Source: Elusimicrobia bacterium GWA2_62_23 (GTDB lineage Bacteria > Elusimicrobiota > Elusimicrobia > Elusimicrobiales > UBA9959). Taken from it: a stretch of DNA of 64,000 nt. Below the pieces are notes generated by a model. It was not told the DNA's origin. It was given only the letters and a program-made list of their open reading frames with translations, and searched no databases. The DNA lies in contig MGTV01000038.1 in NCBI GenBank assembly GCA_001799635.1, positions 2,376 through 66,375 of the forward strand, in the 5' to 3' direction. Position 1 is the stretch's first letter. Every line of letters starts with the position of its first letter. The position numbers were made by a program, and so were the translations under genes. Of this stretch, positions 1 to 64,000 are shown in pieces.

Positions 1-828
1 GCCCTGCTCCAGGAGCTTGCGCACGTTGGCCTTCAGCTCCTCCGCGGTCTTCACGCCGGCTTCCTTGAGGAAATTCTCGTCGAGCGGCGGGACCACCTTG
101 CGCTTGATCTCGGTGACGGTGACCTTGAAATGCATTTTCTTGTCGCCGAACGGGGCGTCGAACTCGCGGCTCTCGCCGCGCTTCGCGCCGGTGACGGCGT
201 CGGCCAGGCCCGCGATGGTCTGCGGGCTGGAGAGGTCCACGATCTCGCCCTTCACGGAGCCGTCCTGCACCTGGACGCCGTTCTCGAAGACGTCGTAGTC
301 AACGATCACGAAATGTTCCTTGGAGGCGGCTTCATTCTCTTCGGCGGGCTTGAGGTAGGCGTTGTACTCGCGCACCTGGTCTATGTACTTCTCAACCTCG
401 GAGTCGGTGACCTTGTGGGTCTTGCGTGTGGCGGCGATCTTCTCGTAGCCCTTGGGTTCGACGGTCGGGGAGCATTCGAACTGGATCTCGAAATAGAGGG
501 CCTTGGCTGGCTCGTAGCTGACGTTCTTGAGCAGCGGCGAGACCACCGGGTTCAGCTGGGAGGCCTTGAGGATCTCGGGCAGCGCGGACTTGGCGGCTAT
601 GTCGAGCACCTCGTCCTTGACCATGGAGGGGAACTGGGCCTTTATCATGGCGAGCGGCACTTTGCCGACGCGGAAGCCGGGGAGGCTCACGACGCTCTGC
701 AGACGCACCAGCGCCTCCTGGGAAGCGCCCTCGAGGGCCTTGGCGTCCACGTTGACCGCGAACACGTGCACGCAGCCTTCCTGTTTTATCTTCTTTATTT
801 TGTCGCCGAAACCGAGCGGAATGTTCAT
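1..828 (-). CDS. tig: trigger factor, N-terminal 276 codons (gene continues beyond window start)
   Basis: Absent from the ORF track because it runs off the edge. My reverse-strand translation starts at ATG (comp. 826-828), with GGAGG 4 nt upstream. It reads MNIPLGFGDKIKKIKQEGCVHVFAVNVDAKALEGASQEALVRLQSVVSLPGFRVGKVPLAMIKAQF..., stays open to position 1, and contains the trigger-factor LPGFRxGKVP signature. The + ORF 130..882 is its antisense shadow. Confidence 0.8.
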   Translation of the reverse strand, partial: MNIPLGFGDKIKKIKQEGCVHVFAVNVDAKALEGASQEALVRLQSVVSLPGFRVGKVPLAMIKAQFPSMVKDEVLDIAAKSALPEILKASQLNPVVSPLLKNVSYEPAKALYFEIQFECSPTVEPKGYEKIAATRKTHKVTDSEVEKYIDQVREYNAYLKPAEENEAASKEHFVIVDYDVFENGVQVQDGSVKGEIVDLSSPQTIAGLADAVTGAKRGESREFDAPFGDKKMHFKVTVTEIKRKVVPPLDENFLKEAGVKTAEELKANVRKLLEQG

Positions 829-863
829 TGTGCCTCCACGCAGATGTTTATATTTTATCCGGA

Positions 864-947
864 TGCCGGGACGGGGACTTGAACCCCGACGGGTGTTACC
901 CCACATGGTCCTAAGCCATGCGCGTCTGCCAATTCCGCCATCCCGAC
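864..947 (-). tRNA. tRNA-Leu (anticodon TAG), 84 nt with long variable arm
   Basis: Reverse complement is GTCGGGATGGCGGAATTGGCAGACGCGCATGGCTTAGGACCATGTGGGGTAACACCCGTCGGGGTTCAAGTCCCCGTCCCGGCA. It has a 7-bp acceptor stem, anticodon loop CTTAGGA, a GTTCAAG T-loop and a type-II variable arm. Confidence 0.9.
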
Positions 948-979
948 CCGAATGCCCCCGCGGGCGCCGCAAATAAAAA

Positions 980-1051
980 GGAGTAATGAGTTCTGAGTAT
1001 TCCGGGCAGGTCGCGCCTTCGCCGTTTTACTCGCCGACTACTCATTACTCC
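980..1051. repeat. 12-bp perfect inverted repeat (GGAGTAATGAGT ... ACTCATTACTCC) in the spacer between the two tRNAs
   Basis: Arms at 980-991 and 1040-1051 were read directly from the sequence, separated by a 48-nt interior. The element lies inside the probable tRNA-Lys/tRNA-Leu/tig co-transcript. Confidence 0.6.
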
Positions 1052-1069
1052 GCCGCTGAAAAATCTGTG

Positions 1070-1141
1070 TGGGCCATACGGGATTCGAACCTGTAACCTT
1101 ACGCTTAAGAGGCGTCTGCTCTACCGTTGAGCTAATGGCCC
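1070..1141 (-). tRNA. tRNA-Lys (anticodon CTT), 72 nt
   Basis: Reverse complement is GGGCCATTAGCTCAACGGTAGAGCAGACGCCTCTTAAGCGTAAGGTTACAGGTTCGAATCCCGTATGGCCCA. The acceptor stem is GGGCCAT/ATGGCCC, the anticodon loop is CTCTTAA, and the T-loop is GGTTCGAATCC. Confidence 0.9.
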
Positions 1142-1151
1142 GTCGCTATTT

Positions 1152-1180
1152 ATTATACATAAAAGATAAAAAAAATTCAA
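1152..1180 (-). promoter_or_regulatory. sigma70-type promoter for tRNA-Lys (TTGAAT - 17 nt - TATAAT)
   Basis: The minus strand reads TTGAAT(comp 1175-1180)-tttttttatcttttatg-TATAAT(comp 1152-1157). The tRNA 5-prime end lies 10 nt downstream, in an AT-rich block. Confidence 0.65.
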
Positions 1181-1233
1181 AATACTTTCCTTACTATTCC
1201 CTTGCCGCTCGGAGAATTGCTATCTTGTCATCT

Positions 1234-3273
1234 ATGATGACGAGCAAAACCGCGCTGCTCTGCCTGGCGGCCTTCCTGTCCGCGGCCCCGCTGCGCGCGC
1301 AGGAAGACCTGCGCAAGTTATACTACGACGCCGCCGCCCAGTGGATGGACGGCCGCCCCGAGGACGCCGCCGGCGCCCTCAAGTACGTGGTGTACCGTTC
1401 CTCCGATCAGGCCCTGACCGGGGCGGCCCTGCGCGACCTCGCCGCCCTCCTCGCCGAAGGGGGCAAGAACGCCGAGGCCCTGGCCTACCTGGCCAAGGGC
1501 GAGCTCGCCGAGCCGGAAGATTTCTACCTGCACCTCGAGAAAGGCTGGAACCTGCTTAGCCTGGAGAAGTTCCAGGACGCCAGGGCCGCCTTCGAGAAAG
1601 CCGGCACGCTCACGGCCGACCAGGACCTGGCCAACCAGGCCAGGCTGGGCCAGGCGATGGCGGAAGCCGAACTGGCGGGGCCGGGCGCCGCTATCGACGG
1701 GCTGCGCGGCATCTACACCCGCTATCCTTACCTGCTCTCTCCCGCGGCGCAGCTCATCAGCGAGAACCTCGTGAAGATCAAGAAGCGCCCGCACGCCGTC
1801 AACTTTATAAAGGAAGCCCTTACCTACGATCCGCGCAACATCCAGGCCGAGATCGACCTGGCCCGCCTCTACGAGGACTCGGATTTCTACGTGCCGGCCT
1901 GGCAGACCTACTACACCCTCTCCGACATCGACCCCAAAGAGCCTTTCTTCGCCGAGAAGGAGAAGAAGCTGCGCAAATACGTAAAGGGGAAGATAGATAA
2001 CCTGCTGTACTGGGCCCGCATGGCGTGGCCGTCGCGCAAGGCGCCGGTGCCGCCCGGCCCCGGCCCGGCGGTGCGGGTGGCCCTTTACGCCGACAAGGAA
2101 GGCGTGCCTGCCCTGATCAAGAGTTTCAACTTCATCGCCGCTTCCGATTTCGACCTGGTGGACTCCCGGCTGGGCCGGGTGGTCTCCGGCAAGAGCGGAA
2201 TGCAGTGGTCGGTCGCCTACGACGAGATGAACCGCATCTACGAGGTGCGCGACAGCATGGGGGCCACCGCCCACACCACCAACAACAGCCTGCGCATAGT
2301 GCCCAAGGCTGCCGGCGGCGTGATCCTTATAAAGAACCCGGAATTGCCCGACGCCCACGGGGTGAACAGGGGCGACAAGGAACTGGCCGGAGAGATCAAC
2401 GCCCTGGCCAAGGGAAAGGGTTTCTGGCTCGTCAACGAGACCTCGGTGGAGACCATGGTGGGGCCGGTGACGGCCCAGGTCTCCGACGGGTCCAGGATGG
2501 CGGAACAGCTTAAGGCCGTGGCGGTAACGGCCCGCACGCGCCTCACCCGGCTGGCCCGCATGACCTCGCACGCCAGCATGGACTACCATCTCTGCGATTC
2601 GGCCCACTGCCTGGCCTACGCCGGCCTGCAGGCCGAAAGCGCGGCCGCCGGCGCCGCGGCCCGGGACACCCGCGGCGAAACGCTGATGGCGGGGGACAGC
2701 CTCGCGCCCGCCGACTTCCACCGCGCCTGCGGCGGGATCACGGCCGCCGGCGCCGACGACGGCGCCCGCCCCCTGCCGCGCATGACCCCCTTCAATTTCT
2801 ACGCCCACACGCTCAAATCCCCGCCGGACGGGCTCTACTGCCTGGCCGAGGACAAGACCACCGCCTCCGACGTTTACTGGACGCTGATGCTGCAGCCGCG
2901 CTGGATAGAATCCCGCCTGAACCGGACCGAAAAGATAGGCTACCTCCGCGCGATAGTTCCGCTGGCCAGGGAGCCGGGCGGCAGAGTGAAGGCCGTGCGG
3001 TTCGAGGGCACGGCGGGTTCGGCCGTGGTGCGAGGGAACGAGGCTATAGCCGCCGCGCTCGGTGCGGGAACGCTCCGCTCCGGACTGTTCAGCGTACGCC
3101 CGGTCTTCAGGGGGAAATACCCGGCTTTCTTCATCCTGCGGGGCATAGGCACGGGCGACGGCTCGGGACTCTGCGTGCTCGGCGCGCGGGGCATGGCCAA
3201 GGCGAAGGCGGCCGCGTACAAGGATATCCTCCGCCACTACTTCCCACTATATAAGGTAAGCAAAGGGCGCTAG
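1234..3273 (+). CDS. secreted TPR-repeat / SpoIID-LytB domain protein
   Basis: ORF 1069..3273 overlaps tRNA-Lys at its 5-prime end, so I start at ATG 1234. This gives the signal peptide MMTSKTALLCLAAFLSAAPLRAQ. The N-terminal half is TPR-like. The C-terminal half carries SpoIID-type motifs (HLCDSAHCLAYAG, FHRACGG). Confidence 0.7.
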   Translation: MMTSKTALLCLAAFLSAAPLRAQEDLRKLYYDAAAQWMDGRPEDAAGALKYVVYRSSDQALTGAALRDLAALLAEGGKNAEALAYLAKGELAEPEDFYLHLEKGWNLLSLEKFQDARAAFEKAGTLTADQDLANQARLGQAMAEAELAGPGAAIDGLRGIYTRYPYLLSPAAQLISENLVKIKKRPHAVNFIKEALTYDPRNIQAEIDLARLYEDSDFYVPAWQTYYTLSDIDPKEPFFAEKEKKLRKYVKGKIDNLLYWARMAWPSRKAPVPPGPGPAVRVALYADKEGVPALIKSFNFIAASDFDLVDSRLGRVVSGKSGMQWSVAYDEMNRIYEVRDSMGATAHTTNNSLRIVPKAAGGVILIKNPELPDAHGVNRGDKELAGEINALAKGKGFWLVNETSVETMVGPVTAQVSDGSRMAEQLKAVAVTARTRLTRLARMTSHASMDYHLCDSAHCLAYAGLQAESAAAGAAARDTRGETLMAGDSLAPADFHRACGGITAAGADDGARPLPRMTPFNFYAHTLKSPPDGLYCLAEDKTTASDVYWTLMLQPRWIESRLNRTEKIGYLRAIVPLAREPGGRVKAVRFEGTAGSAVVRGNEAIAAALGAGTLRSGLFSVRPVFRGKYPAFFILRGIGTGDGSGLCVLGARGMAKAKAAAYKDILRHYFPLYKVSKGR

Positions 3274-3276
3274 AAG

Positions 3277-4422
3277 ATGGTAAAGGTCGCTCACCTGATC
3301 ACACGGCTGGACTTCGGCGGCGCCCAGGCCAACACACTTTACACAGTAGCCCGGCTGGACCGCGCCCGCTTCGACGCGCTGATCGTCGCCGGGCCGGGCG
3401 GCATCCTGGACTCCAGGGGCGAGCCGGGCCGCCTGCTGCACGCTTCCCTCCTGAGGCGCGAGATCTCTCCCGTAGGGGACCTGGCCGCCCTGCTGCAGCT
3501 GCGCGCCGTCCTCGCCGGCCTGAAGCCGGTCATCGTACACACCCATTCCTCCAAGGCCGGCATCCTGGGCCGCCTGGCCGCCGCCCTCGCCAAAAGCCCC
3601 GTGGTGGTCCATACTTTCCACGGCTTCGGTTTCCACCCGCTGCAGAACCCGCTCAAGAGGGGTTTCTTCGTCCTGCTGGAGAAGGTCTGCGCGCGCTTCA
3701 GCGACGCGCTGATCTTCGTTTCCAGGGCCAACATGGAGACCGCCAGGGCCGCCGGCATAGGCGACCCCGCAAAGTACCGGCTCATCCGCAGCGGCGTGAA
3801 GCTGGCCGGCTACCCGGCGAAGATAGACCGCGCCGCCGTGCGAGCGCGGCTGGGCCTGGCGCCGGACGACGTGGTGACCCTCAGCATCGGCAACGCCAAG
3901 CCCCAGAAGAACCCCGGCCACTTCCTGGAAGCCGCGGCCAGGATCGCCGCGCGCAGGCCCGGGGCCAGGTTCGTTTTCGTGGGAGGGGGAGAAGAGCTGC
4001 CGGCGTTGCGCGCCGAGGCGGCGGCCCGCGGACTTGAAAAGACCTGCCTGTTCCCCGGCTGGCGCGAGGACACGCCCGAACTGCTGGCGGCCTCGGATAT
4101 TTTCGCGCTGACCTCGCTGTGGGAAGGGCTGCCCCGAAGTTTGGTGGAAGCGCTCAAGACCGGCCTTCCCGCGGTCTGCTACCGCACTGACGGGGTGGCC
4201 GATTTGCTCAAGGACGGCGTGAACGGCTTCTGCGTGCCGCAGGGCGACCTGGACGCGTTCTGCTCCTCGCTCGAGAGCCTCGTGGCAGACACGGCCCTGC
4301 GCGCCCGCCTCGCCGCCGGGGCCGCCGCCGCCGACCTGGCGGAATTCGACATTGATTTCATGGTCAGGCAGCAGGAAGAACTTTACACCGAACTGCTCAG
4401 GCAGAAAGGATACGCCGGATGA
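3277..4422 (+). CDS. glycosyltransferase, GT4 (GT-B fold) family
   Basis: 381 aa. Shows the N-terminal motif HLITRLDFGGAQ, HTHSSKAG, and a C-terminal EGLPRSLVEAL EX7E-type motif. Confidence 0.8.
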   Translation: MVKVAHLITRLDFGGAQANTLYTVARLDRARFDALIVAGPGGILDSRGEPGRLLHASLLRREISPVGDLAALLQLRAVLAGLKPVIVHTHSSKAGILGRLAAALAKSPVVVHTFHGFGFHPLQNPLKRGFFVLLEKVCARFSDALIFVSRANMETARAAGIGDPAKYRLIRSGVKLAGYPAKIDRAAVRARLGLAPDDVVTLSIGNAKPQKNPGHFLEAAARIAARRPGARFVFVGGGEELPALRAEAAARGLEKTCLFPGWREDTPELLAASDIFALTSLWEGLPRSLVEALKTGLPAVCYRTDGVADLLKDGVNGFCVPQGDLDAFCSSLESLVADTALRARLAAGAAAADLAEFDIDFMVRQQEELYTELLRQKGYAG

Positions 4423-5372
4423 AACCTACCGTCTCCGCAGTGATCCCGGTCTTCAACGAGGCCGCCAGCCTCCCCGGCTTTGCCGCCGAACTGGAAGCGG
4501 GCCTGGCCCGCCTCAAGGTTCCGTTCGAGGTGATCTGGGTGGACGACGGCAGCACGGACGGCTCTTTCACCAAGCTCTCGGAACTGGCCGGGCGGCCCGG
4601 CCACAGGGCCCTGCGCCTCGCCAAGAACTACGGCCAGACCGCGGCGCTGGCAGCCGGCATCGCCGAGGCGGCGGGCGACTGGATAGTGACGCTGGACGCC
4701 GACGGGCAGAACGACCCCGAGGACATCCCCCGGCTCTTCGCGGCGGCCGCCGCCGGCACCGACGTGGTGAGCGGCTGGCGCAAGGCGCGCCAGGACGCTT
4801 TCTTCTCCCGCATCCTGCCGTCCAGGGCGGCGAACTTCGTGATATCCGCCGTTACCGGGGTCAAGCTCCACGACTTCGGCTGCACCCTCAAGGTTTACCG
4901 GGCCTCCCTTCTGAAAGCCGCGGACCTCTACGGGGAAATGCACCGTTTCCTCCCGGCGATACTGGCCTACGACGGGGCTTCTGTGTCGGAACTGGAGGTT
5001 AACCACAGGCCGCGTAAGGCCGGAGCCTCCAAATACGGGATAGCCCGCACCTTCAAAGTGGTGCTGGACCTCCTGACGGTAAAGTTCATGGGAGACTTCA
5101 TCACCAAACCCATTTACCTGTTCGGCGGCCTCAGCCTGGCCCTGCTCGCGGCCTCCGCCCTCATGGCCGGTTGGACTCTCTACAACAAGTTCTTCAACGC
5201 CATCTTCGTAAAGGACCAGCCGCTCTTCCTGGTGGCCATCTTCTTCGCCCTCGTGGCGGTGCAGTTCGCCTTCATGGGGCTCATCGCCGAGGTGCTGATC
5301 AGGACCTACCACAGCGCCAACCGCAGGCCCCCCTGGTCGGTGGCGGAACGGAAGGGCGGCCACGCCGCCTGA
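4419..5372 (+). CDS. polyprenyl-phosphate glycosyltransferase, GT2 family (GtrB/ArnC/DPM1-like)
   Basis: 317 aa. Motifs: VSAVIPVFNEA, VDDGSTDGS, TLDADGQNDPEDI, plus two C-terminal TM helices. Its start has a 4-nt overlap with the upstream GT4 gene. Confidence 0.8.
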   Translation: MKPTVSAVIPVFNEAASLPGFAAELEAGLARLKVPFEVIWVDDGSTDGSFTKLSELAGRPGHRALRLAKNYGQTAALAAGIAEAAGDWIVTLDADGQNDPEDIPRLFAAAAAGTDVVSGWRKARQDAFFSRILPSRAANFVISAVTGVKLHDFGCTLKVYRASLLKAADLYGEMHRFLPAILAYDGASVSELEVNHRPRKAGASKYGIARTFKVVLDLLTVKFMGDFITKPIYLFGGLSLALLAASALMAGWTLYNKFFNAIFVKDQPLFLVAIFFALVAVQFAFMGLIAEVLIRTYHSANRRPPWSVAERKGGHAA

Positions 5373-5384
5373 GCCCCGTCTCCG

Positions 5385-5413
5385 TTGACTAACCGCCGCA
5401 TAGTTGATATCTT
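5385..5413 (+). promoter_or_regulatory. putative promoter of yceD-rpmF-plsX operon (TTGACT - 17 nt - TATCTT)
   Basis: TTGACT at 5385-5390, a 17-nt spacer, and TATCTT at 5408-5413, lying 10 nt upstream of the yceD ATG region. Confidence 0.45.
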
Positions 5414-5422
5414 ATTGTTCTT

Positions 5423-5926
5423 ATGCAGGAAAACGATCCCCTTGTTTTCAGGTACGCGGACATAAAGGCCGAAGGCGGGCGCAACGTCAAGCTGGCCCCG
5501 GCCCCGGCCGCCTACGCCGACGTTTTCGACTCCCCGGACACGCTCAAGAAGCTCCGCCTGGAGCTGGATTTCTCCGTCGGGGGGGACTCCATCCTGCTGG
5601 AAGGGCGCATATACGCGGAACTCGAGCTTATCTGCGCCCGCTGCGGCGATCCCCTGGCCCGCGCTTTTGAGGACTCTTTTGACGAGGTGTATCCGGATTC
5701 GCTAGAATATATAGATGCGCGCGAATTAATAAGGGAGACCGTGGCCCTGGTCGCGCCTATAAAGGTCCTGTGTTCGGACGCCTGCAAGGGCCGCTGCCTG
5801 GTCTGCGGCGTCAACCGCAACAGCAAGACCTGCGGATGCAGGACCGACAAGGCCAGCCCGTTCTCGGCCCTGAAAGACCTGGACCTGAAGACCCCGGGAA
5901 AGCCCGGCAAGAAGAATTCGAAGTAA
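5423..5926 (+). CDS. yceD: DUF177/YceD family protein
   Basis: 167 aa with a C-terminal Cys cluster (CARCGD ... CSDACKGRCLVCGVNRNSKTCGC). It sits in the conserved position immediately upstream of rpmF. Confidence 0.75.
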   Translation: MQENDPLVFRYADIKAEGGRNVKLAPAPAAYADVFDSPDTLKKLRLELDFSVGGDSILLEGRIYAELELICARCGDPLARAFEDSFDEVYPDSLEYIDARELIRETVALVAPIKVLCSDACKGRCLVCGVNRNSKTCGCRTDKASPFSALKDLDLKTPGKPGKKNSK

Positions 5927-5943
5927 AACAATGAGGTGCTACT

Positions 5944-6156
5944 ATGCCGAATCCTAAACGTAAACATTCCCCGATGCGCCGTGACAAGCGCCGCGCCCAG
6001 AACTGGAAGCTCGAGGTGAAGTCCCTGTCCTCCTGCGGCCAGTGCGGCGCGCTCCGCCTGCCCCACCGCGTCTGCCCGTCCTGCGGCTCCTACAACGGCA
6101 AGATAGAAGTCGCCCCCAAGGCCGCCAAAGGCGAAGAGGGCAAGGATCAGAAATAA
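5944..6156 (+). CDS. rpmF: 50S ribosomal protein L32
   Basis: 70 aa: MPNPKRKHSPMRRDKRRAQ ... CGQCGALRLPHRVCPSCGSY (zinc-ribbon form). Confidence 0.9.
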   Translation: MPNPKRKHSPMRRDKRRAQNWKLEVKSLSSCGQCGALRLPHRVCPSCGSYNGKIEVAPKAAKGEEGKDQK

Positions 6157-6168
6157 GCCGGGGCAAGC

Positions 6169-7197
6169 ATGCGAATAGCGCTTGACGCCCACGGCGGCGA
6201 CTTCGGCCTGAAGCCCAATATCGAGGGGGCTCTGCTCGCGGCCAAAAAGCTGCGGCATGAGATTATCCTCGTAGGCCGGGACCCCGAGATCCGGGAGGAG
6301 CTGCGCCGCCTCGGCGCGGAAGACCCGGAACGCATCAGCATAGTCCACGCCCCGCAGCTGGTGGAGATGTCGGCCGAGCCGGTGGAAGAGTGCCGCGCCA
6401 AGCCCGACTCCTCGCTGATGGTCGCGGCCGGCCTGGTGCACGAGGGAAAAGCCGACGCGTTCGTTTCGGCGGGTAATTCCGGGGCCATCATGGTGGCCGC
6501 GCTCCTCAAGATGAAGCGTATCCCCGGCGTTATACGCCCCGCCATAGCCGCCCCGCTGCCCACCTACAAGGGCACTTCGGTACTGCTCGACGCGGGCGCC
6601 AACATGGACTGCAAGCCCTGGCACCTGGCCCAGTTCGCGGTCATGGGGTCCGTATACATGAAGTCCCTGTTCCGGATAGAGAACCCCACGGTAGGCCTCC
6701 TCTCCATAGGCGAAGAGGAAACCAAGGGCAATTCTCTGGTGCAGGAAACCCTGCCGCTCATAAAGAACATGGGCGTCAATTTTTACGGCCCGGTGGAAGG
6801 CCGAGATATCCCAGACGGCCTGACCGACGTGGTCGTGGCCGACGGTTTCACCGGCAACGTGGCGCTGAAGCTTTACGAGGGCACGGCCAAGACGGTCTTC
6901 CGGATGCTGAAAGACCAGATCATGGGCAAGTTCACCTACAAGATCGGAGCCATGCTGATGAGCAAGCTTTTCAGGGAAATGAAGACCAAGATGAGCGTGG
7001 ACGTTTACGGCGGCGCCCCGCTGCTGGGCGTGAACGGCGTGGTGATAGTCTGCCACGGCAAGATAACCCCCAACGCGGTCTTCAACGCCCTGCGCGTCAG
7101 CGGCGAACTGGCCGCGGCGGGCATGGTCTCCCATATCCGCAAGCAGATGGAGCAGGTGAAGGACCGCATCGCCGAGGCCAAGGAGGCCGAAGCTTGA
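6169..7197 (+). CDS. plsX: phosphate acyltransferase PlsX
   Basis: 342 aa: MRIALDAHGGD..., SAGNSGA, VVADGFTGNVALK. Canonical rpmF-plsX synteny. Confidence 0.9.
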   Translation: MRIALDAHGGDFGLKPNIEGALLAAKKLRHEIILVGRDPEIREELRRLGAEDPERISIVHAPQLVEMSAEPVEECRAKPDSSLMVAAGLVHEGKADAFVSAGNSGAIMVAALLKMKRIPGVIRPAIAAPLPTYKGTSVLLDAGANMDCKPWHLAQFAVMGSVYMKSLFRIENPTVGLLSIGEEETKGNSLVQETLPLIKNMGVNFYGPVEGRDIPDGLTDVVVADGFTGNVALKLYEGTAKTVFRMLKDQIMGKFTYKIGAMLMSKLFREMKTKMSVDVYGGAPLLGVNGVVIVCHGKITPNAVFNALRVSGELAAAGMVSHIRKQMEQVKDRIAEAKEAEA

Positions 7198-7940
7198 AAC
7201 GCCTCGAGGGGAAAGCCGCCATCGTGACCGGCGCCGCCCGCGGCATAGGCCTGGAAATCGCCATGGCCTTCGCGGCCGAAGGCGCCTCCGTGGCTGTGGC
7301 CGATCTCGACGGGGCCGATTCCACCGCCGCCGCCGAGGCGATAACCGCCAGGACCGGCGCGAAGACCCTGGGCCTGGGGCTGGACGTTTCCAAAGAGGCC
7401 GACTGCGACCGCGCCATCGAGGATACCGCCAAAGCCTTCGGCAAAGTGGACATCCTCGTGAACAACGCCGGCATCACCAAGGACAATCTGGTGCTCCGGA
7501 TGAAGGCGGAGGATTTCGACTCGGTCATCAGCGTGAACCTCAAAGGGTCGTTCCTGATGGCCAAGGCGGCCTCCCGGCTGATGCTCAAAGCCCGGACAGG
7601 GCGCATCATAAACATTTCCTCGGTGGTAGGGCAGAGCGGGCAGGCGGGGCAGGCCAACTATTCGGCCTCCAAGGCCGGCCTGATAGGCCTCACCAAGTCG
7701 CTCGCGCGCGAGTTCGCGCCGCGGCAGGTGCTGGTGAACGCGGTGGCGCCGGGCTTCATCCGCACGCGCATGACCGAGGGCCTCAAGGACGAGGCCAAAG
7801 CCAAGATCTCAGAGATGATACCGCTGGGCCGCATGGGCGAGCCCGGCGAGGTGGCGAAAGCGGCGCTGTTCCTGGCCGGAGAAGATTCCGCCTACATCAC
7901 GGGCCAGGTGCTGGCCGTGAACGGCGGGCTCTACATGTGA
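7194..7940 (+). CDS. fabG: 3-oxoacyl-ACP reductase
   Basis: 248 aa SDR with TGAARGIG, NNAG and YSASKAG motifs. Located between plsX and acpP. Confidence 0.9.
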   Translation: MKRLEGKAAIVTGAARGIGLEIAMAFAAEGASVAVADLDGADSTAAAEAITARTGAKTLGLGLDVSKEADCDRAIEDTAKAFGKVDILVNNAGITKDNLVLRMKAEDFDSVISVNLKGSFLMAKAASRLMLKARTGRIINISSVVGQSGQAGQANYSASKAGLIGLTKSLAREFAPRQVLVNAVAPGFIRTRMTEGLKDEAKAKISEMIPLGRMGEPGEVAKAALFLAGEDSAYITGQVLAVNGGLYM

Positions 7941-7976
7941 TTCAAGCGGATTCAAACTAAGCAGGAGGGTAACGCA

Positions 7977-8231
7977 ATGGCAGTAACCGAAAACCTGGAA
8001 GAAAGAGTGAAGAAGATCATAGTCGAGCAGCTGGCCGTGGACGCGGCCGAAGTCACCCCGCCGGCCCAGTTCGTGCAGGACCTCGGCGCGGACTCGCTCG
8101 ACACCGTCGAGCTGGTCATGGCGCTCGAAGAGGAATTCGACATAGAGATCCCGGACGAGGACGCCGAGAAGATAAAGACCGTCGGCGAAGCCGTCACCTA
8201 CATCAAGGAAAAAGCCGGCAAGAAAGACTGA
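7977..8231 (+). CDS. acpP: acyl carrier protein
   Basis: 84 aa with the phosphopantetheine attachment motif [18 protein letters not shown]. Confidence 0.92.
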
Positions 8232-8250
8232 GTTCCCCCGACGGGACCCC

Positions 8251-8937
8251 ATGTCTTCCCTTGAAGAAGTAATAGGATACAGTTTCAGGGACAAGGAGCT
8301 GCTCTCGGAGGCGCTGACCCACAAGTCGCACGCCACCGAAAGCGGTTCTCCCCGGTACAACGAGCGCCTGGAATTCCTGGGCGACAGCGTGCTGGGCCTG
8401 ATCGTATCCTATTATCTTTTCCTTAAGAACCCCTCGGAGGACGAGGGGTTCCTCTCCAAGACCAAATCGGCCCTTGTCTCAAGGGCCAACCTGGCCAGGT
8501 GGGCGGAGGCGCTCGACCTGGGGCACCGCCTCAACCTGGGCGCCGGCGAGCACCTGAGCGGCGGCACCCGCCGCCATAGCAACCTGGCCAACGCCATGGA
8601 GGCGGTGCTGGGCGCGGTCTACCTCGACGGCGGCCTCGCCCCCGTGGAAAAGATCGTGATCCCCTGGCTGGAGGGGCATACCCCGGCCACGCTGGACATA
8701 GACCACAAGAGCGCGCTGCAGGAACTGATACAGAAAAAGCACAAGCGCCCGCCGGACTACGAACTGACCGGCGAAACCGGGCCCGAGCACAACAAGGTCT
8801 TCACCGTACGCGTTCACCTCGGCAAGAAGACCCTGGGCCTCGGCACAGGCAAGAACAAGAAGGAAGCCCAGCAGGCCGCCGCCCGCAACGCCCTCGACTA
8901 CCTCAGCACCCACGACCTGCCCCAGGGCGGGATCTGA
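8251..8937 (+). CDS. rnc: ribonuclease III
   Basis: 228 aa with the RNase III signature NERLEFLGDSVL and a C-terminal dsRBD (GPEHNKVFTVRV ... KKEAQQAAA). Confidence 0.9.
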   Translation: MSSLEEVIGYSFRDKELLSEALTHKSHATESGSPRYNERLEFLGDSVLGLIVSYYLFLKNPSEDEGFLSKTKSALVSRANLARWAEALDLGHRLNLGAGEHLSGGTRRHSNLANAMEAVLGAVYLDGGLAPVEKIVIPWLEGHTPATLDIDHKSALQELIQKKHKRPPDYELTGETGPEHNKVFTVRVHLGKKTLGLGTGKNKKEAQQAAARNALDYLSTHDLPQGGI

Positions 8938-9264
8938 CCTGCCGGGCCACGGAGAAAAATTCTGCCGGAACGGATCTGTTGCAATACCGAATTCCTCCCT
9001 TACCGTCTGCTGCGCGCGGCCCGGATAGGCGCGCTCAGATTCACCGATCCTGACCGACACGCGGCCATACTCTCGGTCAGAGCGGCAGGCAGGGTAGCTG
9101 CTCTGCTGGCCCGCGGGGCGAACCGCAGCATTCTTGCCTCGGGAGAAGCAGAGGTCTACACCCTGCTGCAACGGGCCCTGAAGGGAAAAAACCGCATCTC
9201 CTCGCATAGCCTCCTGCCGCTGACGGCCGACATCTTTCTGCACACAAAAAAAGTCATCTCAACG

Positions 9265-9591
9265 ATGCACGACTGCCGCCCCGGCAGGACCGCCGCTCCG
9301 GAACTAATCGCGGCTCTCATGGACGGCGCGGGTGCCCTGCTCCACTGCCTTGAACTTCAGATCGGCGCGGCTTCCAAGCAAGGAGCGGAGTTCTACGGCC
9401 GCAAATTCAAGGAAACCGAATCGCCCCTCAGGGAAACCCTCAGGCAGGCAAGGATAACGGCCATCTGCCTTCCGGCGGAGAGACGGCCGCTCCACACAGC
9501 GACAGTGCTCACCGCCTTCTCCGAGCTGCTTACCTCGATATCCAGAACGGCGTACGCCGCCTCCAAAAGGATGAAGCGCCGCCACAGATAA
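9265..9591 (+). CDS. hypothetical protein (start uncertain; the frame is open from 8938)
   Basis: 108 aa counted from the first ATG. The same frame is open back to the rnc stop but has no in-frame ATG/GTG/TTG upstream (see findings). No recognisable motifs. Confidence 0.3.
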   Translation: MHDCRPGRTAAPELIAALMDGAGALLHCLELQIGAASKQGAEFYGRKFKETESPLRETLRQARITAICLPAERRPLHTATVLTAFSELLTSISRTAYAASKRMKRRHR

Positions 9592-9606
9592 AGCTGCGCG
9601 CCATTT

Positions 9607-10197
9607 ATGAAAACCGCCAGGACCGAGTACACGGACGAGACCTTCGCCGGCCTATTTCTCCGGGAGGGGACTTTCGAATCCAAGACCTTCCAGGACTGCG
9701 TGTTCCGCAACTGCGACCTCACCAAAGCCGTCCTGCGTTTCTGCAAGTTCACCGACTGCCGCTTCGAAAGCTGCAACCTCAGCCTCGCCAAATTGCAGGG
9801 TTCCGTCTTCTCCGGCGCCTCTTTCAAGGATTCCAAACTGGTAGGGGTGAACTGGACTGAGGCCCACTGGCCCAGGATCCGCCTGGCCTGCCCCGTGGAG
9901 TTCATCAACTGCCTCCTCAACGATTCCGTCTTCCTGGGCCTTGCCCTGCGCGGCACCCGCATCTCGCGCTGCCAGGCCAGGGGCGCAGATTTCCGCGAAA
10001 CGGACCTGGCGAAAGCCGACCTGACCCATACTGATTTTTCCGGCGCCGTCTTCGGCGGCACCAACCTCGCCGAGGCCGACCTGAGCAAGGCCTGCAACTA
10101 CGCCATCCGCCCCGACGACAACAAGATCAAAGGCGCCAGGTTCTCGCTGCCCGAGGCCATGGCCCTCCTGTACTGCCTCGACATCAAGCTGGGCTGA
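9607..10197 (+). CDS. pentapeptide-repeat protein
   Basis: 196 aa made almost entirely of A(D/N)LXX-type pentads (FQDCVFRNCDLTKAVLRFCKFTDCRFESCNLSLAKLQGSVFSGASF...). The antisense ORF 9393..10097 is a shadow. Confidence 0.8.
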   Translation: MKTARTEYTDETFAGLFLREGTFESKTFQDCVFRNCDLTKAVLRFCKFTDCRFESCNLSLAKLQGSVFSGASFKDSKLVGVNWTEAHWPRIRLACPVEFINCLLNDSVFLGLALRGTRISRCQARGADFRETDLAKADLTHTDFSGAVFGGTNLAEADLSKACNYAIRPDDNKIKGARFSLPEAMALLYCLDIKLG

Positions 10198-10278
10198 TCC
10201 CGCCGTGGGCCTTAGGACCCATCCCGCGCTGGGCCCAAAGAGGGTTGATATCCGTCAACCCGGGTGATACAACATAGC

Positions 10279-10944
10279 ATGAACCCCGCATGCTCCGCCA
10301 AGGCCTTAGCACTCCTGCTGCTCGCGCTAGCCGCCGCCCCGGCGGGAGCGGAAATGGCCTTTGGGGAACTCCTTTCCTCCGCACCCGGCATCTACTCCCA
10401 GGATATCGCGCTGGCGCAGCTCCCGGACCCGGTCAGGGCCGGCGGCGAGCGGCTGCGCGACGCGGTGGCCGACAGATCTTCAACGCCTGCCGGCTATGAC
10501 GCCCAAAAGGCCGGCCGCCTGGCGGCCATTGCAGCCGAGCGGGTAGGCTACGGACTTAAAGGCCGGTGCTATAACTGGGTCTGGAAGGACCTGATGGCCG
10601 CGGGCTTTCCTTATGAAGAGACCGTTCCCGACCCCAGCGCCTACATGTTCGCCGACTGGGCGAAAGAGGACGAGGCGCGCGCGGCCCGCTTCGGGCTGAA
10701 GGTGATCCCGACCCCGGACAGCTTCGAGGAAATGCCGCTGGGCAGCGTGGTAGTCTACGCCCCCGGGCAGGAATTCGCTTACGGCACGGCCAATCCGGAA
10801 CACGGACATATAGAAATCATCACCGACCAGGACGGCGTCAGGTACGGTTGCAGCGACGGTTGCTGGGAAGTAGGCGGCCGCGGGGAGTTCCTGCGGGCCC
10901 AGAAGGCCAAGAAGGACGTGACCGTGCTGGTGCCCGTGAACTGA
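10279..10944 (+). CDS. secreted hypothetical protein, possible CHAP/NlpC-P60-like Cys-His amidase
   Basis: Signal peptide MNPACSAKALALLLLALAAAPAGA (GTG at 10264 is an alternative start). A Cys context (GRCYNWVWKDL) followed by PLGSVVVYAP ... EHGHIEIIT resembles the papain-like amidase layout. Function is inferred only. Confidence 0.55.
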   Translation: MNPACSAKALALLLLALAAAPAGAEMAFGELLSSAPGIYSQDIALAQLPDPVRAGGERLRDAVADRSSTPAGYDAQKAGRLAAIAAERVGYGLKGRCYNWVWKDLMAAGFPYEETVPDPSAYMFADWAKEDEARAARFGLKVIPTPDSFEEMPLGSVVVYAPGQEFAYGTANPEHGHIEIITDQDGVRYGCSDGCWEVGGRGEFLRAQKAKKDVTVLVPVN

Positions 10945-10971
10945 GAATTCAGGACGAATTGATATAATTTA

Positions 10972-10999
10972 AGCGCCGGCTTGCCGGCGCTTTGATTTT
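10972..10999 (+). terminator. rho-independent terminator
   Basis: AGCGCCGG-cttg-CCGGCGCT stem (10972-10991) followed by TTGATTTT. Confidence 0.7.
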
Positions 11000-11017
11000 A
11001 CCCTGCGGGGGGAGAAT

Positions 11018-11344
11018 ATGAAAAAAATAACCAAACGTTCCGATTTCGACGCCGAGCTGGCCGCCGGCGACCGGCTGGCCCTCTTCTACTCCGCCTATTG
11101 CCCTTTCTGCCAGATGTTCCTGCCGGCCTTTGAAAAGCAGGCGAAGGCCGCCCCGGGAACCTTCGTGCTGGTCTGCACCGACGACCTCCCGGAACTCGAA
11201 GACCTCTTCGCGGTAGAGGTGGTCCCCACGGCCCTTTTCTTCCGCAAGGCCAAACTCGCCTCCAGGCTGGACGGCGCGCTGGGCCGCGGGCTCAGCGAGG
11301 AAGGTCTGGCCGCCTTCGCCAAAGCCTGCCGCGGCGCCAAATGA
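11018..11344 (+). CDS. thioredoxin-fold protein (CPFC active site)
   Basis: 108 aa: LFYSAYCPFCQMFLPAF ... VPTALFF, the usual thioredoxin-like layout. Confidence 0.7.
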   Translation: MKKITKRSDFDAELAAGDRLALFYSAYCPFCQMFLPAFEKQAKAAPGTFVLVCTDDLPELEDLFAVEVVPTALFFRKAKLASRLDGALGRGLSEEGLAAFAKACRGAK

Positions 11345-12057
11345 CCCGCCCGCGCATAAAGATCATCCTGGTGCGCCCGAGGAACCCCGACAATATCGGG
11401 GCCGCCGCCAGGGCCATGGCCAACTTCGGCCTTCCCGAGCTGGCCCTGGTTTCCGCCTTCGACTCCGACTGGGCCGAGGCGGCCGCCTGCTGGCGCAAGG
11501 AAGCCTCCGTATCGGCCATAGGGGCCATGGACGTGATCGGCAACGCCGCGCTTTACCCCGACATTCCGTCGGCCGCAGCCGACTGCGCGGCCCTTTTCGG
11601 CACGTCCTCCCTGCACAGGCTCAAGCCGGACCGGGACGTGCTGCCACTGCGCGACGCCGCCGGGGCCTTCGCCGCCTGCGGCGGAAAAGCCGGGGTTCTC
11701 TTCGGCTCCGAAAAAACGGGCCTGACCAAGGAAGACCTTTCTTTTTGCTCCGCCATCATCAACATCCCCACGCAGGACCGCCAGCCGTCGATGAATCTGG
11801 GCCAGGCCGTGGCGGTGGCCGCTTACGAATTCAGCGGCCGCCGCGAGGCGCAGCCGGCGGCCGGCAGGGCCGCGGCGCCCGCCATGCCGCCGGCGGAACT
11901 GGAACGCTTCGTGGAGAAGATCCGCGCGAAGCTCGCGCGCGAGGCCGGGCCGCATTGGGCCGGCGAGGCGCAGGCCCGTGCCATCCGGCGCGGCCTCACG
12001 GACGCGCGCCTGACCAAGGACGCCAGGACCGCGCTGAAGCTGCTGCTTAAGGATTAG
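11341..12057 (+). CDS. SpoU/TrmH-family RNA 2-prime-O-methyltransferase (TrmJ-like)
   Basis: 238 aa: IKIILVRPRNPDNIGAAARAMANFG, LFGSEKTGL, INIPT...SMNLGQAVAV. ATGA overlap with the upstream gene. Confidence 0.75.
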   Translation: MTRPRIKIILVRPRNPDNIGAAARAMANFGLPELALVSAFDSDWAEAAACWRKEASVSAIGAMDVIGNAALYPDIPSAAADCAALFGTSSLHRLKPDRDVLPLRDAAGAFAACGGKAGVLFGSEKTGLTKEDLSFCSAIINIPTQDRQPSMNLGQAVAVAAYEFSGRREAQPAAGRAAAPAMPPAELERFVEKIRAKLAREAGPHWAGEAQARAIRRGLTDARLTKDARTALKLLLKD

Positions 12058-12893
12058 AAAGCGGGGCGGACGGCCCCGAGTAGTTCTTTTACGCCCGGGA
12101 AACGACCCGACGGCACGTTGGGCGCGCCCAGCATGAGGTACTGCTCCCTGGTCAGGGGCGGCTGCGGCAGCAGGGCGAAGAACGGCAGCAGCGGCAGGAA
12201 GAAAACCCTCGGCAGCCCGATGACCGCCCGCCGCACCCCGCGCGCCGCCAGGCCGCGGCGGAAAAGTTCCGCAAAATCCAGCCGCTCCTCTCCGCCCAGC
12301 TCGTACACCCCGGCGGGCACCCCGCCCCTGACGGCCAGCGCGAAGCAATCGGCAACGTCCTCGAGCGAGACCGGCGCCGCCCAGGCGTCGGATGGCGCCG
12401 CGAGGAAAGGGACGAAGCGCGCCAGCCTTTCCAGATCGGAGAACAGCTTCTGCCCCGGCCCGGTTATGAGCGACGGCCGGAAGATCACGCACTCCAGACC
12501 GGAAGCCGACAGGAGTTCCTCGGCAAGGGCCTTGGTGGCCTGGTAGGCGGAGGGGGAAGCCGTGGCAGCGCCGAGCGCGGACATCTGGATGAACCGGCGG
12601 ACCTTGCAGCGGGCGGCCCCTTCAGCCAGGCGGCGCGTATATTCCAGATGCACTTTCCCGAAAGTCTCGGGGCCCTCTTCCTTTATTATCCCCAGCAGGT
12701 TTATCACCAGTTCCGGGCGGTGCTCCAGCACGAGGCCGGCGAGGTCCTCCGTGAACGGGGGGAAGACGCCGTTAAGGCCCAGGCCGCGGAACTGTTCCGG
12801 CCGCCGGGAAGGCAGCACCAGTTCATGACCGACGAGGCGCTTTAAAAGCGCCCGCCCAACGAAGCCGCCGGCGCCCGCGACAAGGATCTTCAT
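12054..12893 (-). CDS. NAD(P)-binding atypical SDR, complex I NDUFA9-subunit-like family
   Basis: 279 aa: MKILVAGAGGFVGRAL Rossmann motif, YQATKALAE, RPSLITGPG, and a C-terminal PLTREQYLML segment typical of NDUFA9-like proteins. Divergent from nuoA. Confidence 0.7.
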   Translation of the reverse strand: MKILVAGAGGFVGRALLKRLVGHELVLPSRRPEQFRGLGLNGVFPPFTEDLAGLVLEHRPELVINLLGIIKEEGPETFGKVHLEYTRRLAEGAARCKVRRFIQMSALGAATASPSAYQATKALAEELLSASGLECVIFRPSLITGPGQKLFSDLERLARFVPFLAAPSDAWAAPVSLEDVADCFALAVRGGVPAGVYELGGEERLDFAELFRRGLAARGVRRAVIGLPRVFFLPLLPFFALLPQPPLTREQYLMLGAPNVPSGRFPGVKELLGAVRPAF

Positions 12894-13003
12894 ATCAAAG
12901 ATTCTATGAAACTTTTTCCGCTTTTAAGCATCTAACCGGCCTGGGCAGGCCGAGACAACGCGGCTCGTACCGGCCCCTGAAATTATTTAGTAGAATTTCA
13001 CTG

Positions 13004-13357
13004 ATGCGCCAATATCTGGCTATCCTTCTTACAGCGGGCTTCGGCCTCTCCGTTGCGGCGGGGATGGTGCTCTTTTCCGTCCTCTTCGGGCCCAAAAAGA
13101 AGTCCCCGGTCAAGCAGGAACCTTTCGAATGCGGCATGCCGCCCGCCATGGAGTCCCGCGGCATGGCCCGGGTCAATTTCTACCTGGTCGCCGTCCTCTT
13201 CGTGATGTTCGACATCGAAATAGTCTTCCTCTACCCCTGGGCCGTCTCGTTCACGCAGCTGGGCCCCGGGGCTTTCTACGCCATGGCCGGCTTCCTCGCC
13301 GTGCTGTTCGCGGGCCTGGTCTACGCCGTGAAGAAAGGAGCGCTCGAATGGGATTAG
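13004..13357 (+). CDS. nuoA: NADH-quinone oxidoreductase subunit A
   Basis: 117 aa, three TM helices, with EPFECGMPP and FDIEIVFLYPWA motifs. Confidence 0.9.
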   Translation: MRQYLAILLTAGFGLSVAAGMVLFSVLFGPKKKSPVKQEPFECGMPPAMESRGMARVNFYLVAVLFVMFDIEIVFLYPWAVSFTQLGPGAFYAMAGFLAVLFAGLVYAVKKGALEWD

Positions 13358-13833
13358 AGACCGCCTTCGGCCACTCCTACCTGACCACGCGGCTGGACGA
13401 GGCCGTGAACTGGGCGCGCAAGTATTCCTTCTTCAACTATCCGTTCGTCACCGCCTGCTGCGGCATGGAATTCATGTCCACGTTCGCCTCCACCTACGAC
13501 ATCGCCCGCTTCGGCGCCGAATATCCCCGCTTCTCGCCGCGCCAGGCCGACGTGCTGTTCGTGGTGGGCACGGTCAACGAGAAGCTGGCCCCGGTGCTAA
13601 AGCGCGTCTATGACCAGATGTGCGAGCCCAAGTGGGTGGTCTCCTTCGGCGTCTGCGCCACCTCCGGGGGCTTCTACGACAACTACGCCACCGTGCAGGG
13701 CATAGACAAGATCATCCCCGTGGACATCTACATCCCGGGCTGCCCGCCCCGCCCCGAGGCGGTCCTGGACGCCCTGGTGAAACTGCAGGAAAAGGTCGCG
13801 AAGGAATCCGTGCTCGACAGGAAGTATAAATGA
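13348..13833 (+). CDS. nuoB: NADH-quinone oxidoreductase subunit B
   Basis: Taken from the internal ATG at 13348 of ORF 13129..13833: MGLETAFG...ACCGMEF...GVCATSGG...IPGCPPRPE (N2 cluster ligands). The upstream part of the ORF overlaps nuoA out of frame. Confidence 0.9.
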   Translation: MGLETAFGHSYLTTRLDEAVNWARKYSFFNYPFVTACCGMEFMSTFASTYDIARFGAEYPRFSPRQADVLFVVGTVNEKLAPVLKRVYDQMCEPKWVVSFGVCATSGGFYDNYATVQGIDKIIPVDIYIPGCPPRPEAVLDALVKLQEKVAKESVLDRKYK

Positions 13834-14303
13834 CCAGCTACCTGCTCGAGACCCTGAAGTCCAAATTCCCGGACGCCGTCCTGGAAACGCACGCCTTCCG
13901 CGGCGACGAGACGGCGCTGGTCGGGAAGGAGGACCTGCTGCGGGTCGCGGCCTTCCTGCGCGACGAACTCGGTTTCGACATGCTGATGGACCTGACCGCC
14001 GCCGACTACCTGCCGCGCGACCCGCGTTTCGAACTGGTCTGCCACCTTTACTCCACGCGCCACAACTACCGCCTGCGCCTCAAGTGCCCCGTCGGGGGGG
14101 ACGCGCCGGCCGTGGCCTCCCTCACCGGGCTCTGGGCCGGAGCCAACTGGTTCGAACGTGAGGTCTGGGACATGTTCGGCATAAATTTCGAGGGTCACCC
14201 CGACCTGCGCCGCATCCTGATGTACGACGGCTTCGAAGGCCACCCGCTGCGCAAGGATTACCCGCTTAAACAGCGCCAGCCGAGGATCCCGCACAGGGAC
14301 TGA
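13830..14303 (+). CDS. nuoC: NADH-quinone oxidoreductase subunit C
   Basis: 157 aa: NWFEREVWDMFGI..F.GHPDLRRILM signature. Confidence 0.9.
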   Translation: MTSYLLETLKSKFPDAVLETHAFRGDETALVGKEDLLRVAAFLRDELGFDMLMDLTAADYLPRDPRFELVCHLYSTRHNYRLRLKCPVGGDAPAVASLTGLWAGANWFEREVWDMFGINFEGHPDLRRILMYDGFEGHPLRKDYPLKQRQPRIPHRD

Positions 14304-14305
14304 CG

Positions 14306-15523
14306 ATGCAGACCAAGACCCCCGAACCCCAGAAGAACTGGAGCCTCGAGAAGCTCGAGGACGGGCGCATGGTGCTCAACATGGGCCCCTCGCACCCGGC
14401 CATGCACGGCATCGTAAGGATACTGCTCACCGTGGACGGGGAACGCGTCTCCGACGCCGACATAGAGATAGGCTATCTGCACCGCGGCTTCGAAAAGACC
14501 TGCGAGAACGTGACCTGGAACCAGTGCGTGCCGTACACAGACCGCCTCAACTACGTCTCGCCTTTCATCAACAACGCGGGCTTCGCGCTCGCAGTGGAAA
14601 AGCTGATGGGCATTGAGGCCCCGCCCCGCGCCCAGTATATCCGGGTGATCATGAGCGAGATCTCCCGCATCACCGACCATCTCACCTGCATAGGCGCCAA
14701 CGCCATGGAGCTCAGCGCCTTCACCGTCTATTTCTACCTCATCAACGCCCGCGAGGTCCTCTACCGCCTGGGCGATTCCGCCGCCGGCGGCCGAGTGACG
14801 CCCGCTTACGCCAGGGTGGGCGGCCTCACCCGCGACCTGCCCCCCGATTTCAAGCGCGACACCGTGGAGGCGTTCAAGGTCCTGAAGAAGAACCTCGACG
14901 ACGCCGACAAACTCCTGACCCGCAACCGCATCTTCTACGACCGCCTGCACGGCACCGGGCACATCTCCAAGGAGGACGCCATCGCCCACTCCTTCACCGG
15001 GCCGGCGCTGCGCTCCACCGGCGTGCCGCTGGACGTGCGCAAGGCCACGCCCTACCTGGTCTACGACCGCTTCGATTTCGACATCCCCGTGGGCTCCAAC
15101 GGCGACAACTACGACCGCTACCTCGTGCGCATGGAGGAGATCCGCCAGAGCGTGCGCATAGTGGAGCAGGCGCTGGCCCAGCTGCCCGACGGCCCTGTGA
15201 ACCACCCGGCTTTCGACGTCTCCCTGCCGCCCAAGGAAGAAGTGTACGGCAATATCGAGGCCTTGATGGCCCATTTCAAACTCACCTTCGAAGGCGTCAA
15301 GCCGCCCAAGGGCGAGGTGTACCAGGCCGTGGAAGGCGGCAACGGGGAGCTCGGCTTCTACCTGGTCAGCGACGGCAGCGGCCGCCCCTGGCGCCTGCGC
15401 GTGCGCCCGCCCTGCTTCTCGCTCACCGGCGGCCTGGCGCAGATGATCAAAGGCGGCTACATCGCCGACATCGTGGCCACTTTCGGCCAGATCAACATGA
15501 TAGGCGGGGAGCTGGAGCGCTGA
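14306..15523 (+). CDS. nuoD: NADH-quinone oxidoreductase subunit D
   Basis: 405 aa: LNMGPSHPAMHGI, YLHRGFEK, C-terminal DIVATFGQINMIGGELER. Confidence 0.92.
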   Translation: MQTKTPEPQKNWSLEKLEDGRMVLNMGPSHPAMHGIVRILLTVDGERVSDADIEIGYLHRGFEKTCENVTWNQCVPYTDRLNYVSPFINNAGFALAVEKLMGIEAPPRAQYIRVIMSEISRITDHLTCIGANAMELSAFTVYFYLINAREVLYRLGDSAAGGRVTPAYARVGGLTRDLPPDFKRDTVEAFKVLKKNLDDADKLLTRNRIFYDRLHGTGHISKEDAIAHSFTGPALRSTGVPLDVRKATPYLVYDRFDFDIPVGSNGDNYDRYLVRMEEIRQSVRIVEQALAQLPDGPVNHPAFDVSLPPKEEVYGNIEALMAHFKLTFEGVKPPKGEVYQAVEGGNGELGFYLVSDGSGRPWRLRVRPPCFSLTGGLAQMIKGGYIADIVATFGQINMIGGELER

Positions 15524-16023
15524 TGCCTTTCACGCTCACCGAAACTTTCAAGACCAGGGCCGCGCTGGTCTGCGCCAGGTACCCGCGCAAGGATGCGGCC
15601 CTGATACCGCTGCTGCAGGAACTGCAGCGGGAGAAAGGCTACGTCGCGGAAGAGGCCATGGACGCGCTGGCCGTTTTCCTGGGCCTGCCTTATTCCAGGG
15701 TCAAGGCCGTGGTCACTTTCTACACGATGTTCAACCGCGTTCCCGCCGGCAAATACCACCTGCAGGTCTGCCGCAACGTCTCCTGCCATATGGCCGGCGC
15801 CCCCGGCCTGCTGGCGCGGCTGCGGGAGAAGCTCGGCATAGCCGAGGGGGAGACCACGAAGGACGGCCTGTTCACGCTGTCGGCCGTGGAATGCCTGGGC
15901 GCCTGCGGCACGGCCCCGGTAATGCAGGTCAACGACACCTATTTCGAGAAGCTCGACGCCGGGAAGCTGGACGCTCTGCTTGAAGACCTAAGACATGGCC
16001 GCCTGAGGGCCATAGGCCGTTGA
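15523..16023 (+). CDS. nuoE: NADH-quinone oxidoreductase subunit E
   Basis: 166 aa with the 2Fe-2S motif [10 protein letters not shown]...CLGACGTAP. Confidence 0.9.
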
Positions 16024-16042
16024 TGCGGCACCGACTCATGTC

Positions 16043-17308
16043 ATGGAAAATATCCTTCTAAAAGATAAAGTCGAAAGCCTCGAGGGCTATTTCGCCGCGG
16101 GCGGCTACCGGCCGCTCAAGAAGGCGCTCGCCATGAAGCCGGCCGAGATCACCGAGGAAGTGAAGAGATCCGGGTTGCGCGGCCGCGGCGGCGCGGGCTT
16201 TCCCACGGGGCTCAAGTGGTCTTTCATCCCCAAGGACGCGCAGGGCCCCCGCTACCTGGTGTGCAACGCCGACGAGGGCGAGCCCGGCACCTTCAAGGAC
16301 CGCGAGCTGATGCTCAAAAATCCGCATGCGCTGATAGAGGGCATGGCCATAGCCGGCTACGCCATAGGCGCCGGCGCGGGCTACATCTATATCCGCGGCG
16401 AGTTCGCCGCCGAAGCGGACCTCCTCGAGCGGGAGATCTTCGCCGCGCGGGGCAAAGGTTTTATAGGCTCGAATATCCTGGGGTCCGGCTTCTCTTTCGA
16501 ACTTTACGTGCACCGCGGGGCCGGCGCGTATATCTGCGGCGAGGAGACCGCCCTGCTGGAATCGCTGGAAGGCTTCAAAGGCCAGCCGCGCCTCAAGCCC
16601 CCGTTCCCGGCGGTAAAGGGCCTGTTCGGGGCCCCCACGGTGATCAACAACGTGGAGACCCTGGCCGCGGTACCGGCGATAATAGAGAAAGGCGGCGCCT
16701 GGTACGCCTCCATCGGCACGCCCAAGAGCGCCGGCACCAAGCTTTTCTGCGTCAGCGGCCCGGTCAATAAACCCGGGGTCTACGAGCTGCCGCTCGGCGT
16801 GAGCTTCAAGGAGCTGCTGGAGAAGCACTGCGGGGGGCTGAAAGCCGGGGTAAGGCTGAAGGCCGTGATCCCCGGCGGTTCCTCCACCCCGGTGCTCACC
16901 GCCGCCGAGGCCATGGCCGCGGCGCTGGACTACGAATCCCTGGCGGCCGCGGGCTCCATGCTGGGTTCCGGCGCGGTGATAGTCATCCCCGAGGGCCAGT
17001 GCATGGTGAAGCTCCTGCAGGTCCTGGCCCGCTTCTACCACCACGAGTCCTGCGGGCAGTGCACCCCCTGCCGCGAAGGCTGCGGCTGGATAGAGAAAAT
17101 TTTGAACCGCCTCGAAGAAGGGCGGGGGACCGCCCGGGACATCGAGACCCTTTACTCGGCGGCCGACGGCATGCTGGGCCGCACCATCTGCCCGCTGGCC
17201 GACGCCATGGCCATGCCGGTGATGAGTTTCGTGAAGAAATTCCGTGAAGAGTTCGAGGCGCACGCGGCCGGCCGCTGCTGCGCCCCGGAAGCCGCGGGGA
17301 AACACTGA
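16043..17308 (+). CDS. nuoF: NADH-quinone oxidoreductase subunit F
   Basis: 421 aa: [39 protein letters not shown]. Confidence 0.92.
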
Positions 17309-18777
17309 TGCCGAAACTGACCATCGACGGCAAGACCCTGGAGGTCGCCAAGGGGACCACGGTCCTGGAGGCGGCCCAGCAGCTGGGCGTCCACGTCCCG
17401 CGCTATTGCTACCACCCCAAGCTTTCGGTTTCCGGCAACTGCCGCATGTGCCTGGTGGAAGTGGAGAAGTCCCCGAAGCTGCTGACCGCCTGCTCCACCG
17501 AAGCCGCCGAAGGCATGGTGGTGCATACCGCCACGGAAAAGGTGAAAGCCGCCAGGCGCGACGTGCTGGAATACCTCCTTCTCAACCACCCGCTGGACTG
17601 CCCCGTCTGCGACCAGGCCGGCGAATGCGGCCTGCAGGACTACTACATGGAGCACAGCCGGGCCAAAAGCCGCTTCCCGGCCGAAGACAAGGTCCGCCGC
17701 CAGAAGCGCCGCCCCCTGGGCCCGCACCTGGTGCTGGACAACGAGCGCTGTATCCTCTGCACCCGCTGCGTGCGTTTCTGCGCCGAGGTCACCAAGACCG
17801 CCGAGTTGGAGGTCATGGAGCGCGGCGACCGTTCTTTCATAGACCTCAAGGAAGGCCGGGCACTGGACAACGGCTACTCGCTCAATATCGCCGACGTCTG
17901 CCCCGTGGGCGCCTGGACCTCGAGGGATTTCCGCTTCAAGCAACGCGTCTGGTTCCTCAAAAAGACCCCCACGGTCTGCCTGGGCTGCGCCACCGGCTGT
18001 CTTACCGAAGTGCACCACAACGAAGGCGCCATCTACCGCGTCATGCCGCGGCCCAACGCCGAAACCAACACCTGGCTCTGCGACGCCGGCCGCATGGTCT
18101 ACAAGGCCGTACAGGCCGGCGACCGGCTGGCCAAGGGCGTGATAAAGAACGGCCTGATAGAGCTGGAACCCGCCCTGCGCGAGACCGCCAGCCGCATCGA
18201 CGAGAACCATGCCGCCGCGGCGGTGCTCGGGTCGCCCTGGCTGTCGGTTGAGGACAACGCCGCCCTGGCCCGCCTGGCCAAGGACGCGCTCAAGACGGAG
18301 AATTTCTCCTTCGATTTCAACGCCGAGCAGGGCATAAAGGACGGGATCCTGATAAACAAGGACCCGGCCCCCAACGCAGCCGGCGCGCGCCGCGTGAAAG
18401 CGGCCTGCGGCGGCCTCTCTTTCGGGGAGCTCGCCGCGAAGGTGGCCTCCGGGGCCGTCAAGGTGCTGGTGACCGAAGCCAGGGCCGCGGCCCTCCTCAA
18501 GAACGAGCTGAAGGCGGGGGGGGCGCGCCTGATAGTCTTCGCGGCCAACCGCTCGGAGATCCCCCAGGGCGCTTACGCCACCCTGCCTTACGCCAATTAT
18601 TTCGAGACCCCCGGCACTTTCGTGAATTTCCAGGGCCTGGAGCGCCGGACCGTGCCGGCCGTGGCCGCCCCCGAAGGCGTACGGCCGCTCTGGGCGATGG
18701 TCAACCGGCTGGCGGTCTACAGCGGCACCTCGCTGCACCTCGATTCGGCGGAAGCCGCCCTGAAGGGCATCCTATGA
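17308..18777 (+). CDS. nuoG: NADH-quinone oxidoreductase subunit G (short form)
   Basis: 489 aa. N-terminal 2Fe-2S (CYHPKLSVSGNCRMCLVEV) and 4Fe-4S motifs (HPLDCPVCDQAGEC; CILCTRCVRFC). Lacks most of the long molybdopterin-like tail. Confidence 0.85.
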   Translation: MPKLTIDGKTLEVAKGTTVLEAAQQLGVHVPRYCYHPKLSVSGNCRMCLVEVEKSPKLLTACSTEAAEGMVVHTATEKVKAARRDVLEYLLLNHPLDCPVCDQAGECGLQDYYMEHSRAKSRFPAEDKVRRQKRRPLGPHLVLDNERCILCTRCVRFCAEVTKTAELEVMERGDRSFIDLKEGRALDNGYSLNIADVCPVGAWTSRDFRFKQRVWFLKKTPTVCLGCATGCLTEVHHNEGAIYRVMPRPNAETNTWLCDAGRMVYKAVQAGDRLAKGVIKNGLIELEPALRETASRIDENHAAAAVLGSPWLSVEDNAALARLAKDALKTENFSFDFNAEQGIKDGILINKDPAPNAAGARRVKAACGGLSFGELAAKVASGAVKVLVTEARAAALLKNELKAGGARLIVFAANRSEIPQGAYATLPYANYFETPGTFVNFQGLERRTVPAVAAPEGVRPLWAMVNRLAVYSGTSLHLDSAEAALKGIL

Positions 18778-19892
18778 CGGAATTCTACGCCGCCAATTCC
18801 GACCTGATCCTTTTCGCCGGCGCCGCGGCGTTCAAGACCCTCGTTTTCCTCAACGGCGTCATGGGCTTCACCGCCCTGCTGACCCTGGCCGAACGCAAGG
18901 TCAGCGCCCTGATGCAGGACCGCATCGGCCCCAACCGGGCTTCCCTGTTCGGTCTGGCCCTCAACGGCCTGTTCCACCCCGTGGCCGACGGCATAAAGAT
19001 GGTGATGAAAGAGGATTTCGTGCCGGGCCGCGCCGAGAAGCTGCTCTTCACGCTGGCCCCTTTCTTCGCGCTGGTGCCCGTGCTCGCCCTTTTCTCCGTG
19101 ATCCCTTTCGGCGACTACGTCATGGTCTTCGGCTACCAGCTGGACCTGCAGATAGCCGACGTGCCGCTGGGCCTGTTCCTGGTGCTGGCGCTGTCTGGCC
19201 TGGCTATCTACGGCGTATTCCTGGGCGGCTGGTCAGCCAAGAACAACTTCGCCCTGCTGGGCGCCCTGCGCGGCGCCGCGCAGATGATCTCCTACGAAGT
19301 GGTGCTGGGGCTTACGCTCGTGGGCCTGCTGATGATCTTCGGCTCGGCGAGCCTGCAGGACATAGTGCGGGCCCAGGGGCGCCTGCTCTTCGGCTGGCTG
19401 CCGGCGTGGGGCGTGGTCTACCAGCCTTTCGCCTTCATCCTGTTCCTGGTGGCCGCCGTGGCCGAGAACAAGCGCACCCCGTTCGACCTCGTCGAGGGCG
19501 AATCGGAGATCATCGGCTACTTCATGGAGTACAGTTCCATGCGCTTCGCCGCTTTCATGTTCTCCGAGTTCGTGGAGATCATCCTGATCTCCATGCTCGC
19601 CTCCACCCTGTTCTTCGGCGGCTGGCAGGTGCCCTACCTCTACGAGAGCGGCTTCATCCTTCCCGGCGGCAAAGCCCTCGCCCTGAACCACTACCTGGTG
19701 GCGCTGCTGCAGGTGGGCGCGTTCTCGGCCAAGACCGTATTTTTCTCCTGGTTCCTGCTGGTAGTGCGCTGGACGCTGCCGCGCTTCCGTTTCGACCAGC
19801 TGATGGGCCTGTGCTGGAAGCGGCTCCTGCCGCTGGCCCTGCTCAACATCCTGGTCACCGGCGCGGTGATGCTGGCTTTAGGAAAAGTATGA
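18774..19892 (+). CDS. nuoH: NADH-quinone oxidoreductase subunit H
   Basis: 372 aa polytopic membrane protein: AERKVSALMQDRIGPNR, ENKRTPFDLVEGESE. Confidence 0.9.
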   Translation: MTEFYAANSDLILFAGAAAFKTLVFLNGVMGFTALLTLAERKVSALMQDRIGPNRASLFGLALNGLFHPVADGIKMVMKEDFVPGRAEKLLFTLAPFFALVPVLALFSVIPFGDYVMVFGYQLDLQIADVPLGLFLVLALSGLAIYGVFLGGWSAKNNFALLGALRGAAQMISYEVVLGLTLVGLLMIFGSASLQDIVRAQGRLLFGWLPAWGVVYQPFAFILFLVAAVAENKRTPFDLVEGESEIIGYFMEYSSMRFAAFMFSEFVEIILISMLASTLFFGGWQVPYLYESGFILPGGKALALNHYLVALLQVGAFSAKTVFFSWFLLVVRWTLPRFRFDQLMGLCWKRLLPLALLNILVTGAVMLALGKV

Positions 19893-20449
19893 TAAGCGTA
19901 AAGAAAGTGGACAACCGCCCCCTGAACTGGCTCGAGAGGATCTACCTCCCGGAGATAGCCCGCGGGCTGGCCGTCACGCTCCGCCATTTCTTCGTCAACC
20001 TCTTTAACCCGAAAGGCATGCCCACCGTGCAGTACCCGGAGCAGCAACTGGAACTGCCGCACGCGGCCAAAACGCGCACCCGCCACCGCCTCAAGCTGCG
20101 CGCGGACAATTCGCCCAAGTGCGTGGCCTGCTTCATGTGCCAGACCGCCTGCCCCGCCTACTGCATCCGCATCGAGGCCGCCGAATACCCGGACAACGCC
20201 GTGGAAAAATACCCCGCCGTTTTCGACATCGACCTGGCCCGCTGCGTGATGTGCGGCATGTGCGTGGAAGCCTGCCCGGAAGACGCCATAGCCATGGACA
20301 CGCTCGAGATCCCCGGCGGCGAGCAGGACCGCGCCCGGCTGAAACTGACCAAGGAAGACCTGCTGCGCAACCTCCCCGGCGAGCCGTCCGTGGTCGGCGC
20401 GGCCAACCGTCTGGCCAACGAATATCTCAAGTCTAAGGGGGGAGCATGA
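19889..20449 (+). CDS. nuoI: NADH-quinone oxidoreductase subunit I
   Basis: Taken from ATG 19889 (ATGA overlap with the nuoH stop) inside ORF 19406..20449: MISVKKV... with two ferredoxin motifs (CVACFMCQTACP, CVMCGMCVEACP). Confidence 0.88.
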   Translation: MISVKKVDNRPLNWLERIYLPEIARGLAVTLRHFFVNLFNPKGMPTVQYPEQQLELPHAAKTRTRHRLKLRADNSPKCVACFMCQTACPAYCIRIEAAEYPDNAVEKYPAVFDIDLARCVMCGMCVEACPEDAIAMDTLEIPGGEQDRARLKLTKEDLLRNLPGEPSVVGAANRLANEYLKSKGGA

Positions 20450-20946
20450 TCCTCAACGCCGCCATCTACGGCTTCGGCGGCCTGGCCGTCCTCGCCACCC
20501 TGCTCATGATCTTCCAGCGCGACTCCGTCAAGGCCGCCCTGCTGATGCTCCTGGCCCTGCTCTCCACCGCCGCGCTCTACCTGGCGCTGAGCGCCCAGCT
20601 GGTGGCCATCCTGCAGGTGATCCTCTACGCCGGCGCCATCATGACCCTCTTCATAGTGGCCCTGACCGTGACCCCGGCCGCCTGGCGCGACCGCCAGCCT
20701 GCGGCGAGCGTCAAAGGCCTGCTGGGCCTGGCCGCGGCCGCCGTGCTCTTCGCCGAACTCCTGAAGGCGGCCGCCCCGCTGCGGGCCGTCGCGGCCTCCC
20801 GGGAATTCGCCGAGACCGGCTCCCTGGAACTCGCCCGCCTGCTCTTCGGCCCCTACGTCTTCCAGTTCGAACTGCTGTCGCTCGTGATCCTGGCCGCTAT
20901 AGTGGCGGCCGTGGCCCTGACCTCCAGAAGGAGGACCGCCGTATGA
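20446..20946 (+). CDS. nuoJ: NADH-quinone oxidoreductase subunit J
   Basis: 166 aa hydrophobic protein at the expected position in the operon, with overlapping start and stop. Confidence 0.85.
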   Translation: MILNAAIYGFGGLAVLATLLMIFQRDSVKAALLMLLALLSTAALYLALSAQLVAILQVILYAGAIMTLFIVALTVTPAAWRDRQPAASVKGLLGLAAAAVLFAELLKAAAPLRAVAASREFAETGSLELARLLFGPYVFQFELLSLVILAAIVAAVALTSRRRTAV

Positions 20947-21232
20947 CCCAGTTCCACCTGCTGGCCATAAGTTTCGCCCTGTTCGCCTCCGCGGCGGCGG
21001 GCTTTCTCACCTGCAACAGCCTGGTGCGCATGCTGATGTTCCTGGAGCTCATGCTCAACGCGGCCAACGTGGCCATAGTGGCGCTGGGCCAGGGCGCCGT
21101 CGGGCACGCCTACGCCGTCATGCTGTTCGCCGTGGCCGCGGCCGAGGCCGGCGTCGGCCTGGCGCTCATCCTCTCGCTGGCCTCCGTCTTCCGGACGCTG
21201 GAACCCGGCAACATCAAGGAGCTGAAAGGCTG

Positions 21233-21233
<1 letters not shown>
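20943..21233 (+). CDS. nuoK: NADH-quinone oxidoreductase subunit K
   Basis: 96 aa, three TM helices, with ELMLNAANV and AAAEAGVGLA motifs. Confidence 0.88.
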
Positions 21234-23125
<1,892 letters not shown>

Positions 23126-23126
23126 A

Positions 23127-24668
23127 ATGGAATTCCTCACCAACCCTCTTTCGCTCCTGATCGTCCTGCCCGCCTCGGCCGCGGTCCTGCTGCTGCTGGT
23201 TCCGCCGCAGAGCGAAAACCTGCTCAGGCGGGGGGCCCTGTTCGCCGCGACCCTCACTTTCCTGGTCTCCCTTAAACTCTGGACCGGTTTCGACCCGGCT
23301 TCCTCCGCCCCGCAGTTCGCGCTGGACCTCGCCTGGCTGCCGGCCTACGGCATACGCTACGCCCTTGGCATCGACGGGATAAGCCTGCTGATGATCATGC
23401 TCACGGCCTTCCTGATGCCCGTTTCGGTCCTGGCTTCGTTCAACTACATCAAGGAAAGTCAGAAGGCCTACTACGTCTGCCTGCTGCTGCTCGAAGCCGC
23501 CATGATAGGCGTATTCGCCGTGACCGACCTGTTCGTGTTCTACCTGTTCTGGGAAGCCATGCTGATCCCCATGTACTTCCTCATAGGCGTCTGGGGCGGG
23601 CCGCGCCGGATCTACGCCGCGCTCAAGTTCTTCATCTATACCATGGCCGGCTCGGTGCTGATGCTGGCCGCCATCCTGTGGCTGGTCGCGGCCCAGCACA
23701 CCGCCACCGGCGTCTGGACCTTCTCCATCCCGGCCCTCTGCGCCGGGGTCCTCACCGCCCAGGCCCAGACCTGGCTGTTCGCGGCTTTCGCGCTGGCCTT
23801 CGCGGTGAAAGTGCCGCTGTTCCCTTTCCACACCTGGCTGCCCGACGCGCACGTGGAGGCGCCCACGGCCGGCTCGGTGCTGCTGGCCGGCGTGCTGCTG
23901 AAGATGGGCGTGTACGGCTACCTGCGGCTGGCGGTGCCGCTGTTCCCGCAGGCCGCCCTGGCCGCGGCGCCCTGGCTGGCCGGGCTCGGCGTAGTCGGGA
24001 TAATTTACGGGTCCCTGGTGGCGTGGAGCCAGCGGGACATGAAGAAGATGGTGGCCTACTCCTCGGTGGCGCACCTCGGCACGGTGATGCTGGGCGTCAT
24101 GGCCTTCGAGCCGGCGGCCGTGGCGGGCGCGGTGCTGCAGATGGTCAACCACGGCCTGTCCACCGGCGCCCTGTTCCTGCTGGTGGGCGTGCTCTACGAG
24201 CGCCGCCACACGCGCCTCATAGAGGATTACGGCGGGCTCGCCAAGGTGATGCCAGGATTTGCCGCGGTGTTCATGATAGTCACGCTTTCTTCGGTGGGCC
24301 TGCCCGGCCTGAACGGCTTTATCGGCGAGGTGCTGGTGCTGTTCGGGGCCTTCAGGGTCTACCCGTGGCTCGCCGGCCTGGCGGTGCTCGGCGTCATCCT
24401 GTCGGCGGTCTACATGCTGGGCATGTACCAGCAGGTGGTGTTCGGCCCGCTGCGCCATACGGAGAACAAGGTGCTGGCGGACCTCACCCCCAGGGAGTGG
24501 CTGTACCTGCTGCCGCTGCTGGCCTTCATCCTGCTCATAGGCGTGTGGCCCAACCCTTTCCTCAAGCGTTCCATGCCGGCCGTGGCTAACTATATCAACT
24601 CCGCGCACCGGCAGGCCGCCCCGCCGCCCGCCGAAGTGAAATTCTCGCTCGGAGGCGAGGCGAAATGA
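23127..24668 (+). CDS. nuoM: NADH-quinone oxidoreductase subunit M
   Basis: 513 aa: FYLFWEAMLIPMYFLIG, VKVPLFPFHTWLPDAHVEAPT. Confidence 0.9.
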   Translation: MEFLTNPLSLLIVLPASAAVLLLLVPPQSENLLRRGALFAATLTFLVSLKLWTGFDPASSAPQFALDLAWLPAYGIRYALGIDGISLLMIMLTAFLMPVSVLASFNYIKESQKAYYVCLLLLEAAMIGVFAVTDLFVFYLFWEAMLIPMYFLIGVWGGPRRIYAALKFFIYTMAGSVLMLAAILWLVAAQHTATGVWTFSIPALCAGVLTAQAQTWLFAAFALAFAVKVPLFPFHTWLPDAHVEAPTAGSVLLAGVLLKMGVYGYLRLAVPLFPQAALAAAPWLAGLGVVGIIYGSLVAWSQRDMKKMVAYSSVAHLGTVMLGVMAFEPAAVAGAVLQMVNHGLSTGALFLLVGVLYERRHTRLIEDYGGLAKVMPGFAAVFMIVTLSSVGLPGLNGFIGEVLVLFGAFRVYPWLAGLAVLGVILSAVYMLGMYQQVVFGPLRHTENKVLADLTPREWLYLLPLLAFILLIGVWPNPFLKRSMPAVANYINSAHRQAAPPPAEVKFSLGGEAK

Positions 24669-26074
24669 CCCCCGAAATACTGGACTTCACCGCCAATTCC
24701 GCGGCCCTGCCGCTCATGCTGCTCATCGCTGGGCTGCTGATCCTGCTGCTGCCGCTGTTCGTCCGGCGGCTGAACGGAGCGCAGGGGTTCATAGCCGCGG
24801 GCGCGCTCATAGCCATGGCCTTCTTTTTCCGGCGCCCGCCGGCGGCCGAGGTGGCCCTCTTCAACGGCGCCCTGGTGCTGAACCCGCTGTCCGCTTATCT
24901 CTGGGCTTTCGCCACGGCCGCCCTGGGGCTGGTGGTGCTGCTCTCGCTGGCGCGGCAGGCCGCGCCCGACGAAAGCCAGGGGGAATACTATTTCCTTCTG
25001 TTCATGGCCGCGATCGGGCTCATGGTCCTGGTGGCGGCCGGGGACCTGTTCACCGCCTTCATCGCGCTGGAACTCCTGAGCCTGCCGGTCTACGCCCTGG
25101 CGGGCATACGCCGGTCCAAGCCCGGCCTGGAGGCCGCCTATAAATATTTCATGCTGGGGGCTTTCGGCTCGGGCATGACGGTGCTGGGCATCGCCGTGCT
25201 GAACGCGCTCTACCCGGCGCTCTCTTTCGCCGCGCTCAAGGCCGGCCCCGCCTCGCCGCTGGCCCTGGCCGGCTTCCTGCTGGTGATCTCCGGCTTCGCT
25301 TTCAAGACGGCCCTGGTGCCGTTCCACATGTGGGTGCCCGACGCTTACGAAGGCGCCCCCACGCCGGTGGCGGCCTTCATGGGCGCCGCGGTAAAGGCCG
25401 GCGGCGTGATAGTGCTGTGGCGGCTCTTCCACCTGTTCGACGGCGGCCCGGTGATAAGGATCTTCTGGTGGCTGGCCGCGATAACCGTGACTTTCGCCAA
25501 CCTGGCGGCGCTCGCGCAGAGCGGGCTCAAGCGCCTGCTGGCCTACTCCTCGGTGGCCCACGCTGGCTACCTGGCGGTGGCTTTCTTCGGCGGGCGCCAG
25601 GGCGCGGAAGCGGTGCTGTACTACCTGCCTGTTTACGCCATGGCCACCATAGGCGCTTTCGCGGTGGCGGCGGCGCTGGAGACGGACGAGAAGGGCCCCC
25701 GGATAGAGGACCTGGCGGGCCTGGCCAAGGCCAGGCCGTGGCTGGCGGGCGCCATGGCCGCCTTCATGTTCTCGCTGGCTGGCGTGCCGCCGCTGGCGGG
25801 TTTCTTCGCTAAATTTTACGCTTTCGCCGGGGCGGTCAATTCAGGCTACACCGGCCTTGTCGTCCTGGCCGTGATAATGAGCGCGGTGAGCATGTACTAC
25901 TATCTGAAGGTCACGGTGGTGATGTACATGAAGCCGGCTGCCTCGGAGCAGGTTTATGAGGCCCCCGGTTTGGCCGAAGCGGTCATAGCCCTTATGGCCG
26001 CGGGCGTGCTGCTCGCCGGCGTCTTCTCCAAACCCCTGCTCGCCATCGCCTCCAACGCCGCAAGATACTTCTAG
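24665..26074 (+). CDS. nuoN: NADH-quinone oxidoreductase subunit N
   Basis: 469 aa: FKTALVPFHMWVPDAYEGAPTPV. Last gene of the operon. Confidence 0.9.
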   Translation: MTPEILDFTANSAALPLMLLIAGLLILLLPLFVRRLNGAQGFIAAGALIAMAFFFRRPPAAEVALFNGALVLNPLSAYLWAFATAALGLVVLLSLARQAAPDESQGEYYFLLFMAAIGLMVLVAAGDLFTAFIALELLSLPVYALAGIRRSKPGLEAAYKYFMLGAFGSGMTVLGIAVLNALYPALSFAALKAGPASPLALAGFLLVISGFAFKTALVPFHMWVPDAYEGAPTPVAAFMGAAVKAGGVIVLWRLFHLFDGGPVIRIFWWLAAITVTFANLAALAQSGLKRLLAYSSVAHAGYLAVAFFGGRQGAEAVLYYLPVYAMATIGAFAVAAALETDEKGPRIEDLAGLAKARPWLAGAMAAFMFSLAGVPPLAGFFAKFYAFAGAVNSGYTGLVVLAVIMSAVSMYYYLKVTVVMYMKPAASEQVYEAPGLAEAVIALMAAGVLLAGVFSKPLLAIASNAARYF

Positions 26075-26087
26075 CACACGGCGGGAC

Positions 26088-26202
26088 GGCCAAGGGGCTG
26101 TTCCGCTCGCCATGACTGCAGGGAACCGTTGCGCGGTTCCCCTCAATCGCTGCGCGATTGAGCCTCCTCTCCCCAAATGGCGCTCGGAACAGCCCCTTGG
26201 CC
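26088..26202 (+). repeat. structured intergenic repeat, family A copy 1 (18-bp closing stem plus two internal hairpins)
   Basis: GGCCAAGGGGCTGTTCCG (26088-26105) pairs perfectly with CGGAACAGCCCCTTGGCC (26185-26202). Internal hairpins are GGGAACCG-ttgcg-CGGTTCCC (26121-26141) and CAATCGC-tgc-GCGATTG (26144-26160). It lies between the convergent nuoN and ribE genes, so it probably also acts as a bidirectional terminator. Confidence 0.7.
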
Positions 26203-26228
26203 ATCCCTTAGCGCTCAAGCAGTAAAGG

Positions 26229-26831
26229 TTACAGAAAACCGTTTTGTTTGAGGAAGTCCCGGGTGATGCCGGGGGGTCTGGCGGAGGCGTATTTACCGAG
26301 GATGTCGTACTCGACGTTCAGGAATGCTCCGGGCTTGAGTGTTTTCAGGGCGGTATTGGCCCAGGTGTGGGGGATGACGGCGGCCTTGAAGGAGCAGGGT
26401 TTCACGTCGTAAACGGTCAGGCTTATCCCGTCGAGGGCTACGGACCCCTTCTCCACCATCACCGCGTCGGCGGACTTTTCCACTTCTATAATTCTGCTGT
26501 TGCCGTCGTCGCGCACGGAAAGAAGGCGCGCGGTACGGTCTATATGGCCCGTTACGAAGTGACCGCCTAATCTGGCGCCCACGGCCAGGGCGCGCTCTAA
26601 ATTCACCACAGAACCGGATTTCAATCCGCCCAAGGTGGTGCGGGAGAAGCTTTCAGGACTGACGGCGAAGCCGGCCACGCCGGCCTTATGGGAAACGACG
26701 GTAAGGCAGGCGCCGTTGACCGCCACGCTTTCGCCCGCAGCCAGCGCCCAATCTGCAGGCACAAAGACTTCCAGCTTCCCGAAGGAAGCGGACTTTATCT
26801 TTTCTACTGCTTCAATTATTCCGGTAAACAT
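26229..26831 (-). CDS. ribE: riboflavin synthase
   Basis: 200 aa: MFTGIIE..., two lumazine-binding repeats (VNGACLTV / LDGISLTV). Confidence 0.9.
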   Translation of the reverse strand: MFTGIIEAVEKIKSASFGKLEVFVPADWALAAGESVAVNGACLTVVSHKAGVAGFAVSPESFSRTTLGGLKSGSVVNLERALAVGARLGGHFVTGHIDRTARLLSVRDDGNSRIIEVEKSADAVMVEKGSVALDGISLTVYDVKPCSFKAAVIPHTWANTALKTLKPGAFLNVEYDILGKYASARPPGITRDFLKQNGFL

Positions 26832-27925
26832 CAGAACCTCAGATCCAGCATAAGGTCGGGCCCCACTTTGGTAACGGAGGCCAGTTCAGGCCTGAGGCCC
26901 AGCTCTTTGCGCGCGGCGTTCAGCTCGTCGGGCCAGACCATGGAATTTTTGGAATCAATCCCGCCTATTATCACCGGCGCCACGAAACAGACGAAGCGGT
27001 CCGCCAGGCCTTCGCTGATAAAAGCGCCGGCCACCTGCCCGCCGCCTTCCACCAGCACGTGGGCTATCCCAAGTTTGCCGAGCTCCTTTAGCAACGCCTT
27101 AAGAGAAACACGGCCCTTCTCCGAAGGGAGAACCATTATTTTAGCGTTGTGGGGGAACTGCTTCATGGCCGTAACCGAAGCCTTGTGCGTAGTGGCTATG
27201 ATCACGCGCTCGTTCTGAAAGATCTGCGCCTTGCGCGGCACGCGGAAAGAAGAATCCAGCGCGACGATCCAGGGCTGCTGTCTCACCTTCACCCCGCGGA
27301 CGTTGAGCAGCGGGTCGTCGGCCAGCACCGTGCCTATGCCGGCCAGCACGGCGTCGGCCTCCGCCCTTAATCTATGGGTTTCTTTGCGGGACTGGGGGGA
27401 GGAGATCCAGCGGGAACGCCCGGCGGCGTCGGCTATGCGGCCGTCCAGGCTCTGGGCGATCTTTACGGTAACGTACGGCAGGCCGGTCTTCATGAACTTA
27501 TTGAAAGCCGGATTCAGCGCCTCGCAAGCCTTCTTCAGCACTCCCGTCTTGACCTTTAACCCCGCCTTGCGAAGTATAGCAGACGCTTTGCTTGCGTTGA
27601 CAGGGTTAGGGTCGAGGGCCCCTATATATATATTCCTTATCCTAGCGCGGATAAGGGCCTGGGTGCAGGGCGGCGTTTTGCCGTAAGTGGAACAGGGCTC
27701 CAGCGTCACGTAGAGGTCAGCCCCGGCGGGGCTGACGCGGCAGGCGCGCAGGGCGTTTATTTCGGCGTGCGGCCCGCCGTAGCACAGGTGGGCGCCTTCG
27801 CCTATTATCCGGCCGCCTTTAACCAGCACGGCCCCCACCAAGGGGTTCGGATGGGCGTCAAAGCGCCCACGCCGGGCCAGTTCTATGGCCCGGGCCATGA
27901 AGGTCTCGCGGCGGCCGGCCGGCAT
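26831..27925 (-). CDS. ribD: bifunctional diaminohydroxyphosphoribosylaminopyrimidine deaminase / 5-amino-6-(5-phosphoribosylamino)uracil reductase
   Basis: 364 aa with the deaminase motif HAEINAL...TLEPCSTYGKTPPC and a reductase C-terminal half. Confidence 0.9.
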   Translation of the reverse strand: MPAGRRETFMARAIELARRGRFDAHPNPLVGAVLVKGGRIIGEGAHLCYGGPHAEINALRACRVSPAGADLYVTLEPCSTYGKTPPCTQALIRARIRNIYIGALDPNPVNASKASAILRKAGLKVKTGVLKKACEALNPAFNKFMKTGLPYVTVKIAQSLDGRIADAAGRSRWISSPQSRKETHRLRAEADAVLAGIGTVLADDPLLNVRGVKVRQQPWIVALDSSFRVPRKAQIFQNERVIIATTHKASVTAMKQFPHNAKIMVLPSEKGRVSLKALLKELGKLGIAHVLVEGGGQVAGAFISEGLADRFVCFVAPVIIGGIDSKNSMVWPDELNAARKELGLRPELASVTKVGPDLMLDLRF

Positions 27926-27927
27926 GA

Positions 27928-28389
27928 TTATTTCAGCGCCTTGAAGAGGTTCGCCATCTCTATGGCCGACACGGCGGCTTCGGCGCCTTTGTTGCCGTGC
28001 TTCACGCCGGCGCGCTCTATGGCCTGCTCCAGGTTGTCGGCGGTGATCACGCCGAAGGCCACCGGCACCTTATGCTTCATGGAGACCGCGGCTATGCCCT
28101 TGGCCGTTTCCTGCGCCACGAAGTCGAAGTGGGGGGTGTCTCCCTTTATGACCGCGCCCAGGCAGAGAATGGCGTCGTAGGGGCCCGAAGCGAGTTTCTC
28201 ACAGACCACCGGGATCTCATAGGCCCCGGGAGTCTTCACCACGGTAATGTCCTTCTCGTCCGCGCCGTGGCGCTTCAGGGAATCCACGGCCCCGTCGAGC
28301 AGGCGCCCGGTTATAAAATCGTTGAACCGGGAGACTATTATCGCGAACTTCAGCTTGTCGGCCTTAAAGCCGCCTTCTATGGTTTTCAT
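27928..28389 (-). CDS. ribH: 6,7-dimethyl-8-ribityllumazine synthase
   Basis: 153 aa: [23 protein letters not shown], ...GNKGAEAA. Confidence 0.9.
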
Positions 28390-28406
28390 TGCTATTTCCT
28401 CCGTGC

Positions 28407-29618
28407 TCAGTGCTTTACAGCGAAAAGGTGCCCCATTTTATGGCGCTTGGTGCGCAGGTAACGGGCGTTGTGCTTGTTGGGCTCTATCACCAGCGGCACG
28501 CGGCCGGCTATCTCCAGCCCGTAACCGGAAAGGCCCGCCAGCTTGCGGGGATTATTGGTGATCAGGCGCAGCCGGCGCAGGCCGAGGTCGCAGAGGATCT
28601 GCGCCCCTATGCCGTAGTCGCGCAGGTCCGCCGGGAAGCCGAGCGCCTCGTTGGCGGTCACGGTATCGTAGCCCTTATCCTGGAGGCTGTAGGCCTTTAT
28701 CTTATTGGCCAGGCCTATGCCCCGGCCTTCCTGGCGCATGTAGAGGATGGCGCCGGCGCCTTCCTTGGCTATCAGCCGCATGGCGGCGTGCAGCTGCGGC
28801 CCGCAGTCGCAGCGGCGCGAGCCGAAGACGTCTCCCGTCAGGCACTCGGAATGCACGCGCACCAGCGCCGGGTCGCCTATCCTGCCCAGGGTCAGGGCCG
28901 CGTGCTCCAGGCCGGTCAGCCTTTCCTTATAGATGGCTATGTCGAACGTGCCGAACTCGGTGGGCAAAGTGGACACCGCGGCCCGCTCCACCAGGGATTC
29001 GGTGCGGCGGCGGTAGGCTATGAGGTCGGCTATGGTGCCCATCCTGAGCTTGTGGCGCCGCGCGAAGGCGGCCAGCTGCGGCAGCCGGGCCATGGTGCCG
29101 TCGGGGTTCATGATCTCGCAGATCACCCCGGCGCCGGAAAGGCCGGCCAGCCGCACCAGGTCCACGCAGGCTTCAGTATGGCCGGCCCTCGCCAGCACGC
29201 CGCCGGAACGTGCCCTGAGGGGGAAAATATGGCCTGGGCGGGTGAGGTCCGCTGGCAGGGCGCCGGGGTCGGACAGCACCTTTATGGTGCGGGCGCGGTC
29301 GGCGGCCGAGATGCCGGTGGTGACCCCCTTGGCCGCGTCCACGGAGATAAGCCAGCTGGTCTTGAAAGGGTCCTTGTTCTCGCGCTCCATCTGGAACAGG
29401 TCCAGGGCGGCGGCCCGGTCGGCCGTAAGCGGCGCGCAGATAAGACCGCGGCCGTACTTGGCCATGAAGTTTATTTTTTCCGGCGTGGCGAAGCGCCCGG
29501 CCAGCAGCAGGTCGCCTTCGTTCTCGCGGCCTTCGTCGTCGGTGATCACCACCATCCGGCCGCGCCGGATATCGGAAACGATGTCTTCTACGGGAGAGAA
29601 AAGATGTTTTTTTGCCAT
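28407..29618 (-). CDS. ribBA: bifunctional 3,4-dihydroxy-2-butanone-4-phosphate synthase / GTP cyclohydrolase II
   Basis: 403 aa: [16 protein letters not shown], then the GCH-II half ([20 protein letters not shown]). Confidence 0.9.
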
Positions 29619-29648
29619 AAAAAAGCCCCGAATTCCTTCAGGGCTTTA
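29619..29648 (-). terminator. riboswitch expression-platform terminator hairpin
   Basis: The minus strand reads AAAGCCC-tgaaggaattcg-GGGCTTT followed by a T-run that runs directly into the ribBA ATG. Confidence 0.6.
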
Positions 29649-29689
29649 ATATGACGCGATAACAGGCGGTGCCGGTTAAGGGTCCATAA

Positions 29690-29799
29690 GTTCTTCTTTC
29701 ATCCGGACTTTACCGTCGGCTCCGGAATCGGACCGGATCTGCTCCTGGGAGCTTGCGGGCTTTACCGCCGGTGGGGAATCGCGCCCCGCCCTGAAGAAC
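29690..29799 (-). promoter_or_regulatory. FMN riboswitch (RFN element) aptamer
   Basis: The minus strand reads GTTCTTCAGGGCGGGGCGCGATTCCCCACCGGCGGTAAAGCCCGCAAGC...GATCCGGTCCGATTCCGGAGCCGACGGTAAAGTCCGGATGAAAGAAGAAC. All conserved RFN blocks are present and P1 is closed (GTTCTTC/GAAGAAC). It lies upstream of ribBA. Confidence 0.92.
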
Positions 29800-29808
29800 T
29801 ACAGGGAT

Positions 29809-29814
29809 ATTATA
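29809..29814 (-). promoter_or_regulatory. -10 box (TATAAT) of the rib operon promoter
   Basis: The minus strand reads atgtagTATAATatccc about 10 nt upstream of riboswitch P1. A TTGCCA -35-like hexamer sits 15 nt upstream, inside the end of the adhesin gene. Confidence 0.5.
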
Positions 29815-29819
29815 CTACA

Positions 29820-32800
29820 TCAATAAGCGTGGCAATTGTTCTTCGACCCTGCTATGGCCCACTGCCCCGCCTGCGCGGTGCCGGTGGAGAAACAGATATT
29901 GGCCAGATCCGAGTTGAAGACCACCGCGCCCATAACTGACGGGGTGGTGGCGTACAATTCCGCCGACGTCATGGCGCGCGGCACGAAATAACCTTCCGCC
30001 GTGAACGTGGACTTGGTCACCCCGGCGCCGAACTGGGCGTCGCCGTTGACGTCCATGGCTGCCTGCGGGGAGCCCGTGCGCACGCCCACCTTGTAATGCT
30101 TCTCGTCCACGGGATCTATCAGGAAGGCGAAATTCTGGGTGACCTTATCCGTATTGAACCTGCCCTGCCCTCCGACGCTGTCATAGCCCCAGACGAAGGT
30201 ACCCTCGGCCGACTGATCCAGCCAGTTATTGCGTCCGCCGGCGAACGAGTAGGAACTGTAAACCACATTGTCGCGGCCGCCGGGGATCACCGAGTAGTTG
30301 CCGAACGAGATATTTCCCTGGCCGCCTCCGACCATGGTGTAATTGCCGTTGGCCCAGTTGCTCAGGCCGCCCAGCGCGGAGGCCCAGTTGGCGTAGGCCC
30401 GGTTGTCCTGCCCCAGCGCCACCGAATACTGGCCGATGGTGTCCCAGGCGTAGAAAGTGTCCAACGCGTCGGGGCCGGTAACGCCGCCGGCGCGGAAAGA
30501 CGAGTTAATAGGCATCCACAGGAAACGGCTGCCGGTGCCGGTAACCGGAGGGGCGGTAGGCGTGCCGGAATAAGTGCCCTCGGCGAGGATATTGCCGTTG
30601 CCAATCTCCAGCATGGCGCGGGGACTGCCGGTGCCGATGCCGGTGAACGCGGTGCCGGTACTGACGTAGAAAATAGAGGAGCCCCGGTCATTGCCTACCA
30701 GCAGGCTGGAAGCCACATGCAGGCCCTCCATGGCAGTACCTGTGCTGATGCCCAGGTAGGCCGTCCGGGTGGAGAGCGATACCACCGGGCGCAGCGTGGA
30801 GGTGCCTATGAAGATGTCAGCCGCAACGTGGAAAGCCGCCTGGGGAGTGGGGGTGCCGATGCCGAACCTCCAGCCCGCGCCGCCCGCGGGGTTGGAATTA
30901 CCCTTGATGCGGAAAACCTCGTCCCCGGTGGTGTTCATGTTCAGCACCAGGTCGCGGAAGTTGGAAGGCATGCTGAGAGTGGCCTTGCTGGCCATGGCGC
31001 CCTCGGCGAAACTTATGGAAGTGGGGCCGCCGTTATGCGCGAACAGGTTCAAGGCCACGGAGGGATCTATTTCGCGCTGGTCTATGGTCACCGCTCCGCG
31101 CAGATGTATCGGGGTAAGCGCGGTAAAGATCTCGCCCGCTATGAACTTGCCGGTCGCATAAGTATCCGAAGTGAGGACCACGCCTGCGTATGTGCTGTCC
31201 TCCCTGGCCGCGATAGAGGAGACGACTATCTGGCCCGGCAGGCCTCCGGCGGAAATGCCGGTGATTCCTGCGCCGTTCCCGAAGAAGCCGCCCTGGGCAG
31301 TTACCGAGGAGGTGGCCATGATGCCGCCATTCACTTCCAGCTTATGGACCGGGTCGGAGGTGCCCACGCCGACCTGCTCGGTGGTGGTGCTTACGCTGAG
31401 TATGGGTGAGGCCCCGTTGCTCACCAGCATATTGGCGCCCACGTGGAAACGCTCGGTGGGAATGATGCCCACGCCGAACTTCCAGGTAGCGCCGCTAAGG
31501 TCGCCGTTATCGGTACGGATACGGTAGACCTCGGCACCGCTCTCAGTATCGGAGCCAAGCGCCTTGAAGACGAAGTCGCGGGTGGTGACATGCTGCTTGT
31601 AGCCCATCGCACCCAGATTACCGAAGGCGTCGCTCCAGTATATATATCCCGGAGCGTCCGACTTTATGGACAGGTATACCGGTATGGTCTCGTTGTCGTT
31701 AATAAGGGCTATCTGCTTGTAAACAGTAAGCGGCGCCGTGGGAGCGGAAACCTGTATGCCCACCCTCCCCATGGTGCTGACCGCGAAACCGTACTTGGCC
31801 GCGCTGGCGGTAGAAGATACCGTCAATGCATAGGGGTCCGCGCCCATAGAGCGGATGGTCACGCTGGAGGGGCTGATCAGCAGGTGGCCGCTCATGGTGT
31901 CGCCGGCCTTAAGTAGCTTGGTGGAGTCCGTGCCGGACAAATTGGTCAGCAGGGAACCGTTACCGACGAAGGCCGGGGCGACCACCTTGCCGAAGTTGAC
32001 CTTGATGCCGCTGGAGGACATGATACTGAAGCGGTTATCGGTGTTCGGATCGTCCGTTGAATAACCCCAGAAAGTGGCGGTAGTGACGCGTATATTCGCC
32101 AGGTCGGCGAGCATGGTGCTGTTCAGCGTGGTGGTGTAGAGGCCCTGGGCGGCGATGCTGGAAGTGGCCACGATGTTGCCGCCCACCGTGAGGCGGCCAA
32201 GATCGGCGTAGGCGCCTAACACGGTATTGCCTTTCAACCAGGTGTCGCCGGTGACGGTAAGCGAACTGCCGGAGACGGTGGCCGGGTTGAAACCCATGGT
32301 GAGCGGACCGGACATGGTGGCGCCGCTGGTGGAGACCTTGGTGAAGTCCAGCGTGACCACTCCGGAGAGCCCGGAGCCGTTGCCGTGAATGACCGCCCCG
32401 GGGATAAGCCAGACGTGGGTGCTTATAAGTACGCCGCCGAACACGGACGAGGAAGCGGAACTGATCTCGACGTTGTCCGCCAGTTTGAGTTTTGGCGCGG
32501 CTATGCCTCTGACGGACGTCACGGTAAGGCTGGACCCGGACAGCGTGAGCGGCCCGGTCATCATGTCGCCTGTCTCCGCCACCACGCCTGTCAGGGACGA
32601 ACCCTCGCCGTAGTAGGAGTTGGCATAGACCTCCCCCAGCCCGTTGACACGGACCAGGTCGGAGGTCCCGGTAGAGATGATCAGCAGGTTGCCGGTGTCG
32701 CCGGCGGCGCTGGAGATATGGACCCTGGCGCGCGGGGGATTGCTGAACTCGCCCAGGCCGATGCTGCCGGCGTTTATGTTATGCAGGGAGTCGGCGGCGC

Positions 32801-33533
32801 CGCCTTCCCAGAGAGTATTGGCGGCGGCCGTATACTGGATGGTATCGTCGGGGAACTTGAAACCGCACGTGCCGGTCCCCTGGCAGGCCGGCCAGACGCC
32901 CTTGCTGACCACCATGCCGGCCACGGACAACTGCTGGCCGGGCGAGATGTCGCCCACCGAAATACCGCCCTGCACGAACAGGTTGGTGGAAATAGTGATG
33001 GCGCCGTTGCTGGTCTGCGGGAGGGCCCCTATGATGTCGGCGGAAAAAACGGTGGTGGCCGCGGAGGCGGTGGAGGCGTAGAGCGAACTGAAAGCGTATG
33101 GCGAGGCCTGCAGGTGAATGCGGGGGGTCATGGCTTCGTAAGTGCCCAGGCAGTCGCCGTCCGGGTCCACCTGCACTTCCAGCCAGATGTTCTGACTGTT
33201 CAGGAAAATGTCGCCGGGAATGCCGCCCGCGGTAGAAGACCCTATTTCCACATCGTAGCGGCCCTTGGTAACGGGAACGTTGCAGCGGCTCTCGGTAAAA
33301 AGGACCGCGCCGCCGGTAGGGGCGTTGTAGATCATGAAAGTGATGTCCTGGGGCGTCTCCACCGGCAGGCTGGTGATCTTGCTCAGCAGGAAGCCCTGGT
33401 AGTTGATACTTTGCGCTATCAGCGCCTCCAGGCGGGGCAGCCCGGCCGCCAGATGCAGCGCGGTCAGCGCCAGCAGCAGCGCCGCCTTGCGGGCGAGGGG
33501 GGATCTTTTAAGTTCGCTGTAAGAAGCCTTCAT
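29820..33533 (-). CDS. giant secreted tail-fibre-like / repetitive surface adhesin
   Basis: 1237 aa. Hydrophobic leader (ARKAALLLALTALHLAAG). INYQGFL...FMIYNAPTGGAVLFTE head typical of tail-fibre-domain surface proteins. Recurrent G(N/E)GS.LT.(V/L/I) and vGiGT..P motifs. Internal duplication (see findings). C-terminal YadA-head-like degenerate repeats (SVALGQDNRAYANWASALGG...). GGAGGAA RBS upstream. Confidence 0.75.
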   Translation of the reverse strand: MKASYSELKRSPLARKAALLLALTALHLAAGLPRLEALIAQSINYQGFLLSKITSLPVETPQDITFMIYNAPTGGAVLFTESRCNVPVTKGRYDVEIGSSTAGGIPGDIFLNSQNIWLEVQVDPDGDCLGTYEAMTPRIHLQASPYAFSSLYASTASAATTVFSADIIGALPQTSNGAITISTNLFVQGGISVGDISPGQQLSVAGMVVSKGVWPACQGTGTCGFKFPDDTIQYTAAANTLWEGGAADSLHNINAGSIGLGEFSNPPRARVHISSAAGDTGNLLIISTGTSDLVRVNGLGEVYANSYYGEGSSLTGVVAETGDMMTGPLTLSGSSLTVTSVRGIAAPKLKLADNVEISSASSSVFGGVLISTHVWLIPGAVIHGNGSGLSGVVTLDFTKVSTSGATMSGPLTMGFNPATVSGSSLTVTGDTWLKGNTVLGAYADLGRLTVGGNIVATSSIAAQGLYTTTLNSTMLADLANIRVTTATFWGYSTDDPNTDNRFSIMSSSGIKVNFGKVVAPAFVGNGSLLTNLSGTDSTKLLKAGDTMSGHLLISPSSVTIRSMGADPYALTVSSTASAAKYGFAVSTMGRVGIQVSAPTAPLTVYKQIALINDNETIPVYLSIKSDAPGYIYWSDAFGNLGAMGYKQHVTTRDFVFKALGSDTESGAEVYRIRTDNGDLSGATWKFGVGIIPTERFHVGANMLVSNGASPILSVSTTTEQVGVGTSDPVHKLEVNGGIMATSSVTAQGGFFGNGAGITGISAGGLPGQIVVSSIAAREDSTYAGVVLTSDTYATGKFIAGEIFTALTPIHLRGAVTIDQREIDPSVALNLFAHNGGPTSISFAEGAMASKATLSMPSNFRDLVLNMNTTGDEVFRIKGNSNPAGGAGWRFGIGTPTPQAAFHVAADIFIGTSTLRPVVSLSTRTAYLGISTGTAMEGLHVASSLLVGNDRGSSIFYVSTGTAFTGIGTGSPRAMLEIGNGNILAEGTYSGTPTAPPVTGTGSRFLWMPINSSFRAGGVTGPDALDTFYAWDTIGQYSVALGQDNRAYANWASALGGLSNWANGNYTMVGGGQGNISFGNYSVIPGGRDNVVYSSYSFAGGRNNWLDQSAEGTFVWGYDSVGGQGRFNTDKVTQNFAFLIDPVDEKHYKVGVRTGSPQAAMDVNGDAQFGAGVTKSTFTAEGYFVPRAMTSAELYATTPSVMGAVVFNSDLANICFSTGTAQAGQWAIAGSKNNCHAY

Positions 33534-33556
33534 ATGTTCCTCCGGGAACGCCTTAA

Positions 33557-35176
33557 CTAGCGTATCACCGCCACAGTTCCGTTGTAAACCGTACCCTGTA
33601 CTTCTATCTGGTAGATGTAGACGCCGCCTGGCACCGCCTGGCCGCCGGACTTGGCGTCCCAGCCCAGGGAATTTGCCACCGGGCCGGTCTGCATCTGGGC
33701 CACCAGGGCGCCGCGCAGGTCGTAGATGCGGCCCTTCACTTCCTTGCCCTGGGGGTTGTCGAAAATAAACACCATGGTATCATTTTTGCCGTCGTTGTTT
33801 GGGGTTATCAGGCGGTTGGTGAGACCGGCCCGGTCCGCCGAGAAACTGCCGCTGCGCTCGGTGGTGCGCAGCTGGTAGCGCCCCATCAGCGTGGTCTCCA
33901 GCTGCACGCTGCGCTCCGCGTCGTTCACCAGGCCGAACATCTGCAGCCAGCGGCTGCCGTTGTAGTAGTACATGCTCACGGCCTTGGCGTCGGTCTGGGC
34001 GGAGGGGACTATCTGGGTCCCCGACTTGCGGTAATAGAGTTTCAGGAACCCGTTCTTGCTCAGGCGGAACTCGTCGTCGGCCTGCAGGCCGCCGCGGTAC
34101 GCGCGGAAGCCCACGGATTTTACCACGCGCCCTTCCAGGTCCTCGGGGAAGGTGGAGATCTCCACGCTGTAGGAATCCAGCGGGTCGTTGGTCTCCGAGA
34201 AGAACGCCCCGATGCCGTCCGCGGGAACCTCCAGGATACTCTGGTTATCGGGCGCCAGGAAGTAGAGGTTGCCGGAGAGGCTGTTGCGGGCGTAGGAGGG
34301 CAGGGAAGCGCCGGCCTTGTTCAGGGCGCGGGCGTGGTAATAGTAGTTATCCCCGTCGGAGACGGTGTCGGTCCAGGAGAAGGTGGCCGAAGAAACTTCC
34401 GCCAGGAACTGCCACTCGGCGTTGGCGGGGGCGGTGGCCCTGAACACCTGGTAGTTCCTGACCTCGAAGGGGTAGGCGGGGGCGAAGCGGTCGTTGAAGG
34501 CGATGCGGTTCTGGTACCCCGCCGGCGGGATCCAGGTCATGGTGACGGCGTTGCCGGCCCTCACTATCTTGAAGTTCATGGGGGCCAGCGGGACCAGCGC
34601 GAAGGCGGCCGCCGGGTTGGAAAGCTCGGAGCGGAGCTTGTGGGAGTTGGCCGTCTCGATGGCGAAGTAATAGGTGGTGCCGGGATTGAAGCCCTCTATG
34701 ATCTTGCTCTCAGAGGACCCCGCGGCCAGCGGGGTCCAGTCCTGAGAATAGGTGGAAGCGGAATAATAGGCCGCGTCGCTGGAAAGGAAGCCGGCGGTGG
34801 TATAGCGCAGGATATAGAAGTCGGCGGAGCCCACCGTGCGGGAGACGTCCGCGGAGGGCGCGGTCCAGGACATCCTGATGGCGTAGCTGGAGACCGCCAC
34901 CACTTCTATGTCGCCGATGGGCGCGGGCTGGGGGAAAAAGGCCAGCTTGCCGCTGCGCTGGGAGAAACCGGCGCTGGTCTGGGTGGAAGCGGCAAGGGTC
35001 TGCAGGTTGCCGTTCAGGACGAAATTAGAGGAGATCATCATGGCGGAGCCGTAGCCGCAGATCCCGTTGCCGTCCCGGAAGCTGGCCGATTCGAGTCGGG
35101 CGGCGCAGAGGGGCGCCGCCGGCGTGAGTGCCGCCAGCAGCAGGAGAAGGGCCCGCGCTTTGCCTGTAATGGTCAC
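33557..35176 (-). CDS. secreted FN3-repeat protein with C-terminal T9SS type-B (CHU_C-like) sorting domain
   Basis: I start at GTG (comp 35174-35176), giving the signal peptide VTITGKARALLLLLAALTPAAPLCAA. The 613-aa track ORF would run into the divergent gene. Contains FN3-like segments (IRMSWTAPSADVS...YILRYT; VTMTWIPPAG...YQVFRA). The C-terminus is LITPNNDGKNDTMVFIF...RIYDLRGALVAQM...WDAKSGGQAVPGGVYIYQIEVQGTVYNGTVAVIR. Confidence 0.7.
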   Translation of the reverse strand: MTITGKARALLLLLAALTPAAPLCAARLESASFRDGNGICGYGSAMMISSNFVLNGNLQTLAASTQTSAGFSQRSGKLAFFPQPAPIGDIEVVAVSSYAIRMSWTAPSADVSRTVGSADFYILRYTTAGFLSSDAAYYSASTYSQDWTPLAAGSSESKIIEGFNPGTTYYFAIETANSHKLRSELSNPAAAFALVPLAPMNFKIVRAGNAVTMTWIPPAGYQNRIAFNDRFAPAYPFEVRNYQVFRATAPANAEWQFLAEVSSATFSWTDTVSDGDNYYYHARALNKAGASLPSYARNSLSGNLYFLAPDNQSILEVPADGIGAFFSETNDPLDSYSVEISTFPEDLEGRVVKSVGFRAYRGGLQADDEFRLSKNGFLKLYYRKSGTQIVPSAQTDAKAVSMYYYNGSRWLQMFGLVNDAERSVQLETTLMGRYQLRTTERSGSFSADRAGLTNRLITPNNDGKNDTMVFIFDNPQGKEVKGRIYDLRGALVAQMQTGPVANSLGWDAKSGGQAVPGGVYIYQIEVQGTVYNGTVAVIR

Positions 35177-35295
35177 GCTATAATTATAGAAGAGGCGTGC
35201 GACCAAAATATTACAAAGAGATTTCGGTTTAACGCCGGAGAATCCACAATTCCGTAATAAAATAGTCACAATTGAAAAGTAGAATTGACTTGTAT

Positions 35296-35688
35296 ATGAG
35301 ACAAGCGCGTGCCCTGCTCCTGGCGGCCGCGGCGCTCCTGGCGCCGGGTTTCGCCGCGTCCTCCCCGTCGGGGCTGGGACTATCGATAGCCATGACACGC
35401 ATGGTCACCCCCAACCATGACGGCTTCAATGACACTTTTATTTTCCGCTGCTACAACCCGCGGGACTCGGCCATAGAAGCGAAGATCTTCGACATCTCCG
35501 GCCGCGAAGTGGCGCAGATGAGACTGAAGCAGCGGTCCACGGCCGCCTCGGTGTCGCCCAGCGCTTCCGGGGAATACTACGACCTGGAATGGGACCCCTC
35601 TTCAGGGCACATTCCCGGCGGCGTCTACATCTATCAGATCAGGTTGGAAACCAAGGTGTATAAGGGAACAATAACCGTAATAAGATGA
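35296..35688 (+). CDS. small secreted protein consisting only of a signal peptide plus a T9SS type-B (CHU_C-like) sorting domain
   Basis: 130 aa from the first ATG (TTG at 35272 is an alternative start): MRQARALLLAAAALLAPGFAA, then VTPNHDGFNDTFIF...KIFDISGREVAQM...WDPSSGHIPGGVYIYQIRLETKVYKGTITVIR. This is paralogous to the C-terminus of the divergent FN3 protein. ATGA overlap with the next gene. Confidence 0.7.
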   Translation: MRQARALLLAAAALLAPGFAASSPSGLGLSIAMTRMVTPNHDGFNDTFIFRCYNPRDSAIEAKIFDISGREVAQMRLKQRSTAASVSPSASGEYYDLEWDPSSGHIPGGVYIYQIRLETKVYKGTITVIR

Positions 35689-37667
35689 TTATGAACTCCC
35701 TGAAGAAAGACATCAAACTCCTGGCCGCGGCCGCGCTCCTGCTCGCGGGGGGAAACCTGCCGGCCTTCGCGGCCTTCGAGGACCTCGGCTTCGGGGCCAG
35801 GGGCCCCGGCATGGGCGACGCCTTCACGGGCGTGGCGGACGACATCTCTTCCATTTACTACAACCCGGCCGGCCTCTCGGCCATAGAGCGTCCCAAAGCC
35901 ATAGCGGCGCACTCCATGTTCTACAGCGGGCTCAGCGACGGGTCCAACCTGGGCCTCAGCGCGGCGGCCTTCGCCGTTCCGCTCTCCAACGGCCGCGGCG
36001 GCACCATCGGCGGCCTCTGGCACCAGTTCTCGCTCTCCGGCGTTTATTCCGAGAAGACCGCCCAGGTCTCCTGGGGCTACCGCTTCGACAGGCGCTCCCG
36101 GTACGAAAAGTTTTCCGTCGGCGCGTCGCTGAAATACCTTTCGCACGGCTTTACCCGCCTGGACGAGACCTACAACGCCGTGGAAGCCGGCCTGCTGCAG
36201 AACGGCAATACCGACCCGGTACTGGCCGGCGCCAATTCCCGGGCCGCCCTGGACGCCGACGTGGGCGCCCTTTACCGGCTCACCAAGCGCTGGACCCTGG
36301 GCGCGGCCCTCCTTAACGCTATGCAGGCCAACGTGGCCTTCAGCAGCGGCGACACGGACAAGATCCCCATGAAAACCAGGCTGGGCGCCTCCTACAAAAG
36401 CCTGTGGCTGGTGCTGGCCGCCGACGCCAGGATACAGAAAGCCCCGGACGGCAAGACCGACAAGCAGTTCATTTTCGCGGCGGAAAAGGTGTTCCCCAGC
36501 CTCGACCGCGGCGACGTGGGCGTGCGCGCCTCGCTCGGCGCCGGTGACCGCGAATTCAAGCAGGCCACCGCCGGCCTCTCCTACAAGATCCAGAAGATAC
36601 AGCTGGACTACGGCTTTTCCCTGCCTATCGGCACGGTCAAGGAGACCGCGGGCAACCACAAGGTGGCCCTTACCTACCATTTCGGTTCGGCCACCCAGAG
36701 CGAGATCGCCGAGGCCGAACTGCTGGAACAGTACAAGCGCCTGCGCGAGGCCAAGGACTACAAGAGCCCGCGCGAAACGGCCAGCCTCAACGACCCGCGC
36801 CTGGCCGACGTGAAGGAGCTCATAAAGGCGGAGAATTATTACGGCGCCAACAAGCTGCTGCTGGAGCGGGCCAACGAACTGCTGCCCGACTCCTCGGTGG
36901 TGGGGCTCACCAAGCGCCTCTCCACGGTGTCGGCTTTCTACCCGTCGCTGGCCGTGGAAGGCCGGCAGAAGAACCGCTGGGAGCAGCTCCTGAGCGGCGG
37001 CGTGAAGGATTTCCTCAACGGCCAGGACCGCCGCGCCATGAAGCAGCTCGCCTACGCGCAGAGCCTCAACCAGCAGGACTCCGCGCTGTCCAATTTCCTC
37101 GACCGCATAGGCGAGATCACGCGCGTCACGCCTGACCGCGTGCCGGCCGACTTCAGCCGCGGCTGGGTGGAGTACAAGCTGACCGAATCCGACGAGTTGT
37201 ACACCAAGAAACGCTACTCGGAGGCGCTGCGCAAGCTCGACGAAATGCTGGAGCTGGAGCCCAACGAACTTATCGGTCTCAAAAAGAGCGGTTCCTGCAA
37301 CTATATGCTGGGCAGCTACGCCAGGGCCGCCTACGACTGGAACAAGGCCTCCAAGCTGGAGAGCGACCCGCTGGAGAAGGCGAAGCTCTCCAAGATGATA
37401 GAGGAAGCCCGCCTGAAGCAGGGCAAGGCCGCCACCTGGCAGCCGCCCGTCAACGGCGCGGCCGTCCCCGGCGTGGAAGAGAGAGAGGAGACCAAGGCGG
37501 AGAAGGACGCCCGGGCGATAGAGAAGCTCTACCAGCTGGGCGCGGACTACTACGCCAAGGGCGAGTACGGCAAGGCGGCGGACACTTTCCGCAAGATCCT
37601 TACCATAGACCCGCAGAACACGCAGGCCAAGAAGGCCCTGGAGCGCATAATCCGCCTGTCGCGCTAG
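35685..37667 (+). CDS. outer-membrane beta-barrel (PorV/PorQ/FadL-like N-terminal half) fused to C-terminal TPR repeats
   Basis: 660 aa. Signal peptide (KLLAAAALLLAGGNLPAFAAF). GARGPGMGDAFTGVADDISSIYYNPAGL motif characteristic of PorV/PorQ/UPF0164-type barrels. Alternating beta-strand pattern to about residue 340 (ending ...HKVALTYHF). After that the sequence is helical and TPR-like (YGKAADTFRKILTIDPQNTQAKKALERI). Confidence 0.65.
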   Translation: MIMNSLKKDIKLLAAAALLLAGGNLPAFAAFEDLGFGARGPGMGDAFTGVADDISSIYYNPAGLSAIERPKAIAAHSMFYSGLSDGSNLGLSAAAFAVPLSNGRGGTIGGLWHQFSLSGVYSEKTAQVSWGYRFDRRSRYEKFSVGASLKYLSHGFTRLDETYNAVEAGLLQNGNTDPVLAGANSRAALDADVGALYRLTKRWTLGAALLNAMQANVAFSSGDTDKIPMKTRLGASYKSLWLVLAADARIQKAPDGKTDKQFIFAAEKVFPSLDRGDVGVRASLGAGDREFKQATAGLSYKIQKIQLDYGFSLPIGTVKETAGNHKVALTYHFGSATQSEIAEAELLEQYKRLREAKDYKSPRETASLNDPRLADVKELIKAENYYGANKLLLERANELLPDSSVVGLTKRLSTVSAFYPSLAVEGRQKNRWEQLLSGGVKDFLNGQDRRAMKQLAYAQSLNQQDSALSNFLDRIGEITRVTPDRVPADFSRGWVEYKLTESDELYTKKRYSEALRKLDEMLELEPNELIGLKKSGSCNYMLGSYARAAYDWNKASKLESDPLEKAKLSKMIEEARLKQGKAATWQPPVNGAAVPGVEEREETKAEKDARAIEKLYQLGADYYAKGEYGKAADTFRKILTIDPQNTQAKKALERIIRLSR

Positions 37668-37701
37668 CGCGCGGGGCGGGAGGGGGCGGGCGGCAGGCTA
37701 T

Positions 37702-39015
37702 ATGAAGCTTTTCCACAAGTTCAGCGCGGCGCTCACGGCCGCGGCCCTGGCCGCGGCTTTGCTGCTGAGCGGCATCTTCCTCAAGTTCCAGGAGCGCACC
37801 GTGCTCCGGGCGCAGCAGGCGCGGCTGCAGGCCATGGAACAGTCCGTGCTGGCCATGCTCGGCGAGGCCGAGCTGGCGGGCGACCCCCTGATGGCGGTGG
37901 ATTATCTTTCCGGCCTCTGTTTTTCAAGGCCGGAGATCCGCTCCTGCCGGTTGGACATCGGCCGGGGCATGGCCCCGGTGAAACTCCCCAAGGTCAAAGT
38001 TCCCGCACGCTCCGACGTTCCTCTTTCCAGGCGGCTGAGCGGCAAAAAGTACCGCGCGGAGCTGGATTTTTCGGCCGCGGCCCTGGACCGGGAGCGCAAG
38101 GAGGCCCTCTCCGGGGTCTGGCGAAACCTGGCCGCCGCTTTCCTGGCGGCCATGGCCGTGGCGGCCCTGCTCGCCCTGCTGCTGGCGCGCCGGCTCACCA
38201 GGCGCCTGCGGCGCCTCTCGGCCGAAGCGGCGGCGCTGGGAGAGGGGAAGTTCGGGGTAAAGACCGAAGTCTCCGGCTCGGACGAGGTGGCGGAGCTGGC
38301 GGGGGCCTTCAACGCCATGTCCGAGCGTCTGCTGGAACTGGAGACCATGAAGAAGAATTTCACGGCCTCGGTCACGCACGAACTGCGCTCGCCGCTGGGC
38401 GTCATAGAGACCTACGCCGCCATGCTCATCAAGGAAGAGGACCGCTTCACCCCCGACGATATTTCCGTCTTCAGGCGCATAAAGGAGAACGCCGGGCGCC
38501 TGGCCAATTTCGTCACGGCCATGCTGGACCTGGCCAAGATAGAGCGCGGCAAGATGGAACTGCGCCCGGCGAAAGAAGACCCCCTGGCGCTGGTCAGGGA
38601 CGCGGTTGATTTCCTCAAGCCGAAAGCCGACGAAAAAAACGTAGCCCTGGCCGCCCTGACCCCGCCGGGCCCGGCCGCGGCGACGCTCGACCGGGAGCTC
38701 GTGACCCACGCGCTCACCAATCTCATTTCCAACGCCATAAAATTCACGCCCGAAGGCGGCAAGGTCTTTGTGCGCGCCTCGCTCACCCAAAAAGTCCTCC
38801 GCGTGGAAGTGGAGGACACCGGCCCCGGCGTGAAACCCGGAGAAGCCGAAAAGATCTTTACCCCGTATTCCCAGGGCTCGGCGGCCCCCGGCCACGGCGG
38901 CACCGGCCTCGGCCTGGCGCTGTCCAAGGCCATCATAGAGCTGCACAAAGGCCGCATAGGCTGCGGCGCCGCCCCTGGCGGCGGCGCCCTCTTCTGGTTC
39001 GAGCTGCCGGTGTGA
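37702..39015 (+). CDS. membrane sensor histidine kinase (2 TM, HAMP, HisKA, HATPase_c)
   Basis: 437 aa. H-box FTASVTHELRSPLGVI, N-box LISNAIKFTPEGG, G-boxes EDTGPGV / GGTGLGLA. Confidence 0.85.
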   Translation: MKLFHKFSAALTAAALAAALLLSGIFLKFQERTVLRAQQARLQAMEQSVLAMLGEAELAGDPLMAVDYLSGLCFSRPEIRSCRLDIGRGMAPVKLPKVKVPARSDVPLSRRLSGKKYRAELDFSAAALDRERKEALSGVWRNLAAAFLAAMAVAALLALLLARRLTRRLRRLSAEAAALGEGKFGVKTEVSGSDEVAELAGAFNAMSERLLELETMKKNFTASVTHELRSPLGVIETYAAMLIKEEDRFTPDDISVFRRIKENAGRLANFVTAMLDLAKIERGKMELRPAKEDPLALVRDAVDFLKPKADEKNVALAALTPPGPAAATLDRELVTHALTNLISNAIKFTPEGGKVFVRASLTQKVLRVEVEDTGPGVKPGEAEKIFTPYSQGSAAPGHGGTGLGLALSKAIIELHKGRIGCGAAPGGGALFWFELPV

Positions 39016-39029
39016 CGAAGAGGGGCGAC

Positions 39030-39145
39030 GGGGGTATGGGTTCGGAGGGGCGTCGCGGAGGCCGAGGCTTGCGCAAGCGACGAGGCCGAGCGACGAGCGG
39101 CGAGAACGGTGTTCGAGACCGCGTACCCGACGGGCCCATACCCCC
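39030..39145 (+). repeat. structured intergenic repeat, family B copy 1
   Basis: Closing stem GGGGGTATGGG (39030-39040) / CCCATACCCCC (39135-39145). The core CGGAGGCCGAGGCTTGCGCAAGCGACGAGGCCGAG is shared with the element at 58288-58414 in the opposite orientation. Confidence 0.65.
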
Positions 39146-39220
39146 GGCGCACCGACACCCGATATACACCGGCCTGTAATAACTTTGTAACGTGCTTTAT
39201 ATAGAATAAGAGTACGGATT

Positions 39221-40648
39221 ATGAAAAAACTGCTGACCCTTTTCGCCGCCATCGCCTTCTTCACGGCCGCCGCCCGCGCCCAGGAGGCCGTTGAGCCTTC
39301 GCCCAGCGCCCAGGCCGCCGAACTCTCCTCCCGGATGCAGGAAGACGTCTCCCGCCTGCTCGAACAGCTCGTAGGCCGCGGCCGCGCCCGCTCCTTCGTG
39401 GCCGTGGAGGGGGAAATAGTTCTCAAGAGCAAGCTCGAATCCGGCGCGCCCTCCGAAGACACCCTCACCCTGCCCGGCTACGCCGCCGTCAACATCCTCG
39501 AGAAGACCGGCGAGTACCTCAAACAGAAGCGCGAAGAAAGCCAGCGCACCAGCGAATTCAAGGTCAAGAAACTTTCCGTCTCGCTCGTTTTCGACCGCAC
39601 CGTGCCCGAGGCGCGCGTCAACGCCATCAAGCTCATGATCTCCGACGTGCTGCGCCTGAGCGAGGCCCGCGGCGACAGCATCATCACCGCCCGCGCCGAG
39701 ATGCAGCCCTGGTGGCGCAGCGCCCTCGAGTCGCCCGAAGTGCGCCCGGTGCTCCTGATGTCCGCCTTCGGCCTCGTGGCCCTGATGGCCCTGCTGGTCA
39801 TAGGCTACATGCTGGCCTCGCGCCTGATGTCCGGTTTTGTGGATTACGCCCGCCTCAACGCCCCCGCCCAGGCCATTGGCGGCGGCGCCGGCGGCTACGG
39901 CGGCGCCGGCGGGGAAGAAGGCGGCGAGATGGGCGACATCATAGACGTGGAAGCCCGGGCCGCGGCCGGCGGTGCCCTGCTGGAAGCCGGTTCCGCTTTC
40001 GAATTCCTGGAGAAGTTGCCACCTGCCGAGGCCGCCGAACTGCTGGCGGAGGCGCCCGAAGAGGACGCTGCCATCATCATCGCCAACCTGGCCGACCGCA
40101 AACCCCACATTTCCTCCAAGATCCTGCTCGCCCTGCCGCCCTCGAAAAAGCAGGCGGTCAGCGCCCGCATGCTGGGCCTGAAGCAGGCCGAACCGGAGAA
40201 GATCTACGAGATAGAGAGCGACCTGCGCTCTCGCCTGGAGAAGAGCCTGCGCGGAGCCGAAAAACTCGGCCGCCTGCTTTCCCTGGTGGACGAATCGGCC
40301 CGGGCCGAGATCATGGAAACGCTCGCCCATGCAGACCCCAAAGGCTCGGAAGAAATGCGCCGCAAGATGGTAACTTTCGACGATATCTGCCGCCTGGACG
40401 ACAAGAACCTGCGGCCGCTCGTAGTCACCCTGCCCTACGTCGACTGGGCCGCCGCCCTCGCCGGCGCCGGCGAGACCGCCGTGGGCAACGTCACGAAGCT
40501 TCTGCCCGAGGACGTGCGCCTGATAGTGAAGGACCTGCTGGTGAACCGCCCCGAGGAGGAGAAGATCATCGGGGCCCGGGCCAAGATAATTTCCGCCGCC
40601 ATAGAAATGAACGCCAAGGGCCGCATAGTGATCAAGGAGGGCGTGTGA
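39221..40648 (+). CDS. FliF-like (signal peptide + periplasmic ring-motif + TM) / FliG-like (cytoplasmic rotor domain) fusion protein
   Basis: 475 aa. Signal peptide MKKLLTLFAAIAFFTAAARAQ. Periplasmic segment with a YscJ/FliF-like pattern (KKLSVSLVFDRTVPEARVNAIKLMISDVLRL). TM helix VRPVLLMSAFGLVALMALLVIGYML, then a Gly-rich linker. The C-terminal region aligns residue-for-residue with the E. coli FliG C-domain (MVTFDDICRLDDKNLRPLV....WAAALAGAGE......DLLVNRP...GRIVI versus MFVFENLVDLDDRSIQRLL....LLIALKGAEP......DLANRGP...GEMVI). Confidence 0.7.
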   Translation: MKKLLTLFAAIAFFTAAARAQEAVEPSPSAQAAELSSRMQEDVSRLLEQLVGRGRARSFVAVEGEIVLKSKLESGAPSEDTLTLPGYAAVNILEKTGEYLKQKREESQRTSEFKVKKLSVSLVFDRTVPEARVNAIKLMISDVLRLSEARGDSIITARAEMQPWWRSALESPEVRPVLLMSAFGLVALMALLVIGYMLASRLMSGFVDYARLNAPAQAIGGGAGGYGGAGGEEGGEMGDIIDVEARAAAGGALLEAGSAFEFLEKLPPAEAAELLAEAPEEDAAIIIANLADRKPHISSKILLALPPSKKQAVSARMLGLKQAEPEKIYEIESDLRSRLEKSLRGAEKLGRLLSLVDESARAEIMETLAHADPKGSEEMRRKMVTFDDICRLDDKNLRPLVVTLPYVDWAAALAGAGETAVGNVTKLLPEDVRLIVKDLLVNRPEEEKIIGARAKIISAAIEMNAKGRIVIKEGV

Positions 40649-42654
40649 GCAGCCCTTCCTCCGACGCCTTCCACACCGAGCTCGACTACCTCTGGGACGC
40701 CGTAAAAACGGCCCAGGAGGCGGAGGCCGTGTCGGCGCAGGAGCGGTCAAAAGCCAAAGAAGGCCTGGAGCACGCCTCCTCCCGGGTAATGCACCTCGAG
40801 AACGAGCTGGCCAAAGGCCTGGAGCGCGAAAGGGCCCTGCGCGCCGAAACCGAAAAATTCAAGAGAGAGGCCGGGCGCCTGGCCGCCGAGCTTGGGAAGG
40901 CGGCGCATCAGGCCGAAACCATCCACGCCGCCGCGGAATTGAGCGCCGGCTTCGAAAAGCGCCTGATAAAGAAAGACGGCGAGACCGCCATGCTGGACGC
41001 CGAAGTGGCCCGCCTGCAGGCCGAAACTTCCGCCCTGCGCGAGACCCTTAAAGGCCGTGACGCCGCGGTGGCCGCCCTGAAGAAAAAACTGGAAGGCCTG
41101 GCCGCCCTGCCCGAGATCGCGGGGATAATTTCGCAGGACTCGGCCGGATCCGGGCAGCCCGGCTCCGTCTACCTGCACCTGCTGGAACGCCTCGAAAAAG
41201 AAAAAGCCATGGCCTCGGGGGCCGAAGCTTCGCTGGCTGCCGCCGAAAAAGAACTTGAAGCGGCCCGAGCCGCCGCTGCAGCCGCAGAACATGAAACCGC
41301 CGGGCTGCGCTCCGCGCTGAGCCTCAAGTCCCGCGACCTGGAGAACCTGCAGGCCGCTATCCGGGAAGCCGACGGCAGGCACGCGGTTTCAGCCGCCGAG
41401 CGCGGCGCGCTGGAGGCCAGGGCGGCCGAACTCAAGGCCGCGCTGGGAGAGAGAGAAAGCGCCCTGGAGCGCGCCGCCGCCCAAGCCGCGGGGCTGCGCC
41501 GGGAACTGGACGCCGCCAGGGCCGAAACCGCCCGGGTGCGCGACGAAGCCGCGGCCCAGGCGCTGCGCACCGAGGAGCAGAAAGGCAATTTTTCGGGAGC
41601 GGTGGCCCAGGTCTTCGACCTGCAGAAGCGCGCCGCCGCCCTGAGGTCGGAACTGACGGCGGAAAAAGAGCGCAGCGCGGCGCTGGCCGCGGACCTTTCC
41701 GCCCGGGCCGCTGACCTGGAGAAGGTCAACGGGCTGCTGCGGGACGCCAAGAACGGCCTGGCCCAGGAAAAAGAGACGGGGCGCCGCGCCGGCGTCCGGA
41801 TCAAGGCCCTGGAAGCCGAGATCGAGGACCTGAAAGCCAAGGTGGCCGCCGCCGGAGAATACTCGGCGAAACTACTGCGCGCCGTGCAGGAGCGCGACCT
41901 GGCCCTGGGCGCCGTAAAGGCGGACCTGCGCAAGACCGAAGCCTTGGAGATGGAGAACGAGGACCTGCGCCGCAAGAACGTGAAGTTCAGCGGTCTCCTG
42001 CGCCGCGAGCAGTCCGATTTCACCGCCCGGGTCATAACCGCCCTGGAGCGCGCCGCCAAAGACCTCAAGACTTTCAACCTCCGGGTCCCCGCCGCGGAGC
42101 GCAAGGGCATAGAGCCCGCGCTCAAGAACCTGCTGGCTTCCGTCAACCTGATGAAAGGCTGGCAGGAGTATATGGACCCCGAGACCCCGGAACTGGCCGA
42201 CACGGACCTGGCCGGGTTCTTCTCCGGCGAAGCCGGGAAATGGGAACGCGCCTTCAAGCAGCGCAAACTGTCCATCTCCTACGCGGTCGCCACGCCGCGC
42301 ATGCGCGCGAGGCTCCACCCGGAGAGCATGAAGATGCTCTTCTACCACCTCGCCAAGAACGCCTACGAACACCTGCCTTCAGGCGGCAGCCTGCGGGTGA
42401 CGCTGAAAGCGTCGGAGGACGGCCGCCAGGCCGTGCTCTCCTTCGAGGACACCGGTCCCGGTTTCCAGCAGGAGACCCTGGCGAAACTCTTCGCGCCGTT
42501 CAACACCTCCGAGAAGGGGAAGGCCGGCATAGGCCTGGCCGTCTGCGCCCGCATAGCCGAAAAGCACGGCGGCACGCTGAACGCGGCGAACAGGAAAGAC
42601 AGGGGAACTCTGGTGGAAGTGAGGCTGCCGCTAGGCAGCGAAGTTAAAGCTTGA
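40645..42654 (+). CDS. long coiled-coil protein with C-terminal histidine-kinase-type ATPase domain, no recognisable H-box
   Basis: Starts at GTG 40645 (AAGGAGG 5 nt upstream, GTGTGA overlap with the upstream stop). The 980-aa track ORF is an out-of-frame 5-prime extension. About 470 aa are Ala/Glu/Arg/Leu heptad-rich coiled coil. The tail has an N-box LAKNAYEHLPSGG and G-boxes EDTGPGF / GIGLAV. The DHp position reads FTARVITALERAAKDL, with no His. Confidence 0.7.
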   Translation: MSSPSSDAFHTELDYLWDAVKTAQEAEAVSAQERSKAKEGLEHASSRVMHLENELAKGLERERALRAETEKFKREAGRLAAELGKAAHQAETIHAAAELSAGFEKRLIKKDGETAMLDAEVARLQAETSALRETLKGRDAAVAALKKKLEGLAALPEIAGIISQDSAGSGQPGSVYLHLLERLEKEKAMASGAEASLAAAEKELEAARAAAAAAEHETAGLRSALSLKSRDLENLQAAIREADGRHAVSAAERGALEARAAELKAALGERESALERAAAQAAGLRRELDAARAETARVRDEAAAQALRTEEQKGNFSGAVAQVFDLQKRAAALRSELTAEKERSAALAADLSARAADLEKVNGLLRDAKNGLAQEKETGRRAGVRIKALEAEIEDLKAKVAAAGEYSAKLLRAVQERDLALGAVKADLRKTEALEMENEDLRRKNVKFSGLLRREQSDFTARVITALERAAKDLKTFNLRVPAAERKGIEPALKNLLASVNLMKGWQEYMDPETPELADTDLAGFFSGEAGKWERAFKQRKLSISYAVATPRMRARLHPESMKMLFYHLAKNAYEHLPSGGSLRVTLKASEDGRQAVLSFEDTGPGFQQETLAKLFAPFNTSEKGKAGIGLAVCARIAEKHGGTLNAANRKDRGTLVEVRLPLGSEVKA

Positions 42655-43324
42655 AGATATAACCCAGACCGAAAACGGTCCGCAGTTTGGACCCGAATGA
42701 ACGCCCCAGGCGGCGGCGGAGCGCCTCTATGCGCTTGTCCACGGCCCTGGCCCCGGCGGAGGAGTCCTGCCGCCAGACCTGCTCCAGCAGCATGCTGCGC
42801 GACACCAGCCGGCCCTGGTTGCGCAGGAAATAGAGCAGCAGGTCGAACTCCAGGGCGGTAAGCTTGAGCGCGGAGCCGCCCACCCGCGCCGTGCGCGCCT
42901 CGGGGGAAACGCGCAGGGCCCCGAAGGCGTACTCGGCCGGCTTTTCGGCGGCGGCGCGCCGCCCGCCGCGGCCCAGCAGGTTGAGCACCCTGGCCCGGAA
43001 GAGGGCGGGGTCGGGGGGAAAGGGGAAATACTCGTCGGCCCCGTTGTCGAAGCAGACGGCGGCGGCGGCGGGGGAATACTGACCGCCTCCGGTCAGGACC
43101 AGCAGGGAGCCTGCGGTGCGGGGCGCCCCGCGCAGCACGGCTACGAGGTCGCGGCCGCTCATGTCGGGCAGGCCCGCGTCTATGACGGCCAGGCCGTCCC
43201 CGCGCCAGCTTTTGAGGAACCTGCCGGCCGAAGGGTAGGAACGCACGCGCAGGCCCGTAAGCGAGGCGCGCGCGAAAGCGGCCACTCCTGGGTCGGCGGT
43301 AACGCAGTGGACAACCTGGTTCAT
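42644..43324 (-). CDS. OmpR/PhoB-type winged-helix response regulator (receiver domain divergent)
   Basis: 226 aa. C-terminal LTALEFDLLLYFLRNQGRLVSRSMLLEQVW...VDKRIEALRRRLG...LRTVFGLGYIF. N-terminal receiver-like VIDAGLPDMSGRDLV. Its 3-prime end overlaps the convergent gene by 11 nt. Confidence 0.75.
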   Translation of the reverse strand: MNQVVHCVTADPGVAAFARASLTGLRVRSYPSAGRFLKSWRGDGLAVIDAGLPDMSGRDLVAVLRGAPRTAGSLLVLTGGGQYSPAAAAVCFDNGADEYFPFPPDPALFRARVLNLLGRGGRRAAAEKPAEYAFGALRVSPEARTARVGGSALKLTALEFDLLLYFLRNQGRLVSRSMLLEQVWRQDSSAGARAVDKRIEALRRRLGRSFGSKLRTVFGLGYIFKL

Positions 43325-43698
43325 GCGGGGAAAACGGCGGCCTTGATGCGCCGGAGCAGTTCGTCCGGGTCGAAGGGCTTAAGGACGTAGCCCGCGGCGC
43401 CCAGCTTGAGCCCCTCGGAGACCATGTCCACCTCGGAGCGGACCGTGAAGAAGATTATCGGGACGCCGGCCAGCGCGGGCGTCCTGCGGATGCGGCGGGC
43501 GGCCTCGAAACCGCTGATATCGGGCAGGCCCACGTCCAGCAGGATCATGTCGGGCTTCTCGGCGGAGGCGAGGGCCACGCCCTCCAGGGCGGTGGGGGCG
43601 GTGACCACGGCGCAGCCGGCCTTCGCCGCGATGCGCGCCGCTATGCGCAGGTAATCCGGCTCGTCGTCCACTACCAGGACCTTGGGGCGGGGCTTCAT
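43321..43698 (-). CDS. single-domain CheY-like response regulator
   Basis: 125 aa: KVLVVDDEPD, MILLDVGLPDISG, ...YVLKPFD. Confidence 0.85.
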   Translation of the reverse strand: MKPRPKVLVVDDEPDYLRIAARIAAKAGCAVVTAPTALEGVALASAEKPDMILLDVGLPDISGFEAARRIRRTPALAGVPIIFFTVRSEVDMVSEGLKLGAAGYVLKPFDPDELLRRIKAAVFPA

Positions 43699-44069
43699 TT
43701 ACGGGGGAGGAGGGCTTCCACTTTCTTCTGCAGGAAGGAAAGTTCCACGGTCTTGCTCATGAACTCGCGGCAGTTGGTCTCCTGCCGGAAGAGCTCGCTC
43801 ATGTTCTTGTCGAAGAAGGAGCCGGTTATGATCAGCACGGGGATATTGCGCGTGTCGTCGTCGGTCTGGAGGTTCCTGACCACCTCTATGCCGCCGATGT
43901 CCGGCATCATGACGTCGCAGAGGATGACGTCGGGCTTGATGGCCTTGGCCTTGGCTATGCCCTCGCGGCCGTCGCCGGCTATCTGGACGTTAAAGCCCAG
44001 GTCCGTGAAATAATCGGACACCATCGTGCGGAATTCCACGTTATCGTCCACAATAAGCATCAGGCTCAT
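43695..44069 (-). CDS. single-domain CheY-like response regulator
   Basis: 124 aa: MLIVDDNVEF, VILCDVMMPDIGG, PVLIITGS. Confidence 0.85.
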   Translation of the reverse strand: MSLMLIVDDNVEFRTMVSDYFTDLGFNVQIAGDGREGIAKAKAIKPDVILCDVMMPDIGGIEVVRNLQTDDDTRNIPVLIITGSFFDKNMSELFRQETNCREFMSKTVELSFLQKKVEALLPRK

Positions 44070-44123
44070 TTAAAGCTCCCTAATCCCTGTTTCAGTAGAG
44101 TATATTGTAAATCCCGGCCGTTT

Positions 44124-46244
44124 TCAAGACGGGCTCGGCACCGCGGGCGGCGGGGCGGCCATCTCCTTGGAAATGGTGAAGATGAACTTGCTGCCCTTGC
44201 CCACTTCGGACTCCACCCAGATGTCGCCCTTGTGCAGCTGCACCGTCATCTGGCACATCGCCAGGCCCAGGCCGAAACCCTGGCTCTTATGTTCCTCCAT
44301 CTGGGAGTATTTCTCGAAGATCTCCTTGCGCTTGTTCTCCGGGATGCCGGGGCCGGTGTCCTGCACCGCGAAGAAAACCTTCTGCGCGTCCTCCCAGGCG
44401 GACAGGGTGATAGTGCCGCCGCTGGGGGTGAACTTCAGGGAGTTGCCCATCAGGTTGGTGATGACGCGCTCGAGCAGGATGGGGTCCGCCGTGAACGCGA
44501 TCCTGGAGGGAGGCGCGGAAAGCAGGAGCTTTATGCCCTTGGGGCCGGCCACCGGTTCGTGGTTCTCCTTGACCCGCGTGAGCAGGGCCTCGGCGTCCAG
44601 GGAATCCAGCTGCAGCGTCATGTTGCCGCGCTCCAGTTTGGTGGTGTTGAGGATGTCGTCTATCATGCCGCGCAGCCGGCGCGAGGAGTAGAGCATGCTC
44701 TGCAGGTACTTGTCGGTGGACGGGGACGCCGGGATCTTCTTCATCAACAGCTCGGTGTAGCCCTGCAGCGTGGAAAGGGGCGCGCGCATGTCGTGCGTGA
44801 TCATGTGGAAGAAATCTTCCTTGGCCTTCTCTATCTCCTTCTCGCTCGTGATGTCGCGGATGATGATGACGCGGCCGGGGCGCTTGAGCGTAGCGAGCAG
44901 GAACTGGTTGGAGATGATCCGGAAGCTCTTGGTCACGGTACTGTTCTCGTTGACTATAGGGGCGTCCACCTCCGCCTTCAGGTACTTGTCCTTCAAGGCC
45001 AGCATTTCGGTGAGCGAGTTGAAGAAAGCCTCGTTCTTCACCGAGCGGGGCACGGCCACGTCGGCGGAGATCTTGGGGATACCCAGGAGCTTCAGGGCCG
45101 TATTATTGGAATAGATCAGCGAGCCGCGGTCGTCCACCAGGAGCACGCCGTCGGAAATGGTGTCTATGAGGGCCTGGGCCTTGCCCTTCTCTTCCACGAT
45201 CTGGTTCAGCTGGAAGGCGCGGTAGGCCTGCAGCTCCAGCATGAGCCGGTTGAGGATGCCCACCAGGCTCTTGATCTCGGGCCAGCCCTCCTGCGGAATG
45301 ACCGAATCCAGGTGCTGGGTCTTGAGGAACTGCTTGACGCCGCTGACCATGTTGTTGACGGGGCGGATGATGCGGTTGGAGATCAGGAAGACCACCAGCA
45401 TCGTCACGCCGAAGATACCGACGGCCAGCAGGGAGAAGACCAGGATGGACTTGCGCTGCTTGCCGTACAGCTCCTCTTCCGACTGCACGGAGACGGCGGC
45501 CCAGTCCAGCTTGTCGATGGCCGCGTAGGCGCCGGCGTACTCCTCCTTGCTGAAGAGGAATTTCGCGATAGTGCCGGTGCGGCCGCCGCTGCGGAAGACT
45601 TTCCTGAGCAGGTCGGGCTCGTAGCCCATCCCTTTCATGTCCTGGCAGGGCAGGGGGCGGCCCTGTCCATCGGAGATGAACACGCGGCCGGTCCGGCCGG
45701 TGCGCTGCGAGTTTATTTTACCCAGCAGCTTGTCCAGCGTGAAATGGAAGACCACCACCCGCTCGTCCACCAGCGGGTAGGCGATGGGGAAATAGGCCTG
45801 GTCCTTGACGCACAGCACCTCGCCGGACGTCACTATCCCGGAGTCCTTGGCCTGCGCTATCAGCTTATCCTGGAAAAGGGCCAGGGACTTCGGCTCCTTC
45901 ACCTTCTCGCTCTGCAGGAAGAACAGTTCTTTCCCGTCCTTGCCCACGAGGGACAGGGACATGATGTCGGAATTTATGCGCGCCGCCTGGTGGATCACCT
46001 CGGCCTCGGAGACCTTCTTGCCGCGCAGGGGGTTCTCGAACTCGTAGAGGAAGGCCAGGTTGCGGTTGGTATTGAGGAACCACTCGTCCACGTTGGCCGC
46101 GGACAGGCGCGACAGGCCCTGGTGCAGCTCGAAGTAGCTGGTCACCGAGGAATTATACTGGTAGATGTTCCAGCCCACCGTCAGCAAGAGCGGCAGCACC
46201 GCTATCGCCAGCAGGATCAGCAGGAACCTCGTAGTCAGTTTCAT
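44124..46244 (-). CDS. sensor histidine kinase (periplasmic Cache-like domain, TM, HAMP, PAS, HisKA, HATPase_c)
   Basis: 706 aa. N-terminal TM helix, a roughly 250-aa extracytoplasmic domain, and a second TM helix (ILVFSLLAVGIFGVTMLVVFLI). H-box FFHMITHDMRAPLSTL. G-boxes QDTGPGI / GFGLGLA. Confidence 0.85.
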   Translation of the reverse strand: MKLTTRFLLILLAIAVLPLLLTVGWNIYQYNSSVTSYFELHQGLSRLSAANVDEWFLNTNRNLAFLYEFENPLRGKKVSEAEVIHQAARINSDIMSLSLVGKDGKELFFLQSEKVKEPKSLALFQDKLIAQAKDSGIVTSGEVLCVKDQAYFPIAYPLVDERVVVFHFTLDKLLGKINSQRTGRTGRVFISDGQGRPLPCQDMKGMGYEPDLLRKVFRSGGRTGTIAKFLFSKEEYAGAYAAIDKLDWAAVSVQSEEELYGKQRKSILVFSLLAVGIFGVTMLVVFLISNRIIRPVNNMVSGVKQFLKTQHLDSVIPQEGWPEIKSLVGILNRLMLELQAYRAFQLNQIVEEKGKAQALIDTISDGVLLVDDRGSLIYSNNTALKLLGIPKISADVAVPRSVKNEAFFNSLTEMLALKDKYLKAEVDAPIVNENSTVTKSFRIISNQFLLATLKRPGRVIIIRDITSEKEIEKAKEDFFHMITHDMRAPLSTLQGYTELLMKKIPASPSTDKYLQSMLYSSRRLRGMIDDILNTTKLERGNMTLQLDSLDAEALLTRVKENHEPVAGPKGIKLLLSAPPSRIAFTADPILLERVITNLMGNSLKFTPSGGTITLSAWEDAQKVFFAVQDTGPGIPENKRKEIFEKYSQMEEHKSQGFGLGLAMCQMTVQLHKGDIWVESEVGKGSKFIFTISKEMAAPPPAVPSPS

Positions 46245-46250
46245 AGGCCG

Positions 46251-46880
46251 TTAGATCTCGTGCCTGACTATGTTTATCTCTATGCGCCGGTTCTTGGACC
46301 GCCCTTCGGGGGTGTCGTTGGTCTGTACCGGCTTGAACTCGCCGTAGCCCACGGCGGAAAGCTTTTCGGGCGCGACGCCTTCTTTTATGAAGAACTGCAG
46401 CACCGTGAAGGCCCGGGCGGAGGAGAGCTCCCAGTTGGAGCGGAAGCGGGTGCCGCGGCGGCCGAGCGGCCGGTTGTCGGTGTGTCCCTCTATCTGGATG
46501 GGGTTGGGCAGGTCCTTGAAGACCGCGGTGAGGCGGCGCAGGTGGGGGTAGGAGGACTCCTTCAGGATATCGCTGCCGGGGGCGAAAAGTATGGGGTCGG
46601 AGAAATTGATGCTGATCTTGTTGGCGGAGATCTCCACCTGGGCTATCTGCTGGATGCCGTGTTTGGAGAACAGCGTGCTGGCTATCTGGGTGTCTTTGCC
46701 GAAGGTCTCTTCCAGGGCCTTCGCCGAGAACTGGGTGGTTATGCTCTTGGAGCTGTAGAAAGCGAACAGGATCATGAAAAAGATCATGAGGTAGCTCATC
46801 ATGTCGCCGTAGGTGATGGCCCACAGGGCGCCGCGGTTAAGCTCGTTCTCCAGTTCGTCTTCGCGTTCGTAGAAGCGCAT
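46251..46880 (-). CDS. motB: MotB-type stator subunit (TM with conserved Asp + OmpA-like peptidoglycan-binding domain)
   Basis: 209 aa. WAITYGDMMSYLMIFFMILFA carries the proton-binding Asp context of MotB. The C-terminus reads IEGHTDNRPL...SNWELSSARA...NRRIEI. Confidence 0.8.
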   Translation of the reverse strand: MRFYEREDELENELNRGALWAITYGDMMSYLMIFFMILFAFYSSKSITTQFSAKALEETFGKDTQIASTLFSKHGIQQIAQVEISANKISINFSDPILFAPGSDILKESSYPHLRRLTAVFKDLPNPIQIEGHTDNRPLGRRGTRFRSNWELSSARAFTVLQFFIKEGVAPEKLSAVGYGEFKPVQTNDTPEGRSKNRRIEINIVRHEI

Positions 46881-46890
46881 AAATCGTTCG

Positions 46891-47673
46891 TTAAGCCCTC
46901 GCCGCGGGGCCGGAGGGTTTGGAGCCCTCGAGCAGCTGGTAGCCGCGCAGGTGCATGTCCACCAGGTGGGGGGTCTTGCCGCTCATGATGTCTATGACGC
47001 CTTCCAGGATGAGCTGCAGCACCAGGGTCTCCTCCACGGCGCGCAGGCGGACTTTGTTGGCCACCGGCACGAAGATGAGGTTGGAGAGCGCGATACCGAA
47101 GAAAGCCGAACTGATGGCCACGGCCATGGAACGGCCGATCATGGTGGGGTCGGAAATATTGCTCAGGGTCTGGATGATGCCGAAGAGGGTACCGATCAGG
47201 CCGAACATAGGGGAGAGCACGCCGGCCGTACGGTAGAAGTTGGAATCCTCCTGGATGTCCAGGCGGCGGCGGCGGATCTCCTCTTCCAGGATGGCCCGGG
47301 TCTCGCGGGACTCGGCACTGATCATGGCCACGCCGACGGCGCGCTTGAGGAAACCGCCGGCGAAAGCCGGGTCGGTATTGGAGAGGGCCATGATGCCGCC
47401 CTGCTTCTGGGCGGTCTCGGCCATGCTCACCAGCATGCGCACCGCCGCGTCCACGGAGGGGGTCTTGGGATTGCCGAAGATATCGAAGAAGGCCTTGAGC
47501 CCGGTCACGAACCGGCGGAAAGAGGTGTTGATGACGGTCGCGGCCAGGGTGCCGCCCAGCACGATGATAATGCCGTGGAGGTCCATGAGCTTGTCGGCGA
47601 TGCCCGAGGAAAAAATACCCCAGCCCATTACGGCCCCGCCCAGCAGGAAGCCCACGATCGTCATCATATCCAT
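46891..47673 (-). CDS. motA: MotA/PomA-type stator subunit (MotA/TolQ/ExbB proton-channel family)
   Basis: 260 aa, 4 TM, with a large cytoplasmic loop between TM2 and TM3. Motifs SPMFGLIGTLFGI and AVAISSAFFGIALSNLIFVPVANKV. Paired with motB. Confidence 0.75.
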   Translation of the reverse strand: MDMMTIVGFLLGGAVMGWGIFSSGIADKLMDLHGIIIVLGGTLAATVINTSFRRFVTGLKAFFDIFGNPKTPSVDAAVRMLVSMAETAQKQGGIMALSNTDPAFAGGFLKRAVGVAMISAESRETRAILEEEIRRRRLDIQEDSNFYRTAGVLSPMFGLIGTLFGIIQTLSNISDPTMIGRSMAVAISSAFFGIALSNLIFVPVANKVRLRAVEETLVLQLILEGVIDIMSGKTPHLVDMHLRGYQLLEGSKPSGPAARA

Positions 47674-47854
47674 AGTTCAGTTCTCCAGAAAACCGGATTC
47701 ACGCCTTGTTTATTGTAGCGTAAGCATGTTACCGAAATTTTACGTATATATATTATAAAATTGCGCGCCGTTTTGGGTTTTTGATAACATTATATTGCCT
47801 GGCGGCATTCAAAAGGCCGCTATCGGATTTTTTCGCCAAAACAGGAGCTCTCAA

Positions 47855-49009
47855 ATGGATTACCTACTGACCGAGCAGCAGACCATGATCCGCGACCTGG
47901 CCCGCAAGATAGCCCAGGAGAAGATAAAGCCGGTATCGGCCCAGTACGACGAAAGCGAGGAGTTCGCCTGGCCCATTATGAAGGTCCTAGCCGAAAGCGA
48001 CCTGTTCGGCGTCTACATCCCCGAGGCCTACGGCGGCCTGGGCGGCGGCATCATGGACATGTGCCTGGTGACCGAGGAACTGTCCCGCGCCTGCGGCGGC
48101 ATCGCCCTGGGCTACGCCGGCACGGGCCTGGGCACGCTGCCGATCCTGCTGCACGGCTCGGAAGAGCAGAAGAAGAAATACCTGCCCGACATAGCCAAGG
48201 GCAAGCGCCTGGCCGCTTTCTGCCTCACCGAGGCCGAAGCCGGCTCCGACGCCGCCAACATGAAGACCACCGCCCGCAAGGAGGGCGACAAGTACATCCT
48301 CAACGGCACCAAGCAGTGGATCACCAACGCCGGCGAGGCCGAGATCTACACCGTAATAGCCCTCACCGACAAGAGCAAAGGCGTGCGCGGCGCCAGCGCC
48401 TTCATAGTGGAGAAAGGCACGAAGGGCATGGAGTTCGGCAAGAAAGAGAAGAAGATGGGCATCCGCGCCAGCGCCACACGCGAAGTGATCTTCACTGACT
48501 GCGAAGTTCCGGCCGCGAACCTCATCTCCCGCGAAGGCATGGGCTTCATAGTGGCCCTCAAAACGCTCGACACCTCCCGCCCCGGCGTGGCGGCGCAGGC
48601 CGTGGGCATAGCCCAGGGAGCCCTGGACCACGCTGTGGACTACTCCCGCACCCGCGTGCAGTTCGGCCAGCCTATTTCAAGCTTCCAGGCCGTGCAGCAC
48701 ATGCTCGCCGACATGGGCACCCAGGTGGAGGCCGCCCGGGCGCTGGCCTACTCGGTGGCCCGCATGGTGGACGCCGGCGTAAAGTCGGTCTCCAAAGAAT
48801 CGGCCATGGCCAAGCTCTTCGCCAGCGACGTGGCCATGAAGGTGGCCGTGGACGCCGTGCAGATCCTGGGCGGCTACGGCTACATGCGCGACTACCCGGT
48901 GGAGAAGTACATGCGCGACGCCAAGATCACCCAGATCTACGAAGGCACCAACCAGATCCAGCGCAACGTCATCGCCGCCCACATGATCAAGGAGACGCTG
49001 AAGAAGTAA
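47855..49009 (+). CDS. acyl-CoA dehydrogenase (short-chain/butyryl-CoA type)
   Basis: Taken from ATG 47855 (AGGAG RBS): MDYLLTEQQTMIRDLARK.... Motifs CLTEAEAGSDA and QILGGYGYMRDYPVEKYMRDAKITQIYEGTNQIQR. Confidence 0.88.
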   Translation: MDYLLTEQQTMIRDLARKIAQEKIKPVSAQYDESEEFAWPIMKVLAESDLFGVYIPEAYGGLGGGIMDMCLVTEELSRACGGIALGYAGTGLGTLPILLHGSEEQKKKYLPDIAKGKRLAAFCLTEAEAGSDAANMKTTARKEGDKYILNGTKQWITNAGEAEIYTVIALTDKSKGVRGASAFIVEKGTKGMEFGKKEKKMGIRASATREVIFTDCEVPAANLISREGMGFIVALKTLDTSRPGVAAQAVGIAQGALDHAVDYSRTRVQFGQPISSFQAVQHMLADMGTQVEAARALAYSVARMVDAGVKSVSKESAMAKLFASDVAMKVAVDAVQILGGYGYMRDYPVEKYMRDAKITQIYEGTNQIQRNVIAAHMIKETLKK

Positions 49010-49791
49010 TGAACATAATCGTCTGCATCAAACAGGTACCCAACACCACCGACGTCAGGATAGACCCGGTCACCAACACCCTCATCCGCGACGGCGTGGA
49101 GAGCGTCATCAACCCCTTCGACGCCTACGCCATCGAGGAAGCCGTGCGCCTTAAAGAGCGCTGCGGCGGCAAGGTCACCGTAGTCACCATGGGCCCGCCC
49201 CAGGCGGAGAACGTCCTAAAAGAGGCCATCGGCCTCGGCTGCGACGAGGCCGTGCTGGTAAGCGACCGCAAGTTCGCCGGCTCCGACACCTGGGCTACCT
49301 CCTACACCCTCGCCTGCGCCATCGAGAAGCTGGAAGGCTACGACGTGATCCTCTGCGGCAAGCAGGCTTCCGACGGCGACACCGCCCAGGTAGGCCCCGG
49401 CATCTCCACCCACCTGGATATCCCGCAGGTCACCTACGTCAAGAAGATCTCCGAGATAAACGACAAAGCCGCAAAAGTGGAGCGCATGACCGAAGAGGGC
49501 TATGACGTGGTCGAAGTCCCGCTGCCGTGCCTGTTCACGGTAGTAAAGGAGATCAACACCCCGCGCATGCCGTCGCTCAAGGGCATGATGCGCGCCAAGT
49601 CGGCCAAGATCGCCAAGTGGACCGCCGCCGACCTGGAAGCCGACCCGGCCGCCCTCGGCCTGGACGGCTCGCCCACGCGCGTAGTTAAAATTTTCACCCC
49701 CGAAGCCCGCAAGGGGGGAGAGATGATCTCCGGCACCTGCGACGAGGTGGCCAAAGAACTCGTGGAACTCCTCAAAGGGGAGGTCGTGTAA
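49009..49791 (+). CDS. etfB: electron transfer flavoprotein beta subunit
   Basis: 260 aa: MNIIVCIKQVPNT...VINPFDAYAIEEA. Confidence 0.88.
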   Translation: MNIIVCIKQVPNTTDVRIDPVTNTLIRDGVESVINPFDAYAIEEAVRLKERCGGKVTVVTMGPPQAENVLKEAIGLGCDEAVLVSDRKFAGSDTWATSYTLACAIEKLEGYDVILCGKQASDGDTAQVGPGISTHLDIPQVTYVKKISEINDKAAKVERMTEEGYDVVEVPLPCLFTVVKEINTPRMPSLKGMMRAKSAKIAKWTAADLEADPAALGLDGSPTRVVKIFTPEARKGGEMISGTCDEVAKELVELLKGEVV

Positions 49792-50990
49792 TGGCCTCCA
49801 TCAAAGTACATCTCGAGAAATGCACCGGCTGCACGCTCTGCGTGAAGGCCTGCGCCTTCGGCGCCATCCACATGGCAGACCGCAAGGCCGTCATCGACAT
49901 GGCCAAGTGCACCCTCTGCGGCGCCTGCGTGGCCGCCTGCAAATTCTCAGCCATAGAGCTGGAGAAAGCCGCCGGCCCCAAGAAGGACCTGACTCCCTAC
50001 AAGGACGTCTGGGTCTTCTGCGAACAGAAAAAGGGCGTCATCCAGTCCATTTCCTACGAACTGCTCGGCGAAGGCCGCAAGCTCGCCGACAAACTGGGCG
50101 TGAAACTCTGCGCCGTCCTGCTGGGCCATAATATGAAGGAAGCGGCCGCAAAACTGGGCGAGCGCGGCGCCGACAAGGTTTACCTCGCGGACCACCCGGC
50201 CCTGAAAGCTTACCAGGACGATCCCTATACGGCCGTTCTCGTGAACCTGGTGGAAGAATACAAGCCGGAGGCCATCCTCTGCGGAGCCACCGTGATAGGC
50301 CGCAGCCTCATCTCGCGCGTGGCCATTAAGACCAACGCGGGCCTCACGGCCGACTGCACCGGGCTCGACGTGGACGTCAAAGAACGCCTGCTCCTGCAGA
50401 CCCGCCCCGCCTTCGGCGGCAACATCATGGCCACCATCATAGCCCCCAACCACCGGCCGCAGATGGCCACCGTGCGCCACAAGGTCATGAAGGAAGCCGA
50501 GCTGCAGCCCGGCCGCCTCGCCGAGGTCGTCACAAAATCCTACCCGGAGGAGACCTACGCCTCCCGCACCAGACTGCTGGACATGGTAGAGGAACTCTCC
50601 GCCACCATGAACATCTCCGAAGCCGACATCATCGTGGCCGGCGGCCGCGGCATGGGCAGCAAGGAGAATTTCGCCCAGCTCGAAGAACTCGCAAAGGTCC
50701 TGGGCGGCGCCGTCGGCGCCAGCCGCAGCGCCGTGGACGCCGACTGGATCCCCTACTCCCACCAGGTGGGCCAGACCGGAAAGACCGTAGTCCCCAAGCT
50801 CTATATCGCCTGCGGCATCTCCGGCCAGATCCAGCACCTCATCGGCATGCAGTCCTCGAAGACCATCGTAGCCGTCAACAAGGACCCCGACGCGCCCATC
50901 TTCAAGGTGGCCACCTACGGCATCGTCGGCGACGTCAACGAAATAGTCCCCGCGCTCATCAAGGAATTCAAGCGCGCGCTTAACAAGTAG
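49791..50990 (+). CDS. etfA: electron transfer flavoprotein alpha subunit with N-terminal 2x[4Fe-4S] ferredoxin domain
   Basis: 399 aa. N-terminus has [11 protein letters not shown] and [11 protein letters not shown]. The remainder is EtfA ([24 protein letters not shown]). Confidence 0.88.
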
Positions 50991-51007
50991 AGCCGCCCGG
51001 GAGGCGG

Positions 51008-51031
51008 ACGGGTGCTTCCCCGGGCACCCGT
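51008..51031 (+). terminator. stem-loop after etfA (ACGGGTGC-ttccccgg-GCACCCGT)
   Basis: 8-bp perfect stem read from the sequence. There is no clear T-run, so terminator function is uncertain. Confidence 0.4.
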
Positions 51032-51120
51032 TGGGGAAGGGGGGCCCCGCCATAATTTCCCCAGGCGGGGGGGAACCGCGCAACGGTCCCCTGCAGTCCT
51101 GGCGAGCGGAGCAGAGCCCC
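51032..51120 (-). repeat. structured intergenic repeat, family A copy 2 (inverted orientation, diverged or partial)
   Basis: The reverse complement GGGGCTCTGCTCCGCTCGCCAGGACTGCAGGGGACCGTTGCGCGGTTCCCC matches 26094-26142 (GGGGCTGTTCCGCTCGCCATGACTGCAGGGAACCGTTGCGCGGTTCCCC) apart from a 2-nt indel and two substitutions. Confidence 0.65.
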
Positions 51121-51140
51121 GGATGCCGACCAATAACACT

Positions 51141-52772
51141 ATGACCGAATCAATTAAGCCTTTAAAGACCATGACGGAGTGGAAACTCCTCGAGGTCCAC
51201 CACGAAAAGATCGCCCGGCGCCCGCTGCGCGACTTCTTCGCCGCCGACCCCGAACGCGGCGAAAAGCTGGCCATAGAGGCCGCCGGCGTCTACTTCGACT
51301 ATTCCAAACACCGCGTCAGCGAAGAGACCATCAAGCTGCTCGCCGACCTCGCCGAAGCCTCCGGCCTGCGCGAGAAAATAGAAGCCATGTTCACCGGCGA
51401 GAAGATCAACCTCACCGAAGGCCGCGCCGTGCTCCACACCGCCCTGCGCGCCCCCAAGAACGCCGCCGTAGTAGTGGACGGCGAGAACGTGGTCCCGCAC
51501 GTCCACGCGGTATTGGAGCGGATGGCCGCCTTCGCCGACAAACTGCGCGCCGCGCAGTGGAAAGGCCACACCGGCAAGACCATAAAGAACATAGTCAACA
51601 TCGGCATAGGCGGCTCAGACCTGGGCCCCGTCATGGCCTACGAAGCCCTCAAGAACTACAGCCCGCGCTGGCTGACCTTCCGCTTCGTCTCCAACGTGGA
51701 CGGCACCGACTTCGCCGAAGCCGTGCAGGGCCTCGACCCCGAAGAGACGCTTTTCATAGTCGCGTCCAAGACCTTCACCACCCAGGAGACCATGGCCAAC
51801 GCCGAAACGGCGCGGGACTGGGCCCTGAAGGCGCTCAAGGATAAGGCGGCCATAGCCAGGCATTTCGTCGCCGTCTCCACCAACGCCGCGAAAGTGGAGG
51901 ACTTCGGCATAGACACCGCCAACATGTTCGGCTTCTGGGACTGGGTCGGCGGGCGCTATTCCATGTGTTCGGCCATCGGGCTGTCCACCATGATAGCCAT
52001 AGGCCCCGACAATTTCCGCCAGCTGCTCGCCGGCGCGCACGAGATGGACGAGCATTACCGCACGGCGCCGTTCGAGAGGAACATCCCGGCGCTGATGGGC
52101 CTGCTGGGCATCTGGTACAACAACTTCTTCGGCGCGCAGAGCGTCGCCGTGCTGCCTTACGAGCAGTACCTCAAGCGCTTCCCGGCCTACCTGCAGCAGC
52201 TGGCCATGGAGAGCAACGGCAAGCGCGTGACCCTGGACGGCAGGCCCGTGGATTACCAGACCAGCCAGATCTACTGGGGGGAACCCGGCACCAACGGCCA
52301 GCATTCCTTCTACCAGCTGATCCACCAGGGCACCAAGCTCATTCCCTGCGACTTCATCGCTTTCTCCCGGCCGGCCCACAAGCTCGGCCGCCACCACGAC
52401 CTGCTCATGGCCAACGTCTTCGCCCAGGCCGAGGCGCTGGCCTTCGGCAAGACCGCGGAAGAACTGAAGGCCGAGGGCGTGAAGGACTGGCTCATCCCGC
52501 ACAAGACCTTCGAGGGCGACCGCCCCTCCACCACCATCCTGCTCGACGAGCTGACGCCCGCCGCCCTCGGCCGGCTGGTGGCGCTCTACGAGCACGCCGT
52601 CTTCACGCAGGGCATGATCTGGCAGATAGGCCCTTTCGACCAGTGGGGCGTGGAACTCGGCAAGGTCCTCGCCGGGCGCATCGTCCCTGAACTGGAAGCG
52701 AAAACCGAGCCGGACCTGAAACACGACTCCTCCACCAACGCCCTCATCCGGCGCTACCGCGAGCGCCGCTGA
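51141..52772 (+). CDS. pgi: glucose-6-phosphate isomerase
   Basis: Taken from ATG 51141 ([17 protein letters not shown] aligns with the E. coli Pgi N-terminus). Motifs [49 protein letters not shown]. The upstream part of ORF 51012.. covers the repeat element. Confidence 0.9.
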
Positions 52773-52984
52773 CGCGCGCAAACGGCCATCCCGCCGCACG
52801 ACTGATCGAAATCCGGCCGCAATTGACTTGCCCGCACCTTTAATGTACCCTTAAACCAGGGGGAGGTGCCGTCGCGCGGCCCGGGCGGTTATTTTCAGGC
52901 CATTTCTGTTTTCTCACTGAGCAGGATCTTTCGTGCTCAATTCACGCCTTACCGGACAAGCCGCCCGCCAGCAACCACCATATT

Positions 52985-54217
52985 ATGAAGGATAATGATA
53001 AGAAAGAACACCTCGGAACGGACAGCTCCGGAGGCAGTGAAAGTTCCAAGCCAAAAAGCGGGGAGTTGCGTGAGTCGGAACTTCGCTACCGGCGCCTCTT
53101 TGAGGCCGCTCAGGACGGGATACTTATCCTGGACGCGGAGACCGGCACCATCTCTGACGCGAACCCGTTCATCATCGACCTGCTGGGTTTCTCCCACGAG
53201 CAACTGGCCGGCAAAAGGCTCTGGGAGATTGGCGCGTTCAGGGATATCTTCGCCAGCCAGGAAAAATTCAAGGAGCTGCAGTCCCTGGGTTATGTGCGCT
53301 ACGAGGGGCTGCCCTTGATCGCCGCCGACGGCCGCAAGCTCTTCGTAGAGTTCGTGAGCAACGTCTACGAGGTGGAGGGAGCCAAGGTCATCCAGTGCAA
53401 TATCCGGGACAACACGGCCAGAAGAGAAGCGGAACTGGAAAAAGACAGGCTGAACGAAAAAATCATCGAGAAAAATGAGGAAATAGAGAGTTTCCTTTAC
53501 GTCACCACGCACGACCTGCGCACCCCGCTGGTAAACATTCAGGGCTTCAGCAGGAACCTCGCCAAAGACCTGAAGAAACTGTACACCCTGCTGTCAAAAG
53601 CGGACCTCCCCGAGGGGATAAAAGAGCGGGTGCGGACGCTCCTGACCGACGATCTGCCGGAATCGATGGGCTTCATAACCGGCGGAGTCCTGAAAATGAA
53701 CATGATGATAGGGGCGCTACTCAAGATAGCCCGCCTCGGCCGGATAGCTCCGACTTCCGCCTCTGTAGATATGGACGCGGTACTGAAAGACGTGCTGGGA
53801 ACTTTCGCCTACCAGTTGGAGAAGATCGGCGGCGTGGTGAATATCCTGGATCTGCCCCGATGCAGCTCCGATACGGAAGTAGTCTCCCAGGTCTTCGCGC
53901 TCCTCATAGACAACGCCATAAAATACAGGAAGAAGGGGCGCAGGCTGGAAATTACGATAGAGGGGAAAGTAACGGAGGATGGGCTGGTACGCTATATGGT
54001 TTCCGACAACGGGTTGGGGATCGAGGACGCGGAGCTGGAGAAGATCTGGCAGGTCTTCTACAGCGGCCACACAGCCGATCCGGGAGTAGAGCACGGAGAG
54101 GGGATAGGCCTGACTATCGCCAAGCGCATGGTGGAAAGGAACGGCGGAAGGATCCGGGTCGAGTCAAAAGAAGGCGTGGGCACAAAATTTATAATAGACC
54201 TGCCAGCGCGGAAATGA
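52985..54217 (+). CDS. cytoplasmic PAS-domain sensor histidine kinase
   Basis: 410 aa. PAS segment (ELRYRRLFEAAQDGILILD), H-box YVTTHDLRTPLVNI, G-boxes SDNGLGI / GEGIGLTI. Codons are visibly more A/T-rich than neighbouring genes. Confidence 0.85.
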   Translation: MKDNDKKEHLGTDSSGGSESSKPKSGELRESELRYRRLFEAAQDGILILDAETGTISDANPFIIDLLGFSHEQLAGKRLWEIGAFRDIFASQEKFKELQSLGYVRYEGLPLIAADGRKLFVEFVSNVYEVEGAKVIQCNIRDNTARREAELEKDRLNEKIIEKNEEIESFLYVTTHDLRTPLVNIQGFSRNLAKDLKKLYTLLSKADLPEGIKERVRTLLTDDLPESMGFITGGVLKMNMMIGALLKIARLGRIAPTSASVDMDAVLKDVLGTFAYQLEKIGGVVNILDLPRCSSDTEVVSQVFALLIDNAIKYRKKGRRLEITIEGKVTEDGLVRYMVSDNGLGIEDAELEKIWQVFYSGHTADPGVEHGEGIGLTIAKRMVERNGGRIRVESKEGVGTKFIIDLPARK

Positions 54218-54218
54218 C

Positions 54219-54683
54219 ATGAGATCAGACTCACTGGCCACCATATTAATAGCGGAAGACAACGACGGGCACTCCCGACTTCTGCAGCGAGGGTTAAAGG
54301 ACGCGGGGGCGCAGAACCCTGTGATCCGCTTCAGGGACGGGGTTGAGGCCTGGGACTTCATCTCGGGCAAAAGCGAGCCTTGCCTGGACCCAGCCAAGAG
54401 ATACCTGTTATTCCTTGATATCCGCATGCCCAATATGGACGGCATCGAAGTATTGCGCCGATTAAAGGCAGACCGGCGTTTCAGACACATCCCGGTGATC
54501 ATGCTCACCACCAGCGACGACCCCGAAGAGTTGAGGCGCTGCCGCGAACTGGGGTGTGATAAATTCTCCATTAAACCCATAGCGGTGGAAGAATTTGCAC
54601 AGATATTCGGCCTGCCTCTGGGGCCAGGCAGTGAAATTTCCCCGGCCGCGGCAGCAGAGAATAAAGACAGCGCCCCCGCCTGA
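54219..54683 (+). CDS. single-domain response regulator (Rcp1-like receiver)
   Basis: 154 aa: ILIAEDNDGHSRLL, LLFLDIRMPNMDGIEVLRRLK, IPVIMLTTSDDPEE, ...SIKP. Confidence 0.85.
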   Translation: MRSDSLATILIAEDNDGHSRLLQRGLKDAGAQNPVIRFRDGVEAWDFISGKSEPCLDPAKRYLLFLDIRMPNMDGIEVLRRLKADRRFRHIPVIMLTTSDDPEELRRCRELGCDKFSIKPIAVEEFAQIFGLPLGPGSEISPAAAAENKDSAPA

Positions 54684-54707
54684 GACCAAAGCGCCGCCCC
54701 AAAACGA

Positions 54708-54738
54708 TAAAAAAGCCCGGGCTTTCCCGGGCTCTTTT
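54708..54738. terminator. bidirectional rho-independent terminator
   Basis: AAAAAA-AGCCCGGG-cttt-CCCGGGCT-cTTTT between convergent genes (stem 54714-54733). Confidence 0.8.
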
Positions 54739-54754
54739 ATCTTATTCGGGAAGT

Positions 54755-56095
54755 TTACGGCAGCTTGACTATGCCGTTCTTCTGGCGCACTTCCACGTCC
54801 TTGATGGCGCGTTTGATGAGGAACTCGGCGCTCGCGCGCAGCTCGCCCTCGGTGAGCTTCTTGCGGGCGATACCCTGCTCCATGGCCTTCATGCCCACCG
54901 CCACGGCCTCGTCGATATAAACCTCGGGCTCGTCCATGTGGGGGAGCAGGTAATCCTCGCTCATCTTGCCCTTCTTGACGACATAGTTGGCCAGCGCCTC
55001 GGCGGCGGCCACGCACATCTCGTCGGTGATGGTCTTGGCCTGCACGTCCAGGGCGCCGCGGAAGATGCCGGGGAAACCCAGGGAATTGTTCACCTGGTTG
55101 GGGAAGTCCGAGCGGCCGGTGCCCACCACTTTCGCGCCGGCCTCTTTGGCGTCCCAGGGCCACATCTCGGGGATGGGGTTGGCGGTCAGGAAGCAGATGG
55201 CGTCCTTGGCCATGGTGGCGACCCATTCCTTCTTGATGATGTCGGGGCCGGGGGTGGAGGCGGCGCTCAGCACGTCGGCGCCCTTCAGCGCGTCCTCGAG
55301 CTTGCCCACTATCTGCTTGCCGTTGGTGATCTGGCACATATGCCATTTCTCCCGGTGGTTCTGCAGGTCCGTGCGGCCCTTGTGCAGGGTGCCCTTGGAA
55401 TCCACGTAAACCAGGTTCTCGGGCTTGGCGCCGTAGTGCATATAGAGCGTGCCGATGCGGATATTGGCCGCGCCCGCGCCGAAGAGAACTATCTTCACGT
55501 CCTTGATGTCCTTTTTCACTATCTTCAGAGCGTTAATGAGGCCCGCGAGGCAGACCGTGGCCGTGCCCTGCTGGTCGTCGTGCCAGACCGGGATGGTCAT
55601 GGTGCGGCGCAGCTCGTCGAGGATGTCGAAGCACTTGGGCTGGGCGATATCTTCGAGGTTGATGCCGCCGAAGGAGGGGGCGAGGTACTGCACGGTCTTT
55701 ATTATTTCCTGCGGGTCCTTGGTGTTGAGGCAGATGGGGAAGGCGTCCACGCCGCCGAGGTACTTGAAGATGAGGCCCTTGCCCTCCATGACGGGCAGGC
55801 CGGCCTCCGGGCCGATGTCGCCCAGGCCCAGCACGCGGGTGCCGTCCGAGACCACGGCCACCATGTTGCCCTTGTTGGTATGCTCATAAACCTGCTCCGG
55901 GCGGGCCTGGATGTCCTTGCAGACCGCGGCCACCCCGGGGGTGTACCAGATGGCGAAATCGTTGATGTCGCGGATGCAGCATTTGGGGGAGACTTCCACC
56001 TTGCCCTTGTAGAAAGGGTGCAGTTTCATCGCGTCTTCGGCCGGTTTATTGGCCTTTTTCAGCAGTTCTTCCTTGGAAACTTTCACGTTTGACAT
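54755..56095 (-). CDS. NAD(P)-dependent malic enzyme (short form)
   Basis: 446 aa: LHPFYKGKVEV, YTPGVAAVC, VVSDGTRVLGLGDIG, LFGAGAAN. Confidence 0.88.
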   Translation of the reverse strand: MSNVKVSKEELLKKANKPAEDAMKLHPFYKGKVEVSPKCCIRDINDFAIWYTPGVAAVCKDIQARPEQVYEHTNKGNMVAVVSDGTRVLGLGDIGPEAGLPVMEGKGLIFKYLGGVDAFPICLNTKDPQEIIKTVQYLAPSFGGINLEDIAQPKCFDILDELRRTMTIPVWHDDQQGTATVCLAGLINALKIVKKDIKDVKIVLFGAGAANIRIGTLYMHYGAKPENLVYVDSKGTLHKGRTDLQNHREKWHMCQITNGKQIVGKLEDALKGADVLSAASTPGPDIIKKEWVATMAKDAICFLTANPIPEMWPWDAKEAGAKVVGTGRSDFPNQVNNSLGFPGIFRGALDVQAKTITDEMCVAAAEALANYVVKKGKMSEDYLLPHMDEPEVYIDEAVAVGMKAMEQGIARKKLTEGELRASAEFLIKRAIKDVEVRQKNGIVKLP

Positions 56096-56154
56096 TTGAG
56101 ACCCCTTTGACCCGAAAATCGCCGGACTTCATTGAGAATTGTAGTAAACAAAAT

Positions 56155-56183
56155 TTGTCTTTACAATAACTTTTTGGTATACT
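56155..56183 (+). promoter_or_regulatory. sigma70-type promoter upstream of tRNA-Met (TTGTCT - 17 nt - TATACT)
   Basis: TTGTCT at 56155-56160, a 17-nt spacer, and TATACT at 56178-56183, within an AT-rich divergent region. Confidence 0.5.
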
Positions 56184-56246
56184 TTTTTCTGTTCACCCGA
56201 AGGCTTTACGCCCCCGGTGATGAAACCTGCCCGCCATGGATTTTAC

Positions 56247-56319
56247 GGCACCGTAGCTCAGGGGTTAGAGCGGGCGTTTCATAAGCGCTAGGTCGGAGGT
56301 TCGAGACCTCCCGGTGCCA
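56247..56319 (+). tRNA. tRNA-Met (anticodon CAT; elongator-type G1-C72), 73 nt, no encoded CCA
   Basis: GGCACCGTAGCTCAGGGGTTAGAGCGGGCGTTTCATAAGCGCTAGGTCGGAGGTTCGAGACCTCCCGGTGCCA. Anticodon loop TTCATAA. A lysidine-modified tRNA-Ile2 cannot be excluded. Confidence 0.88.
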
Positions 56320-56336
56320 CTAATTTAAGACGCAGG

Positions 56337-56383
56337 CCCTGTCCCGCAAGACAGCAGTGCAGCAGCGGGACGGGGTTTTGTTT
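56337..56383 (+). terminator. rho-independent terminator after tRNA-Met
   Basis: CCCTGTCCCGC ... GCGGGACGGGG stem (one G-T pair) followed by TTTTGTTT. Confidence 0.7.
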
Positions 56384-56396
56384 AAACGGGGGACGC

Positions 56397-56867
56397 ATGA
56401 CAGAGACTTATCTCACCAAAGACGGCTTTGAAAAGCTCCAGGCGGAGCTTGCCGAGCTGAAAAAGCAGAAAAACGACCTTTCCGTGGAGATCAACGACGC
56501 CCGCGAGCAGGGCGATTTGAAAGAGAACGCAGGCTACATCTACGGCAAGCAGAAGCAGAACGTCCTGATGAACCGCATCAGCGAGCTGGAGCTGCGCCTG
56601 CGCTCGGCCAAGATCGTGGACAACCTGGCCGTCAACAAGGACCAGATCAGCCTCGGCGCCACCGTCACCATGAAGGACAGGAACACGGGCAACACCCTGA
56701 CCTACACCCTCTCCAGCGCGGACGAGGCGAACCCCTCCGAAGGCCGCATCTCGGTAAGCTCCCCGCTCGCCCAGGGCCTGCTCGGCGCCTCCACCGGCGC
56801 CTCCGTCAAGGTGACGCTGCCCAGCGGGGAAAAGCACCTGGACATCCTCAAGGTTGAGTACAAGTAA
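56397..56867 (+). CDS. greA: transcription elongation factor GreA
   Basis: 156 aa: LTKDGFEKLQAELAELK...AREQGDLKENAGY. Confidence 0.9.
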   Translation: MTETYLTKDGFEKLQAELAELKKQKNDLSVEINDAREQGDLKENAGYIYGKQKQNVLMNRISELELRLRSAKIVDNLAVNKDQISLGATVTMKDRNTGNTLTYTLSSADEANPSEGRISVSSPLAQGLLGASTGASVKVTLPSGEKHLDILKVEYK

Positions 56868-56878
56868 GTCTTTTTTGT

Positions 56879-56884
56879 TATAAT
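56879..56884 (+). promoter_or_regulatory. -10 box (TATAAT) upstream of the GspE/PilB-like gene
   Basis: ttttgtTATAATttt at 56879-56884. An AGGAG RBS follows before ATG 56938. The -35 is unclear (TTGAGT at 19 nt). Confidence 0.4.
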
Positions 56885-56937
56885 TTTCCTGCACGCTGTT
56901 CGCGAATGTAAAGCGGCAAGAGGGTTAGGAGATTCTC

Positions 56938-58278
56938 ATGGCATTCTGGGGAAACAAGCAGGAAGGGGAGAGCGCCCAGCCCGGGCAGCAGGCCCCCACG
57001 CAGGTTACCGGCACGCTCGAGGACGGCTATAACGACATCGTAAAATCCAAGGGCCGCGCCCCCGGCATAGACCTCGCCATAAAGCTCAGCGACCTCATCC
57101 TCGAACACGCCGTGCACGAACGCGCCAGCGACGTTCACATAGAGTCCCAGGGCGCCAACCTGCGGGTCCGCTTCCGCGTGGACGGCATCCTGCAGGACAT
57201 GCTCAATTCCCCCAAGAACGCGGATATCCCGCTCACCCAGCGCATCCGCGTGCTGGCGGGCTTCGACCCCGAACCCCCGACGTCCTTCCGCAACGAGGAA
57301 GGCCGCTTCCAGAAGATGCTCTCCGGCCGCGCGATCCAGGTGCGCGTGTCCTCCTTCCCTACCGTCAACGGCGAGAAGCTGGTGCTGCGCGTGCTGGACC
57401 GCCAGCAGCTCGGCCTCGACATAGACCAGGTCGGCCTGGACCAGGACGCCCTGACCATCATAAAGAAGCTCATCCGCAACCCTTACGGCATTTTCTTCAT
57501 CACCGGCTCCACCGGCTCCGGCAAGACCACGTCGCTCTACGCGATGCTCAAGAACATCAATACCCCGATGATCAACATCATCACGCTGGAAGACCCCGTC
57601 GAATACCGCCTGGAGGGCATCAACCAGGCCCAGATCAGCGCCAAGACCGGCTTCACCTGGTCCGAAGGCCTGCGCACCATCCTGCGCCAGGACCCCGACG
57701 TCATCATGGTGGGCGAGATCCGCGACTACGACACCGCCGAGATCAGCCTGCGCTCGGCCCTCACCGGCCACCTGCTGTTCACCACCATCCACACCATCAA
57801 CGCCCCCAGCATCATCGAGCGCCTCTTCGAGATGGGCGTGCCGCCGTTCCTCATCGGCTCCTCCATGCTGGGCGCCATGAGCCAGCGGCTCGTGCGCAAG
57901 GTCTGCCCCAAGTGCTGCCAGGGCGCCGCCGCGCCGTCGGAACCCGTGGTCAACGAATTCATAAAGAACATGGACCCCGAGGAAGGGAAAGTGGTGAAGG
58001 ACCTCATCCTCGCCCCGGGCGCCAACTACAAGGTGGAGAAAGGCTGCCCCGAATGCCGCAGCACCGGCTACATGGGTCGAACCGGCATTTTCGAACTGAT
58101 GCTCATGAACGAGGAGATCCGCAAACACATCCTCGACCACGCCCCCACCGACGTGATCAAGCGCACGGCCATCAAGAGCGGCAAGATGCGCACGCTGCTC
58201 ATGGACGGCATCATGAAGGCCCGCACCGGCGTCACCACCCTCTCCGAGATCATCCGCGTCACCGCGACGATGGTGTGA
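56938..58278 (+). CDS. GspE/PilB-family secretion ATPase (short, no N-terminal MshEN/GSPII domains)
   Basis: 446 aa. Walker A GSTGSGKTTS, Asp box, Walker B DPDVIMVGEIRD, His box, tetracysteine CPKC...CPEC. Confidence 0.85.
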   Translation: MAFWGNKQEGESAQPGQQAPTQVTGTLEDGYNDIVKSKGRAPGIDLAIKLSDLILEHAVHERASDVHIESQGANLRVRFRVDGILQDMLNSPKNADIPLTQRIRVLAGFDPEPPTSFRNEEGRFQKMLSGRAIQVRVSSFPTVNGEKLVLRVLDRQQLGLDIDQVGLDQDALTIIKKLIRNPYGIFFITGSTGSGKTTSLYAMLKNINTPMINIITLEDPVEYRLEGINQAQISAKTGFTWSEGLRTILRQDPDVIMVGEIRDYDTAEISLRSALTGHLLFTTIHTINAPSIIERLFEMGVPPFLIGSSMLGAMSQRLVRKVCPKCCQGAAAPSEPVVNEFIKNMDPEEGKVVKDLILAPGANYKVEKGCPECRSTGYMGRTGIFELMLMNEEIRKHILDHAPTDVIKRTAIKSGKMRTLLMDGIMKARTGVTTLSEIIRVTATMV

Positions 58279-58287
58279 GGTTCCGGC

Positions 58288-58414
58288 CTTACGCGGACGG
58301 TGGGACATCAAAAACAGCGTCGCGCACACCGTGCGCGCGCTTCCGGCTCTCGGCCTCGGCGCTTACGTAAGCCTCGGCCTCCGAGGCGGTTTTGCTGCCC
58401 ACCGTCCGCGTAAG
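58288..58414 (-). repeat. structured intergenic repeat, family B copy 2 (17-bp closing stem)
   Basis: CTTACGCGGACGGTGGG (58288-58304) pairs perfectly with CCCACCGTCCGCGTAAG (58398-58414). The reverse-complemented core CGGAGGCCGAGGCTTACGTAAGCGCCGAGGCCGAG differs from the 39-kb copy at 3 of 35 positions. Two of those three differences are compensatory within the palindrome. Confidence 0.7.
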
Positions 58415-58429
58415 ACCTCCACGGGATCA

Positions 58430-59413
58430 ATGAAGACGATAATCATAAAATTCGGCGGCAGTTCCCTCTCCAACCCGGGGCGGATACGCCGCGCCGCCGC
58501 CATGGTGCTGCAGGAGCGCCGCCGGGGCCTGCGCCCGGTGGCCGTGGTTTCGGCCCCCGCCGATTCCACCGACGACCTGCTCAAACTGGCCGCGCTTGCC
58601 GGGGGGGAAAAGCGCTCCGCGCGCGAGACCGACGCCCTGCTGGCCGCCGGGGAACAGTTCAGCGCGGCCCTGATGGCCATGGCGCTGGAGGCCGAAGGCG
58701 CCCGGGCCGTTTCCCTGACCGGCGCGCAGGCGGGCATCCGCACAAACTCCTCTTTCGGCGCGGCCGAGGTGCTGCGGGCCGACGTCCGCCGCCTGCGCCG
58801 CGAACTGGCCGCGGGCCGCATCCCGGTGGTGGCCGGCTTCCAGGGCGTTTCGGCGGCCGGTGATACCACCACTTTGGGCCGGGGCGGTTCTGACCTGACG
58901 GCGGTGGTGCTGGCCGGGGCCCTGCGCTCGGAGCTCTGCGAATTCAGGACCGACGTTAAGGGCGTCTATACCGCCCATCCCGCCATAGTTCCGGACGCCC
59001 GCAAACTAGAACAGATCTCCTACGCCGGGCTCATCGCCCTGGCCGAGCTGGGCGCGGAGGTGCGCCAGCTCCGGGCCGTTAAATACGCCGCCAAGCGCGG
59101 CATCCGGCTGCACCTGCGGTCTTCTTTCCACGACGAGCCCGGCACGCTGGTGACCGCCGGCGCGCCGGCCGGCCCGTCCTGTCTTTCCCTGAAGCGAGCC
59201 GGAGGGAACGCCCTGGTCTCGCTCGTAGGTTCGGGGCTTTCCCGCGAACTTCAGGCCGAAGCCCTGGCCGCCGCCAAAGCCGCCGGCCTGCGCGCAAGCG
59301 CGGCCGGCCGCGGAGCCCGGTACCTGACCCTTAAGACACCGGCCGGCAGCGGGGAAAGCCTCCTGCGCGCCCTGCATGAACTTTTCTTTTCCGGACAAGG
59401 CGCTCATCATTGA
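58430..59413 (+). CDS. aspartate kinase-like amino-acid kinase (short regulatory tail)
   Basis: Taken from ATG 58430: MKTIIIKFGGSSL, ...VVSAPADSTDDLL, TTLGRGGSDLTA. The 5-prime part of ORF 58331.. covers the repeat element. Confidence 0.8.
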   Translation: MKTIIIKFGGSSLSNPGRIRRAAAMVLQERRRGLRPVAVVSAPADSTDDLLKLAALAGGEKRSARETDALLAAGEQFSAALMAMALEAEGARAVSLTGAQAGIRTNSSFGAAEVLRADVRRLRRELAAGRIPVVAGFQGVSAAGDTTTLGRGGSDLTAVVLAGALRSELCEFRTDVKGVYTAHPAIVPDARKLEQISYAGLIALAELGAEVRQLRAVKYAAKRGIRLHLRSSFHDEPGTLVTAGAPAGPSCLSLKRAGGNALVSLVGSGLSRELQAEALAAAKAAGLRASAAGRGARYLTLKTPAGSGESLLRALHELFFSGQGAHH

Positions 59414-59446
59414 CTTTCCCCGGGGGAAAGGATTAGAATTCAGATA

Positions 59447-59683
59447 ATGGCAAACATAATACGCGCTATTTTCGCTCTGTTCTGGGTGGCGGCGGTCTCC
59501 TTCATAGGCTACCTCGCCTTCATCATGGTACAGACCGAGACCGACCCGCAGATGCTCTGGGGCTGGCTGGTAATGTGCGCCTTCACTTTCGTTTCGGCCA
59601 CTTTCCTCGCCTATAACATAGTCTTCGGCCACCACCACAAGGCCGACGTCCCGCACCACCACTCGCACCTGCAGAACTCCTGA
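59447..59683 (+). CDS. small two-TM membrane protein with His-rich C-terminus
   Basis: 78 aa with two hydrophobic helices and the tail GHHHKADVPHHHSHLQNS. ATGA overlap with the downstream amidohydrolase. Confidence 0.55.
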   Translation: MANIIRAIFALFWVAAVSFIGYLAFIMVQTETDPQMLWGWLVMCAFTFVSATFLAYNIVFGHHHKADVPHHHSHLQNS

Positions 59684-61071
59684 TGACCGCGGACCTGCTG
59701 ATAAAAGGGGGGACCGTGGTCTCCGGACGCGGCTGCGCGCGCCGGGACGTTTTCGTCTCCGGCGGAAAGATCTCGGACGTGAGGACACCCGCCGCCGGCT
59801 CCTCCGCCCGCCGGGTCATAGACGCCCGCGGCCTGCTGGTGCTGCCCGGGATCATAGACGCGCACTCTCATTTCCGCCTGAAACTGGGGCCCGGCAAGTA
59901 CACCTCCGACGACTTCACCTCAGGCTCCGCGGCGGCGGTCTGCGGCGGCGTCACCACCTTCCTGGATTATACCGGCCAGGGCCCCGGTGAAAGCCCGGCG
60001 GACGGCCTGAAAGCCCGGATAGCGGAAGCTTCCGGCCGCTGCTACGCGGATTTCTCATTCCACTGCATGCTGACCGGCTGGAGCCGGATGCGCTCGCCCG
60101 AAGCGGCCATGGCGGCCGCGGTACGGGCCGGCGCCACCACCTTCAAGATGTTCACGGCCTACGGGGCCCGCGGCCTGATGGCGGCCGACCAGGACCTGCG
60201 CGAAGCTTTCGCCGCCGCCCGCCGCCTTGGGGCGCTGATCTGCGTGCACGCCGAGAACGGCCCGGCCATAGACTTCCTCGCCGATATTTTAGCCCCAGCC
60301 GCCGGCATAATGGCCCTGCCCCTCTCCCGCCCGCCTTTCACCGAGACGCAGGCGGTAGGCCGGACGGCCCAATTGGCCGCCGAGGCGGGCGCCCCGGTCT
60401 ACTTCGTGCACCTCTCGGCGGCCGGCTCTGCGGCGCTGGTGGGCGCGGCTCGCGCCGCCGGGGCCAAAGTGCTGGGCGAGACCTGCCCCCAGTACCTGGC
60501 GCTCGACGAGAGCCTTTTCAAAAAGCGCCGCGGGCACCTGTATTCCTGCTGCCCGCCGATACGCGCCAAAGAGGACAACAGGGAACTCTGGAAGGCGCTC
60601 GCCAAGGGGCGGCTGCAGGTGATCGCCACGGACAATTGCACCTTTACCGGCGCCCAGAAGGACGGCTGGAAAGGCGACGTGCGCCGGCTGCCCATGGGCC
60701 TGCCCGGCTCGCAGACCCTGCTGGCCGCGGCCTATACTTACGGGGTCAAGGCCGGGAAACTGACGCTGCCAGGGCTGGTCAGGGCGCTCTGCGAGAACCC
60801 GGCCAGGATCATGGGCCTCTCCTCCAAGGGCTTCATAAAGGCAGGCTTCGACGGAGATTTCGCGCTGCTGGACCCCTCGTGCGCGGTGAAGGCGGACTGG
60901 CGCAGGTTCCAGCACAAGACAGATTACTCGCCGTGGCAGGGCAGGGAACTTTACGGCTTTCCCAGGTACACCGTGCTCAGGGGCGAGGTCATAGCCCAGG
61001 CGGGCGAGCTCACCGCTCCCCGCAAGCGCGGCGGCCGCTTCCTGCGGCGCGCCCTCCCTGAAATAATTTAA
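59683..61071 (+). CDS. dihydropyrimidinase / D-hydantoinase-family cyclic amidohydrolase
   Basis: 462 aa: PGIIDAHSHF, TTFKMFTAY (carbamyl-Lys context), VHAENG, ETCPQYL, CCPPIR, ATDNCTF. Confidence 0.8.
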   Translation: MTADLLIKGGTVVSGRGCARRDVFVSGGKISDVRTPAAGSSARRVIDARGLLVLPGIIDAHSHFRLKLGPGKYTSDDFTSGSAAAVCGGVTTFLDYTGQGPGESPADGLKARIAEASGRCYADFSFHCMLTGWSRMRSPEAAMAAAVRAGATTFKMFTAYGARGLMAADQDLREAFAAARRLGALICVHAENGPAIDFLADILAPAAGIMALPLSRPPFTETQAVGRTAQLAAEAGAPVYFVHLSAAGSAALVGAARAAGAKVLGETCPQYLALDESLFKKRRGHLYSCCPPIRAKEDNRELWKALAKGRLQVIATDNCTFTGAQKDGWKGDVRRLPMGLPGSQTLLAAAYTYGVKAGKLTLPGLVRALCENPARIMGLSSKGFIKAGFDGDFALLDPSCAVKADWRRFQHKTDYSPWQGRELYGFPRYTVLRGEVIAQAGELTAPRKRGGRFLRRALPEII

Positions 61072-61073
61072 TT

Positions 61074-61155
61074 GGGGTCAGGTCTTGATTTTTAGCATCC
61101 TGTGCATCTTAACAGGTGGGAATCAGGCAGATGCTAAAAATCAAGACCTGACCCC
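61074..61155. repeat. 82-bp element with 26-bp perfect terminal inverted repeats (MITE-like or bidirectional terminator)
   Basis: GGGGTCAGGTCTTGATTTTTAGCATC (61074-61099) and GATGCTAAAAATCAAGACCTGACCCC (61130-61155), with a 30-nt loop. It is AT-rich relative to its surroundings. The right arm encodes the last four codons and the stop codon of ribF. Confidence 0.75.
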
Positions 61156-62034
61156 GAAATACCGCCTGGCGGCGGCTATGTCCGAGCGGATATGGCCGAC
61201 CAGGGCCTCTTTCGACGAGAACTTGCGCTCGGGCCTGAGATGCCGGAGGAAAGTCACCGTCAGTTCCTTTCCGTAGATCATCCGCGAAAAATCCAGCAGG
61301 TGCGCTTCCAGTATCAGGCGGCCGCCCAGGGTGTTCACCGTGGGCCGGCGGCCCACGCTGAGCACGGCGTCGAACGAGTCGTGCCCCACCTTTACCCGCG
61401 CGGCGAAGATGCCCGGCGGCAGGATCTTGGCCGGGTGCGCGCCTATGTTGGCGGTAGGAAAGCCCAGCTTGCGCCCCAGGCCGGCGCCCTTGATGACCGG
61501 GCCGCTCACGCTGTAGTCCCAGCCCAGGCATTTATTGGCCTCTTCCACCCTGCCCTCGCGCAAGTGGGCGCGGATGAGGCTGGAGGAGATCCTGTGGCCG
61601 CCCCTGGTGGCAAAAGGCACGGCCTTAAAGGCTATACCGGACTCCCGGCTGGCGGCCCGCAGGAACGCCAGATGGCCCTCCCGGCCCCGCCCGACGGCGA
61701 AATCCGGCCCCACGCAGAGCCCGGCAGCGCGGAAGCGCTCCAGCACCACCCGCGAGAAGAAGTCTGCGGCCGGCATGTCGGCCACGGTTCTATTGAAGAC
61801 CAGCGGGGATATCTCGTCGGGGCGCAGGGCCGCCATCAACGCGTCGCGTTCCTCGGGGAGGGTTATGAGGCAGTTCTCCAGCTCTCCGGAGAAGAAGAAT
61901 TTTGGGGGAAAGGGGAAATAGACCACCTGGCTCCTCAGGCCGCGCCGCAGGGCTTCGCGCACGGCGGTCTTTATAAGCTTTTGGTGGCCCCGGTGGACCC
62001 CGTCGTAAGTACCGATAGCCAGGAAATTAAGCAT
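61141..62034 (-). CDS. ribF: bifunctional riboflavin kinase / FAD synthetase
   Basis: 297 aa: AIGTYDGVHRGHQ, ...GFPTANI..., GRRPT. Confidence 0.9.
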   Translation of the reverse strand: MLNFLAIGTYDGVHRGHQKLIKTAVREALRRGLRSQVVYFPFPPKFFFSGELENCLITLPEERDALMAALRPDEISPLVFNRTVADMPAADFFSRVVLERFRAAGLCVGPDFAVGRGREGHLAFLRAASRESGIAFKAVPFATRGGHRISSSLIRAHLREGRVEEANKCLGWDYSVSGPVIKGAGLGRKLGFPTANIGAHPAKILPPGIFAARVKVGHDSFDAVLSVGRRPTVNTLGGRLILEAHLLDFSRMIYGKELTVTFLRHLRPERKFSSKEALVGHIRSDIAAARRYFGVRS

Positions 62035-62740
62035 GGCCCGCCTCCGGCACCGGGCGCAGGGCCGCGGCGGCCTGCTCCGGCGTCATAGCCGCCAGGGCCG
62101 CGGCGGTAACGGCGCCCTCCACGCTCCACCGGCCTATGGAAAGGCGGCGCAGGGCAGTGAGGTGCGCCCGGGACCCCAGGAAGCGGCCCATTTCGCAGGC
62201 GATGGACCGCACGTAAGTGCCGCCGGAACATTCCAGTTTGAAATCCAGTTCCGGCGGCCGGGGCGTCCAGGAAAGCCAGCGCACCTCGGCTTCCCTCTTT
62301 ACCTCCGGCATTACCGCGTTCTTGCGGGCCAGCTTGTACATGGGTTTGCCCTGCAGGCGCACGGCGGAATAGGCGGGGACCGTCTGGATGATCCTGCCGC
62401 TGAAGGCCTTGACGGCCGCCGCGAGCGAAGTCTCGTCGAGAGGCGGGGGAAGGGCTTCGGCCACCACCTTGCCTTCCGCGTCCCAGGTATCCGTTTCGCT
62501 GCCGAAAAGTATGGTGCCGCCGTAAACCTTGGCCGACCCCTGCAGGGCTGACTGGGAGGAAGTGGCCGTCCCTACCAGCAGGATCAGGAGGCCCGTGGCC
62601 ATGGGGTCCAGCGTACCGCTGTGGCCGATACGGCGCATTGAAAGTTTGCGGCGCAGCAGGTCGACCGCGTCGTGGGAGGTGATGCCTTTTGGCTTGTCGA
62701 AGAGGAAAAGACCCGCGGGAGGGGCCGGGGGCTGGTTCAT
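62027..62740 (-). CDS. truB: tRNA pseudouridine(55) synthase
   Basis: 237 aa: LFDKPKGITSHD, GHSGTLDPMATGLL. Confidence 0.9.
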   Translation of the reverse strand: MNQPPAPPAGLFLFDKPKGITSHDAVDLLRRKLSMRRIGHSGTLDPMATGLLILLVGTATSSQSALQGSAKVYGGTILFGSETDTWDAEGKVVAEALPPPLDETSLAAAVKAFSGRIIQTVPAYSAVRLQGKPMYKLARKNAVMPEVKREAEVRWLSWTPRPPELDFKLECSGGTYVRSIACEMGRFLGSRAHLTALRRLSIGRWSVEGAVTAAALAAMTPEQAAAALRPVPEAGHA

Positions 62741-62742
62741 GG

Positions 62743-63729
62743 CTATCCCAGCAGGCGGGTGAGTACCGAGAGCACTTTCTCGCGGATCTGGGGCAGGGGC
62801 CCGCGCATGCGGCAGCCGGAGGCGTTGCGGTGGCCGCCGCCGCCGAAGGCCTTGGCCACGGCGCTGACGTCCAGGTGGCCGCGGGAGCGGAAGGTGACGC
62901 TGACGCGGTCCTCCTCCTCGCGGAACATCACCGCGGTTTTTACTCCGGGAGGCATCATGCCGAAATTGATCACGTTCTCGCTATGCTCGGAACGCGCCTC
63001 GAATTCCTTGAAATCCGAGGCCTTCAGCGTCAGGACGGCCAGTTTCCCGCCGGCCTTGAGCTCCAGGCTCTCCAGGGCGCGGCCCAGGATCTTGAGCGAC
63101 TCGCAGGCTTTGGTGGCGTAAAGCAGGTCGTTGATTCGGGAGAACTTGAAGCCGGTCTCCAGCAGGCGCGACGCTATTTCCAGCGTCCTGGGGGTGGTGG
63201 CGGGGAAATGGAACCGGCCGGTATCCGTCACGATGGCGGTGTAGAGGCAGGTGGCCTCGCGGCGGGTCATGTTGACGTTCATGTTGTAGAACAGGCGGTA
63301 AACGATCTCGGCGGTGGAGGAGGAATGCGGCTCCACTATGTTGATGTCGCCGTAGAACTCCGAGGTCTTGTGATGGTCGATATTCACCACCTTGCCGCAG
63401 CGCCTGAGCACGGGCTCCAGCGCGCCGCCGCGGGCCGGGGTGGAACACTCCAGCAGGATGGCGGCGTCGAACTTGCCCTTGGGCACCCTTGAATGGATGG
63501 TGTTGGCGTGAGGCAGGAACCGCAGGTTCTCCGGCACGGGGTCCTGGGAGAACAGGCGCACCTTCTTGCCGAGGCGTTTGAGCACGGAACCGATGGCCAG
63601 CATGGACCCGATAGTGTCGCCGTCGGGATTCAGGTGCCCGGCCAGGAAGAAACTATCGGCTCCGGTTATGAGGTCTTCAAGGCGTTTGAACTCAGTCTCG
63701 AGGTCCAGGGTTCTCATCATTTTTGTCAT
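62743..63729 (-). CDS. nrnA: DHH/DHHA1 phosphoesterase (NrnA-like oligoribonuclease/pAp phosphatase)
   Basis: 328 aa: HLNPDGDTIGS, NIDHH, DTGRF, GGGHRNASG. Confidence 0.85.
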   Translation of the reverse strand: MTKMMRTLDLETEFKRLEDLITGADSFFLAGHLNPDGDTIGSMLAIGSVLKRLGKKVRLFSQDPVPENLRFLPHANTIHSRVPKGKFDAAILLECSTPARGGALEPVLRRCGKVVNIDHHKTSEFYGDINIVEPHSSSTAEIVYRLFYNMNVNMTRREATCLYTAIVTDTGRFHFPATTPRTLEIASRLLETGFKFSRINDLLYATKACESLKILGRALESLELKAGGKLAVLTLKASDFKEFEARSEHSENVINFGMMPPGVKTAVMFREEEDRVSVTFRSRGHLDVSAVAKAFGGGGHRNASGCRMRGPLPQIREKVLSVLTRLLG

Positions 63730-64000
63730 TCTCGGCGCGGATCTTGCTGAAGATGCCCTCTATGTGCGACGCCTGCTCCGGGGTCTGGTCGTACTTGAAC
63801 TGCAGCTCAGGCACGATCTTGAGCCGCAGGCGCTTGAACAGCAGCGAGCGCAGGTCCCAGGCGTTGGCGCTGAGCAGCAGCGCCTTGCGGCGGCGGTCCT
63901 CGTCCGTCCCGAGCACGGAATAATAGACGTAGAGGACCTTGCCGTCGCTGGTGAGGTTCGCTCCGGTGAGGGTCAGCAGGCCGTGCGCGTTGATGCCGTT
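63692..64000 (-). CDS. rbfA: ribosome-binding factor A (5-prime end outside window)
   Basis: The frame stays open to the window edge. My translation of 63917-64000 (comp) gives ...LTLTGANLTSDGKVLYVYYSVLGTDEDRR..., continuing into ...VPELQFKYD. Sits in the rbfA-nrnA-truB-ribF synteny. Confidence 0.8.
   Translation of the reverse strand, partial: NGINAHGLLTLTGANLTSDGKVLYVYYSVLGTDEDRRRKALLLSANAWDLRSLLFKRLRLKIVPELQFKYDQTPEQASHIEGIFSKIRAENDKNDENPGPRD

Follow-up and report, generated by a model that had tools for sequence, protein, structure and literature searches.

The question raised by this locus is whether two structured repeats, which lie upstream of a FliG-like gene and of an aspartokinase gene in a 64,000-nt stretch of DNA from Elusimicrobia bacterium GWA2_62_23 (the window, meaning the whole stretch that was analysed), keep their fold for the genes beside them or for the repeat itself. 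A preliminary description of this DNA had taken conserved architecture and covarying stems as signs of selection on a fold, RNA or cruciform, and had set this apart from a simple MITE (a high-copy interspersed repeat). The first part of that proposal is borne out by the many copies analysed here; the contrast with a MITE is not. The two copies are members of a clade-specific family of interspersed repeats in GC-rich Elusimicrobia. Its units are non-coding, imperfect palindromes of ~135 nt, and their behaviour is that of small mobile DNA rather than that of a regulator of adjoining genes.

Anatomy of the two copies

Covariance model R1, which was built from 32 complete copies with a hand-written structure (134 positions, 50 pairs), places copy 1 at 39021-39155 on the + strand (111.2 bits, E 4e-26, model positions 1-134) and copy 2 at 58284-58417 on the - strand (121.2 bits, E 1e-28); both sets of boundaries are slightly wider than those first proposed, and the window holds no further R1 matches. 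Copy 1 is a complete subtype 1 element that lacks a T-run, and copy 2 is a complete subtype 2 element in which AAAAC...GTTTT flanks both hairpins. Their 35-nt cores, CGGAGGCCGAGGCTTGCGCAAGCGACGAGGCCGAG (39056-39090, +) and CGGAGGCCGAGGCTTACGTAAGCGCCGAGGCCGAG (58349-58383, -), differ at 3 positions, and a degenerate 33-nt core, GAGGCCGAGGCTTNCGNAAGCGNCGAGGCCGAG, has exactly 2 matches in the window (39058-39090, +, and 58349-58381, -) where 0.00 are expected (no match in 100 dinucleotide shuffles). Copy 1 starts 5 nt past the stop codon (39013-39015) of a gene for a HAMP/HisKA/HATPase histidine kinase and ends 65 nt upstream of a gene for a FliG_C-domain (FliG-like) protein that starts at 39221, while copy 2 occupies the intergenic region between the stop codon of a T2SSE-type ATPase gene (58276-58278) and the start of an AA_kinase/aspartokinase gene (58430). 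All four flanking genes are on the + strand, the two copies are opposite in orientation, and copy 2 is antisense to both the T2SSE-type ATPase and the aspartokinase genes. The FliG-like protein has 100% identity to one from Elusimicrobia bacterium GWA2_62_23. The positions of the two copies, their cores, their hairpins, their perfect closing stems and the identity of the downstream genes agree with the preliminary description.

All copies in the family are predicted to fold into the same Y, and their median length is 136 nt. In the single-strand unit, an outer stem, P1, closes a three-way junction that carries two hairpins, A and B. P1 comprises 22-30 bp with recurrent irregularities, namely an A.G mismatch at TGACG/CGGCA plus either a G.A mismatch (subtype 1) or a 4x3 internal loop (subtype 2); the arms read GGGTATGGG...GGGCCG in subtype 1 and CCGG-NTNA-GCAAAAC...GTTTTGC-GTT-CCGG in subtype 2. 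Hairpin A has a basal stem of 5-7 bp (CGUCAC/GUGACG and variants), an unpaired GGA, a helix of 4-6 bp (usually GGCC/GGCC), and above it an internal loop followed by an apical GCUU-NNNN-AAGC. Hairpin B follows the plan GGCG-CGCGC-AC-GGU-GU-GCGCG-A-CGCC, with a bulged A and an invariant ACGGUGU apex, which at the DNA level is AC-GGT-GT, two closing pairs around a 3-nt loop. Sequence conservation is seen in the loops (GCUU-NNNN-AAGC and C-ACGGUGU-G) and in the flanking GGAG/CGAG, the two inner hairpins are unrelated to each other in sequence, and the conserved mismatches are asymmetric. The central ~95 nt are nearly invariant, whereas the terminal 12-16 bp are locus-specific, with arms that vary even within one metagenome-assembled genome (MAG).

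Both window copies conform to this plan. In copy 1, the arms of P1 lie at 39022-39049 (GGGGCGACGGGGGTATGGGTTCGGAGGG) and, as placed by fold and arm alignment, at 39124-39153; when one arm is aligned with the reverse complement of the other, there are 22 Watson-Crick pairs, 2 T.G pairs and 4 mismatches, which include the family-conserved A.G at GACG/CGGC. Hairpin A of this copy (39051-39095, +) consists of a basal CGTCG/CGACG, a GGCC/GGCC helix and an apical GCTT-GCGC-AAGC around the core at 39058-39090, and hairpin B (39097-39122, +) reads GCGGCGAGAAC-GGT-GTTCGAGACCGC with the family-conserved apex. In copy 2, all of whose parts are read on the - strand, the 5' arm of P1 lies at 58390-58417 (GGTCTTACGCGGACGGTGGGCAGCAAAA) and the 3' arm, again placed by fold and arm alignment, at 58285-58315, with 26 Watson-Crick pairs, 1 T.G pair, 1 mismatch and 1 gap; hairpin A (58343-58389) contains the 33-nt core at 58349-58381, and hairpin B (58316-58341) reads AGCGCGCGCAC-GGT-GTGCGCG-A-CGCT. 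The stems next to ACGGTGT differ between the copies (GAAC/GTTC in copy 1, GCGCAC/GTGCGC in copy 2). Predicted fold energies are -79.4 kcal/mol for copy 1 (z -6.2 against shuffles) and -88.1 kcal/mol for copy 2 (z -8.0), and the complements of both copies form mirror-image folds that are somewhat less stable.

Two details of the preliminary description have to be revised. The perfect closing stems of 11 bp in copy 1 (GGGGGTATGGG/CCCATACCCCC) and 17 bp in copy 2 (CTTACGCGGACGGTGGG/CCCACCGTCCGCGTAAG) had been called unrelated in sequence; they are rather diverged versions of one ancestral arm, GG..(T)GACG..GGG.., and the stem of copy 1 continues past its 11 bp through the conserved A.G mismatch (GCGACGGGGGTATGGG/CCCATACCCCCGGCGC). 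Two of the core differences had been read as compensatory changes that keep a 12-nt palindrome intact. Both lie in the 4-nt loop of the GCUU-NNNN-AAGC hairpin, which is where the variable positions of the family fall (GCGU, GCGC, ACGU, GCAU), and pairing within a 4-nt loop is sterically impossible, so these changes are not compensatory and palindrome compensation is rejected. The family consensus of the central octamer, TTGCGTAA, is not palindromic, and both window octamers, TTGCGCAA and TTACGTAA, differ from it by a single change.

Range and covariation of the family

A scan for the pattern GAGGCCGAGGC-N8-GC-NN-CGAGGCCGAG, in which each species was represented by a single genome, matched at least 118 loci. 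Among the matches listed, 36 have a TT.C..AA centre, and all of these come from Elusimicrobia, Elusimicrobiales or Elusimicrobiaceae MAGs or from unlabelled bins, with at least 9 pattern matches in one MAG alone. The remaining 82 among the matches listed are chance matches in high-GC genomes; against R1, these non-Elusimicrobia sequences align mostly over the ~32-nt core alone and none exceeds 32 bits. A covariance-model scan of loci from related MAGs, a step that had been suggested for the two window copies, recovered 51 copies (E below 1e-11) from 372 kb of sequence at Elusimicrobia loci in about 20 MAGs. Eleven of the 51 lack the exact core, so the pattern used in the scan has not biased this part of the set. 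Contig ends cut through six true copies, and contigs of strains of the window organism likewise end inside copy 1, as is typical of assembly-breaking repeats.

The family is previously undescribed and had not been catalogued before. Rfam, a search of which had also been suggested earlier, contains no such family: at gathering thresholds, a scan of the whole window with Rfam 15 returned only an FMN riboswitch and three tRNAs, and permissive scans of both loci gave only chance matches of the miRNA-hairpin type (11-20 bits, against cut-offs of 43-168), so that a known RNA family was rejected. In addition, there were 0 matches among IMG/VR viral contigs and none below E 0.1 among PLSDB plasmids, and no description of the repeat was found in literature on Elusimicrobia and the term 'repetitive extragenic palindromic'.

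The preliminary description had held that a lack of covariation among more copies would speak against the fold; with 52 distinct rows in the model alignment, covariation is strong. Over the 50 pairs, standard pairs occupy 91.4% of cells compared with 68.3% (sd 0.6) after column shuffling. When partners are slid by 1-3 columns, pairing falls to 36-45% of cells. Changes on both sides are seen in 45 of the 50 pairs (31.5 when shuffled, 21-28 when slid), the covariation score is 0.426 (0.109 when shuffled, at most 0.077 when slid), and none of 500 shuffles equals any of the observed values. As the alignment was fitted to the model, all of these values are tilted towards the structure, yet they exceed the null values by a very wide margin. 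These changes extend over the whole Y: in the outer helix, both partners change in all 18 pairs and 89.6% of cells are paired; the basal stem and GGCC helix of hairpin A covary family-wide; and 8 of the 11 pairs in the helix of hairpin B (helix 6) show both-side changes. RNAalifold, applied to a plain MAFFT alignment, found double changes in 11 of the 23 predicted pairs of the two hairpins and missed the outer stem because the subtypes are 1 nt apart in register; the outer stem was captured by the hand-written structure and the covariance model.

The most telling examples are copies that are independent of the search pattern: in their hairpin A, GGCC/GGCC is replaced by GGCAU/AUGCC, GCCCU/AGGGC, GCCUUU/AAAGGC, GCCCGC/GCGGGC, GCCGGC/GCCGGC or GGCCC/GGGCC. 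Since both halves are swapped in a complementary manner, the direct repeat GAGGCCGAG was rejected as a tandem binding site and is a by-product of the self-complementary GGCC helix. The arms of P1 share a loose theme, GG..(T)GACG..GGG, and their termini are the most variable part of the element, yet each arm matches its own partner: Smith-Waterman scores between the 5' and 3' arms of one copy have a median of 36.5, compared with a median of 14 and a 95th percentile of 24 when a 5' arm is scored against the arms of other copies. Arm complementarity is locus-specific.

Gene context and turnover at orthologous sites

According to heuristic ORF calls based on GC3, from which both orientation and gene context were taken, 41 of 43 copies are intergenic, and elements usually start 1-26 nt past stop codons. 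The contexts include co-directional genes with the element antisense (18) or sense (7), convergent genes (8) and divergent genes (3). Three adjacent pairs of copies were found (at loci L114, L135 and L020), all of them head-to-head, and copies also occur inside a likely operon for a Lol-like ABC transporter (L020).

The tie to the FliG-like and aspartokinase genes implied by the preliminary description does not survive comparison with relatives, where presence varies at orthologous sites and orientation is mixed. At the aspartokinase site, the order GreA - T2SSE - aspartokinase is conserved, and the intergenic region of 57-62 nt is free of the element in three loci, L133, L135 and L136 (aspartokinase identity to the window protein 87%, 74% and 72%, respectively). 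These three loci instead have a plain terminator-like hairpin, GCCCGGCC-loop-GGCCGGGC, with a T-run. Another 11 metagenome orthologues are also element-free (14 empty sites in total), and a comparable hairpin with a T-run is present in nearly every one of them, L153 having just a short hairpin and no T-run. Conservation of position and orientation, as would be expected of a cis-regulator, is therefore not seen at orthologues, 14 aspartokinase sites lacking the element.

The aspartokinase site is occupied only in the window and in L134, whose aspartokinase is 76% identical. These two copies have the same orientation, common outside flanks and almost identical inner parts, except that the L134 copy has two ~28-nt insertions in place of the GGCC helix. 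Between their outer stems there are 5 substitutions and 1 indel, each mirrored in the other arm, such that perfect 17-bp stems are kept despite 6 differences. Insertion into the loop of a pre-existing terminator was considered as a source of the locus-specific arms and rejected: the terminator of the empty sites is absent from occupied sites, not split by the element, and the arms share a degenerate family consensus.

The FliG-like site shows gain, replacement and decay on short time scales, not the conservation of a cis-regulator. In L139 and L140 (83% identical), there is no repeat and the kinase stop codon overlaps a conserved promoter-like block, whereas the window has a full subtype 1 copy. 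In L137 (89%), the 5' part of a subtype 1 element breaks off at ...GGCT and a complete copy resembling subtype 2 comes next; the copy in L142 (90%) is reversed, and the site in L138 (88%) and L141 (97%) is taken by a segment of another repeat, Family A. A member of Family A is also present in the window (26070-26219), with the same Y-shaped fold and an unrelated sequence.

Mobile DNA, host RNA or protein site

Copies of this repeat are numerous, lie between genes just after stop codons in either orientation, and have been gained, replaced and degraded at orthologous sites. We regard it as reasonably probable that the repeat is a non-autonomous mobile element, similar to REPs, REPINs or MITEs, for which the fold is needed for propagation. 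In such a case, the fold itself would be what is propagated, and paired changes would preserve the helices because copies with a wrong fold would be neither recognised nor copied. The likeliest agent would be a structure-specific enzyme that acts on single-stranded DNA hairpins, for example, a RAYT or a Y1 transposase of the IS200/IS605 type. A Y1-type mechanism on single-stranded hairpins leaves no target-site duplication. Flanking direct repeats are not in excess around the copies (mean longest shared word 4.19, compared with 4.05 for mismatched left and right flanks), inspection by eye likewise revealed no target-site duplications at copy boundaries, and no conserved target motif was seen beside the copies. 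Around the clustered copies at L020 and L024, a search for a transposase found only housekeeping genes, those between the copies encoding ABC-transporter, LolA-like, Hdr-like, TusA and sigma-factor proteins.

The closest parallels are REPINs, doublets of REP sequences that are mobilised by RAYT tyrosine transposases and whose hairpins often show compensatory changes (Bertels and Rainey, 2011, PMC3116915). Like the repeat described here, they are non-coding, hairpin-forming extragenic sequences of ~100 nt in tens to hundreds of copies, with clusters and inverted pairs and with vertical persistence inside a clade, and their recognition has been suggested to involve an alternative 'clover' fold that has two small hairpins. 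The Elusimicrobia family shares with REPs and REPINs both an abundance of extragenic copies (51 copies in 372 kb, with 41 of 43 outside ORFs) and a hairpin unit with compensatory changes in its arms. However, conserved inverted REP ends around a less conserved spacer were not found: REPINs have conserved ends (REP 16-mers) and a variable spacer, whereas the Elusimicrobia repeat has an invariant centre and variable arms. This reversed pattern of conservation is a point against the mobile reading. Further differences are that neither inner hairpin is an inverted copy of the other, that a conserved head of the REP type is lacking, and that no RAYT occurs among the genes beside clustered copies.

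Other small repeats resemble the family in part. ERIC/IRU, YPAL, Correia/NEMIS and rhizobial RIME elements are also intergenic, long imperfect palindromes of 100-170 nt near gene ends in either orientation, and they can be co-transcribed and affect termination or mRNA stability. In contrast to these elements, with which it has no sequence similarity, the Elusimicrobia repeat has a much more elaborate core, a three-way junction with covarying helices, and the conserved terminal inverted repeats and TA duplications of the Correia type are both missing. PATEs derived from IS200/IS605 and other substrates of Y1 HUH enzymes are likewise without target-site duplication and are recognised as imperfect single-stranded hairpins with conserved irregularities; an orientation bias via the replication strand is expected for them. 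PATEs differ in that the hairpins at their left and right ends are distinct and a long inverted repeat over the whole element is lacking, and no conserved tetra- or pentanucleotide target was seen beside the Elusimicrobia copies; a link to this type of enzyme is putative. Integron attC sites are comparable as imperfect palindromes (57-141 nt) that fold as single strands with conserved mismatches and variable stems, but their R''/R' boxes (RYYYAAC/GTTRRRY ends) are absent from the repeat, and the Elusimicrobia copies do not form one-orientation cassette arrays, being isolated among housekeeping genes in conserved synteny.

A second reading, which we consider unlikely, is that the element is an RNA selected by the host, in which the Y fold would act as a portable bidirectional terminator, a 3'-end stabiliser, a protein-binding 3'UTR module or a source of small RNAs, with purifying selection at each locus. 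Strong covariation in all helices, conserved loop and junction nucleotides and a location 1-26 nt past stop codons are all compatible with this proposal, and at the aspartokinase site, the element stands in place of the ordinary terminator of relatives. Judged from its sequence, subtype 2 looks like a bidirectional terminator: copy 2 and its subtype have a weak terminator-like site on each strand (GGTTTTGCTG and ACGCTGTTTT), made up of a GC-rich hairpin and a T-run. Neither a T-run nor a terminator-like site is present, however, in copy 1 or its subtype. Other points against a host RNA are that close relatives have no element, or a different repeat, at the same sites, that copies occur in mixed orientation and even inside the likely Lol-like ABC transporter operon, and that no promoter-like site was found near either window copy, the flanks differing between copies.

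The choice of strand bears on the same proposal. The GAGG strand folds better than its complement by 6-15 kcal/mol and in this orientation has a mild excess of G.U-type over A.C-type cells (49 vs 29; binomial p 0.03, although cells are not independent), and both points speak for an RNA. Most of this excess is in hairpin A of a few subfamilies, and so weak a bias does not decide the strand. In ~70% of co-directional copies, moreover, the stabler, G.U-rich GAGG strand is antisense to the neighbouring genes and their mRNA. The mild asymmetry fits a strand-specific single-stranded DNA substrate, or inheritance from a founder, at least as well as it fits a transcript.

The best argument for a role in the host, whether as terminator, RNA stabiliser or protein site, is the pair of copies in the window and L134, with their common flanks and perfect 17-bp stems despite 6 differences. 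If these copies are truly orthologous, pairing has been maintained in place, and a host function or arm-to-arm correction would be favoured over selfish turnover. Replacement by another copy, as seen in L137, could explain this pair too. Terminator-like features can also be accommodated by a mobile element: with a hairpin and T-run on both strands, subtype 2 could stand in for the intrinsic terminator that it displaces, and such a replacement may be what makes insertion after stop codons tolerable.

It is less probable still that the repeat is a double-stranded or cruciform site for a host nucleoid, gyrase or recombination protein, a role in which palindromy would matter and RNA would not. A DNA-site role for host proteins has been proposed for enterobacterial BIMEs. 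The occurrence of both orientations, mirror-image folds on both strands, long near-perfect inverted repeats that could extrude, and head-to-head pairs in convergent intergenic regions (L114, L135 and L020) would suit such a site. On the other hand, unrelated inner hairpins and asymmetric conserved mismatches fit single-strand recognition better than binding to a symmetric duplex, turnover at orthologous sites speaks against a positional role in the host, and we know of no protein partner for this repeat.

A classical MITE mobilised by a DDE transposase, with terminal inverted repeats and a target duplication (for example, one derived from Tn3 with degenerate 38-bp repeats), is very improbable: the arms of the Elusimicrobia repeat, ~38-40 nt long, often begin with GGGG and contain TGACG and, by eye, resemble the Tn3 inverted repeat GGGGTCTGACGCTCAGTGGAACGAAAACTCACGTTAAG (a sequence confirmed in the plasmid collection), but the resemblance is at chance level (117 of 500 shuffles of the Tn3 repeat match the observed mean alignment and 334 of 500 reach the best score), direct repeats are not in excess, the 5-bp duplications of TIMEs were not found, and the termini, which should be conserved inverted repeats, are the least conserved part. 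A Tn3-type origin (TIME) was rejected accordingly. As to the preliminary description, which had named many copies with conserved termini and target-site duplications as the signature of a MITE, the many copies are found and the conserved termini with duplications are not.

A bolder idea, which we hold only tentatively, is that the three-way junction is the recognition module of an undescribed system for propagation or maintenance in Elusimicrobia that serves several Y-shaped families of unrelated sequence, whose members would have been co-opted as portable, orientation-independent terminators with the pairing of their arms actively maintained in place. The agent of this system might be a host factor or else a single-strand nuclease or transposase of a new, structure-specific type.

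These results add a structured repeat family with good support to what is known of a phylum that has been little studied and is for the most part uncultured, explain assembly breaks in Elusimicrobia MAGs, and caution against annotating such hairpins as gene-specific regulators. In combining many copies, covariation, and both empty and replaced sites, the family also provides a clean data set for studying how the fold of selfish hairpin repeats is retained. Should a dedicated enzyme or a role in termination be demonstrated, the REPIN/RAYT paradigm would reach beyond the Proteobacteria.

Modular insertions and a second repeat family

A small recurring module, GTGGAGCGAA(G/C)CGACA..., was found inserted at differing positions of Family B copies, the Y-shaped intergenic palindromic repeats in which an outer stem encloses hairpins A and B. 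It occurs twice in the copy at 2804-2989 of L134, a locus from a related contig, where it substitutes for both halves of the GGCC helix of hairpin A, and once within hairpin B of the copy at 159-315 of L052, while hairpin B of the copy at 5894-6046 of L087 bears an insertion related to this module. The tips of the hairpins thus appear to expand by modules in these three copies.

A second repeat, Family A, is unrelated to Family B in sequence but shares its architecture. The copy at 26070-26219 of the window is predicted to fold, at -86.7 kcal/mol and z -8.6, into an outer stem of ~24 bp around a pair of internal hairpins, and a partial inverted copy lies at 51070-51114.

Occupancy of intergenic sites

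The intergenic site between the histidine-kinase and FliG-like genes contains Family B copy 1 in the window and a Family A-like segment in L141 and L138. The FliG-like gene is closely preceded by a conserved block, TAATAACTTTGTAAC..GCTT.ATATAGAATA (39173-39205 in the window; also in L137-L142), which is present in all relatives, with or without repeats inserted upstream of it. The 3' end of the block lies ~15-20 nt ahead of the FliG-like start codon, and the kinase stop codon falls within it in L139 and L140; this block is probably the promoter of the FliG-like gene.

The convergent amidohydrolase and FAD-synthetase genes are separated in the window by a hairpin whose 26-bp stem is perfect and whose loop region spans 30 nt (61074-61155; -54.9 kcal/mol, z -10.5), and the orthologous intergenic region of L135 instead contains a head-to-head Family B pair, at 5689-5821 (-) and 5921-6051 (+). 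Known RNAs in the window comprise an FMN riboswitch (29687-29802, (-); 114.6 bits; gathering score, 66.2) and three tRNA genes, at 864-947 (-), 1070-1141 (-) and 56247-56319 (+).

Between the T2SSE ATPase and aspartokinase genes, Family B occupancy among L133, L134 and the window does not track aspartokinase identity, since the site is empty in L133 (87% identity) and occupied in L134 (76%), with flanks common to the window. It follows that either the element was gained independently at this one position or the region has undergone recombination.

Family B copies between Lol-type genes

Genes on the (-) strand of L020 (3560-7961) encode a LolA-like protein, two FtsX/MacB permeases and an ABC ATPase, and appear to form a single Lol-type ABC-transporter operon. 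Family B copies lie between these genes at 7174-7306, 4585-4717 and 4345-4477, so the elements are tolerated inside probable operons.

Follow-up and report, generated by a model that had tools for sequence, protein, structure and literature searches.

Flagellar FliF has two transmembrane helices and the domains RBM1, RBM2 and RBM3, of which RBM1 and RBM2 house the export gate. FliG binds the FliF tail with its N-terminal domain and FliM with the EHPQR motif of its middle domain, and in the classical stator-rotor charge pair R90/E98 of E. coli MotA or R88/K89/E96 of PomA face R281/D288/D289 of FliG. The Agl-Glt machinery of Myxococcus and Bdellovibrio combines a non-flagellar proton motor with TPR proteins, outer-membrane barrels, a long coiled-coil cytoplasmic protein and surface adhesion, and Zorya (ZorAB) uses a MotAB-derived 5:2 motor outside motility. 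In Bacteroidota gliding and T9SS, a proton-driven inner-membrane motor of the MotAB/ExbBD superfamily, GldL/GldM with a periplasmic shaft, occurs together with PorV/PorP-type 14-strand barrels, type-B CTD proteins and a large surface adhesin, SprB. Type-B CTD proteins are known to be anchored by PorP-like barrels encoded adjacently (Gorasia 2022, PMC9143113). A natural FliF-FliG fusion is found in the non-flagellated Chlamydiaceae (Bergeron 2016, PeerJ, PMC4768692); it is ∼330 aa long, consists of RBM2, one RBM-like domain and only a FliG_M-like region, lacks the FliG_C torque domain, is not associated with MotAB, and has been proposed to have an injectisome role.

According to Uzun et al. (bioRxiv 10.1101/2022.07.08.499144), whose Elusimicrobiota data set includes the genome analyzed here (GCA_001799635.1), most free-living members of this phylum have no structural flagellar genes but do have homologues of motAB and fliG whose role is "unclear", and a few have complete flagellar sets. 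Flagellar genes were also described as absent in Elusimicrobia by Doud et al. (PMC7031533). These orphan fliG and motAB genes have been noted as enigmatic, and we found in the literature neither a description of the gene cluster presented below nor a report of a T9SS in Elusimicrobiota.

A conserved 13-gene cluster

The window, i.e., the whole 64-kb stretch of DNA that was analyzed, comes from a groundwater Elusimicrobia genome. An earlier note had drawn attention to a rotor- and stator-like gene neighborhood at 39221-47673, but the conserved unit is larger: it comprises 13 genes at 29820-47673 and additionally includes a PorV/FadL-type barrel-TPR protein, two type-B-CTD proteins, a 1237-aa fibre-like protein and a HAMP kinase. 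Its features, with the evidence for each in brackets, are:

29820-33533, minus strand: fibre-like secreted surface protein, 1237 aa (weak family matches, sequence features)
33557-35176, minus strand: fn3 protein, 539 aa, with a C-terminal T9SS type-B sorting domain, CHU_C (Pfam)
35296-35688, plus strand: CTD-only mini-protein, 130 aa, signal peptide and CTD-type sorting domain (CHU_C 1.7e-8)
35685-37667, plus strand: outer-membrane barrel and TPR protein, 660 aa (Pfam, NCBIfam, AF2/Foldseek)
37702-39015, plus strand: sensor histidine kinase (HAMP kinase), 437 aa (Pfam)
39178-39215, plus strand: conserved promoter/operator-like element AATAACTTTGTAAC...TATAGAAT, just upstream of the rotor gene (sequence conservation)
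39221-40648, plus strand: FliF/FliG fusion, rotor candidate, 475 aa (Pfam, TIGR00207, AF2 and Foldseek)
40645-42654, plus strand: coiled-coil HK-type ATPase, 669 aa, cytoplasmic (Pfam and profile matches)
42644-43324, minus strand: OmpR/PhoB-type DNA-binding regulator, 226 aa (Trans_reg_C 2.9e-17)
43321-43698, minus strand: single-domain receiver, 125 aa (Response_reg 7e-29)
43695-44069, minus strand: single-domain receiver, 124 aa (Response_reg 4.7e-20)
44124-46244, minus strand: Cache sensor kinase, 706 aa, with dCache, PAS, HisKA and HATPase_c (Pfam and profile matches)
46251-46880, minus strand: MotB, 209 aa (Pfam MotB_plug 7e-10 and OmpA 6e-21; MotD/MotB/MotS models)
46891-47673, minus strand: MotA/PomA-type stator A subunit, 260 aa (profiles and alignment to solved structures)

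A lack of conservation among relatives would, according to the earlier note, have counted against its inference. Instead, 45 Elusimicrobia loci of a species-representative collection (one genome per species) share the 13 genes in synteny, and all 13 ORFs are intact wherever a tabulated locus spans their position. In comparisons with the three closest relatives, dN/dS was 0.07-0.30 for every cluster gene, indicative of purifying selection. Gene order within Elusimicrobiales is weaker evidence, because the housekeeping flanks (ribBA upstream, acyl-CoA dehydrogenase or purB/purA downstream) are often syntenic too.

The set is also found in relatives that are only 25-30% identical, where gene order and flanking genes differ. 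One such locus (L007) encodes an fn3 protein, a small ORF, a TPR protein, a histidine kinase (HK), the rotor protein, the coiled-coil ATPase, a further HK, MotB, MotA, an OmpR-type regulator and a receiver; another (L058) encodes fn3, TPR, rotor, MotA and MotB proteins. Two more (L008 and L057) combine a giant 2800-aa surface protein and a TPR protein with an HK-rotor fusion, MotA and MotB. In these fusions (P0172 and P0189; HisKA, HATPase_c, YscJ_FliF_C, FliG_M and FliG_C) the kinase sits at the N-terminus of the rotor protein; by the Rosetta-stone argument, such a fusion speaks for a physical association of the two. In L008, the module is followed by a CHASE2-cyclase. In one locus (L034, UBA11697) the cluster is kept and motAB have been cleanly lost, and motAB were not seen within 10 kb in two distant loci (L009 and L056).

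The FliF/FliG fusion and the MotA/MotB proteins

The rotor candidate, which had been recognized as a FliF-like/FliG-like fusion, is indeed encoded at 39221-40648. Its layout comprises a signal peptide (residues 1-21), an RBM3-like periplasmic domain (∼25-170), a TM helix (∼175-205), a Gly-rich linker, FliG_M (∼255-345) and FliG_C with the torque helix (∼367-471). Pfam assigns FliG_C to residues 367-471 (E=9e-15, above cutoff) and FliG_M at 8e-7; YscJ_FliF_C (1.6e-4) remains just under its own cutoff, and TIGR00207 fliG matches residues 255-474 at 4e-15, far below the equivalog cutoff. Profile alignment to T. maritima FliG gave 2.4e-22. In Foldseek searches of the PDB, the AF2 model (pLDDT 72) matched the FliG M and C domains (E=3e-9), and isolated FliG_C chains were aligned with TM scores of 0.85-0.88 and an rmsd of 1.7-1.9 Å; the MotAB-bound FliG_C of 8UCS superposes on that of the fusion at 1.9 Å. 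FliF RBM3 rings were found at ∼1e-3, and RBM3/S-ring chains were the only part of FliF that was matched. The earlier note had considered that the C-terminal half might turn out to be MgtE-N-like. Profile and predicted fold both point to FliG rather than MgtE, which was matched only at E 0.6.

Several flagellar elements are missing from the fusion. RBM1 and RBM2 are absent, leaving a single RBM3-like domain of ∼145 aa between the signal peptide and the one TM helix. There is no separate FliG_N domain, since the FliG_N match (0.0065) falls over the FliG_M region, and EHPQR is not kept, with EHPQ aligning to E-E-D-A. The hinge motif (L/M)xTF(E/D)D(I/L) and the charged torque-helix positions R433, K437 and D/E438 are retained across 125 representatives of the rotor family. 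Among 116 close homologues, all attached organism names are Elusimicrobia or Elusimicrobiota, and the best 150 representatives of 50%-identity clusters are mostly full-length matches of the same architecture. The dN/dS of the fusion gene is 0.14-0.19. A Roadblock/MglB-like gene lies near one distant member of the family. Nearly all Elusimicrobiales-type loci that were inspected have the core AAYAACTTTGTAAY of the element at 39178-39215 ahead of the rotor gene, and the surrounding spacer is not conserved; the element is promoter- or operator-like, a function that is only inferred.

The ATPase gene lies directly downstream of the rotor gene in all loci compared. In the window, the junction reads ...AAGGAGGGCGTGTGAGC, with the GTG start at 40645, the rotor stop TGA at 40646-40648 and an AAGGAGG ribosome-binding site 4 nt upstream, so that the GTGTGA translational coupling proposed before is supported by start, stop and ribosome-binding site. 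The protein consists of a ∼470-aa coiled coil, a degenerate DHp-like segment and an intact HATPase_c domain (Pfam, E=8e-21) with conserved N, G1, F and G2 boxes. A conserved phospho-acceptor His was not found in it, the position being R/H/T/Q/E across orthologues. Its stop at 42654 overlaps the convergent OmpR-type gene (42644-43324) by 11 nt. Both this overlap and the order of the minus-strand operon, motA-motB-kinase-REC-REC-OmpR, agree with the earlier description.

MotA and MotB, the latter noted before for its YGDMM context, also held up. MotA aligned end to end with solved MotA (9lu9, 3e-35) and PomA (3.5e-32) structures (residues 1-245/250), its cytoplasmic torque-generating region is complete, and it matched flagellar MotA/PomA/MotP models at 1e-33 to 1e-45 versus 1e-5 or worse for TolQ/ExbB. 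MotB carries a plug, a TM helix with the channel residue Asp26 ("WAITYGDMM") and an OmpA-type peptidoglycan-binding domain. Together they satisfy the features of flagellar-type stators, the "FIT" class of PMC12505986, which for MotA include four TM helices and an expanded cytoplasmic torque-generating region. The stator-rotor charge pair is only partly kept: the charged loop of MotA has Q-K at the PomA R88/K89 positions and S at E96, with K and S as equivalents of MotA R90/E98, and on the fusion side D431 corresponds to FliG R281, with R433 two residues later, K437 and D438. A Margulisiibacteriota protein encoded beside a flagellar operon deviates similarly; hence, this feature is not discriminating.

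Signalling and outer-membrane components

The 437-aa kinase has two TM helices, a small periplasmic loop, HAMP, HisKA with its His, and HATPase_c. For the second sensor kinase, described before as Cache/HAMP/PAS, the dCache, PAS and kinase domains were recovered, but HAMP was not called by Pfam in the window copy and matched weakly in orthologues only. The two small proteins designated CheY-like are receivers, with D8/D9, D52, T82 and K105 in the 124-aa protein and an acidic pocket, D55, T85 and K107 in the 125-aa protein. The CheY model matched the 124-aa receiver partially and below cutoff (7e-12), and both are generic single-domain receivers, not demonstrably CheY. CheA and CheW were absent from the window ORFs scanned with Pfam. 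The 125-aa receiver (79-92% identity in closer relatives, 40-53% in the most distant Elusimicrobiales-type loci) and MotB (72-94%) are the two best-conserved cluster genes. Two-component signatures are satisfied by HisKA in the HAMP and Cache kinases and by full D/D/T/K sets in both small receivers; the exceptions are the coiled-coil ATPase without its conserved His and the OmpR-type regulator, whose receiver is degenerate (Response_reg only 0.0046, below cutoff).

The 660-aa protein has a 14-strand PorV/PorP/FadL-type barrel (residues ∼71-333) followed by a ∼320-aa TPR solenoid. Pfam detected PorP_SprF above cutoff (1.1e-9) and TPR families, and NCBIfam PorV_fam matched below cutoff (8.5e-15). 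The AF2 model (pLDDT 80, 14 strands and 14 helices) retrieved FadL at 8e-9 and the T9SS protein PorV (6h3i_F) at 1.7e-7 with the best TMq, and some orthologues are named "PorP/SprF" by NCBI. Judged from the topology of the modelled barrel, the TPR arm would be periplasmic. The barrel gene start overlaps the stop of the mini-protein gene (ATGA). The mini-protein itself stays below the TIGR04131 cutoff (23 bits); it is conserved at 45-77% identity, and a gene call exists in L005. The 539-aa protein, conserved in the loci, matches CHU_C (6.6e-9), fn3 (3e-8) and TIGR04131 (35.7 bits versus a cutoff of 35). Thus, type-B CTD proteins are encoded beside a PorP/SprF-like barrel, which satisfies the T9SS cargo feature. 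The 1237-aa protein is the most divergent member of the cluster (orthologues 37-66% identical, at the same position in all long loci; dN/dS 0.26-0.30). Its family matches are weak (Chlorovi_GP_rpt; Bdello_MAT_N 2.7e-4), its N-terminus resembles tail-fibre or "mosaic adhesive trimer" heads and its C-terminal part has YadA-like Gly/Asn repeats, features from which we infer a putative fibre or adhesin. The adjoining adhesin, CTD and barrel genes noticed before are real members of the same conserved unit, which makes their link to the rotor stronger than first proposed.

Pfam detected no hook, rod, export-gate, FliM/N, flagellin or chemotaxis families among 59 window ORFs, a few ORFs of ∼70-240 aa being outside the scan. 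Within this scope, the statement that the 64 kb contain no other flagellar genes is correct. Likewise, FliM/FliN, FlhA/B, FliPQR, FliI, rod, hook and filament genes were absent from the 20-kb neighborhoods of the orthologous loci read, and GldK/L/M/N (PorK/L/M/N), SprA/Sov and PorU from the window proteins scanned, a search limited to the window. Genome-wide absence of flagellar genes in GCA_001799635.1 rests on the literature only. In Margulisiibacteriota, one contig encodes a 480-aa protein with the architecture of the fusion, together with MotA and MotB, directly before fliK-flgE-fliM-fliN-fliPQR-flhB-flhA; the closest relative of this protein (41% identity) is in the fn3/TPR/MotAB context of L058, without flagellar genes.

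Possible roles of the cluster

With the flagellar motor core the cluster shares FliG M and C domains, torque helix, MFxF-type hinge, a FliF RBM3-like domain, a full-length PomA-like MotA and a MotB with plug, channel Asp and OmpA-type peptidoglycan-binding domain. In contrast to that core, its FliF and FliG are joined in a single chain that has a cleavable signal peptide and one TM helix, it lacks RBM1/RBM2, FliG_N, EHPQR, FliM/N, export gate, rod, hook, filament and chemotaxis genes, and its partners are an outer-membrane barrel-TPR protein, CTD proteins, a fibre protein and two-component proteins. The chlamydial protein is likewise a natural fusion of a shortened FliF with a FliG-derived cytoplasmic domain in non-flagellated bacteria, whereas the Elusimicrobia fusion has RBM3, FliG_M and FliG_C and travels with MotAB. 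Inner-membrane motor class, barrel type, type-B CTD proteins and a large surface adhesin as likely cargo are common to Bacteroidota gliding and T9SS, but here the motor is a true MotAB with a putative FliG ring, GldK/N, SprA/Sov and PorU are missing from the window, and the barrel has a 320-aa TPR arm. The cluster and Agl-Glt have in common the combination of a non-flagellar proton motor with TPR, outer-membrane barrel, coiled-coil cytoplasmic and surface-adhesion proteins; Agl, however, is TolQR/ExbBD-like (generic-ion-transporter class of PMC12505986) and lacks FliG, and no Glt homologues were detected in the cluster.

The retention of FliF/FliG and MotA/MotB in a conserved cluster without flagellum parts suggests that rotor and stator serve a job other than swimming. 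From the observed domain identities, predicted folds, intact stator signatures, co-conservation with purifying selection, rearranged recurrence and kinase-rotor fusion, we infer, with a probability of about 0.5, that the 13-gene module is a rotor-stator device that works independently of a flagellum, is driven by protons, acts on an outer-membrane/adhesin complex and is controlled by two-component signalling. The FliF(RBM3)-TM-FliG(M+C) fusion would oligomerize into an inner-membrane ring with RBM3 in the periplasm and the torque helices of FliG in the cytoplasm, and peptidoglycan-anchored MotA5B2-type stators would push on FliG_C as in the flagellar motor. The periplasmic face of the rotor may engage the long TPR arm of the PorV/PorP-type barrel, in place of rod, hook and filament, and the barrel, working with the fibre-like adhesin, would hold both surface proteins that carry a type-B CTD, namely the fn3 protein and the mini-protein. 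Torque or conformational work at the inner membrane would then move, tension, expose or release the surface adhesin complex, an output whose functional counterpart in Bacteroidota gliding and T9SS is the action of GldLM on SprF/SprB. Control or read-out would fall to the HAMP kinase, the Cache kinase, the His-less coiled-coil ATPase beneath the ring, the two receivers and the OmpR-type regulator. Ring formation, the MotA-FliG and RBM3-TPR contacts and the nature of the output are inferences, and no ring, no rotation and no contact of RBM3 with the TPR arm has been shown by experiment or structure.

It is also conceivable, if rather unlikely, that the module is a mechanosensor or signalling device, in which kinases read the state of a load- or PMF-sensitive rotor-stator and act via the receivers and the OmpR-type regulator on gene expression, e.g., of surface or adhesion programmes. 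Flagellar stators are load sensors used in surface sensing, and six of the 13 genes encode three kinase-type proteins and three receivers. Moreover, in L008 and L057 kinase and rotor form a single fused protein, translation of the His-less ATPase is coupled to that of the rotor protein, the rotor gene is preceded by a strongly conserved operator-like repeat, and the CHASE2-cyclase of L008 points the same way. What such a device leaves unexplained are the PorV-type barrel-TPR and CTD or giant surface proteins beside the rotor in every non-flagellar context, and the purifying selection that still acts on the torque helix and on all of the stator machinery. One reading does not rule out the other. 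The many signalling genes fit a sensory role no less than a mechanical one.

That the fusion replaces FliF and FliG in a true flagellum, with MotAB as its stators and the other genes elsewhere in the genome, appears improbable. The Margulisiibacteriota gene order and the few Elusimicrobiota with complete flagellar sets (10.1101/2022.07.08.499144) would permit it, as our scan covered the window only, but the fusion lacks RBM1/RBM2, FliG_N and EHPQR, its partners in 45 species-representative loci and four distant contexts are outer-membrane barrel, CTD and adhesin genes, the Margulisiibacteriota protein has its closest relative outside any flagellar context, and most free-living Elusimicrobiota have motAB and fliG without structural flagellar genes (10.1101/2022.07.08.499144, PMC7031533). 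Very little speaks for a chance neighborhood, in which unrelated rotor/stator and adhesin/barrel genes are linked merely by the general synteny of close genomes: housekeeping flanks are indeed often conserved within Elusimicrobiales, yet the association survives rearrangement and full flank replacement in L007, L008, L057 and L058, and overlapping or coupled junctions and the kinase-rotor fusion also argue against it. We give hardly any credence to a decaying, functionless flagellar remnant or a Zorya-type anti-phage system. Some non-motile bacteria do carry orphan flagellar genes as remnants (PMC12199754), but intact ORFs and the low dN/dS values do not fit decay; and although MotB shows generic similarity to ZorB models, PADLOC returned no match for MotA, rotor protein, barrel or 1237-aa protein, ZorA, ZorC and ZorD were not matched, no ZorE is present, MotA is PomA-like over its full length without the long ZorA tail, and the cluster, which is chromosomal and syntenic, occurs throughout the phylum instead of in patches.

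If the rotor-stator device acting on surface adhesins is the correct reading, the cluster could, as a more tentative possibility, represent an unrecognized class of envelope-spanning rotary machine, in which a FliF-RBM3/FliG ring driven by MotAB, without type III export apparatus or axial structure, would act through a TPR-armed barrel on adhesins. Such a machine, either exapted from a lost flagellum or a surviving pre-flagellar module, may power gliding-like adhesin movement or PMF-dependent deployment in Elusimicrobiota and their relatives.

Fold and motifs of the rotor fusion and its partners

The open reading frames recorded in the earlier note agree with the sequence, among them the following three:

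39221-40648 (+): rotor fusion, FliF(RBM3)-TM-FliG(M+C), 475 aa
40645-42654 (+): coiled-coil ATPase, 669 aa
42644-43324 (-): OmpR-type regulator

The 475-aa product consists of a cleavable-looking signal peptide, a ~145-aa periplasmic domain with a sub-threshold match to YscJ_FliF_C, one TM helix, a Gly-rich linker, and a C-terminal half made up of FliG_M (8e-7) and FliG_C (9e-15). An AF2 model based on 20 family members (pLDDT 72) was compared with the PDB by Foldseek. Its top matches were C-ring FliG (3e-9) and the T. maritima FliG MC crystal structure, while isolated FliG_C chains, including the MotAB-bound chain of 8UCS, aligned with TM-scores of 0.85-0.88; the N-terminal domain resembled FliF RBM3/S-ring chains at about 1e-3. 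Among solved structures, the rotor family profile matched FliG alone (2.4e-22). The C-terminal domain had been called FliG-like, with an MgtE-N-like identity named as the finding that would refute this. Since the FliG matches are strong in both profile and predicted fold and MgtE cytosolic domains reach an E-value of only 0.6 in the same PDB search, the refutation fails and the MgtE-N identity was rejected.

The FliG hinge (canonical MFxF) is retained in the family as (L/M)x(T)F(E/D)D(I/L), and the torque-helix residues R433, K/R437 and E/D/Q438 are kept in most of 125 family representatives. Classical MotA/FliG charge pairs are only partially retained, and they are uninformative because a homologue from Margulisiibacteriota shows the same deviations (in this alignment, A3, the out-of-frame row of locus L010 is to be disregarded). 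Conservation exceeding anything in the FliG part is found in two periplasmic motifs, LPG (84-86) and RGD (150-152), which are nearly invariant (115-123 of the 125 representatives). LPG sits in a low-confidence loop of the model, and the roles of both motifs are unexplained.

Translational coupling of the rotor gene to the next gene was borne out: its stop codon overlaps a GTG start with AAGGAGG ahead. The 669-aa product has the composition described before, a coiled coil of ~470 aa and then HATPase_c. The phospho-acceptor position of its DHp region (residues ~470-500) is R in the window and H/T/Q/E, or also R, among orthologues, in which all ATP-binding boxes are conserved. Because a conserved His is missing and the ATP-binding boxes are intact, the protein is predicted to be a His-less kinase-like ATPase, either a pseudo-kinase or a trans-acting ATPase.

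Its gene indeed overlaps, by 11 nt at the 3′ ends, the minus-strand motA-motB-kinase-REC-REC-OmpR operon. In the OmpR-type regulator the receiver is degenerate (Pfam Response_reg, E of only 0.0046): by eye, it lacks the acidic pair at the N-terminus as well as the conserved Lys, and keeps the Asp of "VIDAGLPD". The window's MotA can be aligned, over its residues 1-245/250, with solved MotA (3e-35) and PomA (3.5e-32), and flagellar MotA/PomA/MotP models score 1e-33 to 1e-45 compared with 1e-5 or worse for TolQ/ExbB models. MotB carries the plug, an OmpA domain and the TM Asp (YGDMM) that had already been noted. Judged from sequence, the stator is thus a "flagellar ion transporter" rather than a generic one in the terms of PMC12505986.

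The 13-gene block and its surroundings

The genome (Elusimicrobia bacterium GWA2_62_23; GCA_001799635.1; GTDB family/genus UBA9959; groundwater origin) spans 2.98 Mb at about 90% completeness, and the window has a GC content of 60-68%. Its 475-aa rotor product shows 100% identity with the corresponding NCBI protein entry. Outside the cluster, the window encodes housekeeping functions, namely the nuo operon, plsX, fabG and rnc, acyl-CoA dehydrogenase with ETF, pgi, and a riboflavin operon preceded by an FMN riboswitch. Features of the cluster and its flanks are:

29687-29802 (-): FMN riboswitch (114.6 bits), upstream of the ribBA-ribH-ribD-ribE operon and directly beside the cluster
29820-47673: 13-gene block
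35210-35223 (-): weaker copy of the AAYAACTTTGTAAY core, two mismatches, ahead of the fn3-CTD gene
39028-39148 (+): very stable ~120-nt hairpin in the spacer between HAMP kinase and rotor genes
39178-39215 (+): candidate box with the 14-nt core AAYAACTTTGTAAY (AATAACTTTGTAAC box), and TATAGAAT/TATTAT 9-12 nt further on
52985-54683 (+): PAS kinase and receiver pair, downstream of the cluster and outside its conserved neighbourhood
56938-58278 (+): lone PilB/GspE-type secretion ATPase (T2SSE, 1e-109)

The last of these was considered as a partner of the cluster and rejected because the gene is absent from the conserved neighbourhood.

The block was delimited in two ways, from gene calls in other assemblies that encode the same protein and from tblastn searches of 54 loci with the window proteins as queries. 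The genes that the earlier note had listed are all part of it, and its extent proved larger than noted:

Genes 1-5: 1237-aa fibre-like surface protein; fn3 protein with type-B CTD; 130-aa CTD-only protein; PorP/SprF-type barrel with TPR; HAMP kinase
Genes 6-8: rotor fusion; coiled-coil ATPase; OmpR-type regulator
Genes 9-13: two receivers; Cache kinase; MotB; MotA

Scanning a collection with one genome per species yielded 45 distinct loci, whose labels read Elusimicrobia/Elusimicrobiota or just an unnamed "bacterium". The scan was seeded with the closer alignment A1, as the diversity of the family alignment A2 (43 sequences, 28% identity) was too great, and its reach is therefore limited to relatives at least about 45% identical. 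Conservation of the gene set, which had been proposed as a check, was found: the whole block is present in every locus long enough, with the exception of one species (UBA11697), where motA-motB are cleanly deleted without an assembly gap (L034:16900-17300) and the other 11 genes are kept. The promoter-like region before the neighbouring acyl-CoA dehydrogenase is still there. Within the block, conservation is highest for MotB and the 125-aa receiver.

The barrel protein model (pLDDT 80) comprises 14 strands and, after them, a TPR solenoid of 14 helices; Foldseek matched it to FadL (8e-9) and to the T9SS PorV chain of 6H3I (1.7e-7), the latter with the best query TM-score. Given the even strand number of this model, we infer that the TPR arm should be in the periplasm. 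For the fn3 protein, the type-B sorting-domain model reaches its curated threshold.

In nearly every Elusimicrobiales-type locus inspected, down to 45% protein identity, the AAYAACTTTGTAAY core recurs 30-45 nt ahead of the rotor gene, and the rest of the spacer around it is not conserved. Because it contains a GTAA...GTAA direct repeat with an 11-bp period, the element is a candidate OmpR-family box or unusual promoter. The hairpin (MFE −96 kcal/mol for a 210-nt stretch, z = −5.5) is unique in the window. Other species do not conserve it, and even in another assembly with an identical rotor protein it differs, by 54 nt in length.

Relatives beyond Elusimicrobiales

A search of 1.84 billion cluster representatives with the rotor profile gave 4202 matches at an E-value of 0.001 or better. 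The best 150 of these 4202 (all E < 1e-20) are mostly full-length proteins of 430-850 aa with the same RBM-TM-FliG_MC architecture, and the named examples come from Elusimicrobiota, one Margulisiibacteriota and one contig labelled "Thermoprotei archaeon" at NCBI. Since the latter, encoding a 705-aa member (P0216/P0272), is only 4.9 kb in length, it most likely represents a binning error and not an archaeal FliG.

Neighbourhoods of distant rotor homologues

L007: rotor P0144, ~30% identity; all functional classes present, order rearranged, flanks unrelated
L008 and L057: rotors P0172/P0268 and P0189; ~2800-aa surface protein, TPR protein, kinase-rotor fusion, MotA, MotB
L058: rotor P0195; fn3, TPR, rotor, MotA, MotB
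L009: rotor P0122; fn3/CTD protein, PorP-type barrel, kinases
L056:1-12019: rotor P0206, 672 aa; CTD proteins, two PorV-like barrels, TPR protein
L055:3096-14538 (Margulisiibacteriota, GCA_041650635.1): rotor P0197, 480 aa, RBM3-TM-FliG_MC; rotor-MotA-MotB trio right before a flagellar operon

The rotor proteins at L008:10001-12529 and L057:10001-12511 (836-842 aa) start with a complete HisKA/HATPase_c kinase followed by a second membrane pass, a fusion which speaks for a physical link between kinase and ring. Their ~2800-aa neighbour is an Ig/fn3 surface protein; at L008, the module is followed by a CHASE2-guanylate-cyclase. P0206 bears a TPR extension C-terminal to FliG_C, and lies close to two CHU_C/Por_Secre_tail proteins, one of them an S8 peptidase, with a Roadblock/LC7 (MglB-like) gene nearby. 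No motAB was found within 10 kb at L009 or L056. The recurrent core therefore comprises surface protein(s), the rotor fusion and a TPR protein, which may or may not come with a barrel; MotAB is usually also present, as is a kinase.

At L055 the flagellar operon reads fliK-flgE-fliM-fliN-fliPQR-flhB-flhA, the MotB has LysM in place of OmpA, and neither fliF nor fliG is seen as a separate gene. This rotor may be the minimal fused MS/C-ring of a real flagellum or belong to an adjacent independent module. A search from this protein returned a handful of relatives only, and its nearest relative, the L058 rotor (41% identity), has a non-flagellar context. The locus shows either the flagellar ancestry of the family or flagellar use in the Margulisiibacteriota lineage.

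Proposed working and meaning

Our analysis documents which parts are present, how they are predicted to fold and that they are inherited together under purifying selection, along with intact stator signatures and the kinase-rotor fusion; all mechanistic links between the parts are inferred from gene association only. We propose that the rotor fusion would form an inner-membrane ring whose FliG_C is acted on by PG-anchored MotAB units, and whose periplasmic RBM3 face would engage the TPR arm of the barrel. The barrel, in turn, would anchor the type-B-CTD proteins and work together with the fibre protein, so that proton flow would work on a surface adhesin complex, by analogy with GldLM acting via PorV/PorP-type barrels on SprB. 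Kinases, receivers and the coiled-coil ATPase may stand in for FliM/N and CheY as regulators.

The strongest competing explanation is that the same assembly has a sensory role. Specific results speak against each of four others. In the case of a hidden true flagellum, the FliM-binding EHPQR motif is not retained in the rotor family, a loss that fits the absence of FliM from the 64 kb analysed. Chance synteny is argued against by recurrence of the core in rearranged contexts. A pseudogenised remnant was rejected because each of the 13 genes has a dN/dS of 0.07-0.30 in comparisons with three relatives, and a Zorya system because the PADLOC search revealed neither ZorA nor any other Zorya part.

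In textbooks, FliG and flagellar-type MotAB are markers of the flagellum. Recent surveys regard flagellar-type stators as flagellum-specific (PMC12505986). Uzun et al. reported motAB and fliG homologues of unclear role in free-living Elusimicrobiota without flagellar structural genes, and called them "enigmatic" in non-flagellated, even magnetotactic, members (bioRxiv 10.1101/2022.07.08.499144). According to a survey from 2025, 11% of non-motile species have rotor proteins, and an alternative function was put forward as a possibility (PMC12199754). The non-flagellated Chlamydiaceae also have a natural FliF-FliG fusion, but with a FliG_M-like domain only and without MotAB (PMC4768692). The Elusimicrobia paper of Meheust et al. 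makes no statement on motility, and our literature search, including Elusimicrobia with T9SS and Elusimicrobium with MotA/FliG, found no prior description of the cluster, its PorP/CTD link or kinase-rotor fusions.

The cluster offers a concrete, testable answer with a defined parts list, including partners that we consider fusion-supported (kinase, TPR/barrel protein and CTD proteins). It occurs in 45 Elusimicrobia loci of the species-representative collection, and distant variants are found elsewhere. If the rotor-stator pair does drive an outer-membrane adhesin complex, this would be a new way to couple PMF to the cell surface, would bear on the origin or recycling of the flagellar motor, and would provide a candidate motility/adhesion system for a phylum whose free-living members are almost all uncultured.

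Follow-up and report, generated by a model that had tools for sequence, protein, structure and literature searches.

The 669-aa protein encoded at 40645..42654 (+) is a coiled-coil, histidine-kinase-like protein without a phospho-accepting His. Its gene is a constant member of a MotAB/FliG-like surface-machine cluster, not previously described, in non-flagellated Elusimicrobia. The window analyzed is a 64,000-nt stretch of Elusimicrobia bacterium GWA2_62_23 (GCA_001799635.1 MGTV01000038.1:2376-66375). By descent the protein belongs to the class I (NtrB/ZraS/AtoS-like) histidine kinases. Its DHp hairpin fold is retained in the predicted structure, its CA domain has kept every ATP/Mg-binding residue, and the sensor/TM part is replaced by a segmented heptad coiled coil of ~440 aa with three conserved motifs. 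The loss of the phospho-accepting His is old and stable. We favor, at about even confidence, a reading of the protein as a pseudo-histidine kinase, dimeric and ATP-binding, that serves as a scaffold or regulator of an Elusimicrobiota envelope motor through protein contacts.

The Gene, Its Product, and Its Distribution

The coding sequence begins with GTG and ends with TGA, at exactly the coordinates given in an earlier sequence-only reading of the window. A Shine-Dalgarno motif (AAGGAGG, 40634-40640) precedes the start at 40645. This start overlaps the stop codon TGA of the FliG-like ORF upstream (GTGA), so that the whole signal spans 40634..40648 (+). A longer mechanical ORF, 39712-42654, was rejected as a high-GC artefact because the orthologues all begin at the MSxxSDAF equivalent and have lengths of 644–679 aa, which are kept down to 25% identity. 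The product had been called giant, a term that a length of 669 aa does not support. It is soluble and, as had been proposed, has no TM segment, the highest 19-residue Kyte-Doolittle mean being 0.78. Near the N-terminus lies a conserved motif, ...E(L/I)DYLWxAxxxAQ... (aa 9–26; 40669..40722, +), of which L16, W17, A23, and Q24 are invariant among the 26 orthologues of alignment A1. Distant members and a sister subgroup also have this motif, as (F/Y)LW..AQ(D/E).

Outside Elusimicrobiota, no member of the family was found. The family includes 54 orthologues, full-length or partial, at 48–100% identity, and deep relatives whose versions span 333–698 aa. In a profile search of 1.84 billion representatives, the whole DHp-like plus CA profile was matched by 11 clusters only, and all of the source-named clusters among them are Elusimicrobiota. 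About 42 GTDB species loci were found, labeled Elusimicrobia except in a few MAGs that carry just the name “bacterium”.

The Segmented Coiled Coil

The sequence-only reading described about 470 aa of uninterrupted repeats. A heptad coiled coil is indeed present, but it covers ~440 aa and is interrupted, with four segments within aa 5–445 separated by short breaks at aa 154–176, 245–249, and 368–374. The composition of aa 1–455 is 23% Ala, 13% Glu, 13% Leu, and 9% Arg. AlphaFold2 (AF2) places helices at aa 5–153, 156–169, 175–244, 250–367, and 375–445; the full-length model has a pTM of 0.27, and therefore its secondary structure alone is usable. Hydrophobicity averaged over the family is most strongly periodic at exactly 3.50 residues in the segments at aa 5–153 (40657..41103, +), 177–244 (41173..41376, +), and 250–367 (41392..41745, +), with z values against column shuffles of 13.8–16.6, 9.2–11.8, and 11.4–14.2, respectively (9–17 overall). 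The fourth segment, aa 375–445 (41767..41979, +), runs into the DHp-like hairpin; its z values at period 3.5 are 4.0–6.8, and 3.50 is its best period in alignment A4 only.

The first break and the third segment contain strongly conserved residues. The break LPEI...SG...Y (aa 154–176; 41104..41172, +) includes Pro156 and Pro172, and here the AF2 helix is broken, pLDDT dips, and L155, P156, G170, and Y176 are invariant. Within the third segment, EEQxxNFxxAVxxVFxLQ (aa 311–327; 41575-41625, +) is the top conserved motif of the N-terminal part, with N315, F316, A319, V320, F324, and Q327 invariant even at 25% overall identity. The coil as a whole has the lowest conservation of the protein (~0.6), compared to 0.83 for the CA domain and 0.86 for DHp α2, the highest of any segment. 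Its length ranges from ~100 to ~450 aa across lineages, while the DHp-like and CA parts are constant. In deeper lineages the coil shrinks to ~100 aa and a Pro-rich linker connects it to the DHp, which makes it a variable tether rather than a conserved core. In these lineages it is not a signaling helix, which counts against the favored reading.

The DHp-Like Hairpin and the Absent Histidine

The coil is followed by a DHp-like helical hairpin without His (α1, aa 449–480; α2, aa 483–509; 41989..42171, +), identified in an AF2 model of the C-terminal 234 aa (pLDDT 81, pTM 0.75). In Foldseek searches this model superposes on the whole DHp+CA cores of ZraS, CpxA, HK853, and DivL, and against the ZraS core 230/232 columns are aligned with a TM of 0.69–0.74. 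Comparison with bona fide kinases by hhalign gives 99.9% probability over α2 and the CA domain; α1 is not alignable.

At the place where a HisKA H-box had been expected, the protein reads FTARVITALERAAKDL (aa 459–474; nt 42019-42066, +), and direct reading of the stretch between aa 247 and 557 finds no His. A conserved His is absent from every DHp column among 26 close and 9 distant orthologues, as well as among ~60 orthologues and deeper relatives, and the best DHp column of a 28-sequence superfamily alignment is His in 8/28. The candidate H-equivalent positions R454, R462, and T465 are never a conserved His, being variably T/S/N/G/A/K or R/K. The sole invariant His of the protein, H641, is inside the CA domain. 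No Ser, Thr, or Tyr is conserved on α1, and the only invariant Tyr, Y509, lies at the α2/CA junction. In the sister subgroup, the L053 ORF, P0101, and P0103 have an H-box-like H[IV][KR]KPL motif, while another member, P0082, has Glu at its His site.

Profile searches agree with this picture. The 669-aa protein has no HisKA, HisKA_2, HisKA_3, or HWE Pfam match at E<=1, HisKA-type families are absent among the best 25 of 66 Pfam families matched by 26 members (ranked by members matched), and NCBIfam kinase models align from aa 518 onward only. The sequence-only reading offered “pseudo-kinase” as one interpretation and held that a bona fide DHp domain with a conserved His would make the protein an ordinary kinase. 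The outcome falls halfway, with the DHp fold present and the His absent, and the pseudo-kinase label is supported for the family and its deep relatives.

The CA Domain

The catalytic ATP-binding CA domain (HATPase_c) occupies aa 521–663 (42205..42633, +) on the basis of Pfam and PDB profile matches, with Pfam HATPase_c over aa 561–663 at E 8e-21. That it is intact, as first proposed from its motifs, is borne out. The N box LAKNAYEH (aa 569–576; 42349-42372), the G1 box EDTGPGF (aa 601–607; 42445-42465), the F box (about 42487-42507), and the G2 box GIGLAV (aa 628–633; 42526-42543) are all on the + strand. N572, D602, G604, G606, F619, G628, and G630 are invariant both in 26/26 orthologues and in distant orthologues, and E575 is invariant in the 26. 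The domain has 39 invariant columns, and the 28 sequences of the deeper superfamily likewise combine ATP-site conservation with the absent His.

Among PDB entries, ZraS, KinB, and ThkA are the best sequence relatives, with matching that begins at profile position 505. The domain has a lid of normal length and corresponds to an ordinary catalytic domain of NtrB/ZraS type. GHL ATPases (GyrB/MutL/Hsp90/MORC) carry a transducer domain and place a catalytic Glu four positions ahead of the Asn that binds Mg (ExxxNxxD). Membership in this group was rejected, as the position four before N572 is a variable H/Q/N; every structural match, like the F and G2 boxes, is of histidine-kinase type. The ATP site is stricter than a pure docking adaptor needs, which speaks against the favored reading and for some catalytic ATP use; the corresponding sites of DivL and PsmA are relaxed or lost (PMC12963549).

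The Gene Cluster and the FliG-Like Neighbor

The 669-aa protein belongs to a conserved 13-gene cluster (29820..47673, unstranded), delimited by Pfam, synteny, and tblastn. In order, the genes encode a 1237-aa giant protein, an fn3-CHU_C protein, a small CHU_C protein, and a PorP/SprF-TPR protein; a HAMP kinase, the FliG-like protein, the 669-aa protein, and an OmpR-like response regulator; and two REC proteins, a dCache-PAS kinase, MotB, and MotA. Both REC genes are intact and CheY-like, and each of the two neighboring sensor kinases is equipped with an H-box and a CA domain of its own. Synteny was read in loci L001 and L003–L008 and tblastn was run over 42 species loci, and the 13 genes are collinear in each locus with enough flank, down to 27–38% identity. 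The identity of the 669-aa protein across loci is 28–76% compared to 74–95% for MotB, making it the fastest-evolving in the cluster after the giant surface protein.

The FliG-like gene (39221..40648, +; Pfam, NCBIfam, hydropathy, and E. coli FliG alignment) lies directly upstream of the 669-aa-protein gene in every orthologous locus with enough flank. The translational coupling noted earlier extends well beyond this genome, as an RTGA 4-nt overlap with an AAGGAGG-like Shine-Dalgarno sequence occurs in 29/36 species loci; in 3 others the overlap is TGATG. Deep relatives have the same MotAB/FliG-like/PorP/CHU_C/kinase/regulator module in rearranged gene order, and in one of them (L088) the His-less kinase-like gene adjoins MotA instead, so within the superfamily the FliG-like gene is not always its neighbor, a point against the favored reading. 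The FliG-like protein consists of a signal peptide, a periplasmic FliF_C-like region, one TM segment (aa 173–207), and cytoplasmic FliG_M and FliG_C. Alignment with E. coli FliG indicates that FliG_M/C are kept, while FliG_N and the FliM-binding EHPQR motif are absent. No FliM or SpoA/FliN domain was detected in the 669-aa protein and no FliM/FliN partner in the cluster, and neither contains HPt, STAS, or another known substrate domain.

Zorya anti-phage systems consist of ZorA with a long tail together with ZorC/ZorD. Zorya, or another anti-phage system with MotAB homologues, was rejected as an identity for the cluster: PADLOC gave the 669-aa protein generic coiled-coil matches only (DndD, LmuB, and JetC; E 4e-6 to 3e-3), and MotA has no ZorA match. 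The cluster MotB resembles ZorB by common descent. It has been reported that free-living Elusimicrobiota have motAB and fliG without structural flagellar genes, in a role called unclear (bioRxiv 10.1101/2022.07.08.499144).

Comparison with Known Systems

The closest sequence relatives are NtrB/ZraS/AtoS-type kinases (PDB 9jfj, 3a0r, and 3d36), which have the same short lid and the same N, G1, F (PFxTT), and G2 boxes in the CA domain, as well as a DHp α2 that is homologous at the profile level. Unlike them, the 669-aa protein has no H-box, an unalignable α1, no TM/PAS/HAMP input, and no NtrC-type partner. CheA has a dimerization four-helix bundle without His attached to an active CA domain, and controls the motor via CheY-like receivers. 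Its kinase module thus resembles the present one in being a His-free dimerization bundle plus a CA domain, but its HPt (P1) with the acceptor His, P2, and CheW-like P5 have no equivalent in the 669-aa protein.

AglZ and FrzS of Myxococcus combine a receiver or pseudo-receiver with a coiled coil and have no CA domain. They were invoked in the sequence-only reading and are likewise long coiled-coil regulators tied to non-flagellar motility machinery with MotAB-like stators. The comparison is one of analogy and not homology, as the 669-aa protein has no Response_reg match and carries at its N-terminus the DYLW motif, after which the coil follows. For the FliM/FliN switch complex, any likeness would lie in proposed position only, as a cytoplasmic partner of a FliG-type protein receiving CheY-like signals; no sequence or domain similarity exists, and the relation is purely hypothetical.

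Two established His-less proteins are instructive. DivL of Caulobacter crescentus (PDB 4q20) also has a class I DHp+CA core without His, on which the model superposes with a TM of 0.64–0.68, and it is a precedent for a kinase repurposed via its DHp as a sensor of a phosphorylated single-domain response regulator (PMC4211667). The cluster here encodes two single-domain receivers of the kind that DivL reads. However, DivL has Tyr at the His position, where this family has variable T/S/N/G/A/K, and N-terminal TM/PAS sensor domains instead of ~440 aa of coiled coil without PAS. Sequence identity is ~15%, the ATP site is strictly conserved here, and the linked genes are MotAB and the FliG-like gene rather than cell-cycle genes. 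PsmA of Streptomyces venezuelae, a polarisome histidine pseudokinase in which the residue replacing His varies between orthologues, is similarly a His-less kinase-like protein within a coiled-coil-rich cytoskeletal/polar assembly (PMC12963549). PsmA differs in its PAS domains, disordered linker, C-terminal receiver, and degenerate ATP motifs (PMC12963549); in the present family, by contrast, the ATP motifs do not vary and the protein has a coiled coil of its own.

Possible Functions

An alternative that we consider possible, if rather unlikely, is that the protein is an active kinase whose CA domain would phosphorylate a residue outside its own DHp. In CheA, the P3 dimerization bundle lacks His and P4 phosphorylates a His on a separate domain, while PDK/BCKDK, SpoIIAB/RsbW, and plant phytochromes are histidine-kinase-fold proteins with Ser/Thr-kinase logic. 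Either logic could apply, with the FliG-like protein, a receiver, or the DHp of either neighboring kinase as candidate substrates. The ATP/Mg residues, all invariant through the deeper superfamily although the DHp His is absent, are hard to explain unless ATP is used, the CA domain is of an ordinary catalytic type with a normal-length lid, and established docking-only pseudo-kinases show degenerate ATP sites (PsmA, PMC12963549). Set against this are the missing substrate domains in protein and cluster, the lack of any conserved His outside the CA domain or of a conserved Ser/Thr/Tyr on α1 (Y509 being at the α2/CA junction), and the fact that both neighboring kinases are self-sufficient in H-box and CA domain.

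It is less probable again that the protein is a structural element, such as a cytoskeletal filament, ruler, or polar scaffold like AglZ, FrzS, HmpF, or crescentin, with its kinase-like end as a dimerization or assembly head. The strong heptad periodicity over ~440 aa, the length tightly kept in its own clade, and weak Pfam similarity to rod/coiled-coil families including Rod_CreS, with a faint HmpF match in one orthologue, would fit such a role. Those matches are generic and all below Pfam cut-offs, however, there is no receiver domain of the AglZ/FrzS kind, and the coil is the least conserved and most length-variable part, while the DHp-like and CA parts are constant. An ordinary soluble histidine kinase with a His overlooked in another register or in a HisKA_2/HisKA_3/HWE-type DHp is very improbable. 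The complete DHp+CA fold and the H[IV][KR]KPL motif of the sister subgroup are in its favor, but the His-free stretch from aa 247 to 557 already refutes it by direct reading, no DHp His is conserved in close or distant orthologues (8/28 at best in the superfamily), P0082 has Glu at the sister-subgroup site, and neither Pfam nor NCBIfam gives a HisKA-type match that extends into the DHp. Least credible of all is a decaying, non-functional relic, which would account for the lost catalytic His and the fast evolution, but not for an intact ORF of constant length in ~60 assemblies, the 39 invariant CA columns and conserved coil motifs, the conserved translational coupling, or a His-less state that is ancient and common to deep lineages.

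On the favored scaffold or regulator reading, the protein would be cytoplasmic and probably homodimeric, serving an envelope machine specific to Elusimicrobiota as a dedicated subunit or regulator. The machine itself would comprise a MotA/MotB stator, the membrane-anchored FliF/FliG-like protein, the PorP/SprF-TPR protein of the outer membrane, and surface proteins of the CHU_C (T9SS type-B CTD) kind. Autophosphorylation on the DHp would not be possible, and the protein would therefore work through protein contacts. Its coiled coil may tether it to the motor, where the leading candidate partner would be the FliG-like protein co-translated with it, through its cytoplasmic FliG_M/C part. This partnership, already proposed in the sequence-only reading, is supported by genomics only, through constant upstream position, the 29/36 overlaps, and 13-gene collinearity. 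The highly conserved His-less DHp surface may dock one of the CheY-like receivers of the cluster, as DivL reads DivK~P, and nucleotide binding in the CA domain could gate conformation. The response-regulator reader and the FliG-like partner are thus the leading ideas, both drawn from gene neighborhood only. The net role would be that of a switch-complex-like adaptor, connecting two sensor kinases and their response regulators to the output of the motor.

The target gene and its coiled-coil region

A genuine gene occupies window positions 40645-42654 (+). It starts with a GTG that overlaps the TGA stop of the FliG-like reading frame directly upstream (GTGA) and follows an AAGGAGG Shine-Dalgarno sequence at 40634-40640. 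The translational coupling proposed from the sequence alone extends to other species: an RTGA junction with a 4-nt overlap occurs in 29 of 36, with an AAGGAGG-like Shine-Dalgarno sequence inside the 3′ end of the FliG-like gene, and a TGATG junction in 3 more. A longer mechanical reading frame from 39712 was rejected as a by-product of the 65-67% GC content, since relatives begin at the equivalent of MSxxSDAF, which is the N-terminus of all 54 relatives (54/54) in a search of 5.8 billion proteins. Full-length relatives have 644-679 residues (median 661).

The encoded 669-residue protein, termed the target here, is largely a helical rod. AlphaFold2 with 26 orthologues predicts helices at residues 5-153, 156-169, 175-244, 250-367 and 375-445 (pLDDT 71); the full-length model has a pTM of 0.27 and was used for secondary structure only. 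When hydrophobicity is averaged over alignment columns, the best period is exactly 3.50 residues, with z of 9-17 against shuffled columns in segments 5-153, 177-244 and 250-367, so the heptad pattern is well above chance. Segment 375-445 gives z of 4.0-6.8, and 3.50 is its best period in one family alignment (A4) only. The HATPase_c (CA) domain shows no 3.50-residue signal in the same test. The rod is segmented by a conserved Pro-containing break, LPEI...SG...Y (residues 154-176), and by two shorter breaks. Kyte-Doolittle means over 19 residues never exceed 0.78 anywhere in the target, which is therefore without a transmembrane segment, as had been read from the sequence.

The sequence-only reading had described a giant protein with about 470 uninterrupted heptad residues, followed by ATPase boxes and lacking the phospho-accepting His. 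That observation is confirmed with two corrections of wording. The periodicity, the boxes and the absence of the His all stand; the protein is not giant, and the coil comprises about 440 residues divided by three breaks.

A kinase core without its histidine

Pfam assigns HATPase_c to residues 561-663 (E 8e-21), the other matches being sub-threshold hits to generic coiled-coil families, and NCBIfam kinase models align from about residue 518 to the end only. The N, G1 and G2 boxes lie at residues 569-576 (LAKNAYEH), 601-607 (EDTGPGF) and 628-633 (GIGLAV), as previously recognized. A GHL-type ATPase was rejected on the ground that the catalytic Glu is absent from the family. The family profile matches kinases of the PDB from profile position 505 on, with ZraS (9jfj, E 3e-17) followed by KinB and ThkA. 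The C-terminal 234 residues align by hhalign with nine bona fide DHp-CA cores (DHp, dimerization hairpin) at 99.9% probability; this local alignment begins at the hairpin loop and thus covers DHp alpha2 and the CA domain, not the H-box helix.

The AlphaFold2 model of residues 436-669 (pLDDT 81, pTM 0.75) places a helical hairpin (450-480, 483-510) against an alpha/beta CA domain. In Foldseek this model matches the cytoplasmic core of ZraS across 230 of 232 columns (TM 0.69-0.74), and it aligns also with CpxA, EnvZ, HK853, WalK and the pseudo-kinase DivL. As modelled, with a hairpin and CA domain that together span whole kinase cores, the C-terminus is a complete class I kinase core fold.

Histidines occur in the target at positions 10, 43, 50, 88, 94, 178, 216, 246, 558, 568, 576 and 641, and hence none lies between residues 247 and 557. 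The stretch first singled out as the would-be H-box, FTARVITALERAAKDL (residues 459-474), indeed contains none. HisKA-type families do not match the protein even at Pfam E<=1, and a permissive search for DHp variants (Pfam E<=1 on 26 members; NCBIfam E<=0.1), of the kind the earlier reading called for, returned no match reaching the DHp. Of the DHp domain with a conserved His that would have spoken against that reading, the model contains the fold, without the His. Possible positions of the lost residue are R454, R462 (from the sister-group motif H[IV][KR]KPLE) and T465 (the register assumed earlier); a forced global hhalign, of very low confidence, matches R454 to the His of the H-box and the invariant E455 to the Glu. 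None of the three is His in any orthologue, so the His-less conclusion is independent of register. An overlooked His is excluded by the target's His positions, the orthologues and all registers.

Conservation in the family

Among 26 orthologues (48-78% identity), the sole invariant His is H641, inside the CA domain, and the invariant residues include N572, E575, D602, G604, P605, G606, P618-T621 and G628-A632. Conservation is highest in DHp alpha2 (0.86) and the CA domain (0.83), and is about 0.6 in the plain coils; two coil-side motifs, EEQxxNFxxAVxxVFxLQ (residues 309-330) and the N-terminal DYLW..AQ, reach 0.80 and 0.81. Distant members (25-38% identity, 654-679 residues) are also His-less and keep N572, E575, D602, G606, P618, F619, G628 and G630. 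HMMER, run exhaustively over 1.84 billion cluster representatives, finds the whole DHp-like and CA profile in only 11 clusters, and all of their named members are Elusimicrobiota; ordinary kinases match the CA domain only, from 150 bits downward.

Deeper relatives, found among the lower HMMER matches, have 333-698 residues and follow the same plan. An N-terminal coil of ~100-450 residues leads, in many cases through a Pro-rich linker, to a hairpin lacking His, and the CA domain behind it has the G2 box GHLGLGL. When 28 sequences are aligned, His occupies any one hairpin column in at most 8 of them, and the ATP-site columns are kept. A sister subgroup (the L053 reading frame, P0101 and P0103) carries an H-box-like H[IV][KR]KPL, and the related P0082 has Glu in place of the His. 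Because these deeper relatives share the pattern, the His loss is not recent decay; judged from the alignments, absence of the His beside an intact ATP pocket is an old and stable condition. This and the conservation exclude a pseudogene, and the target is shown to be under purifying selection.

Coil length differs widely in the deep relatives, whose total lengths are 333 residues in locus L050 (9503-10504), 506 in L053 (9104-10624), 698 in L088 (10001-12097) and 499 in L089 (10001-11500).

The FliG-like neighbor and the gene cluster

The FliG-like protein (39221-40648, +) opens with a signal peptide. Its periplasmic part matches YscJ_FliF_C weakly, and a single transmembrane segment (residues 173-207) is followed by a Gly/Ala-rich linker, FliG_M and FliG_C. 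An alignment with E. coli FliG shows that FliG_N and the EHPQR motif are missing. The charged residues of its torque helix are kept only in part: the acidic residue equivalent to D288 is retained and R281 is not. In its domain content the protein amounts to the C-terminal half of FliF joined to FliG_MC.

Both genes lie in a 13-gene block (29820-47673) flanked by a riboflavin operon and acyl-CoA dehydrogenase/ETF genes. The block begins with three predicted surface proteins: a 1237-residue protein with no Pfam domain (29820-33533, -), an fn3 and CHU_C type-B CTD protein (33557-35398, -), and a 138-residue protein with little beyond a signal peptide and a CHU_C-like domain (35272-35688, +). These lie upstream of a gene for a PorP/SprF/PorV-like barrel fused to TPR repeats, which is followed by a HAMP-HisKA-HATPase kinase, the FliG-like gene, the target, an OmpR-type regulator (42644-43324, -), two CheY-like receivers, a dCache-PAS kinase, MotB and MotA. 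FliM, FliN, other flagellar genes and GldKLMN genes were not found among the reading frames scanned in the window. CHU_C/PorP pairs are a hallmark of the Bacteroidota T9SS, and their presence beside MotAB in Elusimicrobia is therefore unexpected.

In a scan of 185,579 species genomes, full-length matches came from about 42 loci, whose labels are Elusimicrobia, Elusimicrobiales or Elusimicrobiaceae apart from a few MAGs named only "bacterium"; all other matches cover the CA domain only. Gene order is identical in contigs whose orthologues have 55%, 48%, 38%, 27% and 25% identity. With the 13 window proteins as tblastn queries, collinearity of the block holds wherever a locus has enough flanking sequence, in more than 25 Elusimicrobia species, and the FliG-like gene lies directly upstream of the target each time, which answers the earlier call for a co-occurrence test. 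Deep relatives occur in the same module with shuffled gene order. The target is thereby shown to be genetically locked to the module; within the window's clade it is locked to the FliG-like gene as well. Except for the giant surface protein it is the fastest-evolving member of the cluster (28-76% identity versus 74-95% for MotB). Literature searches on the coiled-coil kinase-like protein, FliG-like non-flagellar systems and motility in Elusimicrobia brought up no account of the protein or the module, and no more than the observation that motAB and fliG are present where flagellar genes are not. The module looks like an undescribed envelope machine, and may be something new.

The OmpR-type gene converges on the target with an 11-nt 3′ overlap; its receiver is degenerate in the window's clade (Response_reg E 0.005, the conserved Lys replaced in YFPFPP, one N-terminal acidic residue) and canonical in the deeper lineages L050 and L053. 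The dCache kinase, MotB and MotA are the most conserved cluster proteins (74-95% identity across species), and GC content over them (44001-48000) is 0.59-0.61 versus 0.65-0.67 in the rest of the cluster. In locus L034, tblastn finds no MotB/MotA downstream of an otherwise complete cluster; in L049 the target match is partial and spans 2.7 kb, which may reflect an interrupted gene or a faulty assembly; and in L088 the target relative adjoins MotA instead of the FliG-like gene. A 205-nt non-coding gap (39016-39220) separates the HAMP kinase and FliG-like genes and is longer at some orthologous loci (~520 nt in locus L003); it may hold an internal promoter or other regulatory sequence serving the FliG-like/target pair. 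Downstream of the cluster lie an ordinary PAS histidine kinase (52985-54217, +), whose canonical H-box TTHDLRTPL was missed as HisKA at E<=1e-5, and a PilB/PilT-type T2SSE ATPase (56938-58278, +).

Possible functions

The target is shown to be a soluble coiled-coil protein derived from a kinase, in which the DHp has no His and the nucleotide pocket is intact. On these two features the earlier designation as a pseudo-kinase was well chosen, and the target belongs with the known pseudo-histidine kinases as a new variant. It would dimerize through the DHp bundle and the coils, would be unable to autophosphorylate on the DHp, and would act by contacts. The most plausible partners would be the FliG_M/C domains, left without a FliM of their own, and the CheY-like receivers. 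The earlier interpretation as a whole is supported in part: the evidence for the proposed partnership with the rotor-like protein is purely genomic, and the comparison with AglZ and FrzS is an analogy only. For the reading of a phospho-receiver by a His-less DHp, DivL offers a precedent (PMC4211667).

The docking-only pseudo-kinase PsmA, however, has let its ATP site decay (PMC12963549), whereas the target has kept its own. A catalytic role on some other acceptor, with CheA-like or Ser/Thr-kinase-like logic, therefore stays a serious rival to action by contacts. A purely cytoskeletal role has a lower probability, given that it is the coil that varies in the family. Origin by recent duplication of a neighboring kinase is unlikely, the neighbors' H-boxes being of PhoR/EnvZ type (THELRSPL, THDMRAPL) and the target CA domain NtrB/ZraS-like. 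A Zorya-like anti-phage system is unsupported, since PADLOC returned generic coiled-coil matches and a MotB resemblance to ZorB that reflects common descent.

A wider reading of the contact-based role, which we consider improbable as a whole, makes the target the switch or C-ring equivalent of a rotary machine that Elusimicrobiota would operate independently of flagella and that has not been described before. In it, the membrane-anchored FliF/FliG-fusion protein would form a ring driven by MotA5B2 stators. Through the periplasm, the ring would be coupled to the PorP/SprF-TPR outer-membrane protein and to surface adhesins of CHU_C (type-B CTD) type, so that cells could glide or transport surface proteins with no need of GldLM. 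Bound to the FliG_M/C ring where FliM/FliN would otherwise sit, the target would start, stop or reverse the motor, either by reading CheY-like receivers or by using ATP.

Significance

To our knowledge, there are only a few pseudo-histidine kinases, and in those that have been studied (DivL, PsmA) the ATP site is relaxed. Here the His was lost long ago and all ATP-binding residues were kept, which raises the question of what use an acceptor-less kinase core has for ATP. The gene is also a marker of a conserved 13-gene module in which flagellar-type components (MotAB, FliF/FliG-like) occur together with surface components of Bacteroidota type (PorP/SprF, CHU_C type-B CTD), in a phylum without flagella. 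It has been reported that free-living Elusimicrobiota have motAB and fliG homologues and no structural flagellar genes, and the role of these homologues was called unclear (bioRxiv 10.1101/2022.07.08.499144). A defined module with a kinase-like subunit makes this puzzle testable. The module may bear on how FliG and stators are coupled outside the flagellum, and it deserves study in its own right.
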